This document shows positions 1-64,000 of a stretch of 64,000 nucleotides of DNA, one piece after another. A program made the position numbers and the translations under genes. Below the pieces are notes generated by a model, which ran no database searches, was not told where the DNA came from, and worked only from the letters and a program-made list of their open reading frames with translations. The stretch comes from an uncultured Chloroflexia bacterium. Lineage in GTDB: Bacteria > Chloroflexota > Limnocylindria > Limnocylindrales > CSP1-4. Location: assembly GCA_963746845.1 (NCBI GenBank), contig CAVVCZ010000004.1, forward strand, positions 864,001-928,000, in the 5' to 3' direction. How positions within the stretch are numbered: the stretch's first letter is position 1; each line of letters starts with the position of its first letter.

Positions 1-300
1 GAAGAGCATCGAGCCGAGGTCGATCCGGTGCGCGAGACGCGCCAGACCGACCGTCGACACGATCGATGCGCGACGGGCGCTGAGGATCCCCTCGTCGTCG
101 GCGGGATGGGCGGCGAACAGGCCGTCCGAGATCGCCAGGTTGACGACCGCATCGCCGAGGAACTCGAGCCGTTCGTTGTGGCCGACTGCGTCGTCCGGGT
201 GTTCGTGCAGCCAGCTCGTGTGGACGAGCGCCTGGGTGATGAGGTCCGAATCGCCGACGGGGAGACCCAGCCGTTCCGCGAGGGCGGCGGCGGGTCGCAC
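1..300 (-). CDS. rnc: Ribonuclease III (5' part; runs off window start)
   Basis: Manual translation from GTG at 300 gives ...ITQALVHTSW...HNERLEFLGDAVV, the RNase III signature; follows acpP. Confidence 0.93.
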   Translation of the reverse strand, partial: MRPAAALAERLGLPVGDSDLITQALVHTSWLHEHPDDAVGHNERLEFLGDAVVNLAISDGLFAAHPADDEGILSARRASIVSTVGLARLAHRIDLGSMLF

Positions 301-317
301 GGCTCCCGGGGGCGGGC

Positions 318-554
318 CTAGGACGACCGCTCGTCGATGTAGTCGACCGCGTCCTGGACGGTCCGGATCTTCTCCGCGTCCTCGTCCGAGATCTCGGTCC
401 CGAACTCCTCTTCGAGGCTCATGATCAGCTCGACGAGGTCCAGCGAGTCGGCATTCAGGTCGTCGACGAACGATGCTTCCGGCTTGACCTCGTCCTCCTC
501 GACGCCAAGCTGCTCGACCACGAGCTTCTTCAGCCGCTCGTACGTGGTGGACAC
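318..554 (-). CDS. acpP: Acyl carrier protein
   Basis: [14 protein letters not shown] phosphopantetheine motif; GTG start after GAGGAGGGAG RBS. Confidence 0.97.
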
Positions 555-583
555 TGAGACTCCCTCCTCGGAGCTGGAGCCGG

Positions 584-1021
584 CTACCGGCCGACCGTGC
601 TGGCGATCCGCCCGAGAACGCCGTTCATGAGGCGCCGCATCGGGTCTCCACTGTAGGTGCGGGCGAGCTCGACCCATTCGGCGATGGCCACCCGGGCCGG
701 CGTCGGCGAGTGTAGCACCTCACCAATGGCGCTACGGAGGAGGGAACGGTCCATCGGCGCGAGCCCGCCGACCGGGTACTGGGGGGCCGTCCGGGCGATC
801 TCGGCGTCGATCGTGTCGCGGTGCTCGACGACGGCGGCGACGAGGAGGCGGGCGAGGTCGGCGGCCCGCGCATCGCCCTCCGTCTCGGCAAGGTGACGCT
901 CGAGGATCGCGGTCGCGGTCCGCTGACCGAAGTCGGCTTCGAAGACGGCCGCGAGCGCAAGGCGACGACCGGTCCGGAGCGCGCGGACGCGATCCGGGCC
1001 GGCGCTAGGCTCCGACGCCAT
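584..1021 (-). CDS. nusB: Transcription antitermination factor NusB
   Basis: DRSLLR...[15 protein letters not shown]...NGVL pattern; downstream of an Asp23 gene. Confidence 0.88.
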
Positions 1022-1319
1022 CGACCGTCACCGTGACCGACTCGAGGCGCAGGCCCAGGAGCCGCTCGACGGCGGCGCCCACGGCGCCGCGGACCTCCTC
1101 GACGAGCTCCGTGAGCGCCTGGCCCGGACGGGCGACGATCCAGACGCGGATCCGGACCCCGTGGTCCGAGCAATGGGTGACGACGGCCGGACCGGCCAGG
1201 AGCGTCCGCCACGGCGGGCCGCCCCGGGACACGCGGGCGACGCCCGGGATCTCGAGGGCGGCGAGGCGCACGATCTCGTCGACGACGCCGCGGTTGACCG
1301 ACAGCTCGGGGCCGCTCAC
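1005..1319 (-). CDS. Asp23/Gls24 family envelope stress protein
   Basis: VVDEIVRLAALEIPGV...V.VTVDGV pattern; asp23-nusB synteny. Confidence 0.85.
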   Translation of the reverse strand: MSGPELSVNRGVVDEIVRLAALEIPGVARVSRGGPPWRTLLAGPAVVTHCSDHGVRIRVWIVARPGQALTELVEEVRGAVGAAVERLLGLRLESVTVTVDGVGA

Positions 1320-2422
1320 GTCGCGGGCTCCAGGGCCTCGCCGGGAGCGGCGACCCCGCCAGCGCCTCCCGGGGCCGTCGGGCGGAGGGCCTCGCCGATC
1401 ATCTCGGGCACCCGCGTCCGGGCCATCGTCGCGGCCACGTCCACGCCGAAGCCGACCATCCGCCGGCGGGCCCGGCCGTGGGTGATGATCACGGTGCCCC
1501 GGACGCCGAGGAGCGGCGATCCGCCGACCCGCTCGTAGTCGAAGACGCCGCGGATCCGGTCGATGCTCGGGCGCATCAGCAGCCCGGCGACCTTGCCCCG
1601 GAGCGACCCGCGGAACTCGCGCCGGAACAGGTCGAAGATGTAGCCGGACAGGCCCTCGAAGAACTTGATGACGACGTTGCCGACGACCGCGTCGCAGACG
1701 ACGACGTCCGCCTGATGACGGGTGAGGTCCTTGCCCTCGACGTTGCCGACGAAGTTCAGGTCGGTCTGGTCGAGGAGTTCGGTCGCCTGCTGGATCCGGA
1801 GGTCGCCCTTGCCCTTCTCCTCCCCGATCGAGAGGAGGGCGACGCGCGGCTTCGGGACGCCCAGGACCCGCTCGCTGAAGATCGAGCCCATGCGCGCGTA
1901 CTGGGCGAGGTTCTCGGCAGTCGAGTCGGGGTTCGCGCCGATGTCGAGGAGGACCAGCGTGCCACCGTCGGTGATCAGCTGGACCGCGAGGGCGGGGCGG
2001 TCGACACCCGGCAATCGGCCGAGTCGGAGGACCGCGGCGGCCATCCCGGCACCGGTGTGACCCGCCGTGACCAGCGCATCGGCCTCACCGCGCTTGACGA
2101 GGTCCATCGCGACGAGGATCGTCGAGTCCTTCTTCTCGCGGAGCGCCATCGCGGGGTGCTCGTCCATGCCGATGACCTCGGATGCATGGACGATCGACAC
2201 GTTCGGCGGCAGCTCGCCGGCGATGCCGCGGATGGTCGACGTGTCGCCGACGAGGATCACCCGATCGCGGGGGCTGGCCCGGGCGTGGTCGATGGCGCCG
2301 GGGACGACCTCCGTCGGGCCGTGGTCCCCGCCCATCGCGTCCACCGCGATCGTGACGCCGCGCGCATCACCGGAGGGTGCTCCGGCGGGCGACGGGTTCG
2401 GCCGATCGAGCGCGGCGACCAC
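1316..2422 (-). CDS. plsX: Phosphate acyltransferase PlsX
   Basis: IAVDAMGGDHGP, AGHTGA, DRPALA, LDIGAN, GNVEG motifs. Confidence 0.96.
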   Translation of the reverse strand: MVAALDRPNPSPAGAPSGDARGVTIAVDAMGGDHGPTEVVPGAIDHARASPRDRVILVGDTSTIRGIAGELPPNVSIVHASEVIGMDEHPAMALREKKDSTILVAMDLVKRGEADALVTAGHTGAGMAAAVLRLGRLPGVDRPALAVQLITDGGTLVLLDIGANPDSTAENLAQYARMGSIFSERVLGVPKPRVALLSIGEEKGKGDLRIQQATELLDQTDLNFVGNVEGKDLTRHQADVVVCDAVVGNVVIKFFEGLSGYIFDLFRREFRGSLRGKVAGLLMRPSIDRIRGVFDYERVGGSPLLGVRGTVIITHGRARRRMVGFGVDVAATMARTRVPEMIGEALRPTAPGGAGGVAAPGEALEPAT

Positions 2423-2423
2423 C

Positions 2424-2624
2424 TCAGGAGGCGGTGTCGGTCGCGGTCTGCTTGAGCTCGATCGCCTGGCGGCCCTGATACCAGCCGCAGTTCGGGCAGA
2501 CGTGATGCGGCAGCTTCGGCTCGTGGCAGTGATCGCATTCCACGAGCTGCGGCACGCTCAGCGCCAGGTGCGCGCGGCGCTCGCCCTGCCGGGCGTGCGA
2601 GACGCGACGCTTCGGAACACCCAC
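2424..2624 (-). CDS. rpmF: 50S ribosomal protein L32 (Zn-ribbon form)
   Basis: MGVPKRRVS...CDHC...PHHVCPNCGWY. Confidence 0.97.
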   Translation of the reverse strand: MGVPKRRVSHARQGERRAHLALSVPQLVECDHCHEPKLPHHVCPNCGWYQGRQAIELKQTATDTAS

Positions 2625-2783
2625 GGTCCGTGGTCTCCTTCGATGTCAATGGTCGGAGTCGCCTGATCGGCGGCCGAGGGTCCGGGACGCGCCGAGAGGC
2701 CCGCCGGTCGGCGGGGTCGAGCGCGGAGTGTACCCGATGGCTGGCCCAACCGCGACCGTACGGGCCGCCAGTCCCGGGCCGGT

Positions 2784-3374
2784 TCAGTCGTCGGACGCGG
2801 GCTGGAACGCCTTCAGCGCTTCGAGCCGCGGATCGATGTCCTCGTCCGGGTGATCGTGGGCCCCGTCATCGAGCCGCTCGCCGCAGACGAGACAGAGACC
2901 CGGGCAGTCGTCGCGGCAGAGCGGCGCGATCGGCTCCGCCAGCAGGATCGCCTCGCGGACCGACCGCTCGAGGTCCAGCTCGTGATGATCGGACAGCCGG
3001 ATCACGTCCTCGTCGAGCTCCTCCTGGGTCGGCACGATCACGGCGCCGCTGTGAATGTCGATCGAGGGCAGCGCCTCGGCCCGGATCTCGACGGCGATCG
3101 GGACGTTGATCTCGCGGAGGCAGCGCGCGCACACCTCGGCCAGCGATGTCGTGATGTCGGCGTCGACCAGCAGCCCACGGTTCGTGCGGGAGAGATGAAG
3201 CCGGCCCTCGATCGGCGACGCGAGCTGCAGGTCCTCGCCGAGATCGACCGTGACGCCCTCGAAGACGTAGTCGCGGGCGGCCCCGGGGCCCTCCCCGAGG
3301 AGGCCCGCGACGTTCCAGACGAGCGGCTGGTCATCGGTCGCCCGGGCGGTGCCCGGGCGATCCCGGTCGGTCAT
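2784..3374 (-). CDS. yceD: DUF177/YceD family protein
   Basis: CARCL and LCRDDCPGLCLVCG, IDPRLEAL; upstream of rpmF. Confidence 0.92.
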   Translation of the reverse strand: MTDRDRPGTARATDDQPLVWNVAGLLGEGPGAARDYVFEGVTVDLGEDLQLASPIEGRLHLSRTNRGLLVDADITTSLAEVCARCLREINVPIAVEIRAEALPSIDIHSGAVIVPTQEELDEDVIRLSDHHELDLERSVREAILLAEPIAPLCRDDCPGLCLVCGERLDDGAHDHPDEDIDPRLEALKAFQPASDD

Positions 3375-3973
3375 CGCCGGGCAGTCGCGGCCGCGCCCTC
3401 GTCGTCCGGGACGTCGATCGGGATCCCGTCGTCGTAGCCGTCGTCCGGCCCGACGCCGTTCAGCTCGTCGGCGCGGAGATCCGCCCGCCGCGTGTCCAGG
3501 AGGTCGATGCCCTTCTTGATGCTCTGGAGGGTCTTGACGACGTCGCCCTCCAGCCCCACGAGGACGTTGACGGCGTACTCATCGGCGCCGCGTCGGATGT
3601 CCTCGGCGTCGGCCTCCGCCTCGCCCAGGATCCGCCGGCTGTCGGCCTCGGCCTGCTGGGTCAGGCCGCGCTCGTCGATGAGGAAGGCGGCCTGCTCCTG
3701 GGCCCGAGCGACGATCCGCTCGGCCTCCTCCTGGGCCTTCTCGATGATCCGTTCGCCCTCGGAGTTGATCCGCTTCGCGGCGCGGACCTCCTCGGGCACG
3801 GCGACCCGGAGCTCGTCGATCAGGCCGAGCGCGGCCGCCTGGTCCACCACGACGTTGTTCGTCAGGGGCAGCTTCTTGCCGTTCGCGATGATCGACTCGA
3901 GGCGCTCGACGAGGAAGATGATGTCGATCGGAGGGCCCTCCGTGGCGTCGATCGATCGCCGGCGACGGGCCAC
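3371..3973 (-). CDS. SepIVA/DivIVA-like coiled-coil protein
   Basis: Coiled-coil EAERIVARA-type repeats, ADEYA motif; conserved coaD-X-DUF177 position; start uncertain. Confidence 0.75.
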   Translation of the reverse strand: MARRRRSIDATEGPPIDIIFLVERLESIIANGKKLPLTNNVVVDQAAALGLIDELRVAVPEEVRAAKRINSEGERIIEKAQEEAERIVARAQEQAAFLIDERGLTQQAEADSRRILGEAEADAEDIRRGADEYAVNVLVGLEGDVVKTLQSIKKGIDLLDTRRADLRADELNGVGPDDGYDDGIPIDVPDDEGAAATARR

Positions 3974-4048
3974 GCCCGCGCGCCAGGACGTCGCGGGGAT
4001 TATCGCACGGCCGAAACGCTCCGGCGCCCTCTCGCGGCGGCGTGGAGG

Positions 4049-4546
4049 TCAGTCGAGGCCGAGTGTCCGGCGCAGCGCCGCACCGGCCGCCGACGGGATC
4101 ATCCCGCTCACGTCGCCACCGAACGATGCGATCTCCTTGACGAGGGACGACGACACGTAGCCGTGCTCGACAGCGGTCATGAAGAAGACGGTGTCGACGG
4201 CCGGGGCGAGGCGGCGGTTGTTGTGGGCAAGCTGCATCTCGGTCTCGAAGTCGCTGATCGCGCGCAGGCCGCGGACGATGAACCCGGCCCCCGTCCGGCG
4301 GCAGAAGTCGACGGTCAGGCCGTCGAACGTGTCGACCGTCACCTTCGCCCGGTCGAGCCCGGCCTCCTCGGCGAGCGACGCGCGGATGATCGCGACCCGT
4401 TCGTCCGTGGACAGGAGGGGCTGCTTCCGGGGGTTGGCGAGGACGCCGACGATCACCCGGTCGAAGACACCGGCCGCCCGGCCGATGACGTCCAGGTGGC
4501 CGTTCGTGATCGGATCGAACGAGCCGGGATACACCGCGATCGTCAT
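4049..4546 (-). CDS. coaD: Pantetheine-phosphate adenylyltransferase
   Basis: YPGSFDPITNGHLD, RGLRAISDFE, SSSLVKE. Confidence 0.97.
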   Translation of the reverse strand: MTIAVYPGSFDPITNGHLDVIGRAAGVFDRVIVGVLANPRKQPLLSTDERVAIIRASLAEEAGLDRAKVTVDTFDGLTVDFCRRTGAGFIVRGLRAISDFETEMQLAHNNRRLAPAVDTVFFMTAVEHGYVSSSLVKEIASFGGDVSGMIPSAAGAALRRTLGLD

Positions 4547-5127
4547 CGTGGCTCGCCGCCCTCCGTGCGCCGGTAGAAGGTGAGCGCCGTCTCGCCGAAG
4601 CGGCGATCGCGTTCGACCGCCAGCATACCCAGCCGCTCGGGGGGGCGGTCGCGCCAGAAGTGCTTGGCGACGACGCGGGCGTCGTCCGCCAGCGGTGCAT
4701 CCGGGGAGCCGAGGATCGCGAGGACCCGCCGGAGGACGTCGGTGTCCGCGTACGGCGGATCGACGACGACGATGTCGAACGGGGCAGCGAACGGGCCGCC
4801 GTCGAGCCAGCGCAGGGCGTCCGAGCGGACGACCACCGCGCGGTCGCCGTCGAGATGGGTGGCCCGCAGGTTCGCCTCGATGACCGCGGCCGCACCACCG
4901 TCCTTCTCCACGAACGTCGCCGCGGCCGCGCCTCGCGACAGACCCTCGATCCCGGCGGCGCCGCTGCCCGCGAACAGATCGAGGACCCGCGCGCCGTCGA
5001 TGTCCGGCTCCAGGATCGCGAACAACGTCTGCTTCACGCGATCCGCGAACGGCCGCGTGCCGGGTCCGGGCGCCCGGAGCCGGATCCCCTTCGCCGAGCC
5101 GGCGATGACCCGCCCGGCGTCAGCCAT
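4543..5127 (-). CDS. rsmD: 16S rRNA m2G966 methyltransferase
   Basis: RVIAG, TRP..DRVK, LDLFAGSG, DPPY; rsmD-coaD synteny. Confidence 0.94.
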   Translation of the reverse strand: MADAGRVIAGSAKGIRLRAPGPGTRPFADRVKQTLFAILEPDIDGARVLDLFAGSGAAGIEGLSRGAAAATFVEKDGGAAAVIEANLRATHLDGDRAVVVRSDALRWLDGGPFAAPFDIVVVDPPYADTDVLRRVLAILGSPDAPLADDARVVAKHFWRDRPPERLGMLAVERDRRFGETALTFYRRTEGGEPR

Positions 5128-5136
5128 GCCGGTTCG

Positions 5137-7383
5137 TCATGCGCCGCTCGCTGGATCGCCGGCCCAGACGCGCTCCAGCCAGCCCCGCTCCAGCTCGCGG
5201 CGGAGCGGCGCCGCCTCCGGGGAGAGGCGCCCCGCGGCATCCAGGAGCGCCTCGGCCTGGTCGCGGGCGCGCTTCGCGAGCGCCACGTGCTCGCGGTTCT
5301 GGAGCGACGCGACCCGCAGCCGGGGCAGACCGGACTGCGCCAGGCCCAGGACGTCGCCCTCCCGGCGGAGCTCGAAGTCCTTCTCGGCGAGCTCGAACCC
5401 GTCGCGGATCTCGGTGACGGCCTTCAACCGCGCCTGCGCCGTCTCGTCGGTCGTGTCCGACACCAGGACGCAGAAGCTCTCGACCGTCCCGCGTCCGACG
5501 CGGCCGCGGAGCTGGTGGAGCTGGGCGAGACCGAACCGGTCGGCGCCCTCGACGATCATCATCGTCGCCTCCGGGACGTCGACCCCGACCTCCACCACGG
5601 TGGTCCCGACGATCACGTCGAGCTCGCCGTCGCGGAACCGGGCCATCTCCGCATCGCGGTCGGCGGCCTTCATCCGGCCGTGGACCATCCCGACGCGGAG
5701 CGGGGCGAGGAGCTCGCGCAGCCGCACCGACTCGGCCTCGGCGGCGGGTGCCGACGTGTCGAAGACGGTGGGCTCGGCGTCGTCGCCCGGCTCCGCCTCG
5801 TCGATCAGCGGGACGACGACGAACGTCCGGCCACCGGCCGCCGCCTCCGCGCGAACGCGCTCCCACGTCGAGGCAAGCTGGTCCGGATGCCGGATGCCGG
5901 TCCGGATCGGGATCCGGCCCGCGGGCGGCGTGCGGAGGTCCGCGACGTCGAGGTCCGCGTACAGGACCTGGCCGAGGGTCCGCGGGATCGGGGTGGCGGT
6001 CATCAGCAGGACGTGCGGCGCATGGCCGCCGGCCTTCGCCTCGAGCTGGCCGCGCTGCTCGACGCCGAACCGGTGCTGCTCGTCGATGACGACGACGCCG
6101 AGCCGGGCGAACTCGACCTTCTCCTGGATGAGCGCGTGCGTCCCGACGACGACCGGCGCCTGGCCGGACCTGACGAGCTCGCGGACCCGGCTCGCGGCGG
6201 CCGCGGTCTGCGATCCCGTCAGCAGCTCGACCGCGATGCCGGCGTCCTCGAGCAGGCTCGCCAGCGTCGCGTGGTGCTGCCGGGCGAGCAGGTCGGTCGG
6301 CGCGAGGAGCGCGCCCTGGCCACCGGCGAGCGCGGCAGCGCCGAGCGCCCACGCCGCGACCGCAGTCTTGCCGCTCCCGACATCGCCCTGGAGCAGGCGG
6401 AGCATCGGCGTCGGCCGAGCGAGGTCCGTCCGGATCGCCTCGATCGCCACGTCCTGGTCCGTCGTCAGGTCGACGTCCTCGCCGAGCTTGCGCCGGATCG
6501 AGCCGAGGATCGACGCCCGGAGTGCCGCGTCCGTCGCGTCGTCGGCCTCGATCGGCTCGGCGGCGTCCCGGCCGCGCTGGCGGCGCCGGCCGACCATCCC
6601 GAGCTGGAGCGCGAGCAGCTCGTCGAAGGCGAGGCGGCGGAGGGCGGCGTCGCGGCCCTCGAACGAGGCCGGGTAGTGGGCCTCCTCGAGCGCGCCGACG
6701 ATCCCGGTCAGCTCCTCGGCCTCGCGGATCCGGGCGGGCAGGTACTCCTCGTAGCCGGAGCCGGCCCGGTCGAGCGCCTCGCGCATCGCGATCCGCAGCC
6801 GGGCGGCGGTGAGCCCGGCCGTGAGCCGGTACACCGGCACGATCCGCCCGACGTGGAGCATCTCGTCGTCGCGCCCGACCGGCTGGAAGTCGGGGTTGTC
6901 GATCGTCAGCTTCCGGCCGAACCGCTTGAGCTTCCCCGAGACGATGATCTCGGCGCCGGGGAACAGACGTCGCTCGATGTAGCGGCGGCCGAACCACGTC
7001 GCCTCGACCGTTCCGGTCGGGTCCTCGAGGACCGCGATCGTCCGCTGGATCCGACGGCGGAACGAGGGCTCGACCCGGACGTCCGCGACGTGGACGCGCG
7101 CGCTGACGACCGTCCCCTCCTCGACCCAGGCGAGCTCGCCCAGCTGCTTCATCTCGCGCAGGTCGTCGTACCGACGGGGCAGGTGGAACAGGAGCTCGCG
7201 AACGGTCAGGAACCCGATCCGACGGCCGGCCCGCTGGAGGAGGCTCGCCGCGCCGAGCCCGGAGTCCTTGAGCATCGTGTCGAGGAGCTCCGCCGGATCG
7301 GTCGGCGGCGGCGGGGCGGCGGGCTTGCGGGGGGCGCCCGCCGGCGCCGGCCGCGTGGGTCGTCTCGTGCCGGGGCCGGTCAC
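5137..7383 (-). CDS. recG: ATP-dependent DNA helicase RecG
   Basis: LLQGDVGSGKT, DEQHRFGV, MTATPIPRTL, QLRGRVGRG. Confidence 0.97.
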   Translation of the reverse strand: MTGPGTRRPTRPAPAGAPRKPAAPPPPTDPAELLDTMLKDSGLGAASLLQRAGRRIGFLTVRELLFHLPRRYDDLREMKQLGELAWVEEGTVVSARVHVADVRVEPSFRRRIQRTIAVLEDPTGTVEATWFGRRYIERRLFPGAEIIVSGKLKRFGRKLTIDNPDFQPVGRDDEMLHVGRIVPVYRLTAGLTAARLRIAMREALDRAGSGYEEYLPARIREAEELTGIVGALEEAHYPASFEGRDAALRRLAFDELLALQLGMVGRRRQRGRDAAEPIEADDATDAALRASILGSIRRKLGEDVDLTTDQDVAIEAIRTDLARPTPMLRLLQGDVGSGKTAVAAWALGAAALAGGQGALLAPTDLLARQHHATLASLLEDAGIAVELLTGSQTAAAASRVRELVRSGQAPVVVGTHALIQEKVEFARLGVVVIDEQHRFGVEQRGQLEAKAGGHAPHVLLMTATPIPRTLGQVLYADLDVADLRTPPAGRIPIRTGIRHPDQLASTWERVRAEAAAGGRTFVVVPLIDEAEPGDDAEPTVFDTSAPAAEAESVRLRELLAPLRVGMVHGRMKAADRDAEMARFRDGELDVIVGTTVVEVGVDVPEATMMIVEGADRFGLAQLHQLRGRVGRGTVESFCVLVSDTTDETAQARLKAVTEIRDGFELAEKDFELRREGDVLGLAQSGLPRLRVASLQNREHVALAKRARDQAEALLDAAGRLSPEAAPLRRELERGWLERVWAGDPASGA

Positions 7384-7387
7384 TCCC

Positions 7388-9235
7388 CTACTCGGCCGCG
7401 ATCAGGTAGCGGTAGTGCGGCTGGCCCCCGTGGACGACCTCGAACTCGGCACCGAGCTGCTCGCCGATCCGTCGCGCGATCGCCTCGGCCTCCAGGAGCG
7501 TCGCGTCCTCGCCGTAGTAGAGCGTGACCAGCTCGGTCCCGGCGGGGAACGTCTCGACGGCCTTGAGGACGGCTCGGTCCCGGTCCTTGTCGGCGGCGAC
7601 GAGCCCGTCATCCGGATCGAGCGCGATCGTCTGGCCCTTCCGGACCTTCATCCCGCCGATCTTCGCGTCGCGCACGGCCTCGGTCACCTGGACCGTCGCG
7701 AGGCCGCGGCCGGCGGCCGTCATCGGCTCGACGTTCGCGGCCGCGTCGCCGTCCGGATCGAACGCGAGGAGCGCCGCGACCCCCTCGGCCGCGTTCCGCG
7801 TCGGGACGACGACGAGGCGTCGGTCGTCGCAGATCCGCGCGGCCTGCTCGGCGGCGAGTCGGACGTTCGGGTTGTTCGGGAGCAGGATCACCTCGCGAGA
7901 CTTCGCCAGGCGCGCGATCTTCAGCAGCTCGCCCGTGCTGGGATTGGCCGTCTGGCCGCCGCGGACGATGTGCGAGACGCCGAAGTCGCGGAACAGCTTC
8001 TCGAGGCCGTCGCCCGCGACGACCGCGACGATCGCGGGGCCGAGCGCGGGGTCGATCTCGACGGGTGCCGGGCCGTGGGCACCGTTGCCGGAGGGCTCGG
8101 TCAGGTCGTCGCCCACGACCGGCTTCGTCGGGACGTCCACCGTCGGCGTCGTCGACCTCCGCGTGCGCTTCGGTCCCTCGGCCACGGCGACCGACACGCC
8201 GGCCGGCGTCGCCGAAGCCCCTCCCGCACCGTGGGCCCCGACGAACTCCGATGCCCGTGCTTCGCGGACGTCGTCGGCCATCGTGTCGAGGTTCTCGACC
8301 GTGATCCGCGTCAGCGTACCGAGCGACAGGCCGAAGGCGATCACCTCGTCGGGTCGCTCGTTGTGGACGTGGACCTTGACCATCGCGCCGTCCCCGCCGA
8401 CGAGGACGGAGTTGCCGATCGCCTCGAGACGGGCCTGGATCGCCGGAACGTCCAGGGTCGTGTCCGGCGTGGCCGTGAGGATGAAGACCGTCTCGTAGCC
8501 GAACGCGTCCTCCTCGAGGGCCGCGATGCCCGATCGGAAGGCGGGCGCGACCGCGTGCCGGTCCTCGGCGTGGGCGGCAGCCGCGGCGGCGAGTCCGGCC
8601 GATCCGTGGACCGGCTTGCCCTGGACGCTGAGCAGCGCGCCTTCGAACAGCCGGAACAGGCCCTGCCCGCCGGAGTCGACGACGCCGGCCTCGCGCAGGA
8701 TCGGGAGCAGGGACGGCGTCTTCGCCACGGAGCGGCGTGCGCCCTCGACGGTGGCCGCGAGGACGGTTTCCATCCGGTCGTCGCGCTCGGCCGCCTCGAC
8801 CGCCGCGGCCGACGACTCGCGGATCACCGTGAGGATCGTGCCCTCGACGGGCTTGCCGACCGCGCCGTATGCCGTCTGGGTCCCGATCGCCAGCGCGTTC
8901 GCGAGGTCGAGGCCGTTGAACCGCTTCTTGCCCGCGAGCCCCTCCGCGACGCCACGCAGGATCTGGCTCGTGATCACGCCGGAGTTGCCGCGGGCGCCCA
9001 TCAGCGCCCCGTGGCTCACGGCCGCCGCGATCCGCTCGGCGGAAGCGTCGCGGCCGGCCGCCTCGGCCTCCTCGAGCGCCGCGCGCACGGTCGCGACCAT
9101 GTTCGTGCCGGTGTCGCCGTCCGGGACCGGGAACACGTTCAGCGCGTTGATCTCGTCGACGCTCGCCTCGAGATTGGCGACCGCGCTGCGGATCGCCTCG
9201 AGCAGACCCGCCCCGGTGCAGTGGCTCCGCGCCAT
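7388..9235 (-). CDS. fakA: DAK2-domain fatty acid kinase subunit A (YloV/FakA)
   Basis: INALNVFPVPDGDTGTNM, GARGNSGVI, GGQTANPST, GGQPHY; ATG at 9235 overlaps upstream stop. Confidence 0.93.
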   Translation of the reverse strand: MARSHCTGAGLLEAIRSAVANLEASVDEINALNVFPVPDGDTGTNMVATVRAALEEAEAAGRDASAERIAAAVSHGALMGARGNSGVITSQILRGVAEGLAGKKRFNGLDLANALAIGTQTAYGAVGKPVEGTILTVIRESSAAAVEAAERDDRMETVLAATVEGARRSVAKTPSLLPILREAGVVDSGGQGLFRLFEGALLSVQGKPVHGSAGLAAAAAAHAEDRHAVAPAFRSGIAALEEDAFGYETVFILTATPDTTLDVPAIQARLEAIGNSVLVGGDGAMVKVHVHNERPDEVIAFGLSLGTLTRITVENLDTMADDVREARASEFVGAHGAGGASATPAGVSVAVAEGPKRTRRSTTPTVDVPTKPVVGDDLTEPSGNGAHGPAPVEIDPALGPAIVAVVAGDGLEKLFRDFGVSHIVRGGQTANPSTGELLKIARLAKSREVILLPNNPNVRLAAEQAARICDDRRLVVVPTRNAAEGVAALLAFDPDGDAAANVEPMTAAGRGLATVQVTEAVRDAKIGGMKVRKGQTIALDPDDGLVAADKDRDRAVLKAVETFPAGTELVTLYYGEDATLLEAEAIARRIGEQLGAEFEVVHGGQPHYRYLIAAE

Positions 9236-9681
9236 CAGGCGACGTCGGTCCCGCTCGCGGCGAGGTCGTCCGGGGCGATGCCGTCGGCAAGGCCCGGACG
9301 TCCATCGACGGGACCGCCGGGCAGCGCCTCCAGCGGCGAGGTCCGCAGGCCGTCGACGTGGATCGTGAGCCTGGCGACCTCGCGCCCGAGCGCGCGCCGG
9401 ATCGTGTAACGGACCGCGGAGTCGACCTGGCGGGCGACCTCGGCGACCGGGAGCCCGTGGGCGATCGTCAGGTCGAGATCGACCGTGAGCTCCGGGGCCA
9501 GGCCGATCCGGATCCCGCGGGGCGGGATCCCGAGCCACTCGCCGACGCGGTCCGACCACCGGGCGCCGGCGAACCCCGTGACCCCGTAGGAGCCGAGCGT
9601 CGCGGCGCGGACGAGATCGGTCAGCGCACGACGGCTCACGAGCGAACGGCCGGGGAGTGGGGTGAGCGGGTCGGTCGGCAC
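9235..9681 (-). CDS. Asp23/Gls24 family protein (YloU-like)
   Basis: AATLGSYGVTG...GLPVAEVA..V...IHVDG; rpmB/yloU/yloV synteny; GTG after GAGGGAGG. Confidence 0.85.
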   Translation of the reverse strand: MPTDPLTPLPGRSLVSRRALTDLVRAATLGSYGVTGFAGARWSDRVGEWLGIPPRGIRIGLAPELTVDLDLTIAHGLPVAEVARQVDSAVRYTIRRALGREVARLTIHVDGLRTSPLEALPGGPVDGRPGLADGIAPDDLAASGTDVA

Positions 9682-9846
9682 GCCGCGGGCATCCTCCCTC
9701 AGGCTGGGTCGTGGACGCGCGCTGGCCTCGAGCGCGAAGCGGGTGCTATCATACCGCCCCGCTCGCGCCTTCCGGCCGGGCCCGTCCGTGCGTCCGCGTC
9801 CGGACTCCAGCTGATCAACCCGCTTCCACGTCGTTCGAGGACCATG

Positions 9847-10044
9847 ATGGCCCGCTCCTGTGCGATCTGCGGCAAGGTGTCGATGGGCGGCTTCAACCCG
9901 CAGTCGTCGGGGATGAACCGCGTCCGCGCCCACCGCCGTTACCAGCCGAACCTCCAGCCGTACACGATCCGCGAGAACGGCTCGGAGAAGAAGGCGCTCG
10001 TCTGCACCCGCTGCCGCCGGACCGCGCTGAAGTCCGCCAAGTAG
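9847..10044 (+). CDS. rpmB: 50S ribosomal protein L28
   Basis: MARSCAICGK...QPNLQ...VCTRC; divergent from yloU. Confidence 0.92.
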   Translation: MARSCAICGKVSMGGFNPQSSGMNRVRAHRRYQPNLQPYTIRENGSEKKALVCTRCRRTALKSAK

Positions 10045-10118
10045 CGTCTCGGCCGCCGCGAGCGGCACGTTCACGATCCGACGCCCGGCCGACGCCGGGC
10101 GTTTCCGTGTCCGGCTCC

Positions 10119-10565
10119 TCAGCGCTCCGCCGTGTCCAGCCAGATCGTGAACGGGCCGTCGTTCACCAGCTCCACCGCCATGACGGCGCCGAACCGGCCG
10201 GTCGCGACGGTGGTTCCCAGGTCGCGCAGCGCCGCCGCGAACCGCTCGTACAGCCGCTCCGCCTGCTCGGGCGGTGCCGCACCGGTGAACCCGGGCCGGC
10301 GTCCGCGTCGCGTGTCGGCGTAGAGCGTGAACTGGCTCACGACCAGCACTCCACCGTGGACGTCGCTCAGGGACAGGTTCGTCTTGCCGGCCTCGTCATC
10401 GAAGATCCGCAGCTCGGTCACCCGCCGCGCGAGGGCGTCGGCGATCGCCTCGTCGTCGTCCGGGCCGACCCCGAGCAGGATCAGCAGGCCCGGGCCGATC
10501 TCCCCGACGACCTCGTCCTCGACCCGGACGCGCGCGCCCGACGTCCGCTGGAGCAGCGCCCGCAC
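10119..10565 (-). CDS. dtd: D-aminoacyl-tRNA deacylase
   Basis: MRALLQR, SQFTL, NDGPFT motifs. Confidence 0.96.
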
Positions 10566-10568
10566 GCC

Positions 10569-11624
10569 TCAGCCGCCGGCGGGACGGGACGCGGATGTCG
10601 GGGCCGGCCCCGCACCGTCGACGCCCGGTCGCTGGGGTGACGGAGGACGGACCCCATGCTCGGCGATGTACGCCGCCCGCCAGCGCTCGGCTTCCTCCAG
10701 GTACCGCTCCCGATCGGCGGCGTGCCGCTCCTCGGTCAACGCCTCCGCCGACGCGGGGACCAGCAGGTCGTAGTCGCGGACCCCGTCGGGATTGAACCGG
10801 CCCGTGCCGCGCAGCGGGATGACCGGGATCCCGCCGGCCTCGATGTCGGCCATGAACCGCCACGCGAGGTGCTTCGGGAGCTGGGCGAACGTCACCATCG
10901 CGTCGCGCGGGATCGGCGGCTTGCCGTGGTTCAGCCGGTACTGGTAGCCCTCGTCGGCGAGGGCCCGGACGAGCCGGATCTCGCGGCCCATGTTCCGGCC
11001 CTTGATCCAGAGGACCGAGCCGACGACGAGGATGTCGACACCGAGCCCACCGACGAACTCCGCGGACTCGCGGTTCACGCCGCCGTCGACGTGGACCTCG
11101 GCGCCGACGGGCTTGTGCGACAGGTACTCGCGGGCGGCCAGGATCTTCTCCGCGGCCACGTCCTTCATGAACGACTGGCCTCCGAAGCCCGGCTCGACCG
11201 TCATGACCAGGATGATGTCGAGCAGGTGCCGGTACGGCTCGAGCGCCGAGAGCGGCGTGTTCGGCTTCACCGCGAGCCCGGCGGCCCGACCCGCCTTGCG
11301 GATCGCGACGAGCGCCGGCTCGATCAGCGCCGGGTCCACCTCGACGTGGAACGTGATCGAGTCGCAGCCGGCCTCGAGGAACTCGTCCACGAACCGGAGC
11401 GGGTCGCTGATCATCAGGTGCGCATCGAGCGGCAGCTCGGTCCGCGGCCGGATCCCGGCGATCATCCTCGGCCCGAACGTGAGGTTCGGGACGAAGTGGC
11501 CGTCCATGATGTCGATGTGGAAGCGGTCCGCCCCCTCGCGCTCGGCCCGCCGGATCGCGTGGGCCATGTTCGAGTGGTCCGCGTCGAGGATGCTCACCGC
11601 GACGCGGGCACGACCGCCGGCCAC
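10569..11624 (-). CDS. rpe: Ribulose-phosphate 3-epimerase with C-terminal extension
   Basis: HIDIMDGHFVPN, DAHLM, MTVEPGFGGQ, VDGG; GTG start inferred. Confidence 0.9.
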   Translation of the reverse strand: MAGGRARVAVSILDADHSNMAHAIRRAEREGADRFHIDIMDGHFVPNLTFGPRMIAGIRPRTELPLDAHLMISDPLRFVDEFLEAGCDSITFHVEVDPALIEPALVAIRKAGRAAGLAVKPNTPLSALEPYRHLLDIILVMTVEPGFGGQSFMKDVAAEKILAAREYLSHKPVGAEVHVDGGVNRESAEFVGGLGVDILVVGSVLWIKGRNMGREIRLVRALADEGYQYRLNHGKPPIPRDAMVTFAQLPKHLAWRFMADIEAGGIPVIPLRGTGRFNPDGVRDYDLLVPASAEALTEERHAADRERYLEEAERWRAAYIAEHGVRPPSPQRPGVDGAGPAPTSASRPAGG

Positions 11625-11626
11625 CG

Positions 11627-12841
11627 CTACTCCCCCACCCCTGCCGGAACCGGCTCGTGGCTGCGCTCGCCGCGGAGCGCGTGCGCGCTCTCGTCGACCA
11701 GCCGGGCGCGGCGGCGGGCGACCGCGGCGGGCGCCGGCTCGCCCGCCCGCTCGGCGGCCAGCTGGCCACAGGCGGCCCCGATCTCCTGGCCGCGGTTCCG
11801 ACGGATCGTCGCCGTGACACCGGCCGCGGCCAGCGTCGCGGCGAAGGCCTCGATCACCGCGTCCGGTGACGCGGACCACGGGGTGTGGGCGACCGGGTTC
11901 ATCGGGATCAGGTTGACATGCGCGTGGTCACCGCGGAGCAGCTCGGCCATCGCCCGGGCGTCCTCGTCGGTGTCGTTGATCCCACTAATCATCGTTGCCT
12001 CGTAGGTGACGCGCCGGCCCGTCGCCGCGGCGTGGTCGCGGGCGGCGGCGACGACCTCGGCGATCGGCCAGCGGCGGTTGAGCGGCACGAGGACGTCACG
12101 GAGCGCGTCGCGCGCCGCGTGGAGCGAGACCGCGAGGGTGAACTGCGGGCCGAGGGCGGTCAGCCGGCGGATGCCGGGCACGACGCCCGAGGTGGACACC
12201 GTGATGTGCCGCGCCCCGAGCCCGAACCGGCCGCGATCGTTCAGCGCGTCCACCGCGGCAAGGACGCGATCCAGGTTCAGGAGCGGCTCGCCCATCCCCA
12301 TGAACACGACGTTCGTGATCCGCCGGCCGTCGGCCGCGAGCCGCCGGGCCGCGTGCCGGACCTGGTCGACGATCTCGGCGGTCTCCAGATCCCGGGTGAA
12401 TCCGAGCTCGCCCGTCGCACAGAACGGGCAGCCGACGGCGCACCCCGCCTGGCTCGAGATGCACAGGGTGTGCCGTTCGCGCTGCCTCCCTCGCGCGGGG
12501 TAGTGCATGAGGACCGACTCGACGAGCGCGCCGTCCGACAGGCGATGGAGACCCTTCTCGGTCAGCCCTCCGTCGGAGATCCGGAGCTCCGTATCGTCGA
12601 CCGTATCGAATCGGAACGCCGCCTCGAGATCCCCGCGGAGCGGTGCCGGCAGGGTGAGGATCTCGTCCACGGTCGCAGCGGGGCCGCGCCACACGGCGTC
12701 GGCGACCTGGCGTCCGCGGTAGGCCGGGTGGCCACGATCGGCCAGCCACGTCTGCAGCTCGTCCGGCAGGAGGCCGGACAGGCCCGGTCGCGGGTCGCGG
12801 ACCACGACCGGCAGGGCGGTGCCGGCGGGAGTGGTGCCCAC
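11627..12841 (-). CDS. rlmN: 23S rRNA m2A2503/tRNA radical SAM methyltransferase
   Basis: CISSQAGCAVGCPFCATG, FMGMGEP, AACGQL. Confidence 0.95.
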   Translation of the reverse strand: MGTTPAGTALPVVVRDPRPGLSGLLPDELQTWLADRGHPAYRGRQVADAVWRGPAATVDEILTLPAPLRGDLEAAFRFDTVDDTELRISDGGLTEKGLHRLSDGALVESVLMHYPARGRQRERHTLCISSQAGCAVGCPFCATGELGFTRDLETAEIVDQVRHAARRLAADGRRITNVVFMGMGEPLLNLDRVLAAVDALNDRGRFGLGARHITVSTSGVVPGIRRLTALGPQFTLAVSLHAARDALRDVLVPLNRRWPIAEVVAAARDHAAATGRRVTYEATMISGINDTDEDARAMAELLRGDHAHVNLIPMNPVAHTPWSASPDAVIEAFAATLAAAGVTATIRRNRGQEIGAACGQLAAERAGEPAPAAVARRRARLVDESAHALRGERSHEPVPAGVGE

Positions 12842-12850
12842 GAGCGGAGT

Positions 12851-13864
12851 CTACGCGGACCCGACGGCGGGACCGGCGGTCTCGATCGACCGGCCGAGCA
12901 TCGACGGGCGCCCGCGGAGGTACGCCTCGCCGGACATCGGCCGCCCCCCGGCCGGCTGGACCTCGAGGAGGACGAGCCGGCCGTCGGCGGTCGCGAGCGC
13001 CAGCCCGTCGGGGTCCGGCACGAGCCGGCCGGGCTCGTCGTCGGCGTCCGACGGGACGACGCGACCGGACAGCACGACGAGCCGCTGACCGTCGGCCTCG
13101 AGGAACGACCCGGGCCACGGGAGATACGCCCGGACCTGACGCTCCAGCAGCCACGCGGGCTGGTGCGGATCGATTCGGCCGTCGGCGCGACGCAGGGGAC
13201 GGGTCATCGTCGCGCCTTCGGTCGGCTGTGGTCGGGCGCGGAGCTTGCCGTCGAGCCATGGGTCGAGCGCCCGGGCGAGCATGCCGGACGCGGCGATCGC
13301 GAGGCGCGCCTCGATGGCCGGCGCCGTCTCGTCGCCGGCGAGCGTCGACCGCTCGCTCGCGATGATCGGGCCCGTGTCGATCCCCTCGTCCATCCGGATC
13401 AGCGTGACCCCGGTCTCGTCGTCGCCCGCGAGGATCGCGCCGGGGATCGGCGTCGCGCCACGATGCCGGGGCAGCAGCGACGGATGGAGGTTCAGCGCCC
13501 CGAACCGCGTCTCGAGGAGCTCCCGCGGCACGATCTGACCGTAGTCGGCGAGGACGACGAGATCCGGGTCGAGCGCGAGCAGGTCGGCCAGGGAGGCAGG
13601 GTCCCGGAGACGTTCCGGGCTGGCGACGGAGAGCCCGAGCTCGCGCGCCTGGGTCTCGACCACGGTCGCCATGAGGACGCGGCGCCGCCCGATCGGCCGG
13701 GCCGGCGCCGTCACGACCGAGACGAGGTCGACCGACACATGGGCGGCGAGACGCCCGAGGGTCGGCTGGGCGAAGCGACCGCTGCCGAGGAAGATCGTCC
13801 GGACGGGACGGATGCCGTCGCGCTCGGGTGTCTCCCCGCGGGGCCCGGCCGGCGGCCAGGTCAC
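12851..13864 (-). CDS. fmt: Methionyl-tRNA formyltransferase
   Basis: NLHPSLLPRHRGATP, MDEGIDTG; downstream of def. Confidence 0.95.
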   Translation of the reverse strand: MTWPPAGPRGETPERDGIRPVRTIFLGSGRFAQPTLGRLAAHVSVDLVSVVTAPARPIGRRRVLMATVVETQARELGLSVASPERLRDPASLADLLALDPDLVVLADYGQIVPRELLETRFGALNLHPSLLPRHRGATPIPGAILAGDDETGVTLIRMDEGIDTGPIIASERSTLAGDETAPAIEARLAIAASGMLARALDPWLDGKLRARPQPTEGATMTRPLRRADGRIDPHQPAWLLERQVRAYLPWPGSFLEADGQRLVVLSGRVVPSDADDEPGRLVPDPDGLALATADGRLVLLEVQPAGGRPMSGEAYLRGRPSMLGRSIETAGPAVGSA

Positions 13865-14394
13865 GCGAGGGCCCGCGCCGCCTTGTCGGTGTCGGCGTGC
13901 TGCCAGCCGCCGGCCTCGTCGTCCTCGTCGGCGCCGATCGGGATCAGCTCGTCCATCGACCCGAGGTAGTCGATGAAGAGCTTGCCGTCGAGGTGATCCA
14001 GCTCGTGCTGCAGCGCACGACCGAGCAGTCCCGAACCGGCGACCTTGATCTTCTTGCCGTGCCGGTTCTGCGCCACGACCCAGACCTTCTCCCGACGCGT
14101 CACGTATGCGTAGTAGCCCGGCAGCGAGAGACAGCCCTCGAGGTCGCGGTCGTCGCCGGCGGAGCGGACGATGCGCGGGTTGATCAGCTCGTACAGCTGA
14201 TCGCCGACCTCGATCACGCAGGCCTGGAGCGCCTCGCCGACCTGCGGCGCGGCCAGCCCCACGCCGGGTGCGTTGCGCATCGTCTCGGTCATGTCGTCGA
14301 GCAGGCCGTGCAGGAACCGGCCGAAGCCCTCGACGGGCTGCCCCTTCAGACGGAGGCGCGGGTCACCGAGGAGGACGATCGGGCGGACGCTCAT
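13861..14394 (-). CDS. def: Peptide deformylase
   Basis: GVGLAAPQ, EGCLS, QHELDHL. Confidence 0.97.
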   Translation of the reverse strand: MSVRPIVLLGDPRLRLKGQPVEGFGRFLHGLLDDMTETMRNAPGVGLAAPQVGEALQACVIEVGDQLYELINPRIVRSAGDDRDLEGCLSLPGYYAYVTRREKVWVVAQNRHGKKIKVAGSGLLGRALQHELDHLDGKLFIDYLGSMDELIPIGADEDDEAGGWQHADTDKAARALA

Positions 14395-14510
14395 GGCGGG
14401 AGAGTATATCCGGGGGTCCCCGTCGGACGACGTGACCCGACGACCGGCTCGCGTGGTCCGTCCGCCCGCTGGGTCCGTTCAGCCCGACCGGCCGCCCGGT
14501 CGGTTGTCGA

Positions 14511-15080
14511 TCAGTTGCTCGAGGTCGCGTCCTTGACCTCGTCGACCACGTGATCGATCGCGTCCTCGGCCTCGGCCACCGCGACACCCCCGTGCCCGTT
14601 CGCCTCGACGCCTTCCTCGGCGGACTTCGCGCGCAGCTCGGCCGCCCAGTGGCGCGACTTCGCGGCGAGCTTCTCGCTCGCGTCGGCGGTCGCGTCGGCC
14701 GCTCGGACCGCGAACGGTCCCGCCCGATCCGCCGCCGCCGCGGCGAGCTCCGCCGCCTTGGCCCCGATCTGCCGAGCGACCGGCGCCGCCTGGGTGGCGA
14801 CCGAGTCGATCATCGACTGGAGCTGGCTGATCATCTTCTCGCCGGTCGCCTTCGCGTCGGCTCCACCGGACCCGTCGTCGCTGGTCCAACCGAACGTCTC
14901 GTCCGATGCGCTGCCGATCGTCTCCGCGCCGGAGGCGACGGCGTCCGCCACCGCGGCCTCGGCGTCGCCGGCCGTCGACTCGACCTTGTCCTTGATGTCT
15001 GCGGCGTGACCGTTGACCGCGTCCTTCGCGTCCTGCATGTCGTCCATGGCGCCCTCCTGCTGGTCTCGCTCATTGTCCAT
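14511..15080 (-). CDS. Hypothetical acidic Ala-rich helical protein (LEA/YtxH-like)
   Basis: Natural composition, GC3-biased codons; alternative start about 30 nt downstream after CAGGAGG; no recognised motif. Confidence 0.65.
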   Translation of the reverse strand: MDNERDQQEGAMDDMQDAKDAVNGHAADIKDKVESTAGDAEAAVADAVASGAETIGSASDETFGWTSDDGSGGADAKATGEKMISQLQSMIDSVATQAAPVARQIGAKAAELAAAAADRAGPFAVRAADATADASEKLAAKSRHWAAELRAKSAEEGVEANGHGGVAVAEAEDAIDHVVDEVKDATSSN

Positions 15081-15148
15081 CGGATCGCCCGATCATGTCG
15101 GCCGGCCCCGCCGACCCCGCCCCGGCCTGCGAGCCGGCGTCATCAGCG

Positions 15149-18100
15149 TCACTGCACCCAGAGCTGGTCGTAGAGCAGGATCACCGGGTTGTCCTCGAAC
15201 CCTCCGACCCGCGACGACAGCAGCGTCACGTCGGTCGTGTTGAAGGCCATGACAGCCGGGGCTGCGTCGACGATCGCGTGGTCGATCCCCGCCCATCGCT
15301 CGTCGGCGCCGACCGGATCGGTCGCGGCCAGCGTCCGCGCGGCCTGCATTCGGTCGTCCACGGACCGATCGCACCACTCGGATGGGGCATCGCCGAAGCC
15401 CTGGCCGGCGGCGGGGCAGCCGAACCCGTCGCGGATCAGCGATGCGCCGGACCGGTCGTCCTCGCGGATCCAGTAACCGGCCATCTGGATCCGCTCCGGA
15501 TGCTCGAACACGAGGCTGAAGAAGTCGTCGAACGAGAGCAACCGAGTGGTCGCCCGGAACCCGAGGTCGTCCAGCAACCGGGTGAAGGACCGCGCGACCG
15601 CGGCATGCTGGCCCGAATCGTCCGCGCCCCAGACCGTCACGCGCTCGCCGGCGACGCCGGCCTGGTCGATGAGCTGCCTGGCGCGCGTCAGGTCCGGCCC
15701 GAGCCAGTTGCCGTTCGCGCCGGGGTCGACCGTCCACGGGCAGTACCGCTGATAGCCGCTGAAGCCGGGCGGAACGATCTGGCAGGTCACCGTCGCGGTC
15801 AAGGGTCCACCCCACGCCCCCACGAGCGCTGCCCGATCCGTTGCCAGGTTCACGGCCTCGCGAACGCGGACATCGTCGAACGGCGGCAGGCGGGTGTTCA
15901 TCATCTCGAACCAGGTCGCGACCGACGGTGCGACGTGGACCAGGCCGGGCACCTGGGTCCGGAGCTGGTCCATCCGCGACGCCGGCTCCGTCTCGACGTG
16001 GAGCACATCGGCGCTGCCGCTGGTCACCTCGACCGCCGGATCGGGCGCCGTCGTCTGCCGGACGTCGATCTCGTCCGGGTTGCCGTCGGGCTGGGCGTCC
16101 GCCGACCAGACCTGGAAATGAGGGTTCCGGACCAGCTCCTCGGACGCACCGGGGCGGAACGATGAGACCTGGTACGGCCCCGTTGCCACCATCGGGACGG
16201 ACACCTCGGTCAGCGGTGTGTCGGGCGGAAGGATCGGCACGTCGAAGATCCGGTCCGGGAAGCCTGCGTCGGCGGCGGTGAGATGGAAGGTGATGGTCCG
16301 GGCGCTGTCGTCCGTCGTGATCCCCCGTGTGAGGTCGCACGGAGGAGCGACCCCGCAGGCTGCCGATCCCTCGATCTCGGTGTCGCCGAACATGCCCGCG
16401 GCGCCCGCCGGCACGTTGCCGGCGAGGACCGCGCGCTCGAACGACCGGAGGGCATCGCCCGCCCGGACCGGACGACGGTCCGAGTAGACGAGACCCGCCC
16501 GGAGATGGAAGGTCCACGTCCGTCCGCCATCGGGCGATGACGGGATCTCGTCTGCGAGATCCGGGACGATCGTCAGACCGTCCGGTCCACCCACCCGCTT
16601 GTAGGTCACGAGCGCATCGTTCGTGATCAGCGAGAGGCCGCCGATCCCCCACTGGGCGTAGGTCGGATCGGGGGTTGCGGCCAGGTCCCCGGGGGCGGCG
16701 ATGACCCGCAGCGTGCCGCCGCGGTGACTGCCCGTCGGTTCGTTCGCCGTGAAGGCGATCCGGCCGTTGTCATCGGCCAGGCCGTGCGGGGTCGCCGCAA
16801 GCGGCGTCCGCCCGGTGATCTGGGCGGTGTCGAGGTCCAGCCGGACGATCTGATCGGGTGACGACACCGCCACCCAGGCACCGTCGCTGTCGACGACGAT
16901 CCCGGTCGGCCGGTTGCCAACCGTCTGGGCCGCCGTGACGGTCGCGGTCGCCGTCCCGATCCGGAAGACCGTGCCGCTCCCCGAGTTGACGACCCAGATC
17001 GCATCGCCGGTCGGCGAGGAGGCGATCGCCGTCGGGGCGCTGCCGGCGGCCACGGTCCGGGTGACCTGACCGGTCGTCGGATCCATCCGGTCGACGACAC
17101 TCTCGCTCGTGTCGACGATCCAGACCGAACCGTCGGCCGTGGTGATGCCGATCGGCGTTCCACCCACGGCGAACGCCCGGGTGCTGGCCCGTGGACGGGT
17201 CGATCCGGGTCACCGAATGGTCGAGGCGGTTCGCGACCCACACCCACCGGTCGTCGATCGCGATCCCGGACGGGGCAGTTCCCACCTCGACGGAGGCGAC
17301 GACCTCGCTGGTGGCCGGATCGATCCGGTCGACGGTCCGGTCGTCGCTGTTCGCGACCCAGACCGCCCCGAACCCGAACGCGATGCCATCCGGCGCATGA
17401 CCGACCCGGATCCGCTGGATCACCGCGCCGGTGTCCTCGTCCACGCGGAGCACCGTGCCGTCGGCGGGGCTCGTGATCCACAGCGATCCGGCACCGAGCG
17501 TGACGTTGTCCGGCCGCGCGTCGAGCGCCGTGCCGGCGACGAGCCGGCCGTCGGCGTCGATCTGGCCGATCCCGTCGGCGGCCAGGGTGATCGGTGGAGG
17601 CGTGGCGGCGCCCGCGGACGGCGCCGCCGGCGCCTGGCTCGGTGGTGCCGGGATCAGCCGGCTGCCGGACGCAATGACGACGACGGCCACCCCGAGGGCG
17701 GCAACGCCGAGCGCAGGACGCCGGATCACCCGTCGTGAACGGTCAGCCCGCGGAAGCTCGAGCGGGCCTGATGGCTTCGGGCGGACGGCAGGCGACGGGT
17801 CGAAGCCACGGAATCGTCCGTCGCCTCCACCGTTGCGGATCCCGGCGGCAAGCGCCTGGAGCTCGTCGCTCGGATCGACGTCGAGCTCCTCACGGAGTGC
17901 GGCGGTGGCGTCGCGATAGGCGATGAGGGCCTCGGACTTCCGGCCGGTGGCCGCGAGGGCGATCATCAGGGCGGCCCACAGCGGCTCGCGATAGGGCGCG
18001 TCGCCCAGCTCGCGCCGCAGGTCGGGGATCACGGAGGCTGCCTCGCCGAGGCGCAGGCGGAGCGCGATCAGCTCATCGACGGCGCCGTTGCGAAGCTCGG

Positions 18101-18587
18101 CGAGCCGCTCCAGCTCCGCGATCGCCGCCGGTTCGTCCCCGACATCCGGCGCTCCGGGCCGCCGCCAGAGCGCGAGCGCACGCGCGAGGTGGTCGGCCGC
18201 CGCTCGCGGATCGTCGGCCAGGACCGTGCGCCCCGCGGCGAGGAGCGCCTCGAACCGCCGGGCGTCGATCGCGGCCGGCGCGATACGCAGCCGATACGCG
18301 CGTCCCTCGGTCTCGACGGCGGCCGCTCCGCCGGCGTCGGCCCCGGTCCCCGGCCGCGACTGCTCCGTCGCGAGGAGCCGGCGGAGCTGGAACACATGCG
18401 ATTGGAGCGTCGGGAGGGCGGTCGGCGGGACATCCTCGCCCCACAGGGCGCTCATCAGCCGGTCGGCGGAGACCGGGGCGTTGGGCTCGAGCGCCAGCAT
18501 GGCGAGGAGCGTCTGCTGCTTCGCCGGCAGCCGGATGGCGCGGCCCCCGATCGTGACGAGCACAGGTCCGAGGACGCCGATCTCCAC
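15149..18587 (-). CDS. SARP (wHTH+BTAD)-TM-YVTN-type beta-propeller-ABC family 5 solute-binding fusion; single +1 frameshift near 17185
   Basis: N-part VLGP...LLAMLAL..N..VS.DRL...LW, LQSHV..LRR, PYRE..W..LM.AL...GR..EAL (BTAD); TM ALGVAVVVIASG; repeats VWVAN..D.TV.RID; C-part GGTLR, VPDLA, WTFHLR, ATGPY, VREAVNLA.DR. The two ORF-track ORFs join at RIDPSTG|STRAFAVGGTP. Confidence 0.85.
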
Positions 18588-18653
18588 GCCAACACGATAG
18601 CCCGGCGCCGCGGTTTCGTCGTTCGCCGAATCCGGCCCCGGCGCGATGGCGAT

Positions 18654-18682
18654 TTCAGTGCGATTCGAGCGGTTCTTCAGCG
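18654..18682 (+). promoter_or_regulatory. Three SARP-type heptamer direct repeats at 11-bp phase
   Basis: TTCAGTG (18654), TCGAGCG (18665), TTCAGCG (18676); possible -10 TTGGCT at 18691; TCGAGCG matches the Streptomyces ActII-ORF4/DnrI-type site. Confidence 0.7.
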
Positions 18683-18742
18683 GGGTCTGATTGGCTCGGA
18701 CCCGGTGGCGTCCGCCATCCGTTTCGACAGGAGGTCCATGCG

Positions 18743-19228
18743 ATGCGACGACTCTTCGCCCTCGCCCTGGCCGTGGGTCTGATCGCCTCGGTCGTGGCGG
18801 TCTCCCAGGTATCCGCGACGCCGGCATCCGGCGTCACGACCACGACCCTCGCGACCGGAACCCTGGATCCGGTCCACGTCCACGTCCGGAACGGCCGGTG
18901 GGCGATCAATCTCCGGACCCGCAAGACCTCGACCGTCACGGTGGTCGAGAACGACGTGGCTCCGGGCGGATCCTTCGGCTGGCACAGCCACCCGGGCCCG
19001 AGCATCATCGTCGTGAAGGCCGGCACGCTGACCTTCTACGACTCCGACGATCCGCAGTGCGGCCCCGTCGTCCGCACGGCCGGCGATGCGTTCATCGACT
19101 CGGGCCAGGACACCCACGTCGGGATCAACAAGGGCACCGAGACGGCGATCGTCATCGTGACCCGGATCCTGCCCGAGGGCGCCAACCCGCGGATCGACGA
19201 GCCCGAGCCTCCGAACTGCGACATCTAG
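18743..19228 (+). CDS. Secreted cupin-domain protein
   Basis: Signal peptide; PGGSFGWHSHPG...G.LT...GDAF.D...TH cupin motifs; AGGAGG RBS. Confidence 0.85.
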   Translation: MRRLFALALAVGLIASVVAVSQVSATPASGVTTTTLATGTLDPVHVHVRNGRWAINLRTRKTSTVTVVENDVAPGGSFGWHSHPGPSIIVVKAGTLTFYDSDDPQCGPVVRTAGDAFIDSGQDTHVGINKGTETAIVIVTRILPEGANPRIDEPEPPNCDI

Positions 19229-19296
19229 ACCCGCCATCTCCCCGCGCGGCGGCCCATGGCCGGGTCGCCGCGCCTACCGGTCACGGAGGCAGCAGC

Positions 19297-19818
19297 ATGG
19301 AACGCCGTCGAGCCGGAGCTCGACTCGCCACGATCGGACTCGTCGCCGCGCTGGGCCTCTCCGGGTGCGCGCCGGCCGGCGAGGCCCCGACGGCGTCGCC
19401 GACACGCCTCGTGGTACCGAGCGCGGAGGCCGCGACCGCATCGAGCACCCCCGCGTCGAGCACGACCGGTGTCCGCACCCGGCCGTTGCCGGCGGCCATC
19501 GTTGGCGCCCCTGCGAGCAAGGTGGACATCCAGCTCCGGATCAACCAGAACCGCTGGTCCACCGACGCGATCGTGGCGCCGGCCGGCGAGACGTGGCGAG
19601 TCACGATCACCAACCAGAACCTGTCGGGCCTCTCGAAGATCGCTCACAACTTCGTCGTCGCGGATGGTCCGGACTTCGAGGACCGGATCTTCACCGCCGA
19701 CCAGATCCCGGGCGGGTCCATCGCCACCATCACGGTTCCGGCGTTGCCCCCCGGCTCCTACTTCTTCATCTGCACGATCCATCCGAACACGATGACGGGC
19801 ACGCTGACGCTCGAGTAG
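19297..19818 (+). CDS. Cupredoxin-domain lipoprotein
   Basis: Lipobox LSGC; HNF and C-x2-H-x3-M (CTIHPNTM) type-1 copper ligands; GGAGG RBS. Confidence 0.85.
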   Translation: MERRRAGARLATIGLVAALGLSGCAPAGEAPTASPTRLVVPSAEAATASSTPASSTTGVRTRPLPAAIVGAPASKVDIQLRINQNRWSTDAIVAPAGETWRVTITNQNLSGLSKIAHNFVVADGPDFEDRIFTADQIPGGSIATITVPALPPGSYFFICTIHPNTMTGTLTLE

Positions 19819-19827
19819 GGCGGCCCC

Positions 19828-22302
19828 TCAGAGCAGGCTGTCCGGGTCCACGTCGACCGACCACGGCGGCTCCAGGCCGCCGTCGAGGAGGGTCCGCGGG
19901 TCCGTGCCGCGCAGCACCAGGTTCCAGCGCCAGCGGTCGGCGCGGCGGGCGATGTAGGCCGGCGCGGGCCCGAGGACCACGACGTCGCTCCGGCGCTCGG
20001 TCGCCCGGTCGCGGAGGCGCACCGCCATCTCGCCGGCCTCGCGCTCGGCCGCGTCGCGGTCCACGAGGCCGACTGTCAGCTTCACGAGGGCCCCGAACGG
20101 CGGTGACCCGAACCGGCGGCGGAGATCGAGCTCGCTGTCGTGGAAGGCCGCGGCGTCGTCGGTCGCGACCGCCTGGATCGCCGGGTGGTCCGGCTGGTAC
20201 GACTGGATGATCGCGAGACCGGGCCGGTCGCCGCGACCGGCCCGGCCCGCCGCCTGGGCGAGGAGCTGGTAGGTCCGCTCCGCCGCCCGCTCGTCGGGCA
20301 GGTTGAGGGCCACGTCCGCGGACACCACGCCGACGAGCGTCACCGCCGGGATGTCCAGCCCCTTCGTCACGAGGCTCGTCCCGACGAGGATGTCCAGCGC
20401 CCCGCCGGAGAACGCGTCGATGACCCGTTCCGCGGCGCCACGGCGCTCCACCACATCGCGATCCAGGCGCCCGACCCGCAGCGCCGGGAACCGCCGTCGG
20501 ACCTCCTCCTCGACGCGTTGCGTGCCGCCGCCGAGGTAGCGGATCCGCGGCGACGAGCAATTCGGGCAGCGCGTCGCGATGGGCGTGGCGCGGCCACAGT
20601 GATGGCAGCGGAGGGTCGTGCCGGCCTGGTGATAGACGAGCGGCCGCTCGCACTCCGGGCAGGTCTGGACGTGACCGCAGTCCCGGCACAGGACCACCGA
20701 CGCGGTCCCGCGGCGGTTGATCGTGAGGATCGCCTGGTCGCCCCCGGCGAGGTCCAGGCCCCGGATCGCCTCGACGAGGCGGCCGGACAGGAGGCCGCGG
20801 TTGCCGGCCTTCAGCTCCTCCCGGAGGTCGACGACCTCGACCCGGGGCCGGGCGCCGGTCGGGCGCGACGGCAGGACCACCCGCCGGTAGCGGCCATCCC
20901 TCGCCCGGCCGATGGACTCGATCGCCGGGGTCGCGCTCCCGAGGACGATCGCCGCGCCGGCCAGCTCCGCGAGCCGGACTGCCGTGTCGCGTGCCTGGAG
21001 CCGTGGCGTGCGATCGCTCTTGTAGGCCGCGTCGTGCTCCTCGTCGACCACGATCAGCCCCACATCCGCCAGCGGCGCGACGACCGCCAGCCGTGTCCCG
21101 ACGACCACGTCGACGTCGCCATTCCGGATGCGCCGCCACTCATCCGCGCGCTCGCCCTCCCCGAGCCCCGAGTGGAGCAGGGCGACGCGGACGTCGAGGT
21201 CCGCACGCAACCGGTCGACCAGGGGCAGGGCCAGGGCGATCTCCGGGACGAGGACCAGGGCGGGCCGGCCCCGCTCGAGCGACGCGACGATTGCCTCGAC
21301 GTAGATCGCGGTCTTCCCGCCGCCGGTGACACCGTCGAGGAGGACGGGCCGTGAGTCGCCCGCGACGACCGCGTCCCGCACGACCGTGACGGCCTCCGCC
21401 TGCGCGTCGGTCAGCACGCTGTCCGGCGGTCGACCGCCGCGCAGCCCGACCGGGCGCGTCGCGAGGGGCCGGCGCGGACGCTCCCGGATGTCGATGTCGA
21501 TCAGCCCGCGTCGCGCGAGGGACGCCAGCGCACCCGTTCCGTGACGATCGCCCAGCGGCGCGCCCGCCAGCCCGGGACCCGCCGGATCCGGCGCGTCCCC
21601 GCGGAGCTCGGCGAGGACGGCGAGCTGACGCGGGCCGAGGGGTCGGCCGTCGACGGCTCTGCCCGCCTCCGCCGCCTCGGCCGCCGCGACGCCCGCCGGC
21701 GTCAGGCGGACCCAGCGTTCGTAGCGCGGACCCGCACCGACGGCGAGCAGCGTCCAGTCGAGCGTCACGAGGTCCCGATCGGCGAGGGTGCGCAGGCGGC
21801 GGATCAACCCGGCCCGGCCCTCCGCGGAGACAAGGTCGCGGACCGGCCGCTGGCCGCGCGCCAGCTGGTCCAGGAGGTCGCGGTCGCCGGCCGCGAGGTC
21901 CGCCGACGCCGCGACGGCCGTCCGCTCGGCGAGCAGCTCCAGCCGCTCGAGCAGCCCGGGCGGCAGCATCGCCCGGATGACGATCGCGGGCGGCGCGAGA
22001 TAGTGGTCGGCGATCCACTCCGCGAGGCGCAGGGACAGGGGCGGGAGGAGCGGTCCGTCGGCTCGGACACGCGAGGCGATCGGCTTGGCGACGATCCCCT
22101 CGGGCGGCGGCGCATCGCCGAGGACGACGGCGACCGCCTGTCGCCGGCCGAACTCGACCAGCACGGCCTCGCCGGCCGCGAGATCGGCGAGCTCGGGCGG
22201 GACGACGTACGTGTAGCGACGGACGCCCGCCCCTCCGGCGGCGTCGATCGCGACCGCGACATGGCGCGCGGCCGACGTCGGGACGTCGAGCAACGCGTCC
22301 AC
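19828..22302 (-). CDS. priA: Primosomal protein N'
   Basis: GVTGGGKT, DEEHD..YK, SATP, four CxxC, KGLD.P.VTLV. Confidence 0.96.
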   Translation of the reverse strand: MDALLDVPTSAARHVAVAIDAAGGAGVRRYTYVVPPELADLAAGEAVLVEFGRRQAVAVVLGDAPPPEGIVAKPIASRVRADGPLLPPLSLRLAEWIADHYLAPPAIVIRAMLPPGLLERLELLAERTAVAASADLAAGDRDLLDQLARGQRPVRDLVSAEGRAGLIRRLRTLADRDLVTLDWTLLAVGAGPRYERWVRLTPAGVAAAEAAEAGRAVDGRPLGPRQLAVLAELRGDAPDPAGPGLAGAPLGDRHGTGALASLARRGLIDIDIRERPRRPLATRPVGLRGGRPPDSVLTDAQAEAVTVVRDAVVAGDSRPVLLDGVTGGGKTAIYVEAIVASLERGRPALVLVPEIALALPLVDRLRADLDVRVALLHSGLGEGERADEWRRIRNGDVDVVVGTRLAVVAPLADVGLIVVDEEHDAAYKSDRTPRLQARDTAVRLAELAGAAIVLGSATPAIESIGRARDGRYRRVVLPSRPTGARPRVEVVDLREELKAGNRGLLSGRLVEAIRGLDLAGGDQAILTINRRGTASVVLCRDCGHVQTCPECERPLVYHQAGTTLRCHHCGRATPIATRCPNCSSPRIRYLGGGTQRVEEEVRRRFPALRVGRLDRDVVERRGAAERVIDAFSGGALDILVGTSLVTKGLDIPAVTLVGVVSADVALNLPDERAAERTYQLLAQAAGRAGRGDRPGLAIIQSYQPDHPAIQAVATDDAAAFHDSELDLRRRFGSPPFGALVKLTVGLVDRDAAEREAGEMAVRLRDRATERRSDVVVLGPAPAYIARRADRWRWNLVLRGTDPRTLLDGGLEPPWSVDVDPDSLL

Positions 22303-22310
22303 GGCTCGCC

Positions 22311-23054
22311 TCAGACGCGGACGCGGCGGTCCGCGTGGATCCGATGCTGCTCGGCGATGATCGCCTCGATCTTGGCGGCGGTCTGCTCGACCTGGTCGGT
22401 CTCGTTGGTCACGACCTCGTCGTAGTCGCCCTGCCGCGCCAGCTCGAGGGCCGCGTTCCGCTGACGCAGCTCGAGCTCGTCGGCGGTCTCGGTCGCCCGC
22501 GCCCGGAGCCGCTCGAAGAGCTCGGTCATCGACGGCGGGATCACGAAGATCAGGAGCGCCTGCGTCACCTGCTCCTTGACGACCTGGGCGCCCTGGACGT
22601 CGATCTTCAGGATCACGTCCTTGCCGGTGGCGAGGGCCGCCCGGACCTGGTCGCGCGGCGAGCCGTACCAGTTGCCGTGGACCTCGTTCGCCTCGAGGAA
22701 GCCGCGCGCCTCGCGGATCCGGAGGAACTCGTCGCGGCTGACGAAGTGGTAGTCCTCGCCGTCGACCTCGCCCGATCGCGGCGCCCGGGTCGTGATGGTC
22801 ACCACGTAATGACGCCGGTCCGCACGGCCGGTCGCCTGCTCGTTGCGGCGCATGGCTTCGATGATCGTGTCCTTGCCGACCCCGGACGGCCCCGAGATGA
22901 TGATCAGCATCGCCCCGGGCGCACCGTCGATCGTGTAGTCCGGCCGGCCCGGATCGTCGGAGACGTGGCCGTCGCCGTCGATCGCGTCGGCCGGCAGCGT
23001 CAGCTCGGGCGTCGCGGCGCGGCGCGGGTCGTCCATGGGCAGCTCCCCGCTCAT
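22311..23054 (-). CDS. gmk: Guanylate kinase
   Basis: SGPSGVGKDT, TTRAPRSGEVDG.DYHF, IDVQGA; ATG overlapping upstream stop. Confidence 0.95.
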   Translation of the reverse strand: MSGELPMDDPRRAATPELTLPADAIDGDGHVSDDPGRPDYTIDGAPGAMLIIISGPSGVGKDTIIEAMRRNEQATGRADRRHYVVTITTRAPRSGEVDGEDYHFVSRDEFLRIREARGFLEANEVHGNWYGSPRDQVRAALATGKDVILKIDVQGAQVVKEQVTQALLIFVIPPSMTELFERLRARATETADELELRQRNAALELARQGDYDEVVTNETDQVEQTAAKIEAIIAEQHRIHADRRVRV

Positions 23055-24037
23055 CGACGGCCGTCCGGTCCGGCGAGGTCGTTCGGGCCGGCGCGGAGCC
23101 CGACGAGGACGCGTTCCAGCTCGTCGGGGAGCGGCGCCTCCGCGCGGATCAGGCTCCCGTCGCTCGGCGAGGTCAGCTGGAGACGCCACGCGTGGAGGAA
23201 CAGGCGCTCGAGTGGCGCTCCGCCGGGTCCGGGTCGCGGGCCCTTGCGCGACGTCCCGGTCCCGTAGACCGGGTCGCCTGCCACGGGATGCCCGATCGCG
23301 TCGAGGTGGACCCGGATCTGGTGCGTCCGTCCGGTCACGAGGTCCAGCTCGAGGAGCGTCCAGCCCGCGTATCGCTCGCGGACCCGGTAGCCGGTCGTCG
23401 AGGCGCGGCCGTCCGGGACGATCGCCATGCGGGTCCGATGCTTCGGGTCGCGCCCGATCGGCGCTTCGATCCGGCCGACCTCGGCGGACACCTCGCCGAG
23501 GACGAGCGCGAGGTACGTCTTCTTGATCCGGCGCGCCTTGAGCTGGGCCATCAGCGAGTGCTGCGCGGCGTCGGTCCGGGCGACCATCAGCAGTCCGCTC
23601 GTGTCGCGGTCGAGACGATGGACGATGCCGGGCCGCTGGACGCCGGCGATGCCCCCGAACCCGCCGGGGCCGGCATGGGCGAGGAGCGCATTGACGAGCG
23701 TGTCGCCGGCGTGACCCGCGGACGGATGGACGACGAGCCCGGCCGGCTTGTCGACGATCAGCAGGTCGGCGTCCTCGTGGACGACGCGGACCGGGATGTC
23801 CGGCGCAGGGGTGAGGTCGAGCGGCTCCGGCTCCGGGACGACGAGCCGCAGCTCCGCGCCGGGGCCGATGACCGCATTCGCCTTCAGCGGCAGTCCGTCG
23901 GCGGTGAGGTTGCCGGCCGAGATCAGCTTCTGCACGTGACTCCGGGACAGGCCGGTGACGTCCGCGACGTACCGATCGACGCGCTGGAGCGCGGCGCCGG
24001 CCGGCACCTCGAGCGTGTGGGTGCCGGGTCCGGTCAT
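23051..24037 (-). CDS. rluD: RluA-family pseudouridine synthase (RluD-like)
   Basis: S4 domain, KPAGLVVHP, HRLDRDTSG, GRTHQIR, LHA. Confidence 0.92.
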   Translation of the reverse strand: MTGPGTHTLEVPAGAALQRVDRYVADVTGLSRSHVQKLISAGNLTADGLPLKANAVIGPGAELRLVVPEPEPLDLTPAPDIPVRVVHEDADLLIVDKPAGLVVHPSAGHAGDTLVNALLAHAGPGGFGGIAGVQRPGIVHRLDRDTSGLLMVARTDAAQHSLMAQLKARRIKKTYLALVLGEVSAEVGRIEAPIGRDPKHRTRMAIVPDGRASTTGYRVRERYAGWTLLELDLVTGRTHQIRVHLDAIGHPVAGDPVYGTGTSRKGPRPGPGGAPLERLFLHAWRLQLTSPSDGSLIRAEAPLPDELERVLVGLRAGPNDLAGPDGRR

Positions 24038-24711
24038 GCCGTGGCCTCGGGTCCGCCCTGCGGCCCGACGGGCACGTCCTCGTCCCAGGGATCCTCCTCG
24101 CCCTCGGCGAGCGGCGTCGTCGGGCGCGGCTTCGGGCGGCCGGCCGTCGCCGACGCGGGGGCGGCGGGTCCCGCTGGGCCTTCGACGAGCGAAGGCCGGA
24201 GCGCGGCGATCAGCAGCAGGAGGATCGACAGGCTGATCGCGGAGTCGGCGATATTGAACGTGTAGAACCGCAGCGAGCCGATGCCGACGTCGACGAAGTC
24301 CACGACGTAGCCGAGGCGCAGCCGGTCGAGCATGTTCCCGACCGCTCCACCGAGGAGCAGCCCGAGCGTCACGGTCAGGTACGGGCTGACGCCGGCCCTC
24401 GCGTGATAGAAGACGATCAGGGCGATGACGGCGAGGGACACGATCCCGAACATCAGGGCGTTGTCCTTGAACAGGCCGAACAGGGCGCCGCTGTTCTGGC
24501 CGAACACGATCCGGACGTAGTCCCCGATCACCTGGATGATCTGGCCCGGGTCGAGGTTCGAGGTGACGGCCGCCTTGGCCAGCTGGTCGAGGATCACGAC
24601 GGCCGCCGCGAGCCCGAAGAAGACGATCCAGCGCGTCCTCGGCCCGAACCAGCCGCGGGCGGCCGGGGTCGCGACCGGCTGGGTCGTCGGGGTGCTCGTC
24701 GACTCGGTCAC
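24034..24711 (-). CDS. lspA: Lipoprotein signal peptidase II
   Basis: LDQLAK, NSGALFG, GGAVGNMLDR, VVDF, FNIAD; GTGA overlap with ileS. Confidence 0.94.
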   Translation of the reverse strand: MTESTSTPTTQPVATPAARGWFGPRTRWIVFFGLAAAVVILDQLAKAAVTSNLDPGQIIQVIGDYVRIVFGQNSGALFGLFKDNALMFGIVSLAVIALIVFYHARAGVSPYLTVTLGLLLGGAVGNMLDRLRLGYVVDFVDVGIGSLRFYTFNIADSAISLSILLLLIAALRPSLVEGPAGPAAPASATAGRPKPRPTTPLAEGEEDPWDEDVPVGPQGGPEATA

Positions 24712-27700
24712 GAGGCAGCTCCAGACACCCGGCGAAGCGCGATCGTCGCCGACCCCGCCGTCAGGTCCACGGTCGCGGTCGCCTCGGCCGCCCCGTCGGG
24801 CGGCGACGACCGATGCGCGACGTCGGCCAGGGTCTCGTCGGCGACGGACGCGAGGTGCGCCGCGACGTCCTCGCCGAGCCCGTCGACCCACAGCTCGATC
24901 CGGTCGTCGAGGGCCAGCCCCGCATCCTTCCGCAGGTCCTGGATCGCCCGCTGGAGCTCCCGCGCGTCGCCCTCGGCGACGAGCTCGGGAGTCAACGTCG
25001 TGTCGATGATCGCGACCAGCCCGTCGTCGTGGGCAACCGCCGTCCCGGGCCGTGGCGTCGCCTGGATCTCGACCTCGTCGGGCCCCAGGGTCTCGCCCTC
25101 GATCGTCACCGAGCCGTCCGGGTGGATCTCGAACCGGCCCTCGCGGGCTGCCGTCATCACGGCCGGGATCATCGACCCGAGCCGCTTGCCGACCCGGGGC
25201 AGCAGGACCTTCACGCCGCGGTCCACGAGCTCGGACTCGTCGCCGATCAGCTCGACCGCCTTCACGTTCGCCTCGTCCCGGATCAGCACCAGCAGGGCGT
25301 CGCGCTCGGCGAGCGTGCCGCCGGGGAGCGCGAGCCACAGCCGCGCCAGCGGCTGGCGGACCTTCAGCCCCGCCTGCCCGCGGAGCGTCCGCGACAGGTC
25401 GACGGCTCGACGCGCCACCGACACGGCCGCCTCGAGCCGCGGATCGCGCAGCGGGGCGATCTCCGCGGCCGGCCACGCGGTCAGGTGGACGCTGTCGGGC
25501 GCCGCGTCATCCACGGCGGTGACGAGGTTCGCGTGGATCGCATCCGCGAGGAACGGCAGGATCGGGGCCACCGTCCGGGCGATCGCCACGAGCGCGGCGT
25601 GGAGGGTCGCGAACGCCGCATCGCGGTCCGCTCCCGTGGCCCGCGACATCCGCCGCCGCGACAGGCGCAGGTACCACGTGGACAGGTCGTCGATGTACGT
25701 GTCGACGACCCGGGTCGCGGCCTCGGCATCGAAGTCGCGGAGGCGAACCTCGACCTCGGCCGCGACCGCCGCCGTCCGCGACAGGATCCAGCGGTCCAGC
25801 GCCGGGCGCTCGGCGACCGGTGGGGCGCCGGCGGCCGGCGTCCAGCCCGCGAGCCGGGCGTAGGTCGCGAAGAACGCGTAGACGTTCCACAGCACGAGGA
25901 GGCCGCGCCGGGCCTCGTCGGCCGCATGCCACCCGAAGAGGATGTTCTCCTCGGGCTTGTGCCGCGCGTACATCCAGCGCATGACGTCGACGCCCATCCG
26001 CTCGGCGGCTTCGTCGAACTCGATGGCGTTGCCCCAGCTCTTGTGCATCGGGCGGCCGTCCTCGCCGAACAGCGTCGCGTACCCGAACAGCGTCCTGAAC
26101 GGCGCCTCGCGGCGGAGCACCGTCGACATCGCGAGCATCGCGTAGAACCAGTTCCGGAACTGGCCCGGGAAGCTCTCGGTGACGAAGTCGACGGGGAACC
26201 ACTTCGCCCAGTACTCGGGATCCTCCCGGAAGTGGATCGTCGAGAACGGGACGATCCCCGCGTCCAGCCACGGGTTGCCGACGTCGGGGATGCGCGCGAC
26301 CGGCTCGCCGCACGACGGGCAGGCGACCTTCACCGCGTCCACGAACGGACGATGCGGCGTGTGCCCTTCGAACTCGTCCCATCCCTCGATCGCCCGTTCC
26401 CGAAGCTCCTCACGTCCGCCGATGACGTCGAACGTCCCGCAGGCGCGGCAGTCGTAGATCGGCAGGGCCAGGCCGTAGTAGCGCTTCTTGGAGATCATCC
26501 AGTCGCGCATGTTCAGCAGCCAGTCGAGCTCGCGCTCGTAGCCGAATGACGGGATCCACCGGATCCCGTCGACGACCTCCATGATCTGGTAGCGAAGGCT
26601 GGCATCGACCTGGGCCTTCGTCAGCGTCTCCCGCGGCTGGTCGTAGACCGCGCCCATGCTGATGTACCACTCGTCGACCAGGCGGAACAACAGCGGCGTG
26701 TCACACCGCCAACAATGCGGGTAGCGATGGCTGTACGCCTCGAGGTGGTAGAAGAACCGCCGCCGCTCGAGGTCGTCGATGATCGCCTCGGTGATCGCGG
26801 GCGCCTCGCGCCCCGCCAGCCAGCCAAACGTCGGGTAGTAGCGCCCGTCCTCGTCGATCGGCCCGATGACCGGGAGCGACAGCGACAGGCCGAGCGCGAA
26901 GTCCTCGGCGCCGCAGCCGGGGGCGATGTGGACGATGCCGGTCCCCTCCTCCTCTCCGACCTCGGACCACGCCACGACGCGGTGCTCGTAGCCGGTCTCG
27001 GCGAACGCGTCGCGCACCGCCGGCAGGTCATCGAACGGACCCGCGTAGCGCCAGCCGACGAGCTCGGAGCCCGCGCGCTCCTCGACGACCCGGAAGTCGC
27101 CCTGGAGCACCTGCTTGAGCGTTCCCCGGCTGAGCCAGAACGCCTCGTCGCCCTGCTGGACCTTGACGTAGCGGAGGTCGGGCCCGACCGCGGCGGCGAC
27201 GTTGGCCGCCAGCGTCCACGGGGTCGTCGTCCAGACGAGCAGCGACTCGCCCGGACGGTCCAGGAGCGGGAGCCGCACGGTGAGCCCGGGGTCCTCGCGG
27301 TCCTGATAGCCCTCGTTCATCTCCATCTGCGACAGGCCGGTGCCGCAGCGCGGGCACCACGGCATCGTGTCGTGCCCGCGGTAGATCCAGCCACGCCGGT
27401 GGCACTCGGCGAGGAAGCCCCAGATGAGGTCGTTGTTCTCGTTGCTGAACGTGAAGTAGCTGCCCCCGACGTCCGGCATCCCGAGCCGCCCCACCACCAT
27501 CTCGGCGGTGTCGGTCAGGGTTCCTTCGGGGCCCTCGATCGTCACCTCGCGGGCCGGGTCGGCCGCGAGCGCGTCGCGCAGGCGGAGGAGCTCCACCGGG
27601 TCGTTCCAGTCCATCCAGTAGCCGAGCCGGATGCTCTGCTCGGTCTGGCGGGCGGCGAACGTGAGCACACGCTGCTTGCACAGGCTCACGAACTCGGCGA

Positions 27701-28037
27701 TCCCGTAGGCCTCGATGTCGCGCTTGCTGGTGAACCCGAGGTCGCGCTCGACGTTGACCTCGACCCACAGGCCCTGGCAGTCGAAGCCGTTCTGGTAGCG
27801 CTGGTCCTCGCCGAGCATCGCGTGGAAGCGCTGGTAGAGATCCTTGTACGTGCGACCCCAGGCGTGATGGACGCCCATCGGGTTGTTGGCGGTGATCGGC
27901 CCGTCGAGGAAGCTCCAGCGCGGGCCGCCGGCGTTCTGCGCGCGGAGCCGGGCGAACGTCCGGCGGTCGCGCCACTCGGCAAGGATCTCGTGCTCCTGGG
28001 CGACGAGGTCGGGCTTCGCGTTGACAGGTCGGAACAT
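24708..28037 (-). CDS. ileS: Isoleucyl-tRNA synthetase, type 2
   Basis: DGPITAN..GVHH, GFDCQGL, WTTTPWTL, GTGIVHIAP, PMHKS; IleRS2-like C-terminus (EGDARE..RAIQDLRK..GL...DRI). Confidence 0.95.
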   Translation of the reverse strand: MFRPVNAKPDLVAQEHEILAEWRDRRTFARLRAQNAGGPRWSFLDGPITANNPMGVHHAWGRTYKDLYQRFHAMLGEDQRYQNGFDCQGLWVEVNVERDLGFTSKRDIEAYGIAEFVSLCKQRVLTFAARQTEQSIRLGYWMDWNDPVELLRLRDALAADPAREVTIEGPEGTLTDTAEMVVGRLGMPDVGGSYFTFSNENNDLIWGFLAECHRRGWIYRGHDTMPWCPRCGTGLSQMEMNEGYQDREDPGLTVRLPLLDRPGESLLVWTTTPWTLAANVAAAVGPDLRYVKVQQGDEAFWLSRGTLKQVLQGDFRVVEERAGSELVGWRYAGPFDDLPAVRDAFAETGYEHRVVAWSEVGEEEGTGIVHIAPGCGAEDFALGLSLSLPVIGPIDEDGRYYPTFGWLAGREAPAITEAIIDDLERRRFFYHLEAYSHRYPHCWRCDTPLLFRLVDEWYISMGAVYDQPRETLTKAQVDASLRYQIMEVVDGIRWIPSFGYERELDWLLNMRDWMISKKRYYGLALPIYDCRACGTFDVIGGREELRERAIEGWDEFEGHTPHRPFVDAVKVACPSCGEPVARIPDVGNPWLDAGIVPFSTIHFREDPEYWAKWFPVDFVTESFPGQFRNWFYAMLAMSTVLRREAPFRTLFGYATLFGEDGRPMHKSWGNAIEFDEAAERMGVDVMRWMYARHKPEENILFGWHAADEARRGLLVLWNVYAFFATYARLAGWTPAAGAPPVAERPALDRWILSRTAAVAAEVEVRLRDFDAEAATRVVDTYIDDLSTWYLRLSRRRMSRATGADRDAAFATLHAALVAIARTVAPILPFLADAIHANLVTAVDDAAPDSVHLTAWPAAEIAPLRDPRLEAAVSVARRAVDLSRTLRGQAGLKVRQPLARLWLALPGGTLAERDALLVLIRDEANVKAVELIGDESELVDRGVKVLLPRVGKRLGSMIPAVMTAAREGRFEIHPDGSVTIEGETLGPDEVEIQATPRPGTAVAHDDGLVAIIDTTLTPELVAEGDARELQRAIQDLRKDAGLALDDRIELWVDGLGEDVAAHLASVADETLADVAHRSSPPDGAAEATATVDLTAGSATIALRRVSGAAS

Positions 28038-28183
28038 CGGGCCTCGGACTGGGGCGGAACCAGGGGTCGGGACGGTGAGCGGCCGATCGGTCGACGGGAG
28101 CCGGCCGGCCACGCCCCAGGGGTCCGGACGGCGCCCGGCGGGTTCCGGCGCCGGTTGCGGGGTGTCCGGGTATCCTACCCGCG

Positions 28184-30013
28184 ATGCAGCGCTCGCAGGA
28201 GTCGCGGCCGCGGGCGAAGTCTCCCTTCGTCGCCGCGTTCCTCTCGCTCCTCTTCCCGGGTCTCGGACATGCCTATGCCGGCGCGTATCAGCGCGCCCTC
28301 GGCTTCGCGGCGCCGCTGGTCCTCGTCATGGCCCTCGTGGCCGGCCTCCTGCTCCGGATGGACGCGCCGCAGCTGATTGCGTTCGTCCTGACCCCGTGGG
28401 TCCTGCCGGGGGTCTTCGTGGTCAACCTCGTCCTGCTGATCTACCGGCTCGTCGCGATCGTCGATGCCTACCGCGTGACGATCTGGCTCAACGCCCTGGC
28501 CGCCAACGCCGGCGGACGCCTGGGCAAACCGCGGCTCGTGTTCCACCCGTTGTCGCTCGCGGGCCTGTTCGCCGTCCTGCTCGTGATGTCCGGCGCCCAC
28601 GTCGTCGTCGCCCGGTACGACCTGCTCGCGCTCGGCGCGCTCAACGATCCGTGCATCTTCGTCAGCGACCAGACGCCGGACACCTGCTCGGCCGATTCGT
28701 CGTCGCCGTCCGGCTCGGGCGCGGGCTCGAGCTCGGCGGGGCCGACCGATGAACCGGCCGACTCGCCGACGCCGACGGACACGCCCCCACCGATCCAGGG
28801 CTCGGACCTGCCGGACGCGACGATCCCGCCGTGGGACGGGACCGACCGCCTGAACATCCTGCTCATCGGCTCGGATCAGCGGCCCGGCGACGGGACCTAC
28901 AACACGGACACGCTGATCGTCGTCTCGATCGACCCGACGACCAAGCAGGTCGCGATGTTCAGCCTCCCGCGCGACTCGACGAACATCCCGCTGCCGCCCG
29001 GACCGTTGTCGAACGCGTATGGCGGCGTCTACGACCGGAAGATCAACTCGCTCTTCACCGCGACCCGCAACCGCGCCGACCTCGTTCCGGGCACGAGCCG
29101 GACGCGCGGCTACAACGCCCTGAAGATGGTCCTCGGCAACCTCTACCACCTCGACATCAAGTACTTCGTCGAGGTGAACTTCACGGGGTTCAAGCGGGTC
29201 GTCGACGCCATGGGCGGCGTGACGATCAACGTCCAGGTCCCGGTCCTCGACGACAACTACCCGAGCGACACGGGGCGGTCGGCGCGGGTCTACATCCCCG
29301 CCGGGATCCAGCACATGACCGGCGCCGAGGCGCTGGTGTACGCCCGGTCGCGGCACGGCTCGGACGATTTCGACCGCGGGGCTCGACAGCAGCGCGTTCT
29401 GACCTCGCTCCGGGAGCAGGCGAACGTGGGCCAGCTGATCCCGCGCATCCCGGACCTGCTCACCGCCCTGAAGTCGACCGTCAAGACGGACATCCCGCAG
29501 GACCAGCTGGCCAAGCTCGCCGGGCTCGCGAGCACCGTGGACACGAAGAACATCCGGTCGTACGTGTTCTCGTATCCGCGCTTCGGCTCGCAGGTCCTCG
29601 CCCCGATCTACAAGTACCTGCCCGACGTCACGAAGATCCGGAGCGCGGTCGCCAACGCGTTCAAGGTCGACCCGCAGCTCGAGGACACGCGGTCGGCGAT
29701 GGCCGACGAGAACGCGTCGATCTGGATCCTCGACGGCAGCGGCCGGGGCCAGGGCGCGAGCATGGTGGGGTATCTCGCCTACTACGGGCTGAGCGCATCC
29801 GCGCCGACCACCAAGCCGAAGACGACCGGCCTCAGCGGGACCCAGATCGTCGTGTACAACGGCGCCGAGACCGACCTGACCGACACGATCGCGTTCCTCG
29901 AGGACACGTTCAAGACGAAGGTCGTCCTGAAGGACGATCCGACGGTGCCCGTGGACATCGTCATCACGACGACGAGCAGCACCAAGACCCTGACGCCGCC
30001 GCCGACCAGCTAG
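28184..30013 (+). CDS. LCP (LytR-CpsA-Psr) family protein with N-terminal TMs and LytR_C domain
   Basis: NILLIGSD.R, TDTLIVVS, SLPRD, YARSRH..DDFDRGARQQ. Confidence 0.92.
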   Translation: MQRSQESRPRAKSPFVAAFLSLLFPGLGHAYAGAYQRALGFAAPLVLVMALVAGLLLRMDAPQLIAFVLTPWVLPGVFVVNLVLLIYRLVAIVDAYRVTIWLNALAANAGGRLGKPRLVFHPLSLAGLFAVLLVMSGAHVVVARYDLLALGALNDPCIFVSDQTPDTCSADSSSPSGSGAGSSSAGPTDEPADSPTPTDTPPPIQGSDLPDATIPPWDGTDRLNILLIGSDQRPGDGTYNTDTLIVVSIDPTTKQVAMFSLPRDSTNIPLPPGPLSNAYGGVYDRKINSLFTATRNRADLVPGTSRTRGYNALKMVLGNLYHLDIKYFVEVNFTGFKRVVDAMGGVTINVQVPVLDDNYPSDTGRSARVYIPAGIQHMTGAEALVYARSRHGSDDFDRGARQQRVLTSLREQANVGQLIPRIPDLLTALKSTVKTDIPQDQLAKLAGLASTVDTKNIRSYVFSYPRFGSQVLAPIYKYLPDVTKIRSAVANAFKVDPQLEDTRSAMADENASIWILDGSGRGQGASMVGYLAYYGLSASAPTTKPKTTGLSGTQIVVYNGAETDLTDTIAFLEDTFKTKVVLKDDPTVPVDIVITTTSSTKTLTPPPTS

Positions 30014-30329
30014 GGCGCCCCTTCGCGCGCGGCTCGCCCGCGCCGGACGGCGCTCTCTGCCGGCCGGGCAGCGTGACCCGACCTCGCCCCTACCTGGCCA
30101 TTCGTGCACCCAAGGCCCGTTAGGCGAGCTGGCGACGGGTCAGCGGCTCCTCGATCGGCCGGCGTCAGTCACGGACGGCTGACTCAGGGTCTAGCTGCGG
30201 CATCGAGGGGCTCGCTGAGTGCTCCAGCGGTCCCCTGGTGCAGATCTGATCAGTTTGGAGCCGTCAGCGTCGGGCTCGTAGCCACGGCGCGTGTCGCGAC
30301 CGGCGCCATCGAGCGACTCAGCGCCATGT

Positions 30330-30357
30330 TCGCAATGTGTCCGGCAATGTCACCGGG
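30330..30357. repeat. Inter-gene 28-bp motif, copy A
   Basis: TCGCAATGTGT-CCGGCA-ATGTCACCGGG. Confidence 0.65.
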
Positions 30358-30405
30358 TGAAATGGCGCCCGACCAGGGATGTCGCGCCGCCCACCAGCTG
30401 TGGGT

Positions 30406-30732
30406 TCATTCCGGCGGCCGGAGAATCCAAGGGCTGATCGCGATGATTCCGATCGCGGCGACCGCAAGCAAGGTGAGAAGTAACGCGGCGATCCATCTCC
30501 TCGCGGTGCGAGCCTTCACGGTGAGGCCGGCGACGACTGTGCCGGCGGCCAGCCCGATTGCAATCGCGGCGTAAAGGCCGGTGTTCCCGATGCGTCCTGC
30601 TGGACCGAGGACCGCCTCAATCGCGCGGTGCGTCAGGAGATATGCGACTGTCCCAGCGAACGTCCCAACAAGCCAGCGCTGCCACGAGAGCCGAGCCGCT
30701 GCGGGCGCAGTGTCGCCCTCCTGATGGCCCAT
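30406..30732 (-). CDS. Small 3-TM hypothetical membrane protein
   Basis: Three hydrophobic segments; TACGAT-6nt-ATG leaderless-type start. Confidence 0.65.
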   Translation of the reverse strand: MGHQEGDTAPAAARLSWQRWLVGTFAGTVAYLLTHRAIEAVLGPAGRIGNTGLYAAIAIGLAAGTVVAGLTVKARTARRWIAALLLTLLAVAAIGIIAISPWILRPPE

Positions 30733-30791
30733 GTCAGCATCGTATGTCAACGTCACCGCCTGGAAGGTCCTCGGGCCACATCGCGTCCCTG

Positions 30792-30819
30792 ACACCCAGC
30801 GTTCGCGAGTATCACTCGA
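30792..30819. repeat. Inter-gene 28-bp motif, degenerate copy B'
   Basis: acacccaGCGT-TCGCGA-gTaTCACtcga; a separate left-arm TCGCAATGCG lies at 30839-30848. Confidence 0.4.
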
Positions 30820-30863
30820 CGGCCTCCCGGTTGGTCAGTCGCAATGCGGCGACGACCCGTGGA

Positions 30864-31304
30864 TCACGCCATCCGCTCGACCCACGCCGCGCGCCACGCT
30901 GGGGCTTCGAACGGCGGGGCGAAGTACCACGTCTCGCGATACACCTTGCCGTCTCGGAGCTGGATCAGAACCGAGAGGAACCAGGTGGAACCATCGGGGT
31001 AGACGCTCGTCCCATCGGCGAACCAGAAGTCACCGCTACCGACGACACGGTGGATCGTGTTCGCAGGAGTCAGGACCCACTCGTCCTTGCTTCCGACGAC
31101 GCGGACCGACAAGCCGCTCGGGCGCCCATCCGGCCAGTTCTCCATGATCGCCCGGTCGTTCGCGCTGCCTCGGATCCGCTCGCCCGACTGGGGCCACTCA
31201 ACCAACCAGTCCTCGTCACGCAAGGCGCCGGCCGAATCGTAATCATGCGCGGCCTGCGCTTCGACGTAGCGACGGACGATCTCCTCGTTTGACGGGTTCG
31301 CCAC
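30864..31304 (-). CDS. SnoaL-like/NTF2-family protein
   Basis: IVRRY..A....D.....L..ED...EWPQSGERIRG...LRDGKV.RET.YF..PF..P.WR; GAGGGAGAG RBS. Confidence 0.88.
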   Translation of the reverse strand: MANPSNEEIVRRYVEAQAAHDYDSAGALRDEDWLVEWPQSGERIRGSANDRAIMENWPDGRPSGLSVRVVGSKDEWVLTPANTIHRVVGSGDFWFADGTSVYPDGSTWFLSVLIQLRDGKVYRETWYFAPPFEAPAWRAAWVERMA

Positions 31305-31395
31305 GTTCTCTCCCTCGGGTGCGTCGAGTCGCACCCATGATGGACCGGCCCGCGCGGTCGGGCCTCGTGTTGGGTCACACGAGGTGCTGTCGGCC

Positions 31396-31423
31396 TCGCA
31401 AAGCGTCCGGCAATGTCACATGG
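31396..31423. repeat. Inter-gene 28-bp motif, copy B
   Basis: TCGCAAAGCGT-CCGGCA-ATGTCACATGG. Confidence 0.7.
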
Positions 31424-31437
31424 TCAGGCGGGGAGAC

Positions 31438-31894
31438 CTACTCCACAGGTCCGCGCCTTCACGGGACCAAGCTCGGGTCGCAGCATGGGCGAGATCAGCC
31501 TCCGCGGGCAGGCCGCCAAGGTCGCGTCCGGTGACCGAGCTCGAGCGGTGTTCCATCAGGACCCAGCCCGGCAGGTCCGGCGTCGCGCGTCTGGGTCGTG
31601 ACCGCTCATCGATGCGTAGCAATCGACCGCGCTGAAGGCGGCCTCGTAGGCGACGGCTCGGAGAAGCGTCGACGGCGGAAGGCGATGCGCCGGCGTTGCG
31701 AGTCGAGCCTCGCGCCGGCGGGAAACCGCCGGATGACCTCCTCGGTTCCGAAAGGATCGATGTCCCGGGGCCGATCGACCGAAGGAAGAGAAGCGGGCCG
31801 TGTGGGGCCGAGTTCGTCACGCGCAACTCGGACTGCAGCCCAGCCGGCCGGGTCGTGCACCAAGGTGGGCCGTTCGTCGAGTCAGCTCATCCAT
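31438..31894 (-). pseudogene. Multiply frameshifted hypothetical gene
   Basis: CAGAAT-7nt-ATG start; protein-like pieces in different frames (LRAVAYEAAFSA; DLPGWVLME; TGRDLGGL; EGADLW). Confidence 0.5.
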
Positions 31895-31937
31895 GCCGGG
31901 CATTCTGCCGCCCTCAGTGAAGCAGTAGACGGCAACG

Positions 31938-31965
31938 TCGCAATGCGTACGCGAATGTCACATGG
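31938..31965. repeat. Inter-gene 28-bp motif, copy C
   Basis: TCGCAATGCGT-ACGCGA-ATGTCACATGG. Confidence 0.7.
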
Positions 31966-32155
31966 CCTTTGCGGGCGTTGTGTCGACTCGCGACGATCAG
32001 AGGGGAACGTCGTCGTCGTACTCCCGGCCAGGCGCCGCTACCACGGCGAGGGCACACGTCGTCTACCCAGACGAGTTACGGCGCCAAGGGGATCGAGATA
32101 AGTGGAAGTGCTGAACCGATCTATTCGACGCTCGGCGGTGTCGCGACGTCGCCGC

Positions 32156-32757
32156 TCACTCGGCCGCTGCGGGTCTGAAGAGGGGCGGAAGCGTTCGATC
32201 CGGAGCGACGGCCGGCGCCTCCGGTTGAGTCTTCTTTCCGGTGGTCGTGTTGGTGATCGGTCCGGTGCCCAAATAGCCGAAATCGGAGTTGGTCACGAAG
32301 CAGATCGGGTTCGTCCAGATCTCACCGCCCGGAGCCGGCGAACCACCGCCTTGTTGCGGCACGTCGCCCTTGATCTGGATCACCCAAACGGGCCCAGGCT
32401 CCACTGGGAGCGGCTCACGCCCGGTCAACGCAACGTAATGCGGCAAGTCGCTTGCGGCCGTCAGCTTTGCCATGCCGGCGACCTCGTTGAACGGGATGAA
32501 CTCGCCGATGCGGCATGTCGCGAAGACGGCAGCAGCTTCGGCGTCGGGATGTGAGGCGGATACAGCTGCAAGGGCGGGAGCGCCGCTTTCGGGCGTTGCG
32601 ACCAGCGCCAGCGATGCAACGGGCCGATTCGTCGGCGAGGTCGTCGAGTGCGGCGGCTCGGTGACAACCGTCCCAGCGGACACGCAACCAACAAGAGCGA
32701 CGGGCATGGGGATGAGGCGGCAATGGATCGGGTGGTCGAAGATCGGTCGTAGCGCAC
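32156..32757 (-). CDS. Putative lipoprotein; 5' end probably frameshifted
   Basis: LVGC lipobox, Ser/Thr/Pro linker, globular part with two Cys (PVWVIQIKG, WTNPICFV); start uncertain. Confidence 0.5.
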
Positions 32758-33062
32758 GACGGAGCGGCGAAGCGGTCGGCACACGCAGATGGTCCGTCCG
32801 GTTCCATGGGAGGCTCCGGGCATCGCATCGGCAATCGCTCAGCGTGCACAGCAACGCGGCGATGCATGCGTCCGTTCTCGGCTCCGCAAAGACAGGGAGC
32901 GCGACCGCCGCCGTGGGGCCGCCCGAGACCGATACCGAACTGATGGCAGCCGAAGAGGATGTTTCGGTGAGAAGAATGCAGCGATTCAATCCGAGCTCGA
33001 GAAGTCGAGAAGTCGAGGATGTCCGACTCTGCGCAGGTCGATCGCATATCCGGTCGATCGAC

Positions 33063-33094
33063 TAAAAATTTTTATATAATATTTATAAAAATAT
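33063..33094. other. 32-bp pure A/T tract with 9-bp inverted repeat
   Basis: ATTTTTATA-TAATATT-TATAAAAAT at 33068-33092. Confidence 0.85.
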
Positions 33095-33186
33095 GCCATT
33101 TGTAGGCGAGCCGCGCCGTCGGGACGGATGTGCGACGACCTTCGGTGACGCTTCGCTATGCTTTCATCGGTCAGACCCTCGCACTC

Positions 33187-33392
33187 GGACCTCCTCGTGG
33201 AGCGCTGACGCTGTGCCTCCCTGAAAGGTTGCCCATTTCTCGCCTGGTGCGATCTCTCACAGGGATCGATTCCGGCCGGAAGCCGGGAAATCGCGCTGGA
33301 GGCCGCCGAATCGATCTCCCGTGGAGATCGATGGTGCGCGTACGGCGATCGATGAACCTGCGACTCGTGGGATCGATCTCCGTCAGAGATCA
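33187..33392. repeat. Palindromes CGATCTC-N5-GAGATCG at a 62-bp period
   Basis: Copies start at 33250, 33312 and 33374; degenerate copy at about 33187. Confidence 0.65.
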
Positions 33393-33409
33393 CCCGCGCG
33401 GCGGACCCG

Positions 33410-34423
33410 TCAGGCGGACGGGATCTCCGTGAGCCAGTGCCGATACTCGGGCAGCCGGCCGCGCACCGCGTCGAAGTACCGGTCGCGCATCAGCTTCGCG
33501 ATCGGGCCGACCTCGCCCGACCCGATCGGGCGGTGGTCGATCTCGATGACCGGGGAGATCTGGACGCCCGTCCCGCACAGGAACATCTCGTCGGCGACGT
33601 ACAGCTCGGAACGGTCGATCGAGCGGATCTCGACCGGAATCTTCTCGTTCGCGAGCAGCTCGAGCATCGCCTTGCGGGTCACGCCCTCGAGCAGGTCGTC
33701 GTTGACCGGCGGGGTCAGCGCCACGCCGTCGCGGACGATGAACAGGTTGGCCGCCGAGGCCTCGTTGACGTGCCCGTCGGCCGTGAGGACGACCGCCTCG
33801 TCGTAGCCGTTCATCTCGGCCTCGGACTTCTGGAAGGCCATGTTCACGTAACCGCCGACGATCTTGCCCCGCGCGGGGAGTGCCTCGTCCGCGTTCCGCC
33901 GCCAGGTCGAGGTCATGACCCGGACGCCCGAATCGGTGTCGATGTAGTTCCCGAACGGGATCGCGATGATGTAGAGCTCGTTGTCCAGATGGTGGAGCCG
34001 GACGCCGATCGCCTTCGTCGACTTGTAGAACGACGGGCGGATGTAGACGTCCTCGTGGAAGCCGTTCCGGGCGACCGTCTCGACGATCAGCCGGGTCAGC
34101 TCGTCGACCGACGGCACGTTCTCCATCAGGAGGATCCGGCACGACTGGCGGATCCGCTCGACGTGCTCCCGGATCTTCAGCCCGTAGAGCTTGCCGTGCT
34201 CCGCGTTCCAGTAGCCCCGGATGCCCTCGAAGGTGGCCGTCCCGTACATGAACGCGTGGGTCATGATGCTGACCTTCGCGTCGCGCATCGGGACGAACTC
34301 GCCCTCGAAGTAGCAGATGACGCTGCCGAGGTCGCGTGGCGCGGGCGCCGCGGTGTGGGGGTCCGAGGCGGGCGCCGACGCGGTCGCTGCGCCTCGGGCC
34401 GGGCTCGACTTGTGGGTCAGCAT
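33410..34423 (-). CDS. ilvE: Branched-chain amino acid aminotransferase
   Basis: HAFMYGTATFEGIR, K..G.Y, E.S.AN.F, LEGVTR, ADEMFLCGT. Confidence 0.93.
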   Translation of the reverse strand: MLTHKSSPARGAATASAPASDPHTAAPAPRDLGSVICYFEGEFVPMRDAKVSIMTHAFMYGTATFEGIRGYWNAEHGKLYGLKIREHVERIRQSCRILLMENVPSVDELTRLIVETVARNGFHEDVYIRPSFYKSTKAIGVRLHHLDNELYIIAIPFGNYIDTDSGVRVMTSTWRRNADEALPARGKIVGGYVNMAFQKSEAEMNGYDEAVVLTADGHVNEASAANLFIVRDGVALTPPVNDDLLEGVTRKAMLELLANEKIPVEIRSIDRSELYVADEMFLCGTGVQISPVIEIDHRPIGSGEVGPIAKLMRDRYFDAVRGRLPEYRHWLTEIPSA

Positions 34424-34564
34424 GCGGACGCTCCTGGGCGGATCTGCGGCATGCGGCGACGGGTCGCGTCGCGGCCTGCCGGTCGTGGTTCCGGGACGGT
34501 CGCCCGAGGATAACACGGGCCCTCGAGGCATCCCGCGACGCAGCCCGGACGGCCTCCGCGGTCC

Positions 34565-35617
34565 CTAGATCCAGCCGATCAGCGACGCCGCAACGATCCC
34601 GAGATAGACCAGGTAGAACGCCCCGCCGAGGAGGAGCCGCCGGCCGAACAGGTGACCGGAGCGCGCCATCGGGACGAAGATCACGGCCGTCGACAGGAAC
34701 GCGATCCCGGCCGACAGGAACGCGATCCGGCTGTCGTCGCTGATGTGCCAATGGTCGGCCGCGAACAGCAGCGCGACGACCGTCGGGATCGTCGACTGGA
34801 AGACCATCGCCCCGGTGATGTTGCCCATCGCGAGCGTGTCCTTGTTCAGGCGCACCCAGATCACCGAGTTGAACTTCTCCGGCAGCTCGGTGGCGATCGG
34901 CGCGATGACGAGCGCGAGGATCACGGGATCGACCCCGAGCGTCGTGGCGAGGTGGCCGACCGCGTCGACGAAGAAGAACGCGCCGGCGACGATCAGGCCG
35001 AGGGCGACGAGGACCTGCAGGTTCACGACGCGCAGCCGCGGCACCGCAGGATCCACGGCGCGTCCCGGCCGGTCGAGGCGGTGGAACCGGAGCGGTGCCA
35101 GGTCCTCCGCGTCGACGTCCGGATCGTCCTCGAAGTGGCCCTTGACGTACCACCCGTAGATGCCGATCAGGCCGGCCGCGACGACCCACTTCGGCCAGGC
35201 CGGCTCGAGCGGCAGGAGGGCGGCCGCGATCGCGATCGCGTAGGCGATCGCGAAGTACCGGGTGTCGTGAGCGAGGACCTTCGTGTCGACCGGCATGTCG
35301 TCGCCGCGCGGGCGGCTCCGGGCGACCATCAGCACCGCGACACCGGTCACGAACATCGCGAGGGTCGAGAGCATGAACGGCGCGCCGAGGATCGCCCCGA
35401 CGCCGATCCCGTGCGATGCGTCGGAGCCACCGCCGGTGAGGATCGCGATGATCGGGATCATCGTCTCGGGGAGCGCGGTCCCGACCGCGGCGAGGACCGA
35501 GCCGACCGCTCCCTCGGCCAGCTCGAGCTTGCGCCCGAACCACTCGATGCCGTTCGTGAACAGCTCGGCGCCGAGCAGGATGATGAAGAAGGCGATCACC
35601 AGGACGAGGAGGTCCAC
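34565..35617 (-). CDS. Sodium:calcium exchanger family antiporter
   Basis: Alpha repeats GTALPE and ATELPE, GNITG. Confidence 0.88.
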   Translation of the reverse strand: MDLLVLVIAFFIILLGAELFTNGIEWFGRKLELAEGAVGSVLAAVGTALPETMIPIIAILTGGGSDASHGIGVGAILGAPFMLSTLAMFVTGVAVLMVARSRPRGDDMPVDTKVLAHDTRYFAIAYAIAIAAALLPLEPAWPKWVVAAGLIGIYGWYVKGHFEDDPDVDAEDLAPLRFHRLDRPGRAVDPAVPRLRVVNLQVLVALGLIVAGAFFFVDAVGHLATTLGVDPVILALVIAPIATELPEKFNSVIWVRLNKDTLAMGNITGAMVFQSTIPTVVALLFAADHWHISDDSRIAFLSAGIAFLSTAVIFVPMARSGHLFGRRLLLGGAFYLVYLGIVAASLIGWI

Positions 35618-35618
35618 G

Positions 35619-36005
35619 TCAGCCCTCGAGGCCCGACGCCAGCACGACGCTCAACGTGATCACGACGAGGATCGCCGCGGCGACCACGGCCATCCGGCGC
35701 TCGCCGGACCGGAGATAACCGACGAGCGACGCCGCCACGCGGGCCGCCGGCGTCGCGACGACGACGATCAGGCCGAGCCAGAGGAAGCCGGTCGGCTGGA
35801 GAGCGACGATGTCGGCCGGGATCGCCCGGGGGTCGAACGGCGGCGCCCCGTCCAGCGGCCCGATTCCGTTCGCGAGCATCAGGGCGAACCCGATCCCGAG
35901 GAGGACGATCGAGGTGTACGTCCCGACCGTGAGGAGCCGCGCGATCGTGCGCTCGAGACCCGCGCCCGACGGGTCACCCGGGTCGCCGACGCCCGCCCGC
36001 GTCAC
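35619..36005 (-). CDS. DUF1634 family membrane protein
   Basis: LE..IARLL..G...ATP.ARV; coupled to TauE/SafE gene. Confidence 0.82.
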   Translation of the reverse strand: MTRAGVGDPGDPSGAGLERTIARLLTVGTYTSIVLLGIGFALMLANGIGPLDGAPPFDPRAIPADIVALQPTGFLWLGLIVVVATPAARVAASLVGYLRSGERRMAVVAAAILVVITLSVVLASGLEG

Positions 36006-36862
36006 GCGATCGCTCTCTGCAGCATCTGCCAGGCAGTGTAGAGCAGGATCACGACGAAGAGCCCGCGAAGGACCCGCAGGTCGATCCGATGGGCCACCCG
36101 CGACCCGACGCTCGCGCCGATGAACACGCCGATCGCAGTCGGGGCGGCGGCGTACGCGTCGAGGCCGCCGCGGATCAGGTAGATGATCGCGCTGGCCGAT
36201 GCGGTGATCCCGATCATCAGGTTGCTCGTCGCCGTCGCGACGCGAAGCGGCACGCCCATCACGACGTGCATGACCGGGACCTTGATCAGCCCGCCACCGA
36301 TTCCGAGGAGCGCGGATGCCACGCCGGCGCCGAGGCTGCCGAGGATCCCGGGGCCCATCCGGTGGACCCGGTAGCCGGGCCCCGAGAGTGTCTCGATGAA
36401 CGGGACCGGCGAGGCCGCCGCGAGCTGGGGCTCGGGGACCGGCTCCTCCGTCGGCTCGCCGTCGGGTTCGGGGTCGGGGTCGGGTTCGACGGATGTCGCC
36501 GGCTCCCGGCGACGAAGCATCGAGATCGCGACATAGACGAGGAGCACCGCGAAGAGCAGCTCGAGGGTGCGCTCGGGCAGGAGGAACGCGACGAGTCCCC
36601 CGACGAGCGCCCCGATCGCCGTGAACAGCTCCAGCGTCATCCCGAGCCGGAGGTTCGCGACGCGTCGCTCGAGATACACGCCGGCGGCGGCCCCGCTGGT
36701 CATGATCACGCAGACGAGGCTGACCCCGACCGCGGTGATCAGCGGCAGGCCGAAGGCGAGCGTCAGGAGCGGGACGATCAGGATCCCGCCGCCCAGCCCG
36801 AGCAGCGATCCGAACAGGCCCGCGGCGGCGCCACCCGCGAGCAGGAGCAGCCCGACGGCCAC
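36002..36862 (-). CDS. TauE/SafE sulfite exporter family permease
   Basis: GSLLGLGGGIL.VP and SALLGIGGG.IKVP repeats, ATATS. Confidence 0.9.
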   Translation of the reverse strand: MAVGLLLLAGGAAAGLFGSLLGLGGGILIVPLLTLAFGLPLITAVGVSLVCVIMTSGAAAGVYLERRVANLRLGMTLELFTAIGALVGGLVAFLLPERTLELLFAVLLVYVAISMLRRREPATSVEPDPDPEPDGEPTEEPVPEPQLAAASPVPFIETLSGPGYRVHRMGPGILGSLGAGVASALLGIGGGLIKVPVMHVVMGVPLRVATATSNLMIGITASASAIIYLIRGGLDAYAAAPTAIGVFIGASVGSRVAHRIDLRVLRGLFVVILLYTAWQMLQRAIA

Positions 36863-36927
36863 GTCAGCCCGGCCCGGCCGTGACCGGCATGGTCGCGGTC
36901 AGCGCGGGTCCGGCCGACCGACCGCGC

Positions 36928-37194
36928 CTAGGGGCGGAGGTGCTGTGGCGCGTACGGCAGGAGCGCGACGATCCGGGCCCGCTTGAGGGCCACGGCCAGC
37001 TCGCGCTGGTGCGCCGCGCAGGTGCCGGTCTTGCGGCGTGGCTCGATCTTCGCCCGCTCCGAGAGGTAGCGGCGGAGGCGGTTGACCTCCTTGTAGTCGA
37101 TCGAGACGGTCTTGTCGGCGCAGAACGCACAGACCTTCCGGCGGCGCCGGTCGCGGTAGTAATCGTCGCGCTTCTTCGAGCGGGTGGGCGGCAT
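36928..37194 (-). CDS. rpsR: 30S ribosomal protein S18
   Basis: RRKVCAFC...IDYK....L..Y.SE..KI.PRR.TG. Confidence 0.97.
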
Positions 37195-37265
37195 TCGGGT
37201 TCTCCTGGAGGCGCGGCGGTCAGGCCGCGCACGGTCGTTCGGTCAGGGTTCGCGGCGGCAGGACG

Positions 37266-37751
37266 TCAGAACGGCAGGTCGTCCAGCTCGGTGTCGTCGA
37301 AGCCACCGCGCGGGGCGTCACCGCCGGCGCCGCCACCGCCGCCGGCGCCGGCCGGGGCACCGGCCGCGGTCCGGGCCGGGGTTGCGGCGGCGAACTCGCC
37401 GTCGCCATCCTCGCGGCCCTTGCGCTCGAGGGCGATCACGTTGTCGGCGGTGATCTCGAGCGACGTCCGGTGGGTGCCGTCCTTCGCGTCGTACTCACGG
37501 GTCCGGAAGCGACCCTCGACGAACACGCGGTTGCCCTTCCGGAACTCCTCTGCGGCGCGCTCGGCGCGGTCGCCCCAGATGGTGACGCGGAACCAGTCGG
37601 TGCCCTGGTCCGCCCACTCGCCGCTCTGCGGATCGCGGCCGCGATGCGTGACGGCCACGCTGAACTCCGTCACCTGGCGGCCGTTCGGGGTGTAGCGCAT
37701 CTCGGGATCCCGTCCCAGGTTCCCGATGATCATCACCTTGCTGAAGGCCAT
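37266..37751 (-). CDS. ssb: Single-stranded DNA-binding protein
   Basis: GNLGRDPEMRYTP, VEGR, C-terminal DDLPF. Confidence 0.97.
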   Translation of the reverse strand: MAFSKVMIIGNLGRDPEMRYTPNGRQVTEFSVAVTHRGRDPQSGEWADQGTDWFRVTIWGDRAERAAEEFRKGNRVFVEGRFRTREYDAKDGTHRTSLEITADNVIALERKGREDGDGEFAAATPARTAAGAPAGAGGGGGAGGDAPRGGFDDTELDDLPF

Positions 37752-37762
37752 CGTCGCGCTCC

Positions 37763-38206
37763 TCAGTCGATCGCGGCCGGTGCCGCTTCGGTCTCGGATT
37801 CGTCGATCCGCTCGGTGACGTCGTCCAGGTCCTCGTCCTCGTCGGACGCGGACGGCAGGTCGACGTCGTCGATGTCCTCGCCGCCCTCCTCGGAGCCGTC
37901 ATGACGGGCCGGACGTGCCGGTCGCTCGTCACGGGTCACGAGATGGCGGAGGACTTCCTCGGTGATCAGGAGCGTGCGCTCCATCTCGGCGATCGCGTCC
38001 GCCGGTGCCTCGAACAGGACGATGTGGTACGAGCCCTCGCGGTACCGGTCGATCTGATAGGCGAGCCGGCGGCGACCCCACGGGGCCACCTTCACGATCT
38101 GGCCGCCCGAGGCCACGATGCCGCGCGTGGTGCGGTCGATGACCGCCTGGGCCTTGTCGTCCGCGACGTCGGGACGCAAGACCAGCATGAGTTCATATCG
38201 GCGCAT
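37763..38206 (-). CDS. rpsF: 30S ribosomal protein S6
   Basis: MRRYELMLVLRP, WGRRRLAY.I...EG.Y. Confidence 0.96.
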   Translation of the reverse strand: MRRYELMLVLRPDVADDKAQAVIDRTTRGIVASGGQIVKVAPWGRRRLAYQIDRYREGSYHIVLFEAPADAIAEMERTLLITEEVLRHLVTRDERPARPARHDGSEEGGEDIDDVDLPSASDEDEDLDDVTERIDESETEAAPAAID

Positions 38207-38209
38207 GCG

Positions 38210-38280
38210 CCAGGACACTCCTTCCAATGGGAAACGTCCCGCTGACGGCGGCAAGCCGGCGCGGAACCGAAAGGAAACAG
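38210..38280 (-). promoter_or_regulatory. Probable S6:S18 autoregulatory leader
   Basis: TTCC...TCCGC...GCGGGA...CCC...GGAAGGAG: hairpin with anti-SD pairing and CCC beside the RBS, upstream of rpsF. Confidence 0.45.
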
Positions 38281-38444
38281 GGTCCGAGTGTAGCACGGCG
38301 GCCTCCGCCAACCCCCGCCACGATCCGGCGACCGGGCCCGGACCCCGACCCCGTCCGCCCCGAACGCCGTTGTATCCTCACGGCGATCGGTCGCCGACCC
38401 GTCATCCGGACCACACGTCTCAAACCTGACCGCGCGGAGGCGCC

Positions 38445-39665
38445 GTGCCCGCCAGCACCATCCTCGTCATCGACGCCGATGCGGCGTCCGCCCAGCTGAT
38501 CGCGACAGCCCTGTCGGGCGTCGGCTACACCGTCACGCTGTCGCCGGATCCGACCGACGCGTTCCCGAAGATCTCCGAGCACCAGCTCGTGATCGTCGAC
38601 GTCATCGCCGGCGAGCGATCGGCCGTGGACGTCTGCCGCGAGATCCGGGCCACGCCCGGGATGGCGACGATCCCGATCCTGTGCGTGGGCCAGAGCGACG
38701 ATGTCGAGGAGCGGATCCGGTTCCTCGAGGCCGGCGCGGACGACGTCATGGCCCGGCCCTTCGACGCCCGCGAGCTCGAGGCGCGCGTGGAGGCCCTCCT
38801 CCTCCGCTTCCAGCGGTCGAAGGACCTCGGTGTCGCCGTCTCCACCGACGGCCTCACTGTCCTCAGGACCCGTCGCACCGTGGCCGTCCACAGCCCGAAG
38901 GGCGGGGCCGGGACGTCGACGGTGGCGACGAACATCGCGTTGGCCGCGGCGCAGCGGAAGCCGGATCGCGTCGTGATCGTCGACCTGGACCTCCAGTTCG
39001 GGCAGGTCGCGACGTACCTGAACGTCGAGCCGCGCCAGACCCTGGCGGACGTCGTACGCGAGGACGCGGCGACGCGTGAGCCGGAGCTGCTCCGGACCTA
39101 TGCGACCCGCCACGACAGCGGGCTGCACGTCCTCGCGGCGCCGACCGGTCCGGAGCTCGCCGATCTCGTCCAGCCCGAGCACGTCGACCGGATCCTGTCG
39201 ACCCTGCTCGACTCGTACGACCAGGTCGTCATCGACACCGGGTCGTGGCTGGATGAGCGGACGCTCGTCGCGTTCGAGCACGCCGAGAACGTGATCTTCG
39301 TCGTAAACCCGGAGATCTCGGGCCTCAAGGCGGTCAACGCGCTGATCGAGTACCTCAACGAGGCCGGCACGGTCGCGGCGAAGTCGATGTTCGTCCTGAA
39401 CAACATCTTCGGCCGCGAGATCGTTCGGCATCGCGACGTGGAGCAGGCCCTCGGCAGCCGGATCGAGGCCGAGCTGCCGTACGACCCGTTCCTCTATCTC
39501 AAGGCGGTCAACGCCGGGATCCCCATCGTCCTCGGCGCGCCGCGCTCGCTGCCCGCCGAGGCCCTCGTCGCCCTGTCCGTCGTGGCGTTCGGCGGAGAGA
39601 GCATCTCGATGGCCGCGCCCCAGCTCGAGAAGAAGACGGGCCGCTTCGCGTTCCGCCGTCACTGA
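38445..39665 (+). CDS. Receiver domain + CpaE/TadZ-like MinD-type ATPase
   Basis: REC domain (ILVID, IVD, GADD...PF); deviant Walker A SPKGGAGTS; DLDLQFG. Confidence 0.85.
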   Translation: MPASTILVIDADAASAQLIATALSGVGYTVTLSPDPTDAFPKISEHQLVIVDVIAGERSAVDVCREIRATPGMATIPILCVGQSDDVEERIRFLEAGADDVMARPFDARELEARVEALLLRFQRSKDLGVAVSTDGLTVLRTRRTVAVHSPKGGAGTSTVATNIALAAAQRKPDRVVIVDLDLQFGQVATYLNVEPRQTLADVVREDAATREPELLRTYATRHDSGLHVLAAPTGPELADLVQPEHVDRILSTLLDSYDQVVIDTGSWLDERTLVAFEHAENVIFVVNPEISGLKAVNALIEYLNEAGTVAAKSMFVLNNIFGREIVRHRDVEQALGSRIEAELPYDPFLYLKAVNAGIPIVLGAPRSLPAEALVALSVVAFGGESISMAAPQLEKKTGRFAFRRH

Positions 39666-39750
39666 CCCGGCCCGCCTTCGACGCGCTACAAGCCTCCTGG
39701 ATGTGGGGTGGCCCGCGCCGGCCGCGTCCCGGTCTGGTCGCGGCTGCCCC

Positions 39751-42099
39751 TCAGGCGGCCCGAGCGGCGGCGGGAGTCGCCTCCGGGTGCTCGTCACCGA
39801 GCGCCAGATAGAGCTCTTCCTCCTGGGCCATGTGGAGACGCAGGATCGCGTCGAGGCCGTAGAGCACGCGGCGCAGGTCCGTGAGGTCCTGGGGCCCCGG
39901 GCCTTCCTCGGGCACCTCCGCCACGAGGCGGTCCACCAGCCGGATCAGGTGGAAGATCTCGGTGTGGGTGCGATGGAGGGCGGCGGTCACGTCGTCGTTG
40001 CCGATGGCGCTCGCCAGGAGTGGGAAGACCTCCCGGTCTTCGGCCTCCTCGTGCCGGATGAGCGTCGTCAGGAGGAACGAGCGAATCCGCTGCATCTCGT
40101 CGCGGGCCACACCCGGCGGCACTGAGCCGAGCCCGTCGGCAAGCACGCGGATGCCCGCCATGGGCCGCGCGAGCTCACGGTGCTCGGCGCGAAGGCGAAC
40201 GCCGATCTCGGTCCAGCCCGGAATCTTCGGCGTCTTCTCCAGGCCACCTCCCAGCGCCCGCAGGGCGTTGATGATCACGATCACGTCGATGACCTCCTGG
40301 AGGAGCGCGCCGGCGACGGGCGGCAGGACACCCGTCATCGCGACGAGCATTGCGGCGATCGACAGGCCCATCCCGACAGCCACGCTCTGGAGGGCGATCG
40401 TCCGCGACCGGCTGGCGATCCGGATCGCCTCCGGCAAGCGGTCCAGCCGATCGACGGTGATGACGATGTCCGCCGCCTCGGAGCTGGCTGTGGCGCCCCG
40501 GGCACCCATGGCGACGCCGACATCTGCCGCCGCCAACGCCGGCGCGTCGTTGATCCCGTCGCCCACCATGACGAGGATGCCGTCCGCCTCCGCTCGCTCG
40601 TCCTTGACTGCGTCCACCTTGTCGGCCGGCGTGCGTTCCGCCAGGACCGCATCCACGCCGATCGCAGCGGCCACCATGTCCGCCACCCCGTAATGGTCCC
40701 CGGTCACCATGACCGTCCGGCGCACGCCCGCGCGGCGGAGCGAGCGGATGACCCTCGCCGTCTCGGGGCGAATCGGATCCTCGAGCACCAGTGCCCCGAC
40801 CATCACCCCGTCGACGGCCACGAACACGCTGGTGGCACCCTCGAGGCTCACGCGGCGTCGGACGTCCCGCGCCCAGCTGGGCAGGCCACTCCCTCCACTG
40901 GCGAAGTCGGGAGTGCCGGCCACCACCGCGCGGCCACCGACGCGGCCCGAAACGCCGGAGCCTGGGACCTCGACGACGTTGTCTGGAAGGACGAGCGCCA
41001 CGCCGCGCTCGCGGGCACCGCTGACGATCGAGGCTGCGAGGACGTGTGGCGACACCTGCTCGAGCGAGGCGGCGACGATCAGCACATCGTCCGCGGCCGC
41101 GCCGGGGGCGGTGACGACGTCGGTCAGCTGGGGGCGCCCGACGGTCAGGGTGCCGGTCTTGTCGAACAGCAGAACGCGGGCCCTGGAGATGGACTCCAGC
41201 GCGCCGCCGCCCTTCACGATGATCCCCCGGCGGGCCGCCCGGCTGATCCCGGCCACGATCGCGATCGGCACCGCGAGGAGCAGCGGGCACGGGGTCGCGA
41301 CGACGAGGACCGCCACCGCCCGCACGGGGTCCCCGGAGAGGATCCAGGCCAGCGCCGCCAGACCGAGCGCCAGGGGGACGAACAACAGGGCAAAGCGGTC
41401 GGCCAGACGGACGAACGGCGCCTTGGACGATTGCGCCTGCTCGACCAGACGCACGATGCCCGCGTAGGTGCTGCGCTCCGCGGTCGCTGTGGCCAACAGG
41501 TCGAACGGGGCGCCCGCGTTGACCGTCCCGGAGCTGACGGGATCGCCTGCCTCGCGCGTGGCGAGCCGCGATTCGCCGGTCAGCGCCGACTCATCGATGA
41601 CCGCCGGCACGCCCGTGACGGTGCCGTCCACCGGCACGACCTCGCCCGGCTTCACGAGGATCCGGTCGCCGACTTCAACGACCGCGATCGGGTGATCGAC
41701 GATCCCGCCGTTCTCGTGGCGGTGGACCGCCTGCGGGGCGCGTGAGATCAGCGCCGACAGCTCACGATGGGCCCGGCCGGCCGCGTAGCGCTCGAGCCAC
41801 TGTCCGGTCGCGAGCATGACCGCGATCACTGCGGCGGCGAGCGACTCATCGAGCACGAGGGCTCCGCCGATCGCCAGGACGGCGATGATGTCGACGCCGG
41901 CCTCATGCCTGATCAGGTCGGCGATGATCGACGCGACCAGCCAGATGCCGACGAGCAGGGCCGGGACGGTCCAGGCCCACCAAGCGAGGGAGTCGTTGCC
42001 GGCGACCGTCGCCACGATGCCGAGCACCAGCCCGCCGGCCGTGAGGGGGAGCATCGTGCGCTCCGCGAGCCTGCGGAGGGTCGTCAGGATTCGGGCCAT
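39751..42099 (-). CDS. P1B-5-type heavy-metal P-type ATPase with C-terminal hemerythrin domain
   Basis: TGES, ATPCPL, DKTGT, HP-equivalent SPH, MVGDGIND, QEVID; C-terminal H...HEEAED...H...HMAQEE. Confidence 0.9.
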   Translation of the reverse strand: MARILTTLRRLAERTMLPLTAGGLVLGIVATVAGNDSLAWWAWTVPALLVGIWLVASIIADLIRHEAGVDIIAVLAIGGALVLDESLAAAVIAVMLATGQWLERYAAGRAHRELSALISRAPQAVHRHENGGIVDHPIAVVEVGDRILVKPGEVVPVDGTVTGVPAVIDESALTGESRLATREAGDPVSSGTVNAGAPFDLLATATAERSTYAGIVRLVEQAQSSKAPFVRLADRFALLFVPLALGLAALAWILSGDPVRAVAVLVVATPCPLLLAVPIAIVAGISRAARRGIIVKGGGALESISRARVLLFDKTGTLTVGRPQLTDVVTAPGAAADDVLIVAASLEQVSPHVLAASIVSGARERGVALVLPDNVVEVPGSGVSGRVGGRAVVAGTPDFASGGSGLPSWARDVRRRVSLEGATSVFVAVDGVMVGALVLEDPIRPETARVIRSLRRAGVRRTVMVTGDHYGVADMVAAAIGVDAVLAERTPADKVDAVKDERAEADGILVMVGDGINDAPALAAADVGVAMGARGATASSEAADIVITVDRLDRLPEAIRIASRSRTIALQSVAVGMGLSIAAMLVAMTGVLPPVAGALLQEVIDVIVIINALRALGGGLEKTPKIPGWTEIGVRLRAEHRELARPMAGIRVLADGLGSVPPGVARDEMQRIRSFLLTTLIRHEEAEDREVFPLLASAIGNDDVTAALHRTHTEIFHLIRLVDRLVAEVPEEGPGPQDLTDLRRVLYGLDAILRLHMAQEEELYLALGDEHPEATPAAARAA

Positions 42100-42143
42100 A
42101 TGCCGATGCTATCGACGATCCACGGCCGTGCACCCTGCCGGTT

Positions 42144-42170
42144 GGACCAATTCGTCGGGACCAGTCCGTC
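42144..42170. promoter_or_regulatory. Tandem 13-bp repeats upstream of the P-type ATPase
   Basis: GGACCAATTCGTC (42144) and GGACCAGTCCGTC (42158); -10 TAGCAT 6 nt before ATG. Confidence 0.45.
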
Positions 42171-42243
42171 CCTGCGCCGCGGGACCGGGCCGGCATCGAG
42201 CGCAGAAGGTCATCAAGACGCCCCGGGTCGCCTTGTCTCTCTC

Positions 42244-43560
42244 CTACATCCCCGTCCGGGCCATCCGCCAGATGGCCCGGACCGTCGGCCGCTGGCCGTA
42301 CAGGAGCACGCCGGCCGCGTAGATCCGGGCCGCGATCCACAGTGCGGTCGCGATCGCGACCGCCAGGAGCACGATCGCCAGCATGACCTCGGGCACCGAC
42401 GCCGCACCCGCCGACACGCGGCCCAGGACCATGAATGGACTGACGAACGGGACGAAGGCGAGGAAGGCGATCCAGCCGTCGCGCATGTTCAGGAGACCCG
42501 TCGAAGCATAGACGGCGACGAGATACGCCCCGGTCGAGATGATCGCAAGCGGCATGACGGCCGCCTGGACGTCCTCCTGGCGGCTGACCAACGAACCCGC
42601 GGCCGCGTACAGCACGCCATACAGCAGGAAGCCCAGGACCCCGAACACGCCGAGCAGGAGCAGCAAGCCGAGGGTGAGCCCCGCCGGCAGCGCGGTGCCG
42701 GTGCCCGTCTCGCCCAGGACGGCACTCGCGACCGGGCCCTCGACAAGGAGCGCGATGGCGCCCGCTCCGAGGATGGCCGCGTATTGAGTCAGGGCCACGG
42801 CACCGACGCCGAGAACCTTGCCGCTCAGCAGCTGGAACGGCGTGGTGGCGTTGAGGACGACCTCCATGACCCGCGAGGATTTCTCCTCGACCACGCTCAT
42901 CGCAATCCAGTTCCCGTACAGGATGATGAGCATGAAGATGAGGATCGTGAGGCCGATCCCGAGCAGCCAGTCGGCACCGGTCTGGGCGGCGTCGGGGCCG
43001 GGGCCCGTCCGCGCGGGGTCAGGCCAGCTCACGGTCAGCTGCGCAGGCCGGAACAGGGACGCCGCCTGGCCCGGGTCGACGCCGAGTCGGTCCAGCCGAT
43101 CGGCGATGGCGATCGTCGTGGTCGCCAGGAGCGCCGTCCGGTTGGCCCCGGGGTCGTCGCTGTACAGCGTGAACCGTAGCTCACCGTCGGTCGCGCGGTC
43201 GATCGCCAGGACCGCGGCAAGGCGGCCGTCGACGACGTCCTGCCGGGCGCGGGCCAGGTCCGCTACGCGGGTCACGGTGAAGTCGGTGCCGGCAGCGGAA
43301 TCGGCGGATGCCTGCCCCGTCGGTGCGTTCAGGATGGCCGTGAGCGATGCGACGGGATCCGCGGCCATGTCGCTCGCCGCGACGAAGACCCCGATCTCCT
43401 GGGTCTCGGTCCGGTCGATGTAGCGAGTGATGACCGGCAGCAGCGCCACGGCAACAATCGCCAAGGCGAGGATGACCGTGCCCAGGACGAAGCTCCTGGT
43501 CCGGACCCGGACGACATACTCACGTCGGGCGATGGTGGCGATGGTCGACAGGTTGGTCAT
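42244..43560 (-). CDS. ABC-2 exporter permease (NatB/YhaP-like)
   Basis: IARREY..RVR, EEKSSRVME, L.GK..G, multiple TMs. Confidence 0.9.
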   Translation of the reverse strand: MTNLSTIATIARREYVVRVRTRSFVLGTVILALAIVAVALLPVITRYIDRTETQEIGVFVAASDMAADPVASLTAILNAPTGQASADSAAGTDFTVTRVADLARARQDVVDGRLAAVLAIDRATDGELRFTLYSDDPGANRTALLATTTIAIADRLDRLGVDPGQAASLFRPAQLTVSWPDPARTGPGPDAAQTGADWLLGIGLTILIFMLIILYGNWIAMSVVEEKSSRVMEVVLNATTPFQLLSGKVLGVGAVALTQYAAILGAGAIALLVEGPVASAVLGETGTGTALPAGLTLGLLLLLGVFGVLGFLLYGVLYAAAGSLVSRQEDVQAAVMPLAIISTGAYLVAVYASTGLLNMRDGWIAFLAFVPFVSPFMVLGRVSAGAASVPEVMLAIVLLAVAIATALWIAARIYAAGVLLYGQRPTVRAIWRMARTGM

Positions 43561-44534
43561 GACGGAACCTCGGGCCTCGCCAGGGTCGTCGCTTCCCGCT
43601 CGAGGGCCCCGACCCGTTCCACGAAGACCTCCTCGAGCGACGGATCGGCGACTTCGAACCGCAGCACATCGCCCCCGTGATCGATCGCGGCGTGCAGGAG
43701 CTCCTGGGGATCGCCGCCTGAGTCGACGTTGACCTCGGTGTAGTCCTCGCCCTGGCGGGTCACGACGACGTGCGGGAGCGATCGCAGCCAGGTGAGGTCT
43801 CCGTCACGACTCGTGGCCAGCCGGACCGTCTGCCGCCCCGTCGACCGCTTCACCTCTCGGGTCGGCCCCGCCGTGACGATCGTCCCGTGGTCGATGATCG
43901 CCACGGATTCGCACAGCTCCTCCGCCATGTCGAGCTGATGGGTGCTGAAGACGAGCGTCTTGCCGCGGTCGCGCATCTCGAGGAGCGCGGCCTTGAGGAG
44001 CAGGACGTTGACTGGATCGAGACCGACGAACGGCTCGTCCATCAGGATCACATCAGGGTCGTGGAGCACGGTCGCGATGAACTGGACCTTCTGCTGATTG
44101 CCCTTCGACAGGCTCTCGGCCCGGCGCTCGGCGGCATCGGCGATCCGGAACCGAGCGAGCCAGTCGAGCGCGTCCGAGCGGGCCTTCGACCGGGACACTC
44201 CGTACAGCGAGGCGTAATAGACCAGCTGATCGAGGACGGGCATGCGGAGGTAGAGACCGCGTTCTTCCGGCATGTAGCCCCACGTGCGGCGCGGCCAGCT
44301 CTTCGCTTCCCGATCGTTCCAGGTGACCGTGCCCTCGTCCGCGTGAAGAAACCCCAGCGCGATCCGCATCGTGGTCGTCTTGCCGGCGCCGTTGGCACCG
44401 AGGAATCCGAAGACCTCGCCTTGACGGACTTCGAAGGTCACGCCGTCGAGCGCCTGGACCTCGCCGAACCGCTTGCGCAAGCCGTCGATCTTGAGCACGA
44501 GTCCAGTGTCCGAGGGCGCCACCGGTCCGGACAA
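43557..44534 (-). CDS. ABC exporter ATP-binding protein (YhaQ-like)
   Basis: GANGAGKTT, GYMPEERGLY, LSKGNQQK, DEPF.GLDP, PSLEEVF. Confidence 0.92.
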   Translation of the reverse strand: MSGPVAPSDTGLVLKIDGLRKRFGEVQALDGVTFEVRQGEVFGFLGANGAGKTTTMRIALGFLHADEGTVTWNDREAKSWPRRTWGYMPEERGLYLRMPVLDQLVYYASLYGVSRSKARSDALDWLARFRIADAAERRAESLSKGNQQKVQFIATVLHDPDVILMDEPFVGLDPVNVLLLKAALLEMRDRGKTLVFSTHQLDMAEELCESVAIIDHGTIVTAGPTREVKRSTGRQTVRLATSRDGDLTWLRSLPHVVVTRQGEDYTEVNVDSGGDPQELLHAAIDHGGDVLRFEVADPSLEEVFVERVGALEREATTLARPEVPS

Positions 44535-44697
44535 GGTCCGTTCGGCCCAATCGCCGAAGCCCGTCGGTCCCGACGTTCCGCTCCGGCCGCGGGCCCAATC
44601 CGGCGCACGCGCGTTGCGACATTCAGGTCGCTGATCCCGAAGACCTCAGCGGTCCGCCGGTGGCTCCGGGGCCACGACTTCTCGATCTACCAACGTT

Positions 44698-44753
44698 TGG
44701 TGCCGGAGGCGAGATTCGAACTCGCAAGGTGTCTCCACCAGCGGTGTTTAAGA
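44698..44753 (-). repeat. Duplicated 3' portion of tRNA-Leu(TAA) (att site)
   Basis: 56 bp matching 47528-47583 with one mismatch; ends just past the anticodon loop. Confidence 0.92.
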
Positions 44754-44942
44754 GCGGGTTGTTTCAGCTCGGCCCGAGCGACGGTCTAGCTGTCACACGT
44801 AGCCGACGCGCGGAGCGGCGGGTCACTCGGCAGCCCAGACGCTCGCGATCACCTGGCGGTTACGCCCGACCTCGGCGCCGGGGATCGTCGCCCACGTGAT
44901 CAGCCAGGCGGCGAGGCCGTCACCGGGCGGCCCGGCTCGACT

Positions 44943-45979
44943 TCAGGGCTTCCGGACGATGTCGTCGGGGACGTTGTCGAGCACCGAGGCCGCGCCGTTC
45001 AGCGTGAGATGGCCACCGATCCAGAGGAAGACACCGCCCCCCTGGGCAGCCCGGTTGTGATGGACCGAGGCCGAAATCGTTGAGCACGGCGTCGGCCATG
45101 GCGAGCCAGATGCCGCCGCCGCCCTCGGCGACGTCGCTGTCTCCGGTCGCGGTGTTGTCGTGGACCGAGCTCGTGCCGTTGAGGATCAGGGGCCCGGACT
45201 CGCTGACCTCGATGCCGCCGCCGGAGGTTGCGCTGTTGTGATCGACGGAGCTCGCGCCATCGAGCTCGATCGGCTCGGCATGGGTAGCGAAGATGCCGCC
45301 GCCGTCGCCGGTCGTCGTGTTGGCCGTCACGATGCTGTCCCGGAGGGTCACGCCGCCGTCAAAGACGCTGATGCCGCCGCCAGTGTTTCCGATGATCGTC
45401 GATCGGATCAGCATCAGCTTGCCCTGGAACCCGACCCCGACGCCGACGCCAGTGTTGTGGCTTATCGTGGAATCGAGGATCGTCAGCATGGCCAGAGGGT
45501 CCTCGCTGGTGGGCCTGTCCGTCCGAGACCCCGCCGCCACCGTTGTTTCGGATGACATCGCGGACGAGGGTCAGGGAGCCGTGGTTGGTGATCCCGCCAC
45601 CGGGTGTCCCCAGCCCGTTCGCGATGGTCAGGCTCCGGATCGTGACGGTCACGCCCCCCGCAACGGTCACGACCGAGCCGGCCCGTTGGCCGTCGAGGAT
45701 CGGCCGACCGAAGTGGGTACTGCGCATGCCGACGATCGTGAGGTTCTTCGGGATGGTCGTCGTCCCCTGGCAGGTGCCATAGACGAGGAGCGTGTCGCCC
45801 GCCCGGGCGCGATTGACGGCCCACTGGAGGCGGGAGTGCCGCGCCGCGCTGCGGACGTCCACCACCCGACACTTCGGCGTGCTGGCTGACGCCACGGACA
45901 CTGCCGCAGGCACCATGGCGAACGCCAGCGCGCCGGCCAACGCCAGACTCACGCGCACGGCGCGTGGACGGGATGTCAT
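44943..45979 (-). pseudogene. Secreted right-handed beta-helix (pectin-lyase/Pmp-like) protein with two frameshifts
   Basis: Signal peptide, LQ.AV..A..GDTL, GGGI / N.A..GGG repeats; frame changes near 45520 and 45075. Confidence 0.78.
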
Positions 45980-46158
45980 CTCCTGCCTCCATCGCCTTCC
46001 GGCGAGGCGGTACAGGCCTCGCCCACCCGAACGACCTCCGTCTTCGGGCCCGAATGAGACGCGAGAACCGCCCCATCGTTGCACCTTCACGTCTGAGGAT
46101 CGTCTCGGCCCGCCACGGTGCGGTTGCGGACGCGGTCGCGTCGTGTAGCGTCTGGGCT

Positions 46159-46201
46159 GGTCGCCGAGTACCGGCGCGCGACCCCATCGGAGGAGGTCGC
46201 C
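46159..46201 (+). promoter_or_regulatory. Conserved structured leader, copy 1
   Basis: GGTCGCCGAGTACCGGCGCGCGACCCC...AGGAGGTCGCC. Confidence 0.7.
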
Positions 46202-46203
46202 CG

Positions 46204-46434
46204 ATGTCTCGACGATCCGCCCGGAACGGATCCACCAGGCACATCGCGCCGGCACGGTGCAGCGCCTCATCGGCGAGGGCGAGCTCCCGGAGCGCGCGGA
46301 GGCGCTGGTGGCTTGCTGGGAGACGTACGCAGCCGCCGACGGTCTCGAGCGCGAACGGGCGGTGGTGGGAGGCGGGCTGGGCGTGGATGCACGCCCAACG
46401 CGCGGAACGTCACGCCGACGTAGCGTCGTTGTAA
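46204..46434 (+). pseudogene. Small unknown protein, paralog 1 (two compensating frameshifts)
   Basis: Reconstructed MSRRS.PERIHQAHRAGTVQRLIGEGELPERAEALVACWE...GLERDGRWWEAGWAW by alignment with paralog 3. Confidence 0.65.
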
Positions 46435-46472
46435 GGTCGAGCGCAAGGTCGTCGCGGCAACATCTGTGGGCC

Positions 46473-46721
46473 ATGTACCAGTCAGGCGTGCATCCCGCGG
46501 TTGCTCGCGATCGTGCCCGACGGGCGATCGCCACCGCTCGGGCGCGCGTGGTCGAGCGGCTCGTTCGCGACGGCATGCCGTCACGGACCGCGGAGCCGCT
46601 GGTGGACGAGTGGCTTCGGAGCACCGACATGCTGGTGGACTTCCGGGCGGCTCCGGACTTCTGGCATCTCGCCTACCAGTTCGCGCTGGAGGAATACCGC
46701 CGCCGGGACACGGCCGGCTAG
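46473..46721 (+). CDS. Small unknown protein, paralog 2 (divergent)
   Basis: RARVVERLVRDGMPSRTAEPLVDEW...FW..A aligns with RAGTVQRLIGEGELPERAEALVACW...WW..G. Confidence 0.6.
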   Translation: MYQSGVHPAVARDRARRAIATARARVVERLVRDGMPSRTAEPLVDEWLRSTDMLVDFRAAPDFWHLAYQFALEEYRRRDTAG

Positions 46722-46873
46722 TGTCCGGTCGGAGGACGTAGCACGGCGGGTGGACCGAGTCGTTCGCGCGTCGATCACCCTCCGCTATTCGGGGTAGATA
46801 CGGAGGCGTAACGTTCTCGGCAGCCCCGGAGCGAAGATTTCCCCCCATCTTCGCGCCGCGGGCCTGAGTTCTC

Positions 46874-46917
46874 GGTCGCCGAGTACCGGCGCGCGACCCC
46901 GTCGTCAGGAGGTCGCC
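46874..46917 (+). promoter_or_regulatory. Conserved structured leader, copy 2
   Basis: 27 bp identical to 46159-46185, then the same AGGAGGTCGCC. Confidence 0.7.
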
Positions 46918-46919
46918 AC

Positions 46920-47462
46920 GTGTCTCGCCCATCGACGCCCGAACCCATCTACCAGGCGCGTCGCGCCGGGACACTCCAGCGCCTGATCGGCGAGGGTGAA
47001 CTGCCGGACCGCGCCGAGCGTCTGGTCGCGCTGTTGGAGGCGGAGACGGCTCGGGACGGCCTCGAGCGGGACGGACGGTATCGACAGGACGATGAACCCG
47101 ACGAACCACAGAAAGATCATCGTGAACGCGATGCCACTGCCGATGGCCGTGCCGGCCTGACAGGCCGCGCGGGTGTTGCCGACCTCCAACCGGCGGCCGC
47201 CAAGAACCTGACCGGTACGTTCGACCACTGGGAACCGGTCGATGACGGTCACGGCCACGCGTACTTCGCGGTCACGAACAACGGTTCGGCTGCCGCCACA
47301 GCTGAATGCACGGTCCAGGTCCGTGACGACTTCGGCGACTTCGGATTCGACTCGCTCGTCGGGGAGACGGTCGAGCCCGGCAAGACGATCACCGGACGCA
47401 TGGCCCTGAGCGTCGGGAAGGGCTCGTTCTTGATCAACAGCGGCTCGGTCACGAACTGCTAA
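46920..47462 (+). CDS. Mosaic ORF: truncated paralog 3 + inverted membrane-gene fragment + Ig-like C-terminal fragment
   Basis: Homology to paralog 1 stops at GLERDGRY (about 47081); minus strand 47080-47180 reads AGTAIGSGIAFTMIFLWFVGFIVLSI; tail is beta-rich with 2 Cys. Confidence 0.5.
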   Translation: MSRPSTPEPIYQARRAGTLQRLIGEGELPDRAERLVALLEAETARDGLERDGRYRQDDEPDEPQKDHRERDATADGRAGLTGRAGVADLQPAAAKNLTGTFDHWEPVDDGHGHAYFAVTNNGSAAATAECTVQVRDDFGDFGFDSLVGETVEPGKTITGRMALSVGKGSFLINSGSVTNC

Positions 47463-47527
47463 AGGTCCGATACAGCCACGTGATGTCCGCCAGTGTTCGC
47501 CTGATGATGCCGCGATGCTGCCAATGT

Positions 47528-47614
47528 TGGTGCCGGAGGCGAGATTCGAACTCGCAAGGTGTCACCACCAGCGGTGTTTAAGACCGCCGCGTCTGCCTGT
47601 TCCGCCACTCCGGC
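47528..47614 (-). tRNA. tRNA-Leu(TAA)
   Basis: GCCGGAG/CTCCGGC acceptor, GCGGT-CT-TAA-AC-ACCGC, long variable arm, TTCGAAT, encoded CCA. Confidence 0.96.
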
Positions 47615-47679
47615 CCGGCGATCATCGTAGACGCCGGCCGGCGGCGGTCGGCGACGGCGGCGCATGGCATCCTGACGCC

Positions 47680-48336
47680 GTGTACGTCCCCGATCACTTC
47701 CGCCCGACCGACGACGACGTCCGGCGGCTGCTCGCCAACCTCGACGCGGCGGACCTGATCGCGCCGACCGCGGACGGCCTGCTCGCGACGTTCCTGCCGC
47801 TGATCTTCGAGGCTCCCGGCGCCTCGCCCGAGGCCGGCGAGCACGGTCGCCTGATGGGCCATGTGGCGCGGAACAACCGACAGTGGAAGACGCCCGCGAC
47901 CGGCGAGGCGCTCGTCATCGTCCGCGGCCCGGAGGCGTACATCTCGCCGGCCTGGTACGCCACCAAGCGGGAGCACGGCCGCGTCGTCCCGACCTGGAAC
48001 TACATCACGGCCCATGTCCATGGACGGCTCGTCGTCCACGACGACCGCGACTGGATCGAGCGGAACGTCCGGGCCCTGGTCGACCGGCACGAGGGCACCC
48101 GGCCCGAGCCGTGGTCGGTCGACGACGCGCCGGTCGAGTACATCGAGGGCCAGCTCCGGGCGATCGTCGGCGTCGAGGTCGTGATCAGCCGGATCGAGGC
48201 GAAGGTGAAGCTGAGCCAGAACCGATCGAATGCCGACGTCGAGGGCGCGATCGACGGGCTCGAGGGGGTCGGTGACGCACGCTCCCTGGCGACGGCGGCC
48301 GCGATGCGCGCGACGGAGGACGTCCGGGGCCGCTAG
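47680..48336 (+). CDS. PaiB-like FMN-binding protein
   Basis: MYVP.HF, GHVARNN.QW, GP.AYISP.WY, VPTWNY..AHVHG, K.KLSQN. Confidence 0.92.
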   Translation: MYVPDHFRPTDDDVRRLLANLDAADLIAPTADGLLATFLPLIFEAPGASPEAGEHGRLMGHVARNNRQWKTPATGEALVIVRGPEAYISPAWYATKREHGRVVPTWNYITAHVHGRLVVHDDRDWIERNVRALVDRHEGTRPEPWSVDDAPVEYIEGQLRAIVGVEVVISRIEAKVKLSQNRSNADVEGAIDGLEGVGDARSLATAAAMRATEDVRGR

Positions 48337-48758
48337 GACCGTTCGAGCGCGATCACGGGGAGCTCCCGGTGGGTCATCGTCTCGTATCGTGCGAAGACGG
48401 GCAGGGCGGCCTTGTGCGCCGCCCAGAGCCGCTCTCGCTCCGCGCCGGACGTGATCCGGGCGAGCGCCGGGAACGTCTCGGTCCCGACCTCGACGACGAC
48501 ATGGGGATCAGCGCGGATGTTGGCCACCCAGGCCGGATCGTGGGCGTGGCCGCTGTTGGATCCGACGACGACCCAGCGGTCGGCATCGCTGGTGTAGCCG
48601 AGCGGCGTCACGCGTGGCTCACCGGACCGGGCCCCGGTCGTGGTGAGAAGCAGCACGTTCGCACCCTTGAGCGGTCCCTGGGTGATCTCTCCGTCATGAG
48701 CCCGGAAGTCCGCCAGGTGGGTCTCGTTCCAGTCGACTTCGGACGCGGGGATCGGCAT
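48333..48758 (-). CDS. Deazaflavin (F420H2)-dependent nitroreductase/Ddn family
   Basis: LLLTTTGARSGEPR.TPL, SNSG...P.W..N..ADP.V.VE, Y...T.RE.PV. Confidence 0.9.
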   Translation of the reverse strand: MPIPASEVDWNETHLADFRAHDGEITQGPLKGANVLLLTTTGARSGEPRVTPLGYTSDADRWVVVGSNSGHAHDPAWVANIRADPHVVVEVGTETFPALARITSGAERERLWAAHKAALPVFARYETMTHRELPVIALERS

Positions 48759-48821
48759 CCCGTGATGCTACCAGTGTCCGTTGCCCGAGCAACGATCCGT
48801 GCCGAGCCGGCGCCGGGCTGC

Positions 48822-50639
48822 TCACCGGTCCTGGCTGAGGATCACCACCGAATACGGCCCGAGGCCCACGGCGATCCGCTGCGCCATGCCGTCGTGCTCG
48901 ACCGGCTCGCTGTCGGCATCGAGCGAGTCGATCGTCTCGAAGTCCGGGTCGTAGCCGTCCCAATCGCTGTTGAACCGGACTCGCCAGCGGCCGGCCCGCG
49001 GCACCCCGACGTGGTAGGCCGGGTAGGCGTTCGCGGAGAAGCTCGCCAGGACGATCACGTCGTCGCGCGGCCCGCCGTCCAGCCAGCGGTGCCAGCCGAG
49101 GACCTTCGCGTCCTCGTTCACGTGATGGACCTGGACGTGCTCCCCGCGCAGGCCCCGCGACACGTCCGCGGTGTTGCGGCGCAATGCGATCAGGTCCCGG
49201 TGGAGACGGAGCAGGCCCGCATGGCGATGGCGGAGCGACCAGTCGAGCCCGTCCTCGTCGTTGAACCACGAGCCCTCGACGACCTCCTGGCCCTGGAAGA
49301 GCATCGGGATCCCGGGGCTCGTCAGGACGATCGCGCCGCCGAGGGTCGACCGCTTCTTCGATGCCCAGGAGTCGGCGTAGCCGGGCCAGATCTCCTCGGG
49401 CACGCGAGCCTGGCCGTTCGCATCCTCGTCGTGCGACTCCGTGTAGATCAGCCGCCGGAACCCCTCCCCCGCCCCGTCGGAGATCACGGTGGCAACGGAC
49501 GCGATGTCGCGGTGGGCGTCATCGGAGGCGATCAGGGCCGTCCGGATGTAGTGGACGAAGGCACCGTCCCACTGCGACCCGAACCCCGCGCCTCCCTCCT
49601 TGGACGAGGTCACGATCGCGAGGTCCTCGCGGAGATCCTCGGCGATGGTCAGCCGGCCCGGGAACCGCTGAGCGATCTCCGCGTTGACGTCCGCCATGAA
49701 CCGCCAGCCGTCCGCGATCCGGTCGGAACCGCGGTTGCCGGAGCCGGTGATGCTGGAGATCCAGGCCGTCGCGTCCCAGCGCAGCCCGTCGATCCGGAAC
49801 TCCTCGAGCCATTGGATCGCGCTGTCCCGGAGGAAGGCCCGGACCTCGGCCCGGCCGTAGTCGGGCCGCGTGTCGCCCCACGGCGTGGTCGATCGGCCGT
49901 CCTCGTAGAAGTAGATCCCGCCCTTCCCGGCCTCCGACCAGCCGTCGAACTGCCAGATGTCCAGGTCCGATGGACCGAGGTGGTTGTAGACGACGTCGAG
50001 GATCACCGCGATCCCGGCGGCGTGTGCGTCGCGAACGAGGGCCTTGAGATCGTCAGGAGCGCCATACGTGCTCTCGACCGCGAACGGGTAAGCGGTGTTG
50101 TAGCCCCACGAGCGGTCGCCGGCGAACTCGAACGGCGGCATCAGCTGGATCGCCCCGACCCCGAGCTCGCGCAGGTACGGCAGCCGGCGCCGGACGCCGT
50201 CGAGCGTGCCCGGGCGTCCGTGCACGCCCTCGCTGAACGTCCCGACGTGAAGCTCGTAGATGACCAGGTCGTTCCAGGGCGGCTGGTGGAACTCGGCGTC
50301 GCCCCAGTCGAATGCGGCCGGGTCGTAGACGATCGCGTTGCCGACGGAGTTCGTGAGCCGCCGGGCTCGCGGATCGATCCGGTTGCGCTCGCCGGCCGGG
50401 GTCTGGAGGACGAACCGGTACTCGTCGCCGGCCCGGGCGTCGGCCACCTCGGTCGACCAGGTCTCGGCGGTCCCGTCGGCGTCGCGCGTGAGCGGATTCC
50501 GAGCGGCATCCCAGTCGTTGAACGTGCCCACGACGGCGACCGCCGTCGCGTGCGGCGCCCACACCCGGAAGGTCGTCCCGCCGTCGTGCGGGAGCGCGCC
50601 CATGCCGGCCCGCGGCGAGGCCCGGACGCGCGGCCTCAC
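48822..50639 (-). CDS. GH13 alpha-amylase family enzyme with CBM48 (branching enzyme/TreZ-like)
   Basis: FRVWAP, IYELHVGTF, WGYN, DVVYNH, DGLRWDA, IAED, ESHDE; GTGA overlap with TMEM175 gene. Confidence 0.9.
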   Translation of the reverse strand: MRPRVRASPRAGMGALPHDGGTTFRVWAPHATAVAVVGTFNDWDAARNPLTRDADGTAETWSTEVADARAGDEYRFVLQTPAGERNRIDPRARRLTNSVGNAIVYDPAAFDWGDAEFHQPPWNDLVIYELHVGTFSEGVHGRPGTLDGVRRRLPYLRELGVGAIQLMPPFEFAGDRSWGYNTAYPFAVESTYGAPDDLKALVRDAHAAGIAVILDVVYNHLGPSDLDIWQFDGWSEAGKGGIYFYEDGRSTTPWGDTRPDYGRAEVRAFLRDSAIQWLEEFRIDGLRWDATAWISSITGSGNRGSDRIADGWRFMADVNAEIAQRFPGRLTIAEDLREDLAIVTSSKEGGAGFGSQWDGAFVHYIRTALIASDDAHRDIASVATVISDGAGEGFRRLIYTESHDEDANGQARVPEEIWPGYADSWASKKRSTLGGAIVLTSPGIPMLFQGQEVVEGSWFNDEDGLDWSLRHRHAGLLRLHRDLIALRRNTADVSRGLRGEHVQVHHVNEDAKVLGWHRWLDGGPRDDVIVLASFSANAYPAYHVGVPRAGRWRVRFNSDWDGYDPDFETIDSLDADSEPVEHDGMAQRIAVGLGPYSVVILSQDR

Positions 50640-51313
50640 TCCGGCGCGGTCGGTGGCACGGCCGTCGGCATCGCGAGGAGCCCCTGGATCCCGAGCCGCC
50701 GCGCGATCAGGGCCTGCGCCGGGAACGCCGTGAACCACAGCAGCTCGGCCGCGATCGGCGACACGAAGACGACCGGGATCGACACCGCGAAGATCAGCGG
50801 GACGACGAGCGCCCGCTCGGTGATCGCCCGGGCGAGCCTCGGGGTGACGGTGTCCGACACGAGGTGGCCGATCTGCGCGGGATAGACCCAGGTCAGCGTC
50901 GACAGCAGCGACGCGACGATCTGGAAGACGGCGTAGAAGATCGCCGCGGACGCCAGCTCGCCGTGCTGGGCCACGACCGACGTCGGGAAGGGGATCAACG
51001 CCACGGCCGCGAGGAACGTCAGGTTCACGACGAGCAGGCGCGTGTCGATCCGGACGATCACCCGGAACGTGCGGAAGTGACCGATCCAGAACGCCGCGAT
51101 GACCGTGAAGCTCAGGACGAACGCCGCGAGTGCCGGGGCAAGGTCGAGGAGGGCGTCGACCAACCCGCGATCGCCGGCCACGGCCAGCGTCTCCGGGATC
51201 CGCAGGTCCAGTGCCAGCAGCGTGATCGAGATCGCGAAGACCGCGTCCGAGAAGAAGACGACCCGCTCGATCGACGACGCGGACGCGGCGTCGCGCTCAG
51301 CCGACGCCGGCAC
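50636..51313 (-). CDS. TMEM175 family K+ channel (DUF1211)
   Basis: R...FSDAVFAISITLL, SF..I...W..H, N...L......PF. Confidence 0.88.
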   Translation of the reverse strand: MPASAERDAASASSIERVVFFSDAVFAISITLLALDLRIPETLAVAGDRGLVDALLDLAPALAAFVLSFTVIAAFWIGHFRTFRVIVRIDTRLLVVNLTFLAAVALIPFPTSVVAQHGELASAAIFYAVFQIVASLLSTLTWVYPAQIGHLVSDTVTPRLARAITERALVVPLIFAVSIPVVFVSPIAAELLWFTAFPAQALIARRLGIQGLLAMPTAVPPTAPE

Positions 51314-51333
51314 GGTCGTGTCCAGGGAGCGGA

Positions 51334-51410
51334 TGGAGGCGACGACCGGATTCGAACCGGTGAGTAGGGGTTTTGCAGACCCCCGTGTTGAACCACTTCA
51401 CCACGTCGCC
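51334..51410 (-). tRNA. tRNA-Cys(GCA)
   Basis: GGGGT-CT-GCA-AA-ACCCC, U discriminator, CCA. Confidence 0.95.
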
Positions 51411-51448
51411 CCTGGGCGGCCGATGGACGGCCATGGGCTGGATCAATC

Positions 51449-51522
51449 TGGCTGCCCCTCGAGGATTCGAACCTCGGTTCACGGATCCAAAGTCCGCTGT
51501 CCTACCACTAGACGAAGGGGCA
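51449..51522 (-). tRNA. tRNA-Gln(TTG)
   Basis: GCGGA-CT-TTG-GA-TCCGT, TTCGAAT, CCA. Confidence 0.95.
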
Positions 51523-51569
51523 GCGGGCGGTGTCCTCGAGCGGCTCCCGGCGCATCCCGGGCAGGAAAA

Positions 51570-51645
51570 TGGAGCGGAAGACGGGACTCGAACCCGCGAC
51601 CCTCACCTTGGCAAGGTGATGCTCTACCAACTGAGCCACTTCCGC
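51570..51645 (-). tRNA. tRNA-Gly(GCC)
   Basis: CACC-TT-GCC-AA-GGTG, GCGGAAG/CTTCCGC acceptor. Confidence 0.96.
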
Positions 51646-51672
51646 TCGATGACGCGACCACCGCCTGGGCGA

Positions 51673-51748
51673 TGGTGCCGAGAGCCAGGATCGAACTGGC
51701 GACACCGCGATTTTCAGTCGCGTGCTCTACCAACTGAGCTATCTCGGC
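51673..51748 (-). tRNA. tRNA-Phe(GAA)
   Basis: CGCGA-CT-GAA-AA-TCGCG, CCA. Confidence 0.96.
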
Positions 51749-51814
51749 CCGATGGCCAACCAGGCTCGGTCGCCCGTCGGCGGGGCCGAGGATAGCACGA
51801 GGTCCGACGGCCCT

Positions 51815-52444
51815 TCAACGATGGGCAGGCGTCCCATCGGGGTTGCGGCCGGGCGGGGTCAGCGCCTTCGGCATCAACCCGTCCGCGGCAGCGTCGATCA
51901 GGGTGGCCAGACGGCGTTCGCGCGTCTCGGGACGCTTCGCACTCACGATCCACCAGGTCGCGCCGGTCCGCCACGACGCCGGCCGGGCCTCGAACCACGC
52001 CCACGCCACGGCGTTCGCGCGGAACCGGGCTTGCTCGGCGGGGTCGAGCGCCGCCTCGTGCCGTCGCTCGTATGAGTAGACCCCGGAGCGGTCGGGCCGT
52101 CGCTCCGCGAACGCGGCCAGCCCGGCCGGCCGCATCCGCCCCTCGGCCGTGAGTCGGGCGACCTTGTCGATGTTGATCGCGCTCCAGTTGCTGCCCTTGC
52201 GCCGCGGCGTGAACCGCTGGCGGGACCGCTCCGCGTCCACCGCGTAGCGGACGCTGTCGATCCAGCCGACGCACAGCGCCTCGTCGACCGAGTCGGACCA
52301 GCTCACCGTCGACCGGCCCGACGACTTCCTGTGGTAGCCGAGCCAGAGCTCGGGTGCCGTCTCGTGGTTGGCGTCGAACCAGTCGCGGAGCTCGTCCGCG
52401 CTCTCGAAGTAGATCGGCTCGGGCGGGTCGGCGCCCACGATCAA
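51815..52444 (-). CDS. YdeI/OmpD-associated family protein
   Basis: DEALCVGWIDS, FTPRR..SNWS..N, WIVSAKRPETR..RL. Confidence 0.9.
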   Translation of the reverse strand: MIVGADPPEPIYFESADELRDWFDANHETAPELWLGYHRKSSGRSTVSWSDSVDEALCVGWIDSVRYAVDAERSRQRFTPRRKGSNWSAINIDKVARLTAEGRMRPAGLAAFAERRPDRSGVYSYERRHEAALDPAEQARFRANAVAWAWFEARPASWRTGATWWIVSAKRPETRERRLATLIDAAADGLMPKALTPPGRNPDGTPAHR

Positions 52445-53424
52445 TCGAGACCGGACAGCTGGGCTGCCTCCGGCCCACCGAGCGGCGCGTCGCCCGTCAG
52501 CTGCCGGAGCCGGTTGATCCGGTCGAGCGTCGGGGGGTGGGTCGAGAACAGGCCGCTGGATCGCTCCTCGAACTTCTTGATCGGGTTCGTGAAATACATG
52601 TGCTGCGTCGCGCGGTTGGCGACCTCGAGGACCTCCTGGTCGGTCGAGATCTTGGCCAGCGCCCGCTCGATCCCGTACGGGTTGCGCGTCAGCTGGACGG
52701 ACGAGGCGTCGGCGAGGTACTCGCGCTGGCGGTTGACCGCGAGCTGGACGAGCCGGGCGATGAACGGCGCAAGGATCGACAGGATCAGGGCGACGACGAA
52801 CATGACCGCCTGGAGGCCCCCGCCTCCCCCGCTGTCGTTGCTCCGTCGACGGCTCCCGCCGACCCCGCTCCAGAAGCTGAAGCGGACGAAGAAGTCGGCC
52901 AGGAGTGCGATCGATCCGACCAGGACCCCGACGAGCAGCGCGAACCGGATGTCGTAGTTCCGGACGTGGGAGAGCTCGTGGCCCATCACGCCCTGGAGCT
53001 CCTCGCGGTCGAGCTTCTCCAGCAGCCCGCTCGTGATCGCGACCGAGGCGTGCTTCGGGTCCCGACCGGTCGCGAAGGCGTTCGGTGCGGTGTCATCGAC
53101 GATGTACACCTTCGGCATCGGGATGTTCGCGGCGACCGTCAGCTCCCGGATGACGTTGAGGAGCTGGGGCGCCGACGTCTCGTCGACCTCCTTCGCCCCG
53201 GATGCCGCCAGCACGAGCGAGTCGCCCCCGAAGTACGAGCCCGCCGAGATCAGCCCGCCGAAGAACACCGCGAGGGCCATCGCGAAGAGGCCGGAGGTCG
53301 CACTCCCGCCGATCGCGTAGCCGATCGAGAACCCGAGCGCGGCGAACAGCGCAAGGACGACCAGCACCAGCAGCACGGAGTTGCGGCGGTTCGCCCCGAT
53401 CTGTGAGTAGAAGGTCTCGGCCAT
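52441..53424 (-). CDS. htpX: M48 zinc metalloprotease HtpX
   Basis: PNAFATG, HELSH, REYLAD, FSTHPP. Confidence 0.93.
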   Translation of the reverse strand: MAETFYSQIGANRRNSVLLVLVVLALFAALGFSIGYAIGGSATSGLFAMALAVFFGGLISAGSYFGGDSLVLAASGAKEVDETSAPQLLNVIRELTVAANIPMPKVYIVDDTAPNAFATGRDPKHASVAITSGLLEKLDREELQGVMGHELSHVRNYDIRFALLVGVLVGSIALLADFFVRFSFWSGVGGSRRRSNDSGGGGGLQAVMFVVALILSILAPFIARLVQLAVNRQREYLADASSVQLTRNPYGIERALAKISTDQEVLEVANRATQHMYFTNPIKKFEERSSGLFSTHPPTLDRINRLRQLTGDAPLGGPEAAQLSGLD

Positions 53425-53500
53425 GCGGATCCTGCGCCTCGAACCGGCGCCGACGCCTGCCGCGCCGGGACCGCGGCGGCCCGCGCTCGGCGCGTCGCGC

Positions 53501-54070
53501 CTAGGACAGGTTCAGGTTGACGGTCGGGACCGCCGCGGCCTCGGGCTCCGCCTCGAAGAACTCGCGCTTCACGAAGCCGAAGAGGCCGGCGATCAGCACC
53601 GACGGGAACGTCTGGATGCCGGTGTTGTAGTCGAGCACGCTCGCGTTGTAGTGCTGGCGGCTGAACGCGATCTGGTTCTCGGTTGTCGTCAGCTGCTCCT
53701 GGAGCGCGAGGACGTTCTCGTTCGCCTTCAGCTCGGGGTAGTTCTCGACGACAGCGAACAGCGAGCGCAGGGTCCCGGTCAGCGCGTTCTCGGCCTGGGC
53801 CTGGGCGGCGGGGCCCTGGGCACCGGCCGCGACCGCGGCCGCTCGGGCGTTCGTGACGTCGGTCAGGACCTTCTGCTCGAACCCCATGTAGCCCTTGACG
53901 GCCTCGACGAGGTTCGGGATCAGGTCATGGCGCCGCTTGAGCTGGACGTCGATCTGGGCGAAGGCTTCATCGACCCGCAGACGCTTCTGGACGAGCCCGT
54001 TGTACAGGCTGATCACGAAGATCACCAGGATCACGACGATCGCGATCAGGATGATCAGGGGCCAGTTCAT
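53501..54070 (-). CDS. lemA: LemA family protein
   Basis: YN.LV, IDVQLKRRHDLIPNLVE, ENYPELKAN, R..YN. Confidence 0.95.
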   Translation of the reverse strand: MNWPLIILIAIVVILVIFVISLYNGLVQKRLRVDEAFAQIDVQLKRRHDLIPNLVEAVKGYMGFEQKVLTDVTNARAAAVAAGAQGPAAQAQAENALTGTLRSLFAVVENYPELKANENVLALQEQLTTTENQIAFSRQHYNASVLDYNTGIQTFPSVLIAGLFGFVKREFFEAEPEAAAVPTVNLNLS

Positions 54071-54234
54071 GCAAGCCCTCCGGACAGGAGTAGGACGGTG
54101 GTGTTCCCCACCGATCAGTCTAGCAGCCGATCCCGCGAGATCGATCGCCCCTCGGTGGTGGGCGACTTCTACAAGCGGTCCCGACCCCTCGAAAGACGGG
54201 CTCCGCGCCGTTGTTGAGGCCGTACCATGCGTCG

Positions 54235-55257
54235 ATGATCGACCTGCCCGCGTCGCCGCGCGTGACGCTCGTGATCGCGATGCTCAACGAGGCCGCCGCC
54301 ATCGGGCCGTGCCTCGCCTCGATCGCCGCCCAGGACTATCCGCCGGAGTTGCTCGAGGTCCTCGTCTACGACGGCGGTTCGACGGACGGTTCGGTCGAGA
54401 TCGCCGGGCGGATCGCTGCGGAGCACCCGGGCTGGGCCGTCCGGCCGAACCCGCGGAGGATCCCGGGGGCCGCGTGGAACGCCGGGATCCAGGCCGCCAC
54501 GGGCGACGTCGTCGGGATCGTCAGCGGACACGCCGAGCTCGGCTCGGGCTACGTCGCGAGCGCGGTCCGCGCCCTGCGTGAGACGGGCGCGGACATGGTC
54601 GGCGGACCCGTGCGGGCGATCGGCGAGACGCCGGTCGGCCGGGCGGTGGCGATCGCGGTGAGCACCCCGTTCGGGGCCGGCGGAGCGCGCCACCGCTACG
54701 AGCTGACCGAGCGCGCCGTCGTCGACACGGTCTTCATGAGGATCTGCCGACGGTCGACCTGGCTCCGCTTCCCGTTCGACGAGTCCCTGGTCCGCAACCA
54801 GGAAGACGAGATGAGCTACCGGCTCCTCGACGCGGGCGGCGTGATCGTCTGTGATCCGGCGATCGAGAGCCGCTACCGGAGCCGACCGACCGTGCGATCG
54901 CTGTGGCACCAGTACTTCGACTACGGGAAGTGGAAGGTCCCCGTCCTGCGCGCCCATCCACGTCAGGTCCGCCTCCGCCACCTCGCCCCGCTCGGCCTCG
55001 TGGCGACGGTGGCCGCGACGGGGACGCTCGGCCTCGGTTGGCCCGCCGCCCGTCTCCTCGCCGCACTGGAGGTGCTCGTCTACGGCGCCGCCACCGTCGC
55101 GGCCGCCGTCCTCTACCGGGATCCCGAGCAGCCCGACAGCCTGCTGCTCCTGCTGCTCGTCTACCCGACGCTCCATGTTTCGTACGGGCTCGGCATGGCG
55201 GCAGGCCTCGTGCGACCGCCCGGTCGATCCGGCACCCGACCCGATCTGACGCCGTGA
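54235..55257 (+). CDS. Glycosyltransferase family 2 (ExoA-like) with C-terminal TMs
   Basis: NE, DGGSTDG, FDE...RNQE.E...R, QYF.YG. Confidence 0.88.
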   Translation: MIDLPASPRVTLVIAMLNEAAAIGPCLASIAAQDYPPELLEVLVYDGGSTDGSVEIAGRIAAEHPGWAVRPNPRRIPGAAWNAGIQAATGDVVGIVSGHAELGSGYVASAVRALRETGADMVGGPVRAIGETPVGRAVAIAVSTPFGAGGARHRYELTERAVVDTVFMRICRRSTWLRFPFDESLVRNQEDEMSYRLLDAGGVIVCDPAIESRYRSRPTVRSLWHQYFDYGKWKVPVLRAHPRQVRLRHLAPLGLVATVAATGTLGLGWPAARLLAALEVLVYGAATVAAAVLYRDPEQPDSLLLLLLVYPTLHVSYGLGMAAGLVRPPGRSGTRPDLTP

Positions 55258-55287
55258 TGACCCCTCCGGGTCGTCTCGGAGGGGTCA
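55258..55287. terminator. Hairpin between convergent GT2 gene and tRNA-Val
   Basis: TGACCCCTCCG...CGGAGGGGTCA 11-bp stem. Confidence 0.6.
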
Positions 55288-55303
55288 GTCGGTGCGTGAA
55301 ACA

Positions 55304-55380
55304 TGGTGGGCGGTACTGGACTCGAACCAGTGACTTCCTCGGTGTAAACGAGGTGCTCTGACCAACTGAGCTAACCGCCC
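55304..55380 (-). tRNA. tRNA-Val(TAC)
   Basis: CCTCG-TT-TAC-AC-CGAGG, GGGCGGT/ACCGCCC acceptor, CCA. Confidence 0.96.
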
Positions 55381-55694
55381 TCGCTGAGCGTACGCCATGG
55401 CGGCGGCACGGGTCCCGGCGCCTGCCGGCGCGGGGTCGGCGCCAGTTCCGCTCATGTGCCAGCCAGGACAGCACTACGCAACGACCTCGCCCAGGCAGCG
55501 TTCATCTGCCGTCGTGGGAACGCGAATGAACCGGTGTCTGGGCGATCGCCGCCGTCGCCGATCGATCCGACGTTCGTGGCTGTCGTTTGCGTCAATCGGG
55601 TGATGGCCGGCCGATCGCGGTTCGCGACACTCCTGCACCGCTCCGGACACACGACGACCGCCGGTGGTCCGGCGGTCGGTCAGTCGATGGAGGG

Positions 55695-55779
55695 TGGTGC
55701 CCAGGCCGGGACTTGAACCCGGATGAGTTGCCTCATACGCCCCTCAAACGTACGCGTATACCAATTCCGCCACCTGGGC
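55695..55779 (-). tRNA. tRNA-Leu(GAG)
   Basis: TACGT-TT-GAG-GG-GCGTA, long variable arm, CCA. Confidence 0.94.
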
Positions 55780-55818
55780 AGGTGTGCCGTCGCTCGTGAC
55801 AGGTCGGGAGGGTTGAGG

Positions 55819-55905
55819 TGGTACCGAGGAAGGGACTTGAACCCATACGCCCTTGCGGGCACTAGCTCCTGAAGCTAGCGCGTCTGCCAATTTCGCCACC
55901 TCGGC
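55819..55905 (-). tRNA. tRNA-Leu(CAG)
   Basis: CTAGC-TT-CAG-GA-GCTAG, long variable arm, CCA. Confidence 0.94.
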
Positions 55906-55935
55906 GTCGACCCGTCGACCGGGTCGCCAAGAGGC

Positions 55936-57663
55936 CTACCGGTCGTCAGCGAGGCGCCATGTTAGCACATCCCAGAATCGCTCCGACCCGTCGGCGACCT
56001 GGCGATTCACGGGTCCCTGGACCCGCGGACCGAGCACGACGGCCGTGTCCGGCCAGGCGATCGGCAGCACATACGCCTGGCCCGCGAGCTGTTTCTGGAT
56101 CGCGCTGAAGGCGGTCATCCGGACGTCCAGCGGGCCCGGCTTCCGGGCGGCCTCGAGGAGGTCGTCGAGCTTGGGATCCTGCAAGCCGAAGATGTTCGCA
56201 CCGCCGGTCCTCGTCTGCGATGAGGCCAGCAACGGGTAGAGATCCGGGTCGTGGCCGATCGCGACCGACACGATCGCGGCGGTGAAGTCGCCCGTCCGGA
56301 GGCGGTCCGCGGCAATGACCGCCGGATCGACCTCGACCACGGTCACCGTGAAGCCGAGGGCCGTCCAGTCGGCCGCGACCTGCGCCCCGACCGCCGCGAG
56401 GACCGGGCTCTTCGCATGGTCCGGCAGGATCAGCTCGAGGCGCTGTGGGTCCTTGGCCTTCCCCGCATGCCAGCCGTCCTTCGCCTTTGTCCAGCCGGCA
56501 TCGGTCAGGTTCTTCGCGGCCGCCTTCAGGTCGTGCGGGATCGGTGGGCTGGCGGTCCCGTCGAACGCCCACGAGGTCGGTGGCACCAGCCCGGTCGCGT
56601 TGCTGGCGATCCCGCCGTAGGCGACCGTGAGCACCCGCGAGCGATCGATGGCCTCGAGGAGGGCCGTGCGGGTCCGGGAGTCGCTCAGCTCGGGATGGGT
56701 CGGACGGAGGTTCAACGCGACGGCGGTGAGGGTGGTCGTCGGCTCCCGGAGCAGCCGCGCACCGGGGCTGTCGCTGAGCGCCGAGGCGGCCGCCGGATCG
56801 AGGCCGGACGCCGCATCGAGCTGCCCGGAGCGGAAGGCGTCGGCGAGAGCCCCGCCGTCGTCGAAGAAGCGGAGCTCGATCCGGTCGATCCCTGGCTGCG
56901 CCGCGCCGCCGTGGGCGGTCGGCCGTGCCGTCGCGAGCGGGTCGATCGATGGGGCGCGCGAGGCGATCGGTCCGGCCGCCGGCGCGGCCACGGTGCTCGC
57001 GGGCTCGAGAACGGCGTGGTCGCGGTCGAGCTCGACGATCGCGTAGGCGCCGGAACCGACGGGCTGGGCGCCGAACGGGTCGTCGGCCATGCCGGCCGCC
57101 GGCGTGTCGCCGAGGAGGTGGTTCGGCGCGATGGCCTGGGAGGCGAGCGCCGGGAACCCGGCGATCGGTGGGTCCAGGTCGAACCGCACGGTCATCGCGT
57201 CCAGGCTCGTCGCGGTGACGCCCGTCCAGGAACCCGCGCCGGGTCCGTGATAGTCGGGGTCCTTCAGCATGTTCACGGTGAAGACGACGTCGTCGGCAGT
57301 GACCGCCTCACCGTCGTGCCAGCGGGCGTCGGGGCGGAGGTGGAACGTCCACGAGGTGCCGTCGGCGGTGGTGTCCCACGACTGGGCGAGGGCGGGCCGC
57401 GGAGCGCCGTCCGGATCCATCGTCACGAGGCCCTCGAACACGAGGGCGACGAGGTCGCGGTCCGCCTGTGTCCGCGCCGCGAGCGGATTGACCGACGTCG
57501 GCCGGCCGAGGATCCCCTCGCGGTAGACGGCGAAGGTGGCCGCCGACGATGGGACGGCGGAGCCGGTCGGCTTCGGGGCGATCGCCGGGCCGCCGATCGC
57601 GATCGCCGCCACGGCGACCGCGAGGACGAGGCCCGCGATGATGAGTCGGTCGAGACGGTTCAT
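55936..57663 (-). CDS. ABC transporter family 5 (peptide) substrate-binding protein
   Basis: N-terminal anchor; PALA.SW, WTFHLR...WHDG..VTADDV.FT, PVGSG.Y. Confidence 0.9.
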   Translation of the reverse strand: MNRLDRLIIAGLVLAVAVAAIAIGGPAIAPKPTGSAVPSSAATFAVYREGILGRPTSVNPLAARTQADRDLVALVFEGLVTMDPDGAPRPALAQSWDTTADGTSWTFHLRPDARWHDGEAVTADDVVFTVNMLKDPDYHGPGAGSWTGVTATSLDAMTVRFDLDPPIAGFPALASQAIAPNHLLGDTPAAGMADDPFGAQPVGSGAYAIVELDRDHAVLEPASTVAAPAAGPIASRAPSIDPLATARPTAHGGAAQPGIDRIELRFFDDGGALADAFRSGQLDAASGLDPAAASALSDSPGARLLREPTTTLTAVALNLRPTHPELSDSRTRTALLEAIDRSRVLTVAYGGIASNATGLVPPTSWAFDGTASPPIPHDLKAAAKNLTDAGWTKAKDGWHAGKAKDPQRLELILPDHAKSPVLAAVGAQVAADWTALGFTVTVVEVDPAVIAADRLRTGDFTAAIVSVAIGHDPDLYPLLASSQTRTGGANIFGLQDPKLDDLLEAARKPGPLDVRMTAFSAIQKQLAGQAYVLPIAWPDTAVVLGPRVQGPVNRQVADGSERFWDVLTWRLADDR

Positions 57664-57715
57664 GGGAGAGTGACGGGGCGCCTGCGGCGTCGGGCCCCCG
57701 CGGGCGAGCGTTCGC

Positions 57716-57946
57716 TCAGACGGCCGTGGGGGCGAACATGAACGACGCCAGCGAGAAGCAGACGAACAGCACGAGCAGCACGATCGTGAACTGCCACAGC
57801 CTGCGCTCGATGCCGCGGCGGCTGCGATAGACCGCGGAGTCGCCGCCGAACGTTCCGGACAGGCCCGTGCCGCGCGCCTGGAGCAGGATCGCGACGACCA
57901 GCGCGATGCTGACGATGATCTGGCCCACGGCCAGGAACGGGTTCAC
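57716..57946 (-). CDS. secG: Preprotein translocase subunit SecG
   Basis: Two TMs, LLQ..G.GLSG.FGG, ER.L...T. Confidence 0.92.
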   Translation of the reverse strand: MNPFLAVGQIIVSIALVVAILLQARGTGLSGTFGGDSAVYRSRRGIERRLWQFTIVLLVLFVCFSLASFMFAPTAV

Positions 57947-58034
57947 TCGGGACGACCTCCGTCTGGGAACGGTGCGGGATGATAGCACGGCTCGTCCCGC
58001 CGACTCGTCGAGCGCCCGGCCTGGGACCGCCCGC

Positions 58035-59621
58035 TCACGGCGCGCGTCCGGGCCCGAGGAGCGACCGTCCGGTCATCCCGTCCCAGCGCGGCAGGCCCGA
58101 GAGCTCGCAGAGCGTCGGCGCGACGTCGGCCAGGACCCCGTCGCGCAGGGTCCGTCCGTCCACCGACCGGCCCGCCAGCAGGAGCGGAACGACGTTGAGC
58201 GAGTGGGCCGTCACGGGATTCCCGTCGGCGTCCCGCATCTGGTCCGCGTTGCCATGGTCGGCGGTGATCGCGAGGAGCGAGCCGGGGGAGCCGGGGGAGC
58301 CGGGCCGCGCCGCGTCGTGGGCCGCGAGCGCCTCGACGATCCGGCCCAGGCACCGGTCGACGGTTTCCGCCGCGGCGACGGCGGCCGGCCAGACGCCCGT
58401 GTGGCCGACCATGTCGGGGTTCGCGAAGTTCGCGACGATCAGGTCGTAGGCGTCGCCCTCGACCGCCGCGATCAGGGCGTCCGCGACGCCCGCTGCGCTC
58501 ATCTCCGGCTGGAGGTCGTAGGTCGCGACCTTCGGGCTCGGCACGAGGCGACGGTCCTCGCCGGGAAAAGGCGCCTCCCGACCGCCGTTGAAGAAGTACG
58601 TGACGTGGGCGTACTTCTCCGTCTCGGCGACGTGGAACTGGCGCCAGCCGGCCTCCGCGGCCGCGTGGGCGAGCGACCACGACTCCTCGGGCGGGAAGGC
58701 GACCTCGACCGGCAGGCCGGCCTCGTACTCGGTCATCGTCACGACCAGGAGGTCGTGCGGCCGCGGTCCGGCCGAGGACCGGTCGAATCCGGCGAACGCG
58801 TCGCCGTCCGCGAGGGCGTGGGTCAGCTGGCGGGCGCGATCGGCCCGGAAGTTGGCATGCACGACCGGGTCGCGGTCACGAAGGCGGCCGTCGACGCCGT
58901 CGATCACGGTCGGCGCGACGAACTCGTCGTTCTCGCCGCGGGCGTAGGCGGCCTCGATGGCCGCGGTCGCGGATGACGCCCGCTCCCCCACCCCGTGAGC
59001 GATCGCGTCGTAGCCGCGCGCGATCCGTTCCCAGCGCTGATCGCGGTCCATCGCGAAGTAGCGTCCGCCGACGGTCGCGATCCGCGCGTCCGGATGCGCC
59101 TCGGCCAGCCGCACCTCCAGGTCCGCCATGAACCCGAGCGCGGACCGCGGTGGCGTGTCCCGGCCATCGAGCAGCGCATGGACACGGACGTGGGGGGCGC
59201 CGCGCCGCGCGGCGAGCTCGGCCAGGGCGACGAGATGGCGGTCGTTCGCGTGGACCCCACCCGGTCCGATGAGGCTGACGACGTGGAGCCGCCCGCCGTC
59301 GTGCGCCGCGCGGTCGCACGCGCCGAGCAGGGCCGGCCGGGTGAAGAACGACCCGTCGGCGATGGCAGCGTCGATCCGCGGCAGGTCCTGGAGCACGGGT
59401 CGGCCGGCACCGAGGTTCAGGTGGCCGACCTCGGAGTTGCCCATCTGGCCGGCCGGCAACCCGACGGCGTCCTCCGATGCACGAAGCACGCTGTGCGGCC
59501 AGCGCGCGAGAAGCCCGCGCCAGACCGGCATCGAGGCGGCAGCGATCGCGTCGTCGGCGGGGTTCGGACCGATCCCGAATCCGTCGATGACGACGAGGAC
59601 GATCGGTCGAGGGCGACTCAC
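58035..59621 (-). CDS. gpmI: 2,3-bisphosphoglycerate-independent phosphoglycerate mutase
   Basis: IDGFG, QMGNSEVGH, DGRD, AETEKYAHVT, DMVGHTG, ADHGN. Confidence 0.96.
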   Translation of the reverse strand: MSRPRPIVLVVIDGFGIGPNPADDAIAAASMPVWRGLLARWPHSVLRASEDAVGLPAGQMGNSEVGHLNLGAGRPVLQDLPRIDAAIADGSFFTRPALLGACDRAAHDGGRLHVVSLIGPGGVHANDRHLVALAELAARRGAPHVRVHALLDGRDTPPRSALGFMADLEVRLAEAHPDARIATVGGRYFAMDRDQRWERIARGYDAIAHGVGERASSATAAIEAAYARGENDEFVAPTVIDGVDGRLRDRDPVVHANFRADRARQLTHALADGDAFAGFDRSSAGPRPHDLLVVTMTEYEAGLPVEVAFPPEESWSLAHAAAEAGWRQFHVAETEKYAHVTYFFNGGREAPFPGEDRRLVPSPKVATYDLQPEMSAAGVADALIAAVEGDAYDLIVANFANPDMVGHTGVWPAAVAAAETVDRCLGRIVEALAAHDAARPGSPGSPGSLLAITADHGNADQMRDADGNPVTAHSLNVVPLLLAGRSVDGRTLRDGVLADVAPTLCELSGLPRWDGMTGRSLLGPGRAP

Positions 59622-60424
59622 GCCGTCGCGGCCAGGCGGGCGGCCGCGGTGACGCCGGCGCGGCCGACGATCCCCGCCATCTCGTCGGGCTTCAGGGACG
59701 CCCCGCCGACGAGGGCCCCGTCGATCGACGGCTCGGCGAGGAACTCGCCGATGTTCGCGGCGGTCACGCTGCCGCCGTACAGGACCGGCACGTCTCCGCC
59801 GGTCCCGAGCCCCGGCACCTCGGACAGCACCCGGCGGATCGCGTCGTTCATCGCCGCGGCGTCGCGCCCGCTCGCGTTGCGCCCGGTCCCGATCGCCCAG
59901 ACCGGCTCGTACGCGATCACGAGCCCGCCATCGGACAGCGCGTCGCCGGCGTTCGGGAGCAGGGCCCCGCGGAGCTGCTCGGCGACGACCGCCGCGGCGG
60001 CATCCGCGCCGGCCTCTCGGATCGCGAGCGTCTCGCCGACGCACAGGATCGGCCGGAGGCCCGACAACAGCGCCCGTCCGAGCTTGGCCGCGATCAGGGC
60101 GTCGGTCTCACCGGCGTCGCGGCGGCGCTCGCTGTGGCCGAGGATCACCCACGTCGCGAGGCCGGCCAGCATCGCCGCGCTGATCTCGCCCGTATAGGCT
60201 CCGGCCAGCTCGTGGTGGACGTTCTGCGCCCCGATCGCGACGTCCTCATCCGCCAGCGCGTCGCGCACCGCGGCCAGGCAGACGAACGGCGGACAGATGA
60301 CCCGCATCACCCCGTCGACCCGCGTCCGGCGCGCGATCTCGCGGGCGAGCTCGCCGGCGTCGGCCGGCGTGGTGTTCATCTTCCAGTTGGCGGCGATGAC
60401 GACGGGACGCATGGCCCGGATCAT
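59618..60424 (-). CDS. tpiA: Triosephosphate isomerase
   Basis: ANWKMN, GHSERR, AYEPVWAIGTG, YGGSV, LVGGASL. Confidence 0.97.
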   Translation of the reverse strand: MIRAMRPVVIAANWKMNTTPADAGELAREIARRTRVDGVMRVICPPFVCLAAVRDALADEDVAIGAQNVHHELAGAYTGEISAAMLAGLATWVILGHSERRRDAGETDALIAAKLGRALLSGLRPILCVGETLAIREAGADAAAAVVAEQLRGALLPNAGDALSDGGLVIAYEPVWAIGTGRNASGRDAAAMNDAIRRVLSEVPGLGTGGDVPVLYGGSVTAANIGEFLAEPSIDGALVGGASLKPDEMAGIVGRAGVTAAARLAATA

Positions 60425-61248
60425 GCCAGAGGCGAGGGCCCCTCCGGCGGCGACGCGGCCAGCCGCTCGATTCGCTCCAGCGCCCGCTGCACCGCGGACC
60501 GATGGATCTGGAGCCGCTCCGCCAGCTCGCCGAGCGTCGCCTCTGGGGTCTCGCGCCGCGCCTCGGCCACGCTCCGGACGACGTACGGCTGCTCGGACAG
60601 CTCGCCGCTCGCGGTCAGCTCCTCGATCGCCGCGACCTGGCGGCCGGCGGCCCCGACGGCCCGCTGGAGGTTGGCCGACTCCGCGTTCAGGACCCGGTTC
60701 AGGTCGCCACGGAGTGCCCGCGACACCTGCCGTGCCTCGAGCTCGAGGAGGGCCGCCGTCGCGCCGATCCGGCGCAGGAACAGCCCGACCGTGTCGCCGC
60801 TCTTCCAGGTCACGACGCCGCGCCCACGGCGGATCCGCCACGACGCCGGCAGCTCGATACCGGACAGGCGCTGTGCGAGGATCGGGGCGTCGCCGGCGTC
60901 GACGACGAACTCCAGGTGGGTCCGGCCGCCAGACAGGCTAAGCGACCCCCGGGCGAGGAACAGCCCCCGAAGCCAGGCGAGCCGGCAGTGCTCGGGCGAG
61001 GCATCCCAGTCGAAGACGGCGCCGCCGGCCGCCAGGTCCGGCGCGACCGAGGACGACACGTCGCGCGCCAGCCGGACGAGCAGCCGCGCGACCGGCGCGT
61101 CGCGGGCGCCCCCTCGGCCCCGAGAGCCCGGGTCGGCCGTGGCGGCCAGCCCCAGCGCCTCCGCGCGCCGGTCGCACGGCCGTGCCGGATCGATGGCGGC
61201 GAGCTCGGCGCGCAGCGCGAGGACGAGATCGCGGTCGGATCCGCTCAT
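60421..61248 (-). CDS. whiA: DNA-binding protein WhiA
   Basis: LRGLFLARGS...HLEF, NRVLNAESANL.R, R...PEATL.EL HTH. Confidence 0.92.
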   Translation of the reverse strand: MSGSDRDLVLALRAELAAIDPARPCDRRAEALGLAATADPGSRGRGGARDAPVARLLVRLARDVSSSVAPDLAAGGAVFDWDASPEHCRLAWLRGLFLARGSLSLSGGRTHLEFVVDAGDAPILAQRLSGIELPASWRIRRGRGVVTWKSGDTVGLFLRRIGATAALLELEARQVSRALRGDLNRVLNAESANLQRAVGAAGRQVAAIEELTASGELSEQPYVVRSVAEARRETPEATLGELAERLQIHRSAVQRALERIERLAASPPEGPSPLA

Positions 61249-61270
61249 CGACGACGGGCGGCGAGGCCGG

Positions 61271-62602
61271 TCAAGCGGTCCGGGCCACCGTGGCGCGGCG
61301 TCGGGCGCTCCCCTCGCGCTCGAGGATCCGGATCACGGCTGCCGCGACCTTCCGGGAGTCGTGCCGCTGAGCGGCCGTCGTGTCCACGACGTCGTCGAGC
61401 ACCAGCGTCGGCGGCGTCACGACGTCGGGCGGCCAGCGCAGCCCGACCGGCTCGGACGGCGGCCGGAGACCGGCCGGCAGGAGCCGGTTGTTCGCGAGCA
61501 CGACGTCGACGATCTCGGGCCCGGTGTGCGCGTACAGGGCGCTCACGTGGTCGGCGAGGTCCATGCCGGTCGTCTCGCCGACCTGTGTCGCGACGTTGCA
61601 GACGAACACGCGGAGCGCGGAGGTTGTGACGATCGCGTCCTGGATCTGGGGCAGGAGAAGGCTCGGCAGGAGGCTCGTGTAGAGGCTGCCCGGCCCGATG
61701 ACGATCAGCTCCGCGTCGGCGATCGCGGCCAGGGCGTCCTCACTTGCCGGGATGTCATCCGGGGTGATCCACGCCTGGTCGATCCCGACGGACTTCGTCA
61801 CGACGGACTGGCCGTCGCGGACGGTCCCATCGTGGAGCCGGGCGTGCATCGTCAACGGGACCGCCGCCGCCGGCAGCACCTGGCCGCGGATCGCCAGGAC
61901 CCGGTTGGCGAGACGGACGGCCTCCTCGAAGTCGCCGTCCTGGACCTGGGTCATCGCGGCGAGGAGGATGTTGCCGAGCGGGTGGCCGCCCAGCGGGCCG
62001 CCGGCCTCGGGGCCTTCGTCGGTCGGGGAACCGGTGAACCGATGCTCGAGCACCTCGCCGACGAGCGTCTCGTCGTCGGCCAGGGCCGCGAGGCATCGGC
62101 GAATGTCGCCGACGGGCGGGATCGACAGCTCCTCGCGCAGCACCCCGGACGATCCACCGTCGTCGGCCACCGCCACGATCGCGGTCAGGTTGCTCGTGTG
62201 CTCCTTCAGACCGCGCAGGAGGGTCGACTGGCCCGTCCCGCCGCCCAGCACCACGATCCGCGGCCCGCGGGCGAGCGACCTCTTCTGGTAGATCAGCTCG
62301 ACGAGCCGGCCGCTCTCGGACGGCCTGAACGGGTCGGTCAACGCCCGGAGCGTGCGGTAGGCGCCGTAGCCGATGAGCGCGACCCCGACGAGCAGCACGA
62401 CGAGACCACGCAGCGGGTACGGCAGGAACTGGAGGGTGGCGACATCGAGGATCGTCCCCGCGATGCCCCCGGGCTCGAGGTCCTGCGTGACCTGGCGGAT
62501 GACGTGGGCAACACCGAGCGCCAGCACGAAGCACCCGACGAACGTCAGGAGCAGCCAGCGCTTGACGCCGATGCCGGGGGTCAGCCAGCGGCGCAGGTTC
62601 AT
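61271..62602 (-). CDS. yvcK: YvcK/GlmR (UDP-GlcNAc-binding) protein with N-terminal TMs
   Basis: GGGTG, VADDGGSSG.LR, GDIR, GHPLGN, GPGSLYTS. Confidence 0.92.
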   Translation of the reverse strand: MNLRRWLTPGIGVKRWLLLTFVGCFVLALGVAHVIRQVTQDLEPGGIAGTILDVATLQFLPYPLRGLVVLLVGVALIGYGAYRTLRALTDPFRPSESGRLVELIYQKRSLARGPRIVVLGGGTGQSTLLRGLKEHTSNLTAIVAVADDGGSSGVLREELSIPPVGDIRRCLAALADDETLVGEVLEHRFTGSPTDEGPEAGGPLGGHPLGNILLAAMTQVQDGDFEEAVRLANRVLAIRGQVLPAAAVPLTMHARLHDGTVRDGQSVVTKSVGIDQAWITPDDIPASEDALAAIADAELIVIGPGSLYTSLLPSLLLPQIQDAIVTTSALRVFVCNVATQVGETTGMDLADHVSALYAHTGPEIVDVVLANNRLLPAGLRPPSEPVGLRWPPDVVTPPTLVLDDVVDTTAAQRHDSRKVAAAVIRILEREGSARRRATVARTA

Positions 62603-63507
62603 GCGCGATCCAGCTCGCGATGGAACACGGAGACCGGTCCGAAGTCCTGCTCGCGGAGCCAGTCCGCCAGCTCCTCGGCGAGGGCGATGGAGCGGTGGTA
62701 GCCGCCCGTGCAGCCGAGGGCGATCGTCAGGCGGGTCTTGCCCTCACCGACGTACGCGGGCAGGGCGAAGCCGAGGAAGTCGTGGAGGTAGCGCAGGAAC
62801 TCCCGGGCGACCGGCTGCGCGAGGACGAACGAGCGGACCGCATCCGTCAGGCCGGACAGCTGGCGGAGCTCCGGGATGTAGTACGGGTTCTGCATGAAGC
62901 GCACGTCGAACACCAGGTCGGCCTCGAGCGGGACGCCGTACTTGAACCCGAAGCTGATCAGCTGGATCGCGAGGCGGTCCGGGTCCGCGGTCTCGCCGAG
63001 CCGGTTGAAGATCCGCTCCCGGAGCTCGCGCAGCGACAGGTCGCTCGTGTCGATGACGACGTCCGCCTCGCTTCGGACGGGATCGAGGAGGCGGCGCTCC
63101 GCGGCGATCGAGCTGGCGATGCCCCGCTGGTCGGACAGCGGGTGGCGGTGACGGGTCTCGGAGAAGCGGCGGATCAGGACCTCGTCACGCGCCTCGAGGA
63201 AGAACACCTGTGGCCGGATGCTCCGCCCCTCGAGGGCGCCCCGCATCGCCCCGAACGCCATCGGCGCGTCGCCCGAGCGCACGTCGAGGACGATCGCGAC
63301 CTTGTCGAACCGGTCCGGCTCGTCGGACACGAGCTCGGCCAGCTCGATGAGCAGCTCGCCGGGCAGGTTGTCGACGACGGTGTAGCCGAGGTCCTCGAAC
63401 AGCTTCGCCGCGGCCGTCTTGCCGCCACCGGACAGCCCGCTGAGGATCACGACGTGCTGGCCGCCCGTCACCCTCGGGGTCTCATGGTCGGCGTCGACGT
63501 CGGTCAT
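62599..63507 (-). CDS. rapZ: RNase adapter RapZ/YvcJ
   Basis: GLSGGGKT, VDNLP, DVRS, RRFSETR..HP, SFGFKYG, GCTGG.HRS. Confidence 0.95.
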   Translation of the reverse strand: MTDVDADHETPRVTGGQHVVILSGLSGGGKTAAAKLFEDLGYTVVDNLPGELLIELAELVSDEPDRFDKVAIVLDVRSGDAPMAFGAMRGALEGRSIRPQVFFLEARDEVLIRRFSETRHRHPLSDQRGIASSIAAERRLLDPVRSEADVVIDTSDLSLRELRERIFNRLGETADPDRLAIQLISFGFKYGVPLEADLVFDVRFMQNPYYIPELRQLSGLTDAVRSFVLAQPVAREFLRYLHDFLGFALPAYVGEGKTRLTIALGCTGGYHRSIALAEELADWLREQDFGPVSVFHRELDRA

Positions 63508-64000
63508 CGGCCGCTGCGCCGGATCGCCACGACCGTCAGCTCGAACAGGATGTACATCGTGATGCCGAGGACCGTCGGGCTGACGAGGTCGCCGCCCGGC
63601 GTCGCCACCGCGGCGAAGATCGCGATCCCGAGGATGATCATCCGGCGCGAGGCCTGGAGCCGGGCCGACGTCACGATCCCCACCCGCGACAGGGCGTACA
63701 GGACGATCGGGAACTCCATCAGCAGCCCGAAGACGAGGAACATCGTCGTGACGAAGTCGAAGTAGGGCGGCGCCGCAAGCGTCGCCACGAGGGTCTCGTC
63801 CGTGAACGCCAGCAGGAACTGGATGGCGAACGGCAGGATGACCCACGCGACCCCGACACCGAGCGCGAAGAAGAACAGGGCGAGCGGGATCCACGGCCGG
63901 AGGGTCCGCTTCTCGGAGGGTGTGAGACCGGGCGCGACGAACGCCCAGAGCTGGTAGAGCAGCACCGGCATCGCGAGGATGATTCCGGTCGCGATCGCGA
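63504..64000 (-). CDS. tatC: Twin-arginine translocase TatC (3' part; runs off window end)
   Basis: P..LYQLWAFVAPGL...EKR, EFP, AAVATP..D. Confidence 0.92.
   Translation of the reverse strand, partial: AIATGIILAMPVLLYQLWAFVAPGLTPSEKRTLRPWIPLALFFFALGVGVAWVILPFAIQFLLAFTDETLVATLAAPPYFDFVTTMFLVFGLLMEFPIVLYALSRVGIVTSARLQASRRMIILGIAIFAAVATPGGDLVSPTVLGITMYILFELTVVAIRRSGR

Follow-up and report, generated by a model that had tools for sequence, protein, structure and literature searches.

A candidate array of small mobile gene cassettes bounded by an asymmetric 24-nt site in uncultured Chloroflexota

To our knowledge, no system other than integrons is well understood among those that store single promoter-poor genes as exchangeable cassettes. 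Integron attC sites, longer than those described below, are imperfect palindromes with R and L boxes that are recombined as folded single strands. An intI gene beside attI is needed for a complete integron, not for a CALIN. In the minimal mobile elements of Neisseria, alternative gene cassettes are exchanged between conserved flanks by homologous recombination, with no internal repeated site, and the accretion of segments at one attachment site is known from the CIME concept of streptococcal ICEs. CALINs are clusters of attC sites without an integron integrase and, according to excerpts of PMC4889954, have no integrase nearby, as is the case at the locus described here. Acinetobacter dif modules/IMEX are small gene modules without their own recombinase and with sites of ~28 bp; excerpts of PMC6449649 describe them as plasmid-borne, with inverted pdif sites, palindromic inner arms and exchange at a 6-bp centre. 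These modules set a precedent for short sites, served in trans, doing something similar on plasmids.

Here we describe the interval between an ilvE-like aminotransferase gene and an LCP gene in a 64-kb window (the whole stretch of DNA analysed, 64,000 nucleotides). The pattern TCGCAAWGYGT-N6-ATGTCAC, first noticed in a sequence-only reading of this DNA, has three exact plus-strand matches in the window, at 30330, 31396 and 31938, compared to a chance expectation of 0.03, and 0 of 100 shuffles gave three matches. Allowing up to three mismatches added no further match in the 64 kb. The three intact copies are co-oriented and all confined to the ilvE-like/LCP interval. The repeat family spans 29 nt, including a 24-nt core, and conservation ends there. 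On the minus (coding) strand the site reads GTGACATT-N6-CNCWTTRCGA. A sequence-only site model, built from five copies, scored the three intact window copies at E = 7e-10 to 3e-9. Copies B and C match at 21 of 22 arm positions and differ in the central 6, as the sequence-only reading had stated. The interior of the site holds the direct repeat RCATTGC twice, 12 nt apart. Searches of the interval against Rfam, at the gathering threshold and at E <= 10, gave only chance-level matches to unrelated families, and the DNA of the island had no match in plasmid and phage collections (distant mode). Except for the motif, neither the island nor the inserts in its lipoprotein gene are repeated elsewhere in the window or in the loci compared.

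Table 1. Features of the array and its flanks, in window coordinates.
Feature	Position	Strand	Description
LCP (LytR-CpsA-Psr) gene	28184..30013	+	PF03816, E = 5e-32; convergent with the array; conserved flank
Site A	30330..30353	-	24-nt core, 29 nt to 30358 including conserved upstream bases; 32.9 bits, E = 3e-9
Unit 4	30330..30838 (509 bp)	-	Small membrane-protein ORF 30406-30750; site A at its end
Degenerate copy	30792..30815	-	Left arm and centre kept, right arm lost; 16/24 in register
Relic right arm	30839..30848	-	10/10 arm match, directly after the SnoaL stop codon
Unit 3	30839..31395 (557 bp)	-	SnoaL_2 / NTF2-like ORF 30864-31304
Site B	31396..31419	-	3' end of ORF-poor unit 2; 34.9 bits, E = 6.9e-10
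Unit 2	31396..31937 (542 bp)	-	No supported gene; site B at its end
Site C	31938..31961	-	3' end of the lipoprotein unit; 33.5 bits, E = 1.9e-9
Unit 1	31938..33239 (1302 bp; 778 bp in L001)	-	Lineage-specific lipoprotein gene; site C at its end
Left junction J0	33240..33249	-	Not a full site; 7/10 positions equal the right arm, final four bases identical
Three palindromic repeats	33251..33391		6-nt half-sites, 5-nt spacer, ~62-bp period
ilvE-like class IV aminotransferase gene	33410..34531	-	PF01063, E = 3e-43; upstream of the array and co-oriented

Unit boundaries were set by comparison of the window with L001, the syntenic locus of a related Limnocylindrales-like MAG. The array has a GC content of 0.65-0.66 compared to 0.71 for the window, and the interval's candidate ORFs on the minus strand have a GC3 of 0.72-0.82 compared to 0.95-0.96 for the LCP and ilvE-like genes on either side, in agreement with the earlier remark that the region is less GC-rich. 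The SnoaL ORF belongs to Pfam family PF12680 (E = 4e-7) and has 3038 homologues, the best at 92% identity. The membrane-protein ORF matches no Pfam family and has two non-self homologues (57% and 62% identity); in the ESM Atlas it gave only 'hypothetical' or 'transmembrane' clusters. Unit 2 has a GC3 of 0.65-0.72 across all candidate frames and no Pfam match for its ORFs; ORF 31416-31826 (GC3 0.72), taken earlier for a decayed hypothetical gene, is not upheld as a gene, with no credible homologue and one match at E = 4.8e-4 among 1.84 billion representatives. In the three units with a clear ORF, a site lies 70-91 nt upstream of the ORF that follows it. Site A is the last of the array, and beyond it is only the 3' end of the convergent LCP gene. 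The array is partly decayed in the window, with one unit geneless and another broken.

Signals for expression were sought across the interval. The sequence-only reading had given each gene its own -10, which was not borne out: a sigma-70 consensus scan of 29900-33500 returned 0 promoter-like sites. By eye, the motif itself could not be read as -35/-10 hexamers, there being no consistent -10 at 16-18-nt spacing. Of three terminator-like sites detected, none coincided with a motif. The leader of unit 3 contains a perfect 8-bp hairpin at 31363-31384.

A fourth, degenerate copy had been placed at 30792. As a full copy it does not stand: it scores 5.0 bits in the site model (30798-30818, E = 2.7 over the window). 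Relic pieces are nevertheless present in this spacer. The right-arm pattern occurs four times in the 64 kb, always on the minus strand and inside the array, compared to 0.9 expected. The occurrence that follows the SnoaL gene scores 3.3 bits (E = 9.4), which alone is not significant, and is probably the remnant of the SnoaL unit's site. The 68-bp SnoaL-3TM spacer holds two weak relic pieces, not one copy.

At the other end of the array, the palindromic repeats are positioned between the ilvE-like stop codon and J0, the third abutting J0. L001 has two such repeats at the same place (9212-9228 and 9269-9285). We propose that J0 may be the primary, attI-like insertion point. The flanking genes are conserved, with amino-acid identities to L001 of 89.7% for LCP and 88% for the ilvE-like protein. 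No tRNA or tmRNA gene lies in the array interval. Elsewhere in the window a tRNA-Leu repeat pair (44697-44753 and 47527-47583) flanks a 2.8-kb segment, with no integrase among its 7 ORFs. Because nearly all genes on either side are one-stranded and there is no GC-skew or strand switch marking a terminus, the array is not at a terminus.

Comparison of the window with L001, which carries two sites, revealed units that are found in one genome only. The window has 1608 bp (three units) absent from L001, and both ends of this segment fall at a site edge. L001 alone has a 601-bp unit, with an S4-domain ORF (PF01479) and a site at its end, inserted exactly at the point homologous to J0. The unit common to both is discordant with its surroundings. 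The lipoprotein unit is 97-98% identical between window and L001, compared to 86.7% (6280 columns) and 81.8% (7229 columns) for the flanks, in which 1 of 259 windows of 300 columns reaches at least 95%. Third-codon identity is likewise 165/173 (0.95) for the lipoprotein gene compared to 298/373, 457/608 and 263/351 (0.75-0.80) in three flanking genes. The 153 nt ending through site C are 98.7% identical to L001, and the identity level changes at the site. Although this evidence comes from two genomes carrying the site, with two indels and one discordant unit, the anatomy of the array, its breakpoints and the discordant divergence of cassette and flanks suggest that whole gene-plus-site units are gained, lost and swapped at the sites.

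The identity of individual sites indicates what travels with what. Site C is identical to the L001 site at 10652-10675 at 24/24 nt, although different DNA follows each; to its left the L001 site continues into sequence homologous to the flank of site C, and to its right into sequence homologous to that of site A. The two L001 sites that bracket the lipoprotein unit, however, differ at 8 of 24 positions, and the sites are therefore cassette-specific and not duplicated targets. Each site variant goes with its upstream gene, and there are as many sites as units, not one more. In the hybrid site of L001 the centre and position 16 are those of site C, joined to the flank of site A; since site A differs there, the crossover lies within the last 8 nt of the site. 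In the alignment this places it to the right of position 16, at the motif's 3' edge in gene sense, and not in the variable 6-bp centre. The sequence-only reading had asked whether the content between the ilvE-like and LCP genes varies among strains with breakpoints in that 6-bp core; the content does differ between the window and L001, and the breakpoints are at the motif edge instead. The recombining sites have in common only two 8-nt identical blocks, which are short for RecA-type exchange.

The lipoprotein gene, itself one of the units of the array, gives a view of a unit's origin. Elsewhere it is the second gene of an operon, and in 6 of the 9 loci that could be read its start overlaps an upstream reading frame (with the partner ORF examined in L005 only). 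In only 1 of 14 loci is it found between ilvE and LCP, where it stands alone, as would a captured gene. None of the 13 non-syntenic lipoprotein loci showed the site, at four mismatches or fewer, with a PWM above 12 bits or with the sequence model. The GC3 of the gene is low in most genomes, its native operon included, so that composition argues only weakly for a recent import. ESM Atlas searches returned unnamed clusters only. In the window the gene is broken by three inserts that L001 lacks, 33160-32917 (244 bp), 32886-32704 (183 bp) and 32185-32091 (95 bp). They separate the start codon region and signal peptide from the gene body (32186-32703, minus strand) and replace its last two codons. 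The three inserts show microhomologies of 1-5 bp.

We consider it somewhat more probable than its converse (about 0.55) that the interval is an array resembling an integron, in which cassettes made of an ORF and a 3' site are moved by a site-specific enzyme whose gene lies elsewhere. The ilvE-like/LCP interval would then be a chromosomal array of small mobile cassettes, each consisting, on the minus strand, of a 70-90-nt leader, usually one ORF, and a 24-29-nt 3' site. Strands would be exchanged at the site's last 8 bases or within them, so that the site would stay with the upstream cassette and a new cassette would start at the next base. Cassettes would enter or leave at an existing site or at the degenerate primary junction J0, probably through an enzymatic, site-specific exchange and perhaps by way of a circular intermediate. 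The enzyme, which the locus does not encode, may be a recombinase or a nuclease that is site-specific and acts in trans. Pfam-type scans of 51 + 8 + 7 ORFs detected no recombinase, integrase or transposase family in the 64-kb window, nor did blast comparison reveal one in the 20 kb of L001 syntenic with it. The sequence-only reading had already suggested a gene-capture array serviced in trans. Two indels exact at motif edges, one over-similar unit and a 64-kb window free of recombinase genes now lend that suggestion partial support.

The main rival, which we judge unlikely, is that the motif is an expression signal (an operator, an activator site, or a 3'-UTR or processing element) and that ordinary homologous or microhomology recombination, with no dedicated enzyme, has rearranged the units. 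A promoter-proximal element would fit the distance from the site to the next start codon, which is 70 nt for the lipoprotein gene (in L001), 91 nt for SnoaL (from site B) and 88 nt for the membrane protein. The internal direct repeat is of the kind expected for tandem-binding regulators, and, as the motif is the sole sequence common to the units, breakpoints there would be expected under this explanation too. However, the terminal site in both genomes faces the convergent LCP 3' end with no gene downstream, the unit that follows site C has no supported gene, no regulator gene lies within or beside the array, and the promoter scan of the interval was empty. Recombination by homology would have had merely the 8-nt blocks to act on, and for the S4 unit, inserted at J0, a match to just one arm at 7/10. 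Nor would an expression signal explain why the site variant follows its upstream gene. A shared operator had been offered as the alternative in the sequence-only reading; it is weakened by the terminal copies without a downstream gene and by the 8/24 difference between the sites flanking one unit.

Single-strand mobilisation of the HUH, rolling-circle or peel-and-paste type would treat the sites as cleavage or termination signals, with units laid down up to a 3' signal. The polarity of the array is consistent with this mechanism, as conservation lies wholly 5' of the unit boundary with none 3', the units are co-oriented, the sites lack dyad symmetry and no target-site duplications were found. 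We nonetheless regard it as improbable. Single-stranded folding of ~100 nt ending at each of six sites gave z = -1.19 to +0.54, with no significant or shared hairpin and hence no subterminal one. The window has no HUH or Rep gene, and a conserved 5' end signal at unit starts was not found.

The geometry of the motif had been read as that of a Xer/dif site, and host XerC/XerD could in principle act on dif-like sites, as at Acinetobacter dif modules/IMEX. The site can be read as 11-6-11 with a length of ~28 nt, no dedicated recombinase is nearby, and the plus-strand ATGTCAC end loosely resembles what we take to be the consensus of the XerD arm of dif. The symmetry of such sites is, however, missing. 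There is no dyad symmetry, with 2 of 5 positions matching when the inner arms are read as an inverted repeat, and all five sites (window and L001) are direct in orientation; dif and pdif sites, in excerpts of PMC6449649, have palindromic inner arms, and dif modules are flanked by inverted sites. Placing the dyad at the crossover point instead does not restore it: an inverted repeat spanning that point exceeded the null at one of eight junctions (7/7 matches, null P = 0.0035) and the other seven scored at the null mean, leaving a core-type dyad unsupported. Such asymmetry would be unusual for the core sites of tyrosine recombinases, which also speaks against our preferred reading. With the crossover at the gene-sense 3' edge, outside the 6-bp centre, and no terminus at this locus, the dif framing is not supported, and we consider the action of XerC/XerD here very improbable.

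Two further explanations are given little credence. The repeats could be target-site duplications from a long staggered cut, like CRISPR repeats or casposon ends, which would account for regular repeats between inserted DNA and for arrays that grow at a defined end, but the L001 sites around the lipoprotein unit differ at 8/24 with the downstream one identical between genomes, sites equal units in number, and the window has no Cas1-like gene. An assembly artefact, or a repeat arisen by chance where a MAG is poorly assembled, would suit the metagenomic origin of both genomes and the three odd inserts with their microhomologies, but the site and lipoprotein unit are syntenic in an independent assembly of a different species (377-kb versus 1.41-Mb contig) and the chance expectation for the repeat is far below one.

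If the interval is a cassette array, it would represent a third solution to gene capture, found in the chromosome of a soil lineage that is abundant and uncultured, and using an asymmetric, hairpin-free 24-nt site, and would widen the known modes of bacterial gene capture. The easily scanned site would offer a handle on the responsible enzyme through co-occurrence, and the lipoprotein gene, removed singly from a two-gene operon, a natural test case for cassette birth. If the motif is instead an expression signal, the locus would be merely a small variable region with a repeated signal. We suggest only tentatively, with the odds against it, that the array represents an undescribed gene-capture system of Limnocylindrales-like Chloroflexota, with single-gene cassettes, a 3' asymmetric non-hairpin 24-nt site, an enzyme acting in trans and a fixed locus after a housekeeping gene. 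Such a system would be a functional parallel to integrons with another site logic and possibly another enzyme family. Within a limited full-text collection, we found no cassette array with such a site or in this lineage.

Among known systems, accretion in tandem at one att site, as in streptococcal ICE CIMEs and the ssrA islands of Dehalococcoides (also Chloroflexota), resembles the array in that direct attachment repeats separate inserted segments, some of which have no integrase and are served in trans. The repeats of those systems are copies of the 3' ends of tRNA, tmRNA or other genes, and the elements measure kilobases to tens of kilobases, with an integrase in at least some. Here, by contrast, the attachment sequence is intergenic and the units are single-gene sized, none encoding an integrase. 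An island accreted at an att site was rejected, with no tRNA or tmRNA in the interval and no integrase. The minimal mobile elements of Neisseria share variable single-gene content between two core genes, whereas the breakpoints of the array are at a specific 24-nt site and not in conserved flanks. The dif modules are alike in that their mover, from what the source describes, is presumably encoded elsewhere; compared to them, the sites of the array are direct, asymmetric, chromosomal and away from the terminus, with exchange outside the centre.

The closest likeness in anatomy is to integrons and CALINs. The units are co-oriented, ~0.5-0.8 kb, usually with one ORF and with a recombination site at the 3' end; their cargo is unrelated, and a distinct primary junction lies at one end of the array. 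A true integron was rejected, there being no attC-like hairpin at the sites and no intI among the scanned ORFs. The site of the array, at 24-29 nt, is not palindromic and forms no single-strand hairpin, and where an integron would have intI and attI, neither recognised here, an ilvE-like gene adjoins J0 instead. As in integrons, exchange at the distal edge of the site would make it travel with the cassette upstream, and between the window and L001, as with integron cassettes, co-oriented ORFs with their 3' sites have been gained and lost as units.

The repeat is genuine and lies at the borders of exchangeable gene units. Exactly three copies of the pattern lie in the 64-kb window, at the positions given by the sequence-only reading and all on the + strand (sites A, B and C; see the table); shuffles give an expectation of 0.03 matches, and three were attained in 0 of 100 shuffles. 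Allowing up to three mismatches revealed no additional copies in the window. The repeat finder returned the same three copies as one 29-nt family, and alignment of 190 nt around each copy showed that similarity ends at about 29 nt. A sequence-only site model made from five copies scores the three at 33–35 bits (E = 7e-10 to 3e-9) and all other window matches at 5.2 bits or less. The degenerate copy previously placed at 30792 did not hold up, with a score of 5.0 bits (E = 2.7) and 16/24 positions matching in register. The 68 bp that separate the SnoaL ORF from the membrane-protein ORF also contain, besides this piece, a perfect 10-nt right arm. The window has four matches to the right-arm pattern versus 0.9 expected, always on the minus strand and within the array interval. 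The spacer is treated as holding relic pieces of the site, not a copy.

Read on the coding (minus) strand, the window array runs from its left junction, J0, through the lipoprotein unit, site C, an ORF-poor unit, site B, the SnoaL unit, the relic, the membrane-protein unit and site A to the LCP flank. The lower GC of the region, also remarked on earlier, is borne out (0.65–0.66 versus 0.71 for the window). GC3 is 0.72–0.82 in the candidate minus-strand ORFs, compared with 0.95–0.96 in two flanking genes, and is still lower in one plus-strand frame. The minus-strand SnoaL_2 ORF is a real gene, with a Pfam match and 3038 homologues, the closest at 92% identity. Two further genes of this strand encode a small membrane protein with two non-self homologues and a lipoprotein from a 56-member, lineage-specific family. 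Most homologues of the cassette genes come from metagenomes. The supposed decayed hypothetical has no support as a gene; it matches no Pfam family, has a GC3 of 0.72 and finds one match (E = 4.8e-4) among 1.84 billion representatives. The leader of the SnoaL unit contains a hairpin (perfect 8-bp stem, 6-nt loop), 11 nt past site B on the coding strand.

Coordinates of features in the window and in related loci
Feature	Sequence	Position	Strand
LytR-CpsA-Psr (LCP) gene, flank	window	28184-30013	+
Site A	window	30330	+
Degenerate piece of site	window	30798-30818	
Perfect right arm	window	30839-30848	-
Stem-loop, SnoaL unit leader	window	31363-31384	
Site B	window	31396	+
ORF without support as a gene	window	31416-31826	
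Site C	window	31938	+
Inserts, 95, 183 and 244 bp	window	32185-32091, 32886-32704, 33160-32917	
AT-rich tract	window	33050-33100	
J0, left junction	window	33240-33249	
Palindromic repeats (3)	window	33251-33267, 33313-33329, 33375-33391	
Class IV aminotransferase (ilvE-like) gene, flank	window	33410-34531	-
Segment missing in L001	window	39674-47507	
tRNA-Leu(taa) direct repeat	window	44697-44753, 47527-47583	
Palindromic repeats (2)	L001	9212-9228, 9269-9285	
Segment with S4 ORF and upstream site	L001	9297-9897	
S4-domain ORF	L001	9353-9736	-
Sites (2)	L001	9874-9897, 10652-10675	
Upstream partner ORF	L005	9102-9971	
Lipoprotein gene	L005	9968-10525	

A genome scan with the lipoprotein alignment, chosen as query because it represents a small family and a gene inside the array, found 14 related loci, of which L001, from a related Limnocylindrales-like genome, is the sole syntenic one. 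Its gene order is ilvE-like gene, S4-domain ORF (other strand), lipoprotein gene and LCP gene; J0 is followed by the S4 unit, a site, the lipoprotein unit and a second site at the LCP flank, so that the lipoprotein gene has a site on either side. Three kinds of search found no site copies in the other 13 lipoprotein loci. By blastn, L001 10523-10676 matches window 32090-31937 at 98.7%, and L001 10652-17996 matches window 30353-23042 at 81%. The downstream L001 site aligns to both site C and site A, so L001 lacks the intervening 1608 bp, which hold three units, site B and the relic pieces. Read directly, this site is identical to C at 24/24 positions and has the left flank of C, while its right flank is homologous to that of A from the first post-site base. 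Site A departs from site C at position 16 and in the six central bases, which places the exchange within the final eight bases of the site and outside its variable centre.

At the left end of the array the case is reversed: L001 carries 601 bp that the window does not have, and their insertion point corresponds to window 33240|33239, the junction J0. J0 falls short of a full site; 7/10 positions match the right arm, and the last four bases are the same. The S4-domain ORF (PF01479, E = 3e-15, GC3 0.85) is a unit of its own, in the opposite orientation to the other cassette genes. Across both layouts, units measure 509, 557, 542, 601 and 778 bp, sites equal units in number, and every site variant remains with its upstream unit. 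Palindromic repeats (6-nt half-sites, 5-nt spacer, period about 62 bp) lie immediately past the stop codon of the ilvE-like gene, and the last of them adjoins the left junction; they may act as terminators or as a platform for protein binding.

The two genomes are 86.7% (6280 columns) and 81.8% (7229 columns) identical in the flanks and 97–98% identical in 300-column windows of the lipoprotein unit, a level of 95% being reached by 1 of 259 flank windows. Third-codon identity is 165/173 in the lipoprotein, compared with 298/373, 457/608 and 263/351 in three flanking genes. The lipoprotein unit is thus far younger than the surrounding chromosome in one or both genomes. The shift in identity is located at the site.

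In six of nine readable non-syntenic loci, read by eye, the lipoprotein gene starts before an upstream reading frame has ended. This partner, a secreted protein of about 289 aa with a conserved C-terminal end, is confirmed as an ORF in L005 only; overlapping stop/start codons upstream of the lipoprotein match are also seen in L002, L003, L006, L008 and L010. The lipoprotein gene is apparently translationally coupled to its upstream gene in what looks like a native context, and its GC3 is low (0.60–0.76) in most genomes, native context included. In the window and L001 it has no operon partner, as expected of a gene lifted from its operon. Apart from three window-only inserts, the unit is 97% conserved. 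Between them, the inserts cut the gene body off from its start codon and signal peptide and replace the final two codons. Their junctions have microhomologies of only 1–5 bp, and neither the rest of the window nor the loci contain further copies of their sequences. About 50 bp of the 244-bp insert are very rich in AT, the genome having 71% GC. An intact lipoprotein is known, metagenome protein P0002 (99% identical).

The simplest account, at a probability of roughly 0.55, is an integron-like array of site-specific cassettes. Each cassette would comprise an ORF and its 3' site, inserted or excised at the site's distal edge by a site-specific enzyme encoded elsewhere, with J0 as the primary entry point. 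The gene-capture array first proposed is largely upheld, while the Xer/dif-type geometry is not. Caution is warranted, as only two genomes are informative, the enzyme is putative, the site is asymmetric (the two copies of a direct repeat lie 12 nt apart within it) and just 1/8 junctions show an inverted repeat spanning the exchange point above the null level. A live rival is that the site is an expression signal, by chance the sole sequence in common; in three cases the following ORF starts 70–91 nt downstream of the site, but this rival leaves unexplained both the terminal site, which has no gene in either genome, and the site variants that follow the upstream unit. An enzyme acting on cassettes is favoured over general recombination because the recombining sites have just two 8-nt identical blocks in common, the J0 match is smaller still, and the sites on either side of the young lipoprotein unit differ at 8/24 positions. 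Target-site duplication is opposed by these same 8/24 differences.

Outside the array, the window is housekeeping (plsX, recG, fmt, def, priA, ileS, rpsF-ssb-rpsR, whiA, cofD, tatC and eight tRNAs), and none of 51 ORFs scanned there matched integrase, resolvase or transposase families. A 57-bp direct repeat, 98% identical and representing the 3' part of tRNA-Leu(taa), encloses 2.8 kb in which 0/7 ORFs match a Pfam family, hence no recognised integrase; the arrangement resembles what is left of a tRNA-targeted element without its integrase. The wider segment, which encodes a P-type ATPase, an ABC transporter and a beta-helix protein, is missing in L001.

Full-text literature searches found no description of such a cassette system. 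Compared with the integron and CALIN (attC cluster without integron integrase) features in PMC4889954, the array would work as these do. However, its sites failed the defining attC test (fold z = −1.2 to +0.5), no hairpin is common to the site folds, and intI is absent at the array. The array resembles Acinetobacter dif modules in its short sites, served in trans, but it lacks the dif features described in PMC6449649: inner arms that are palindromic, flanking sites in inverted orientation and a central crossover. Islands that carry an integrase and accrete at an att site, for instance the Dehalococcoides ssrA islands, differ from the array, which has an intergenic site and units of single-gene size.
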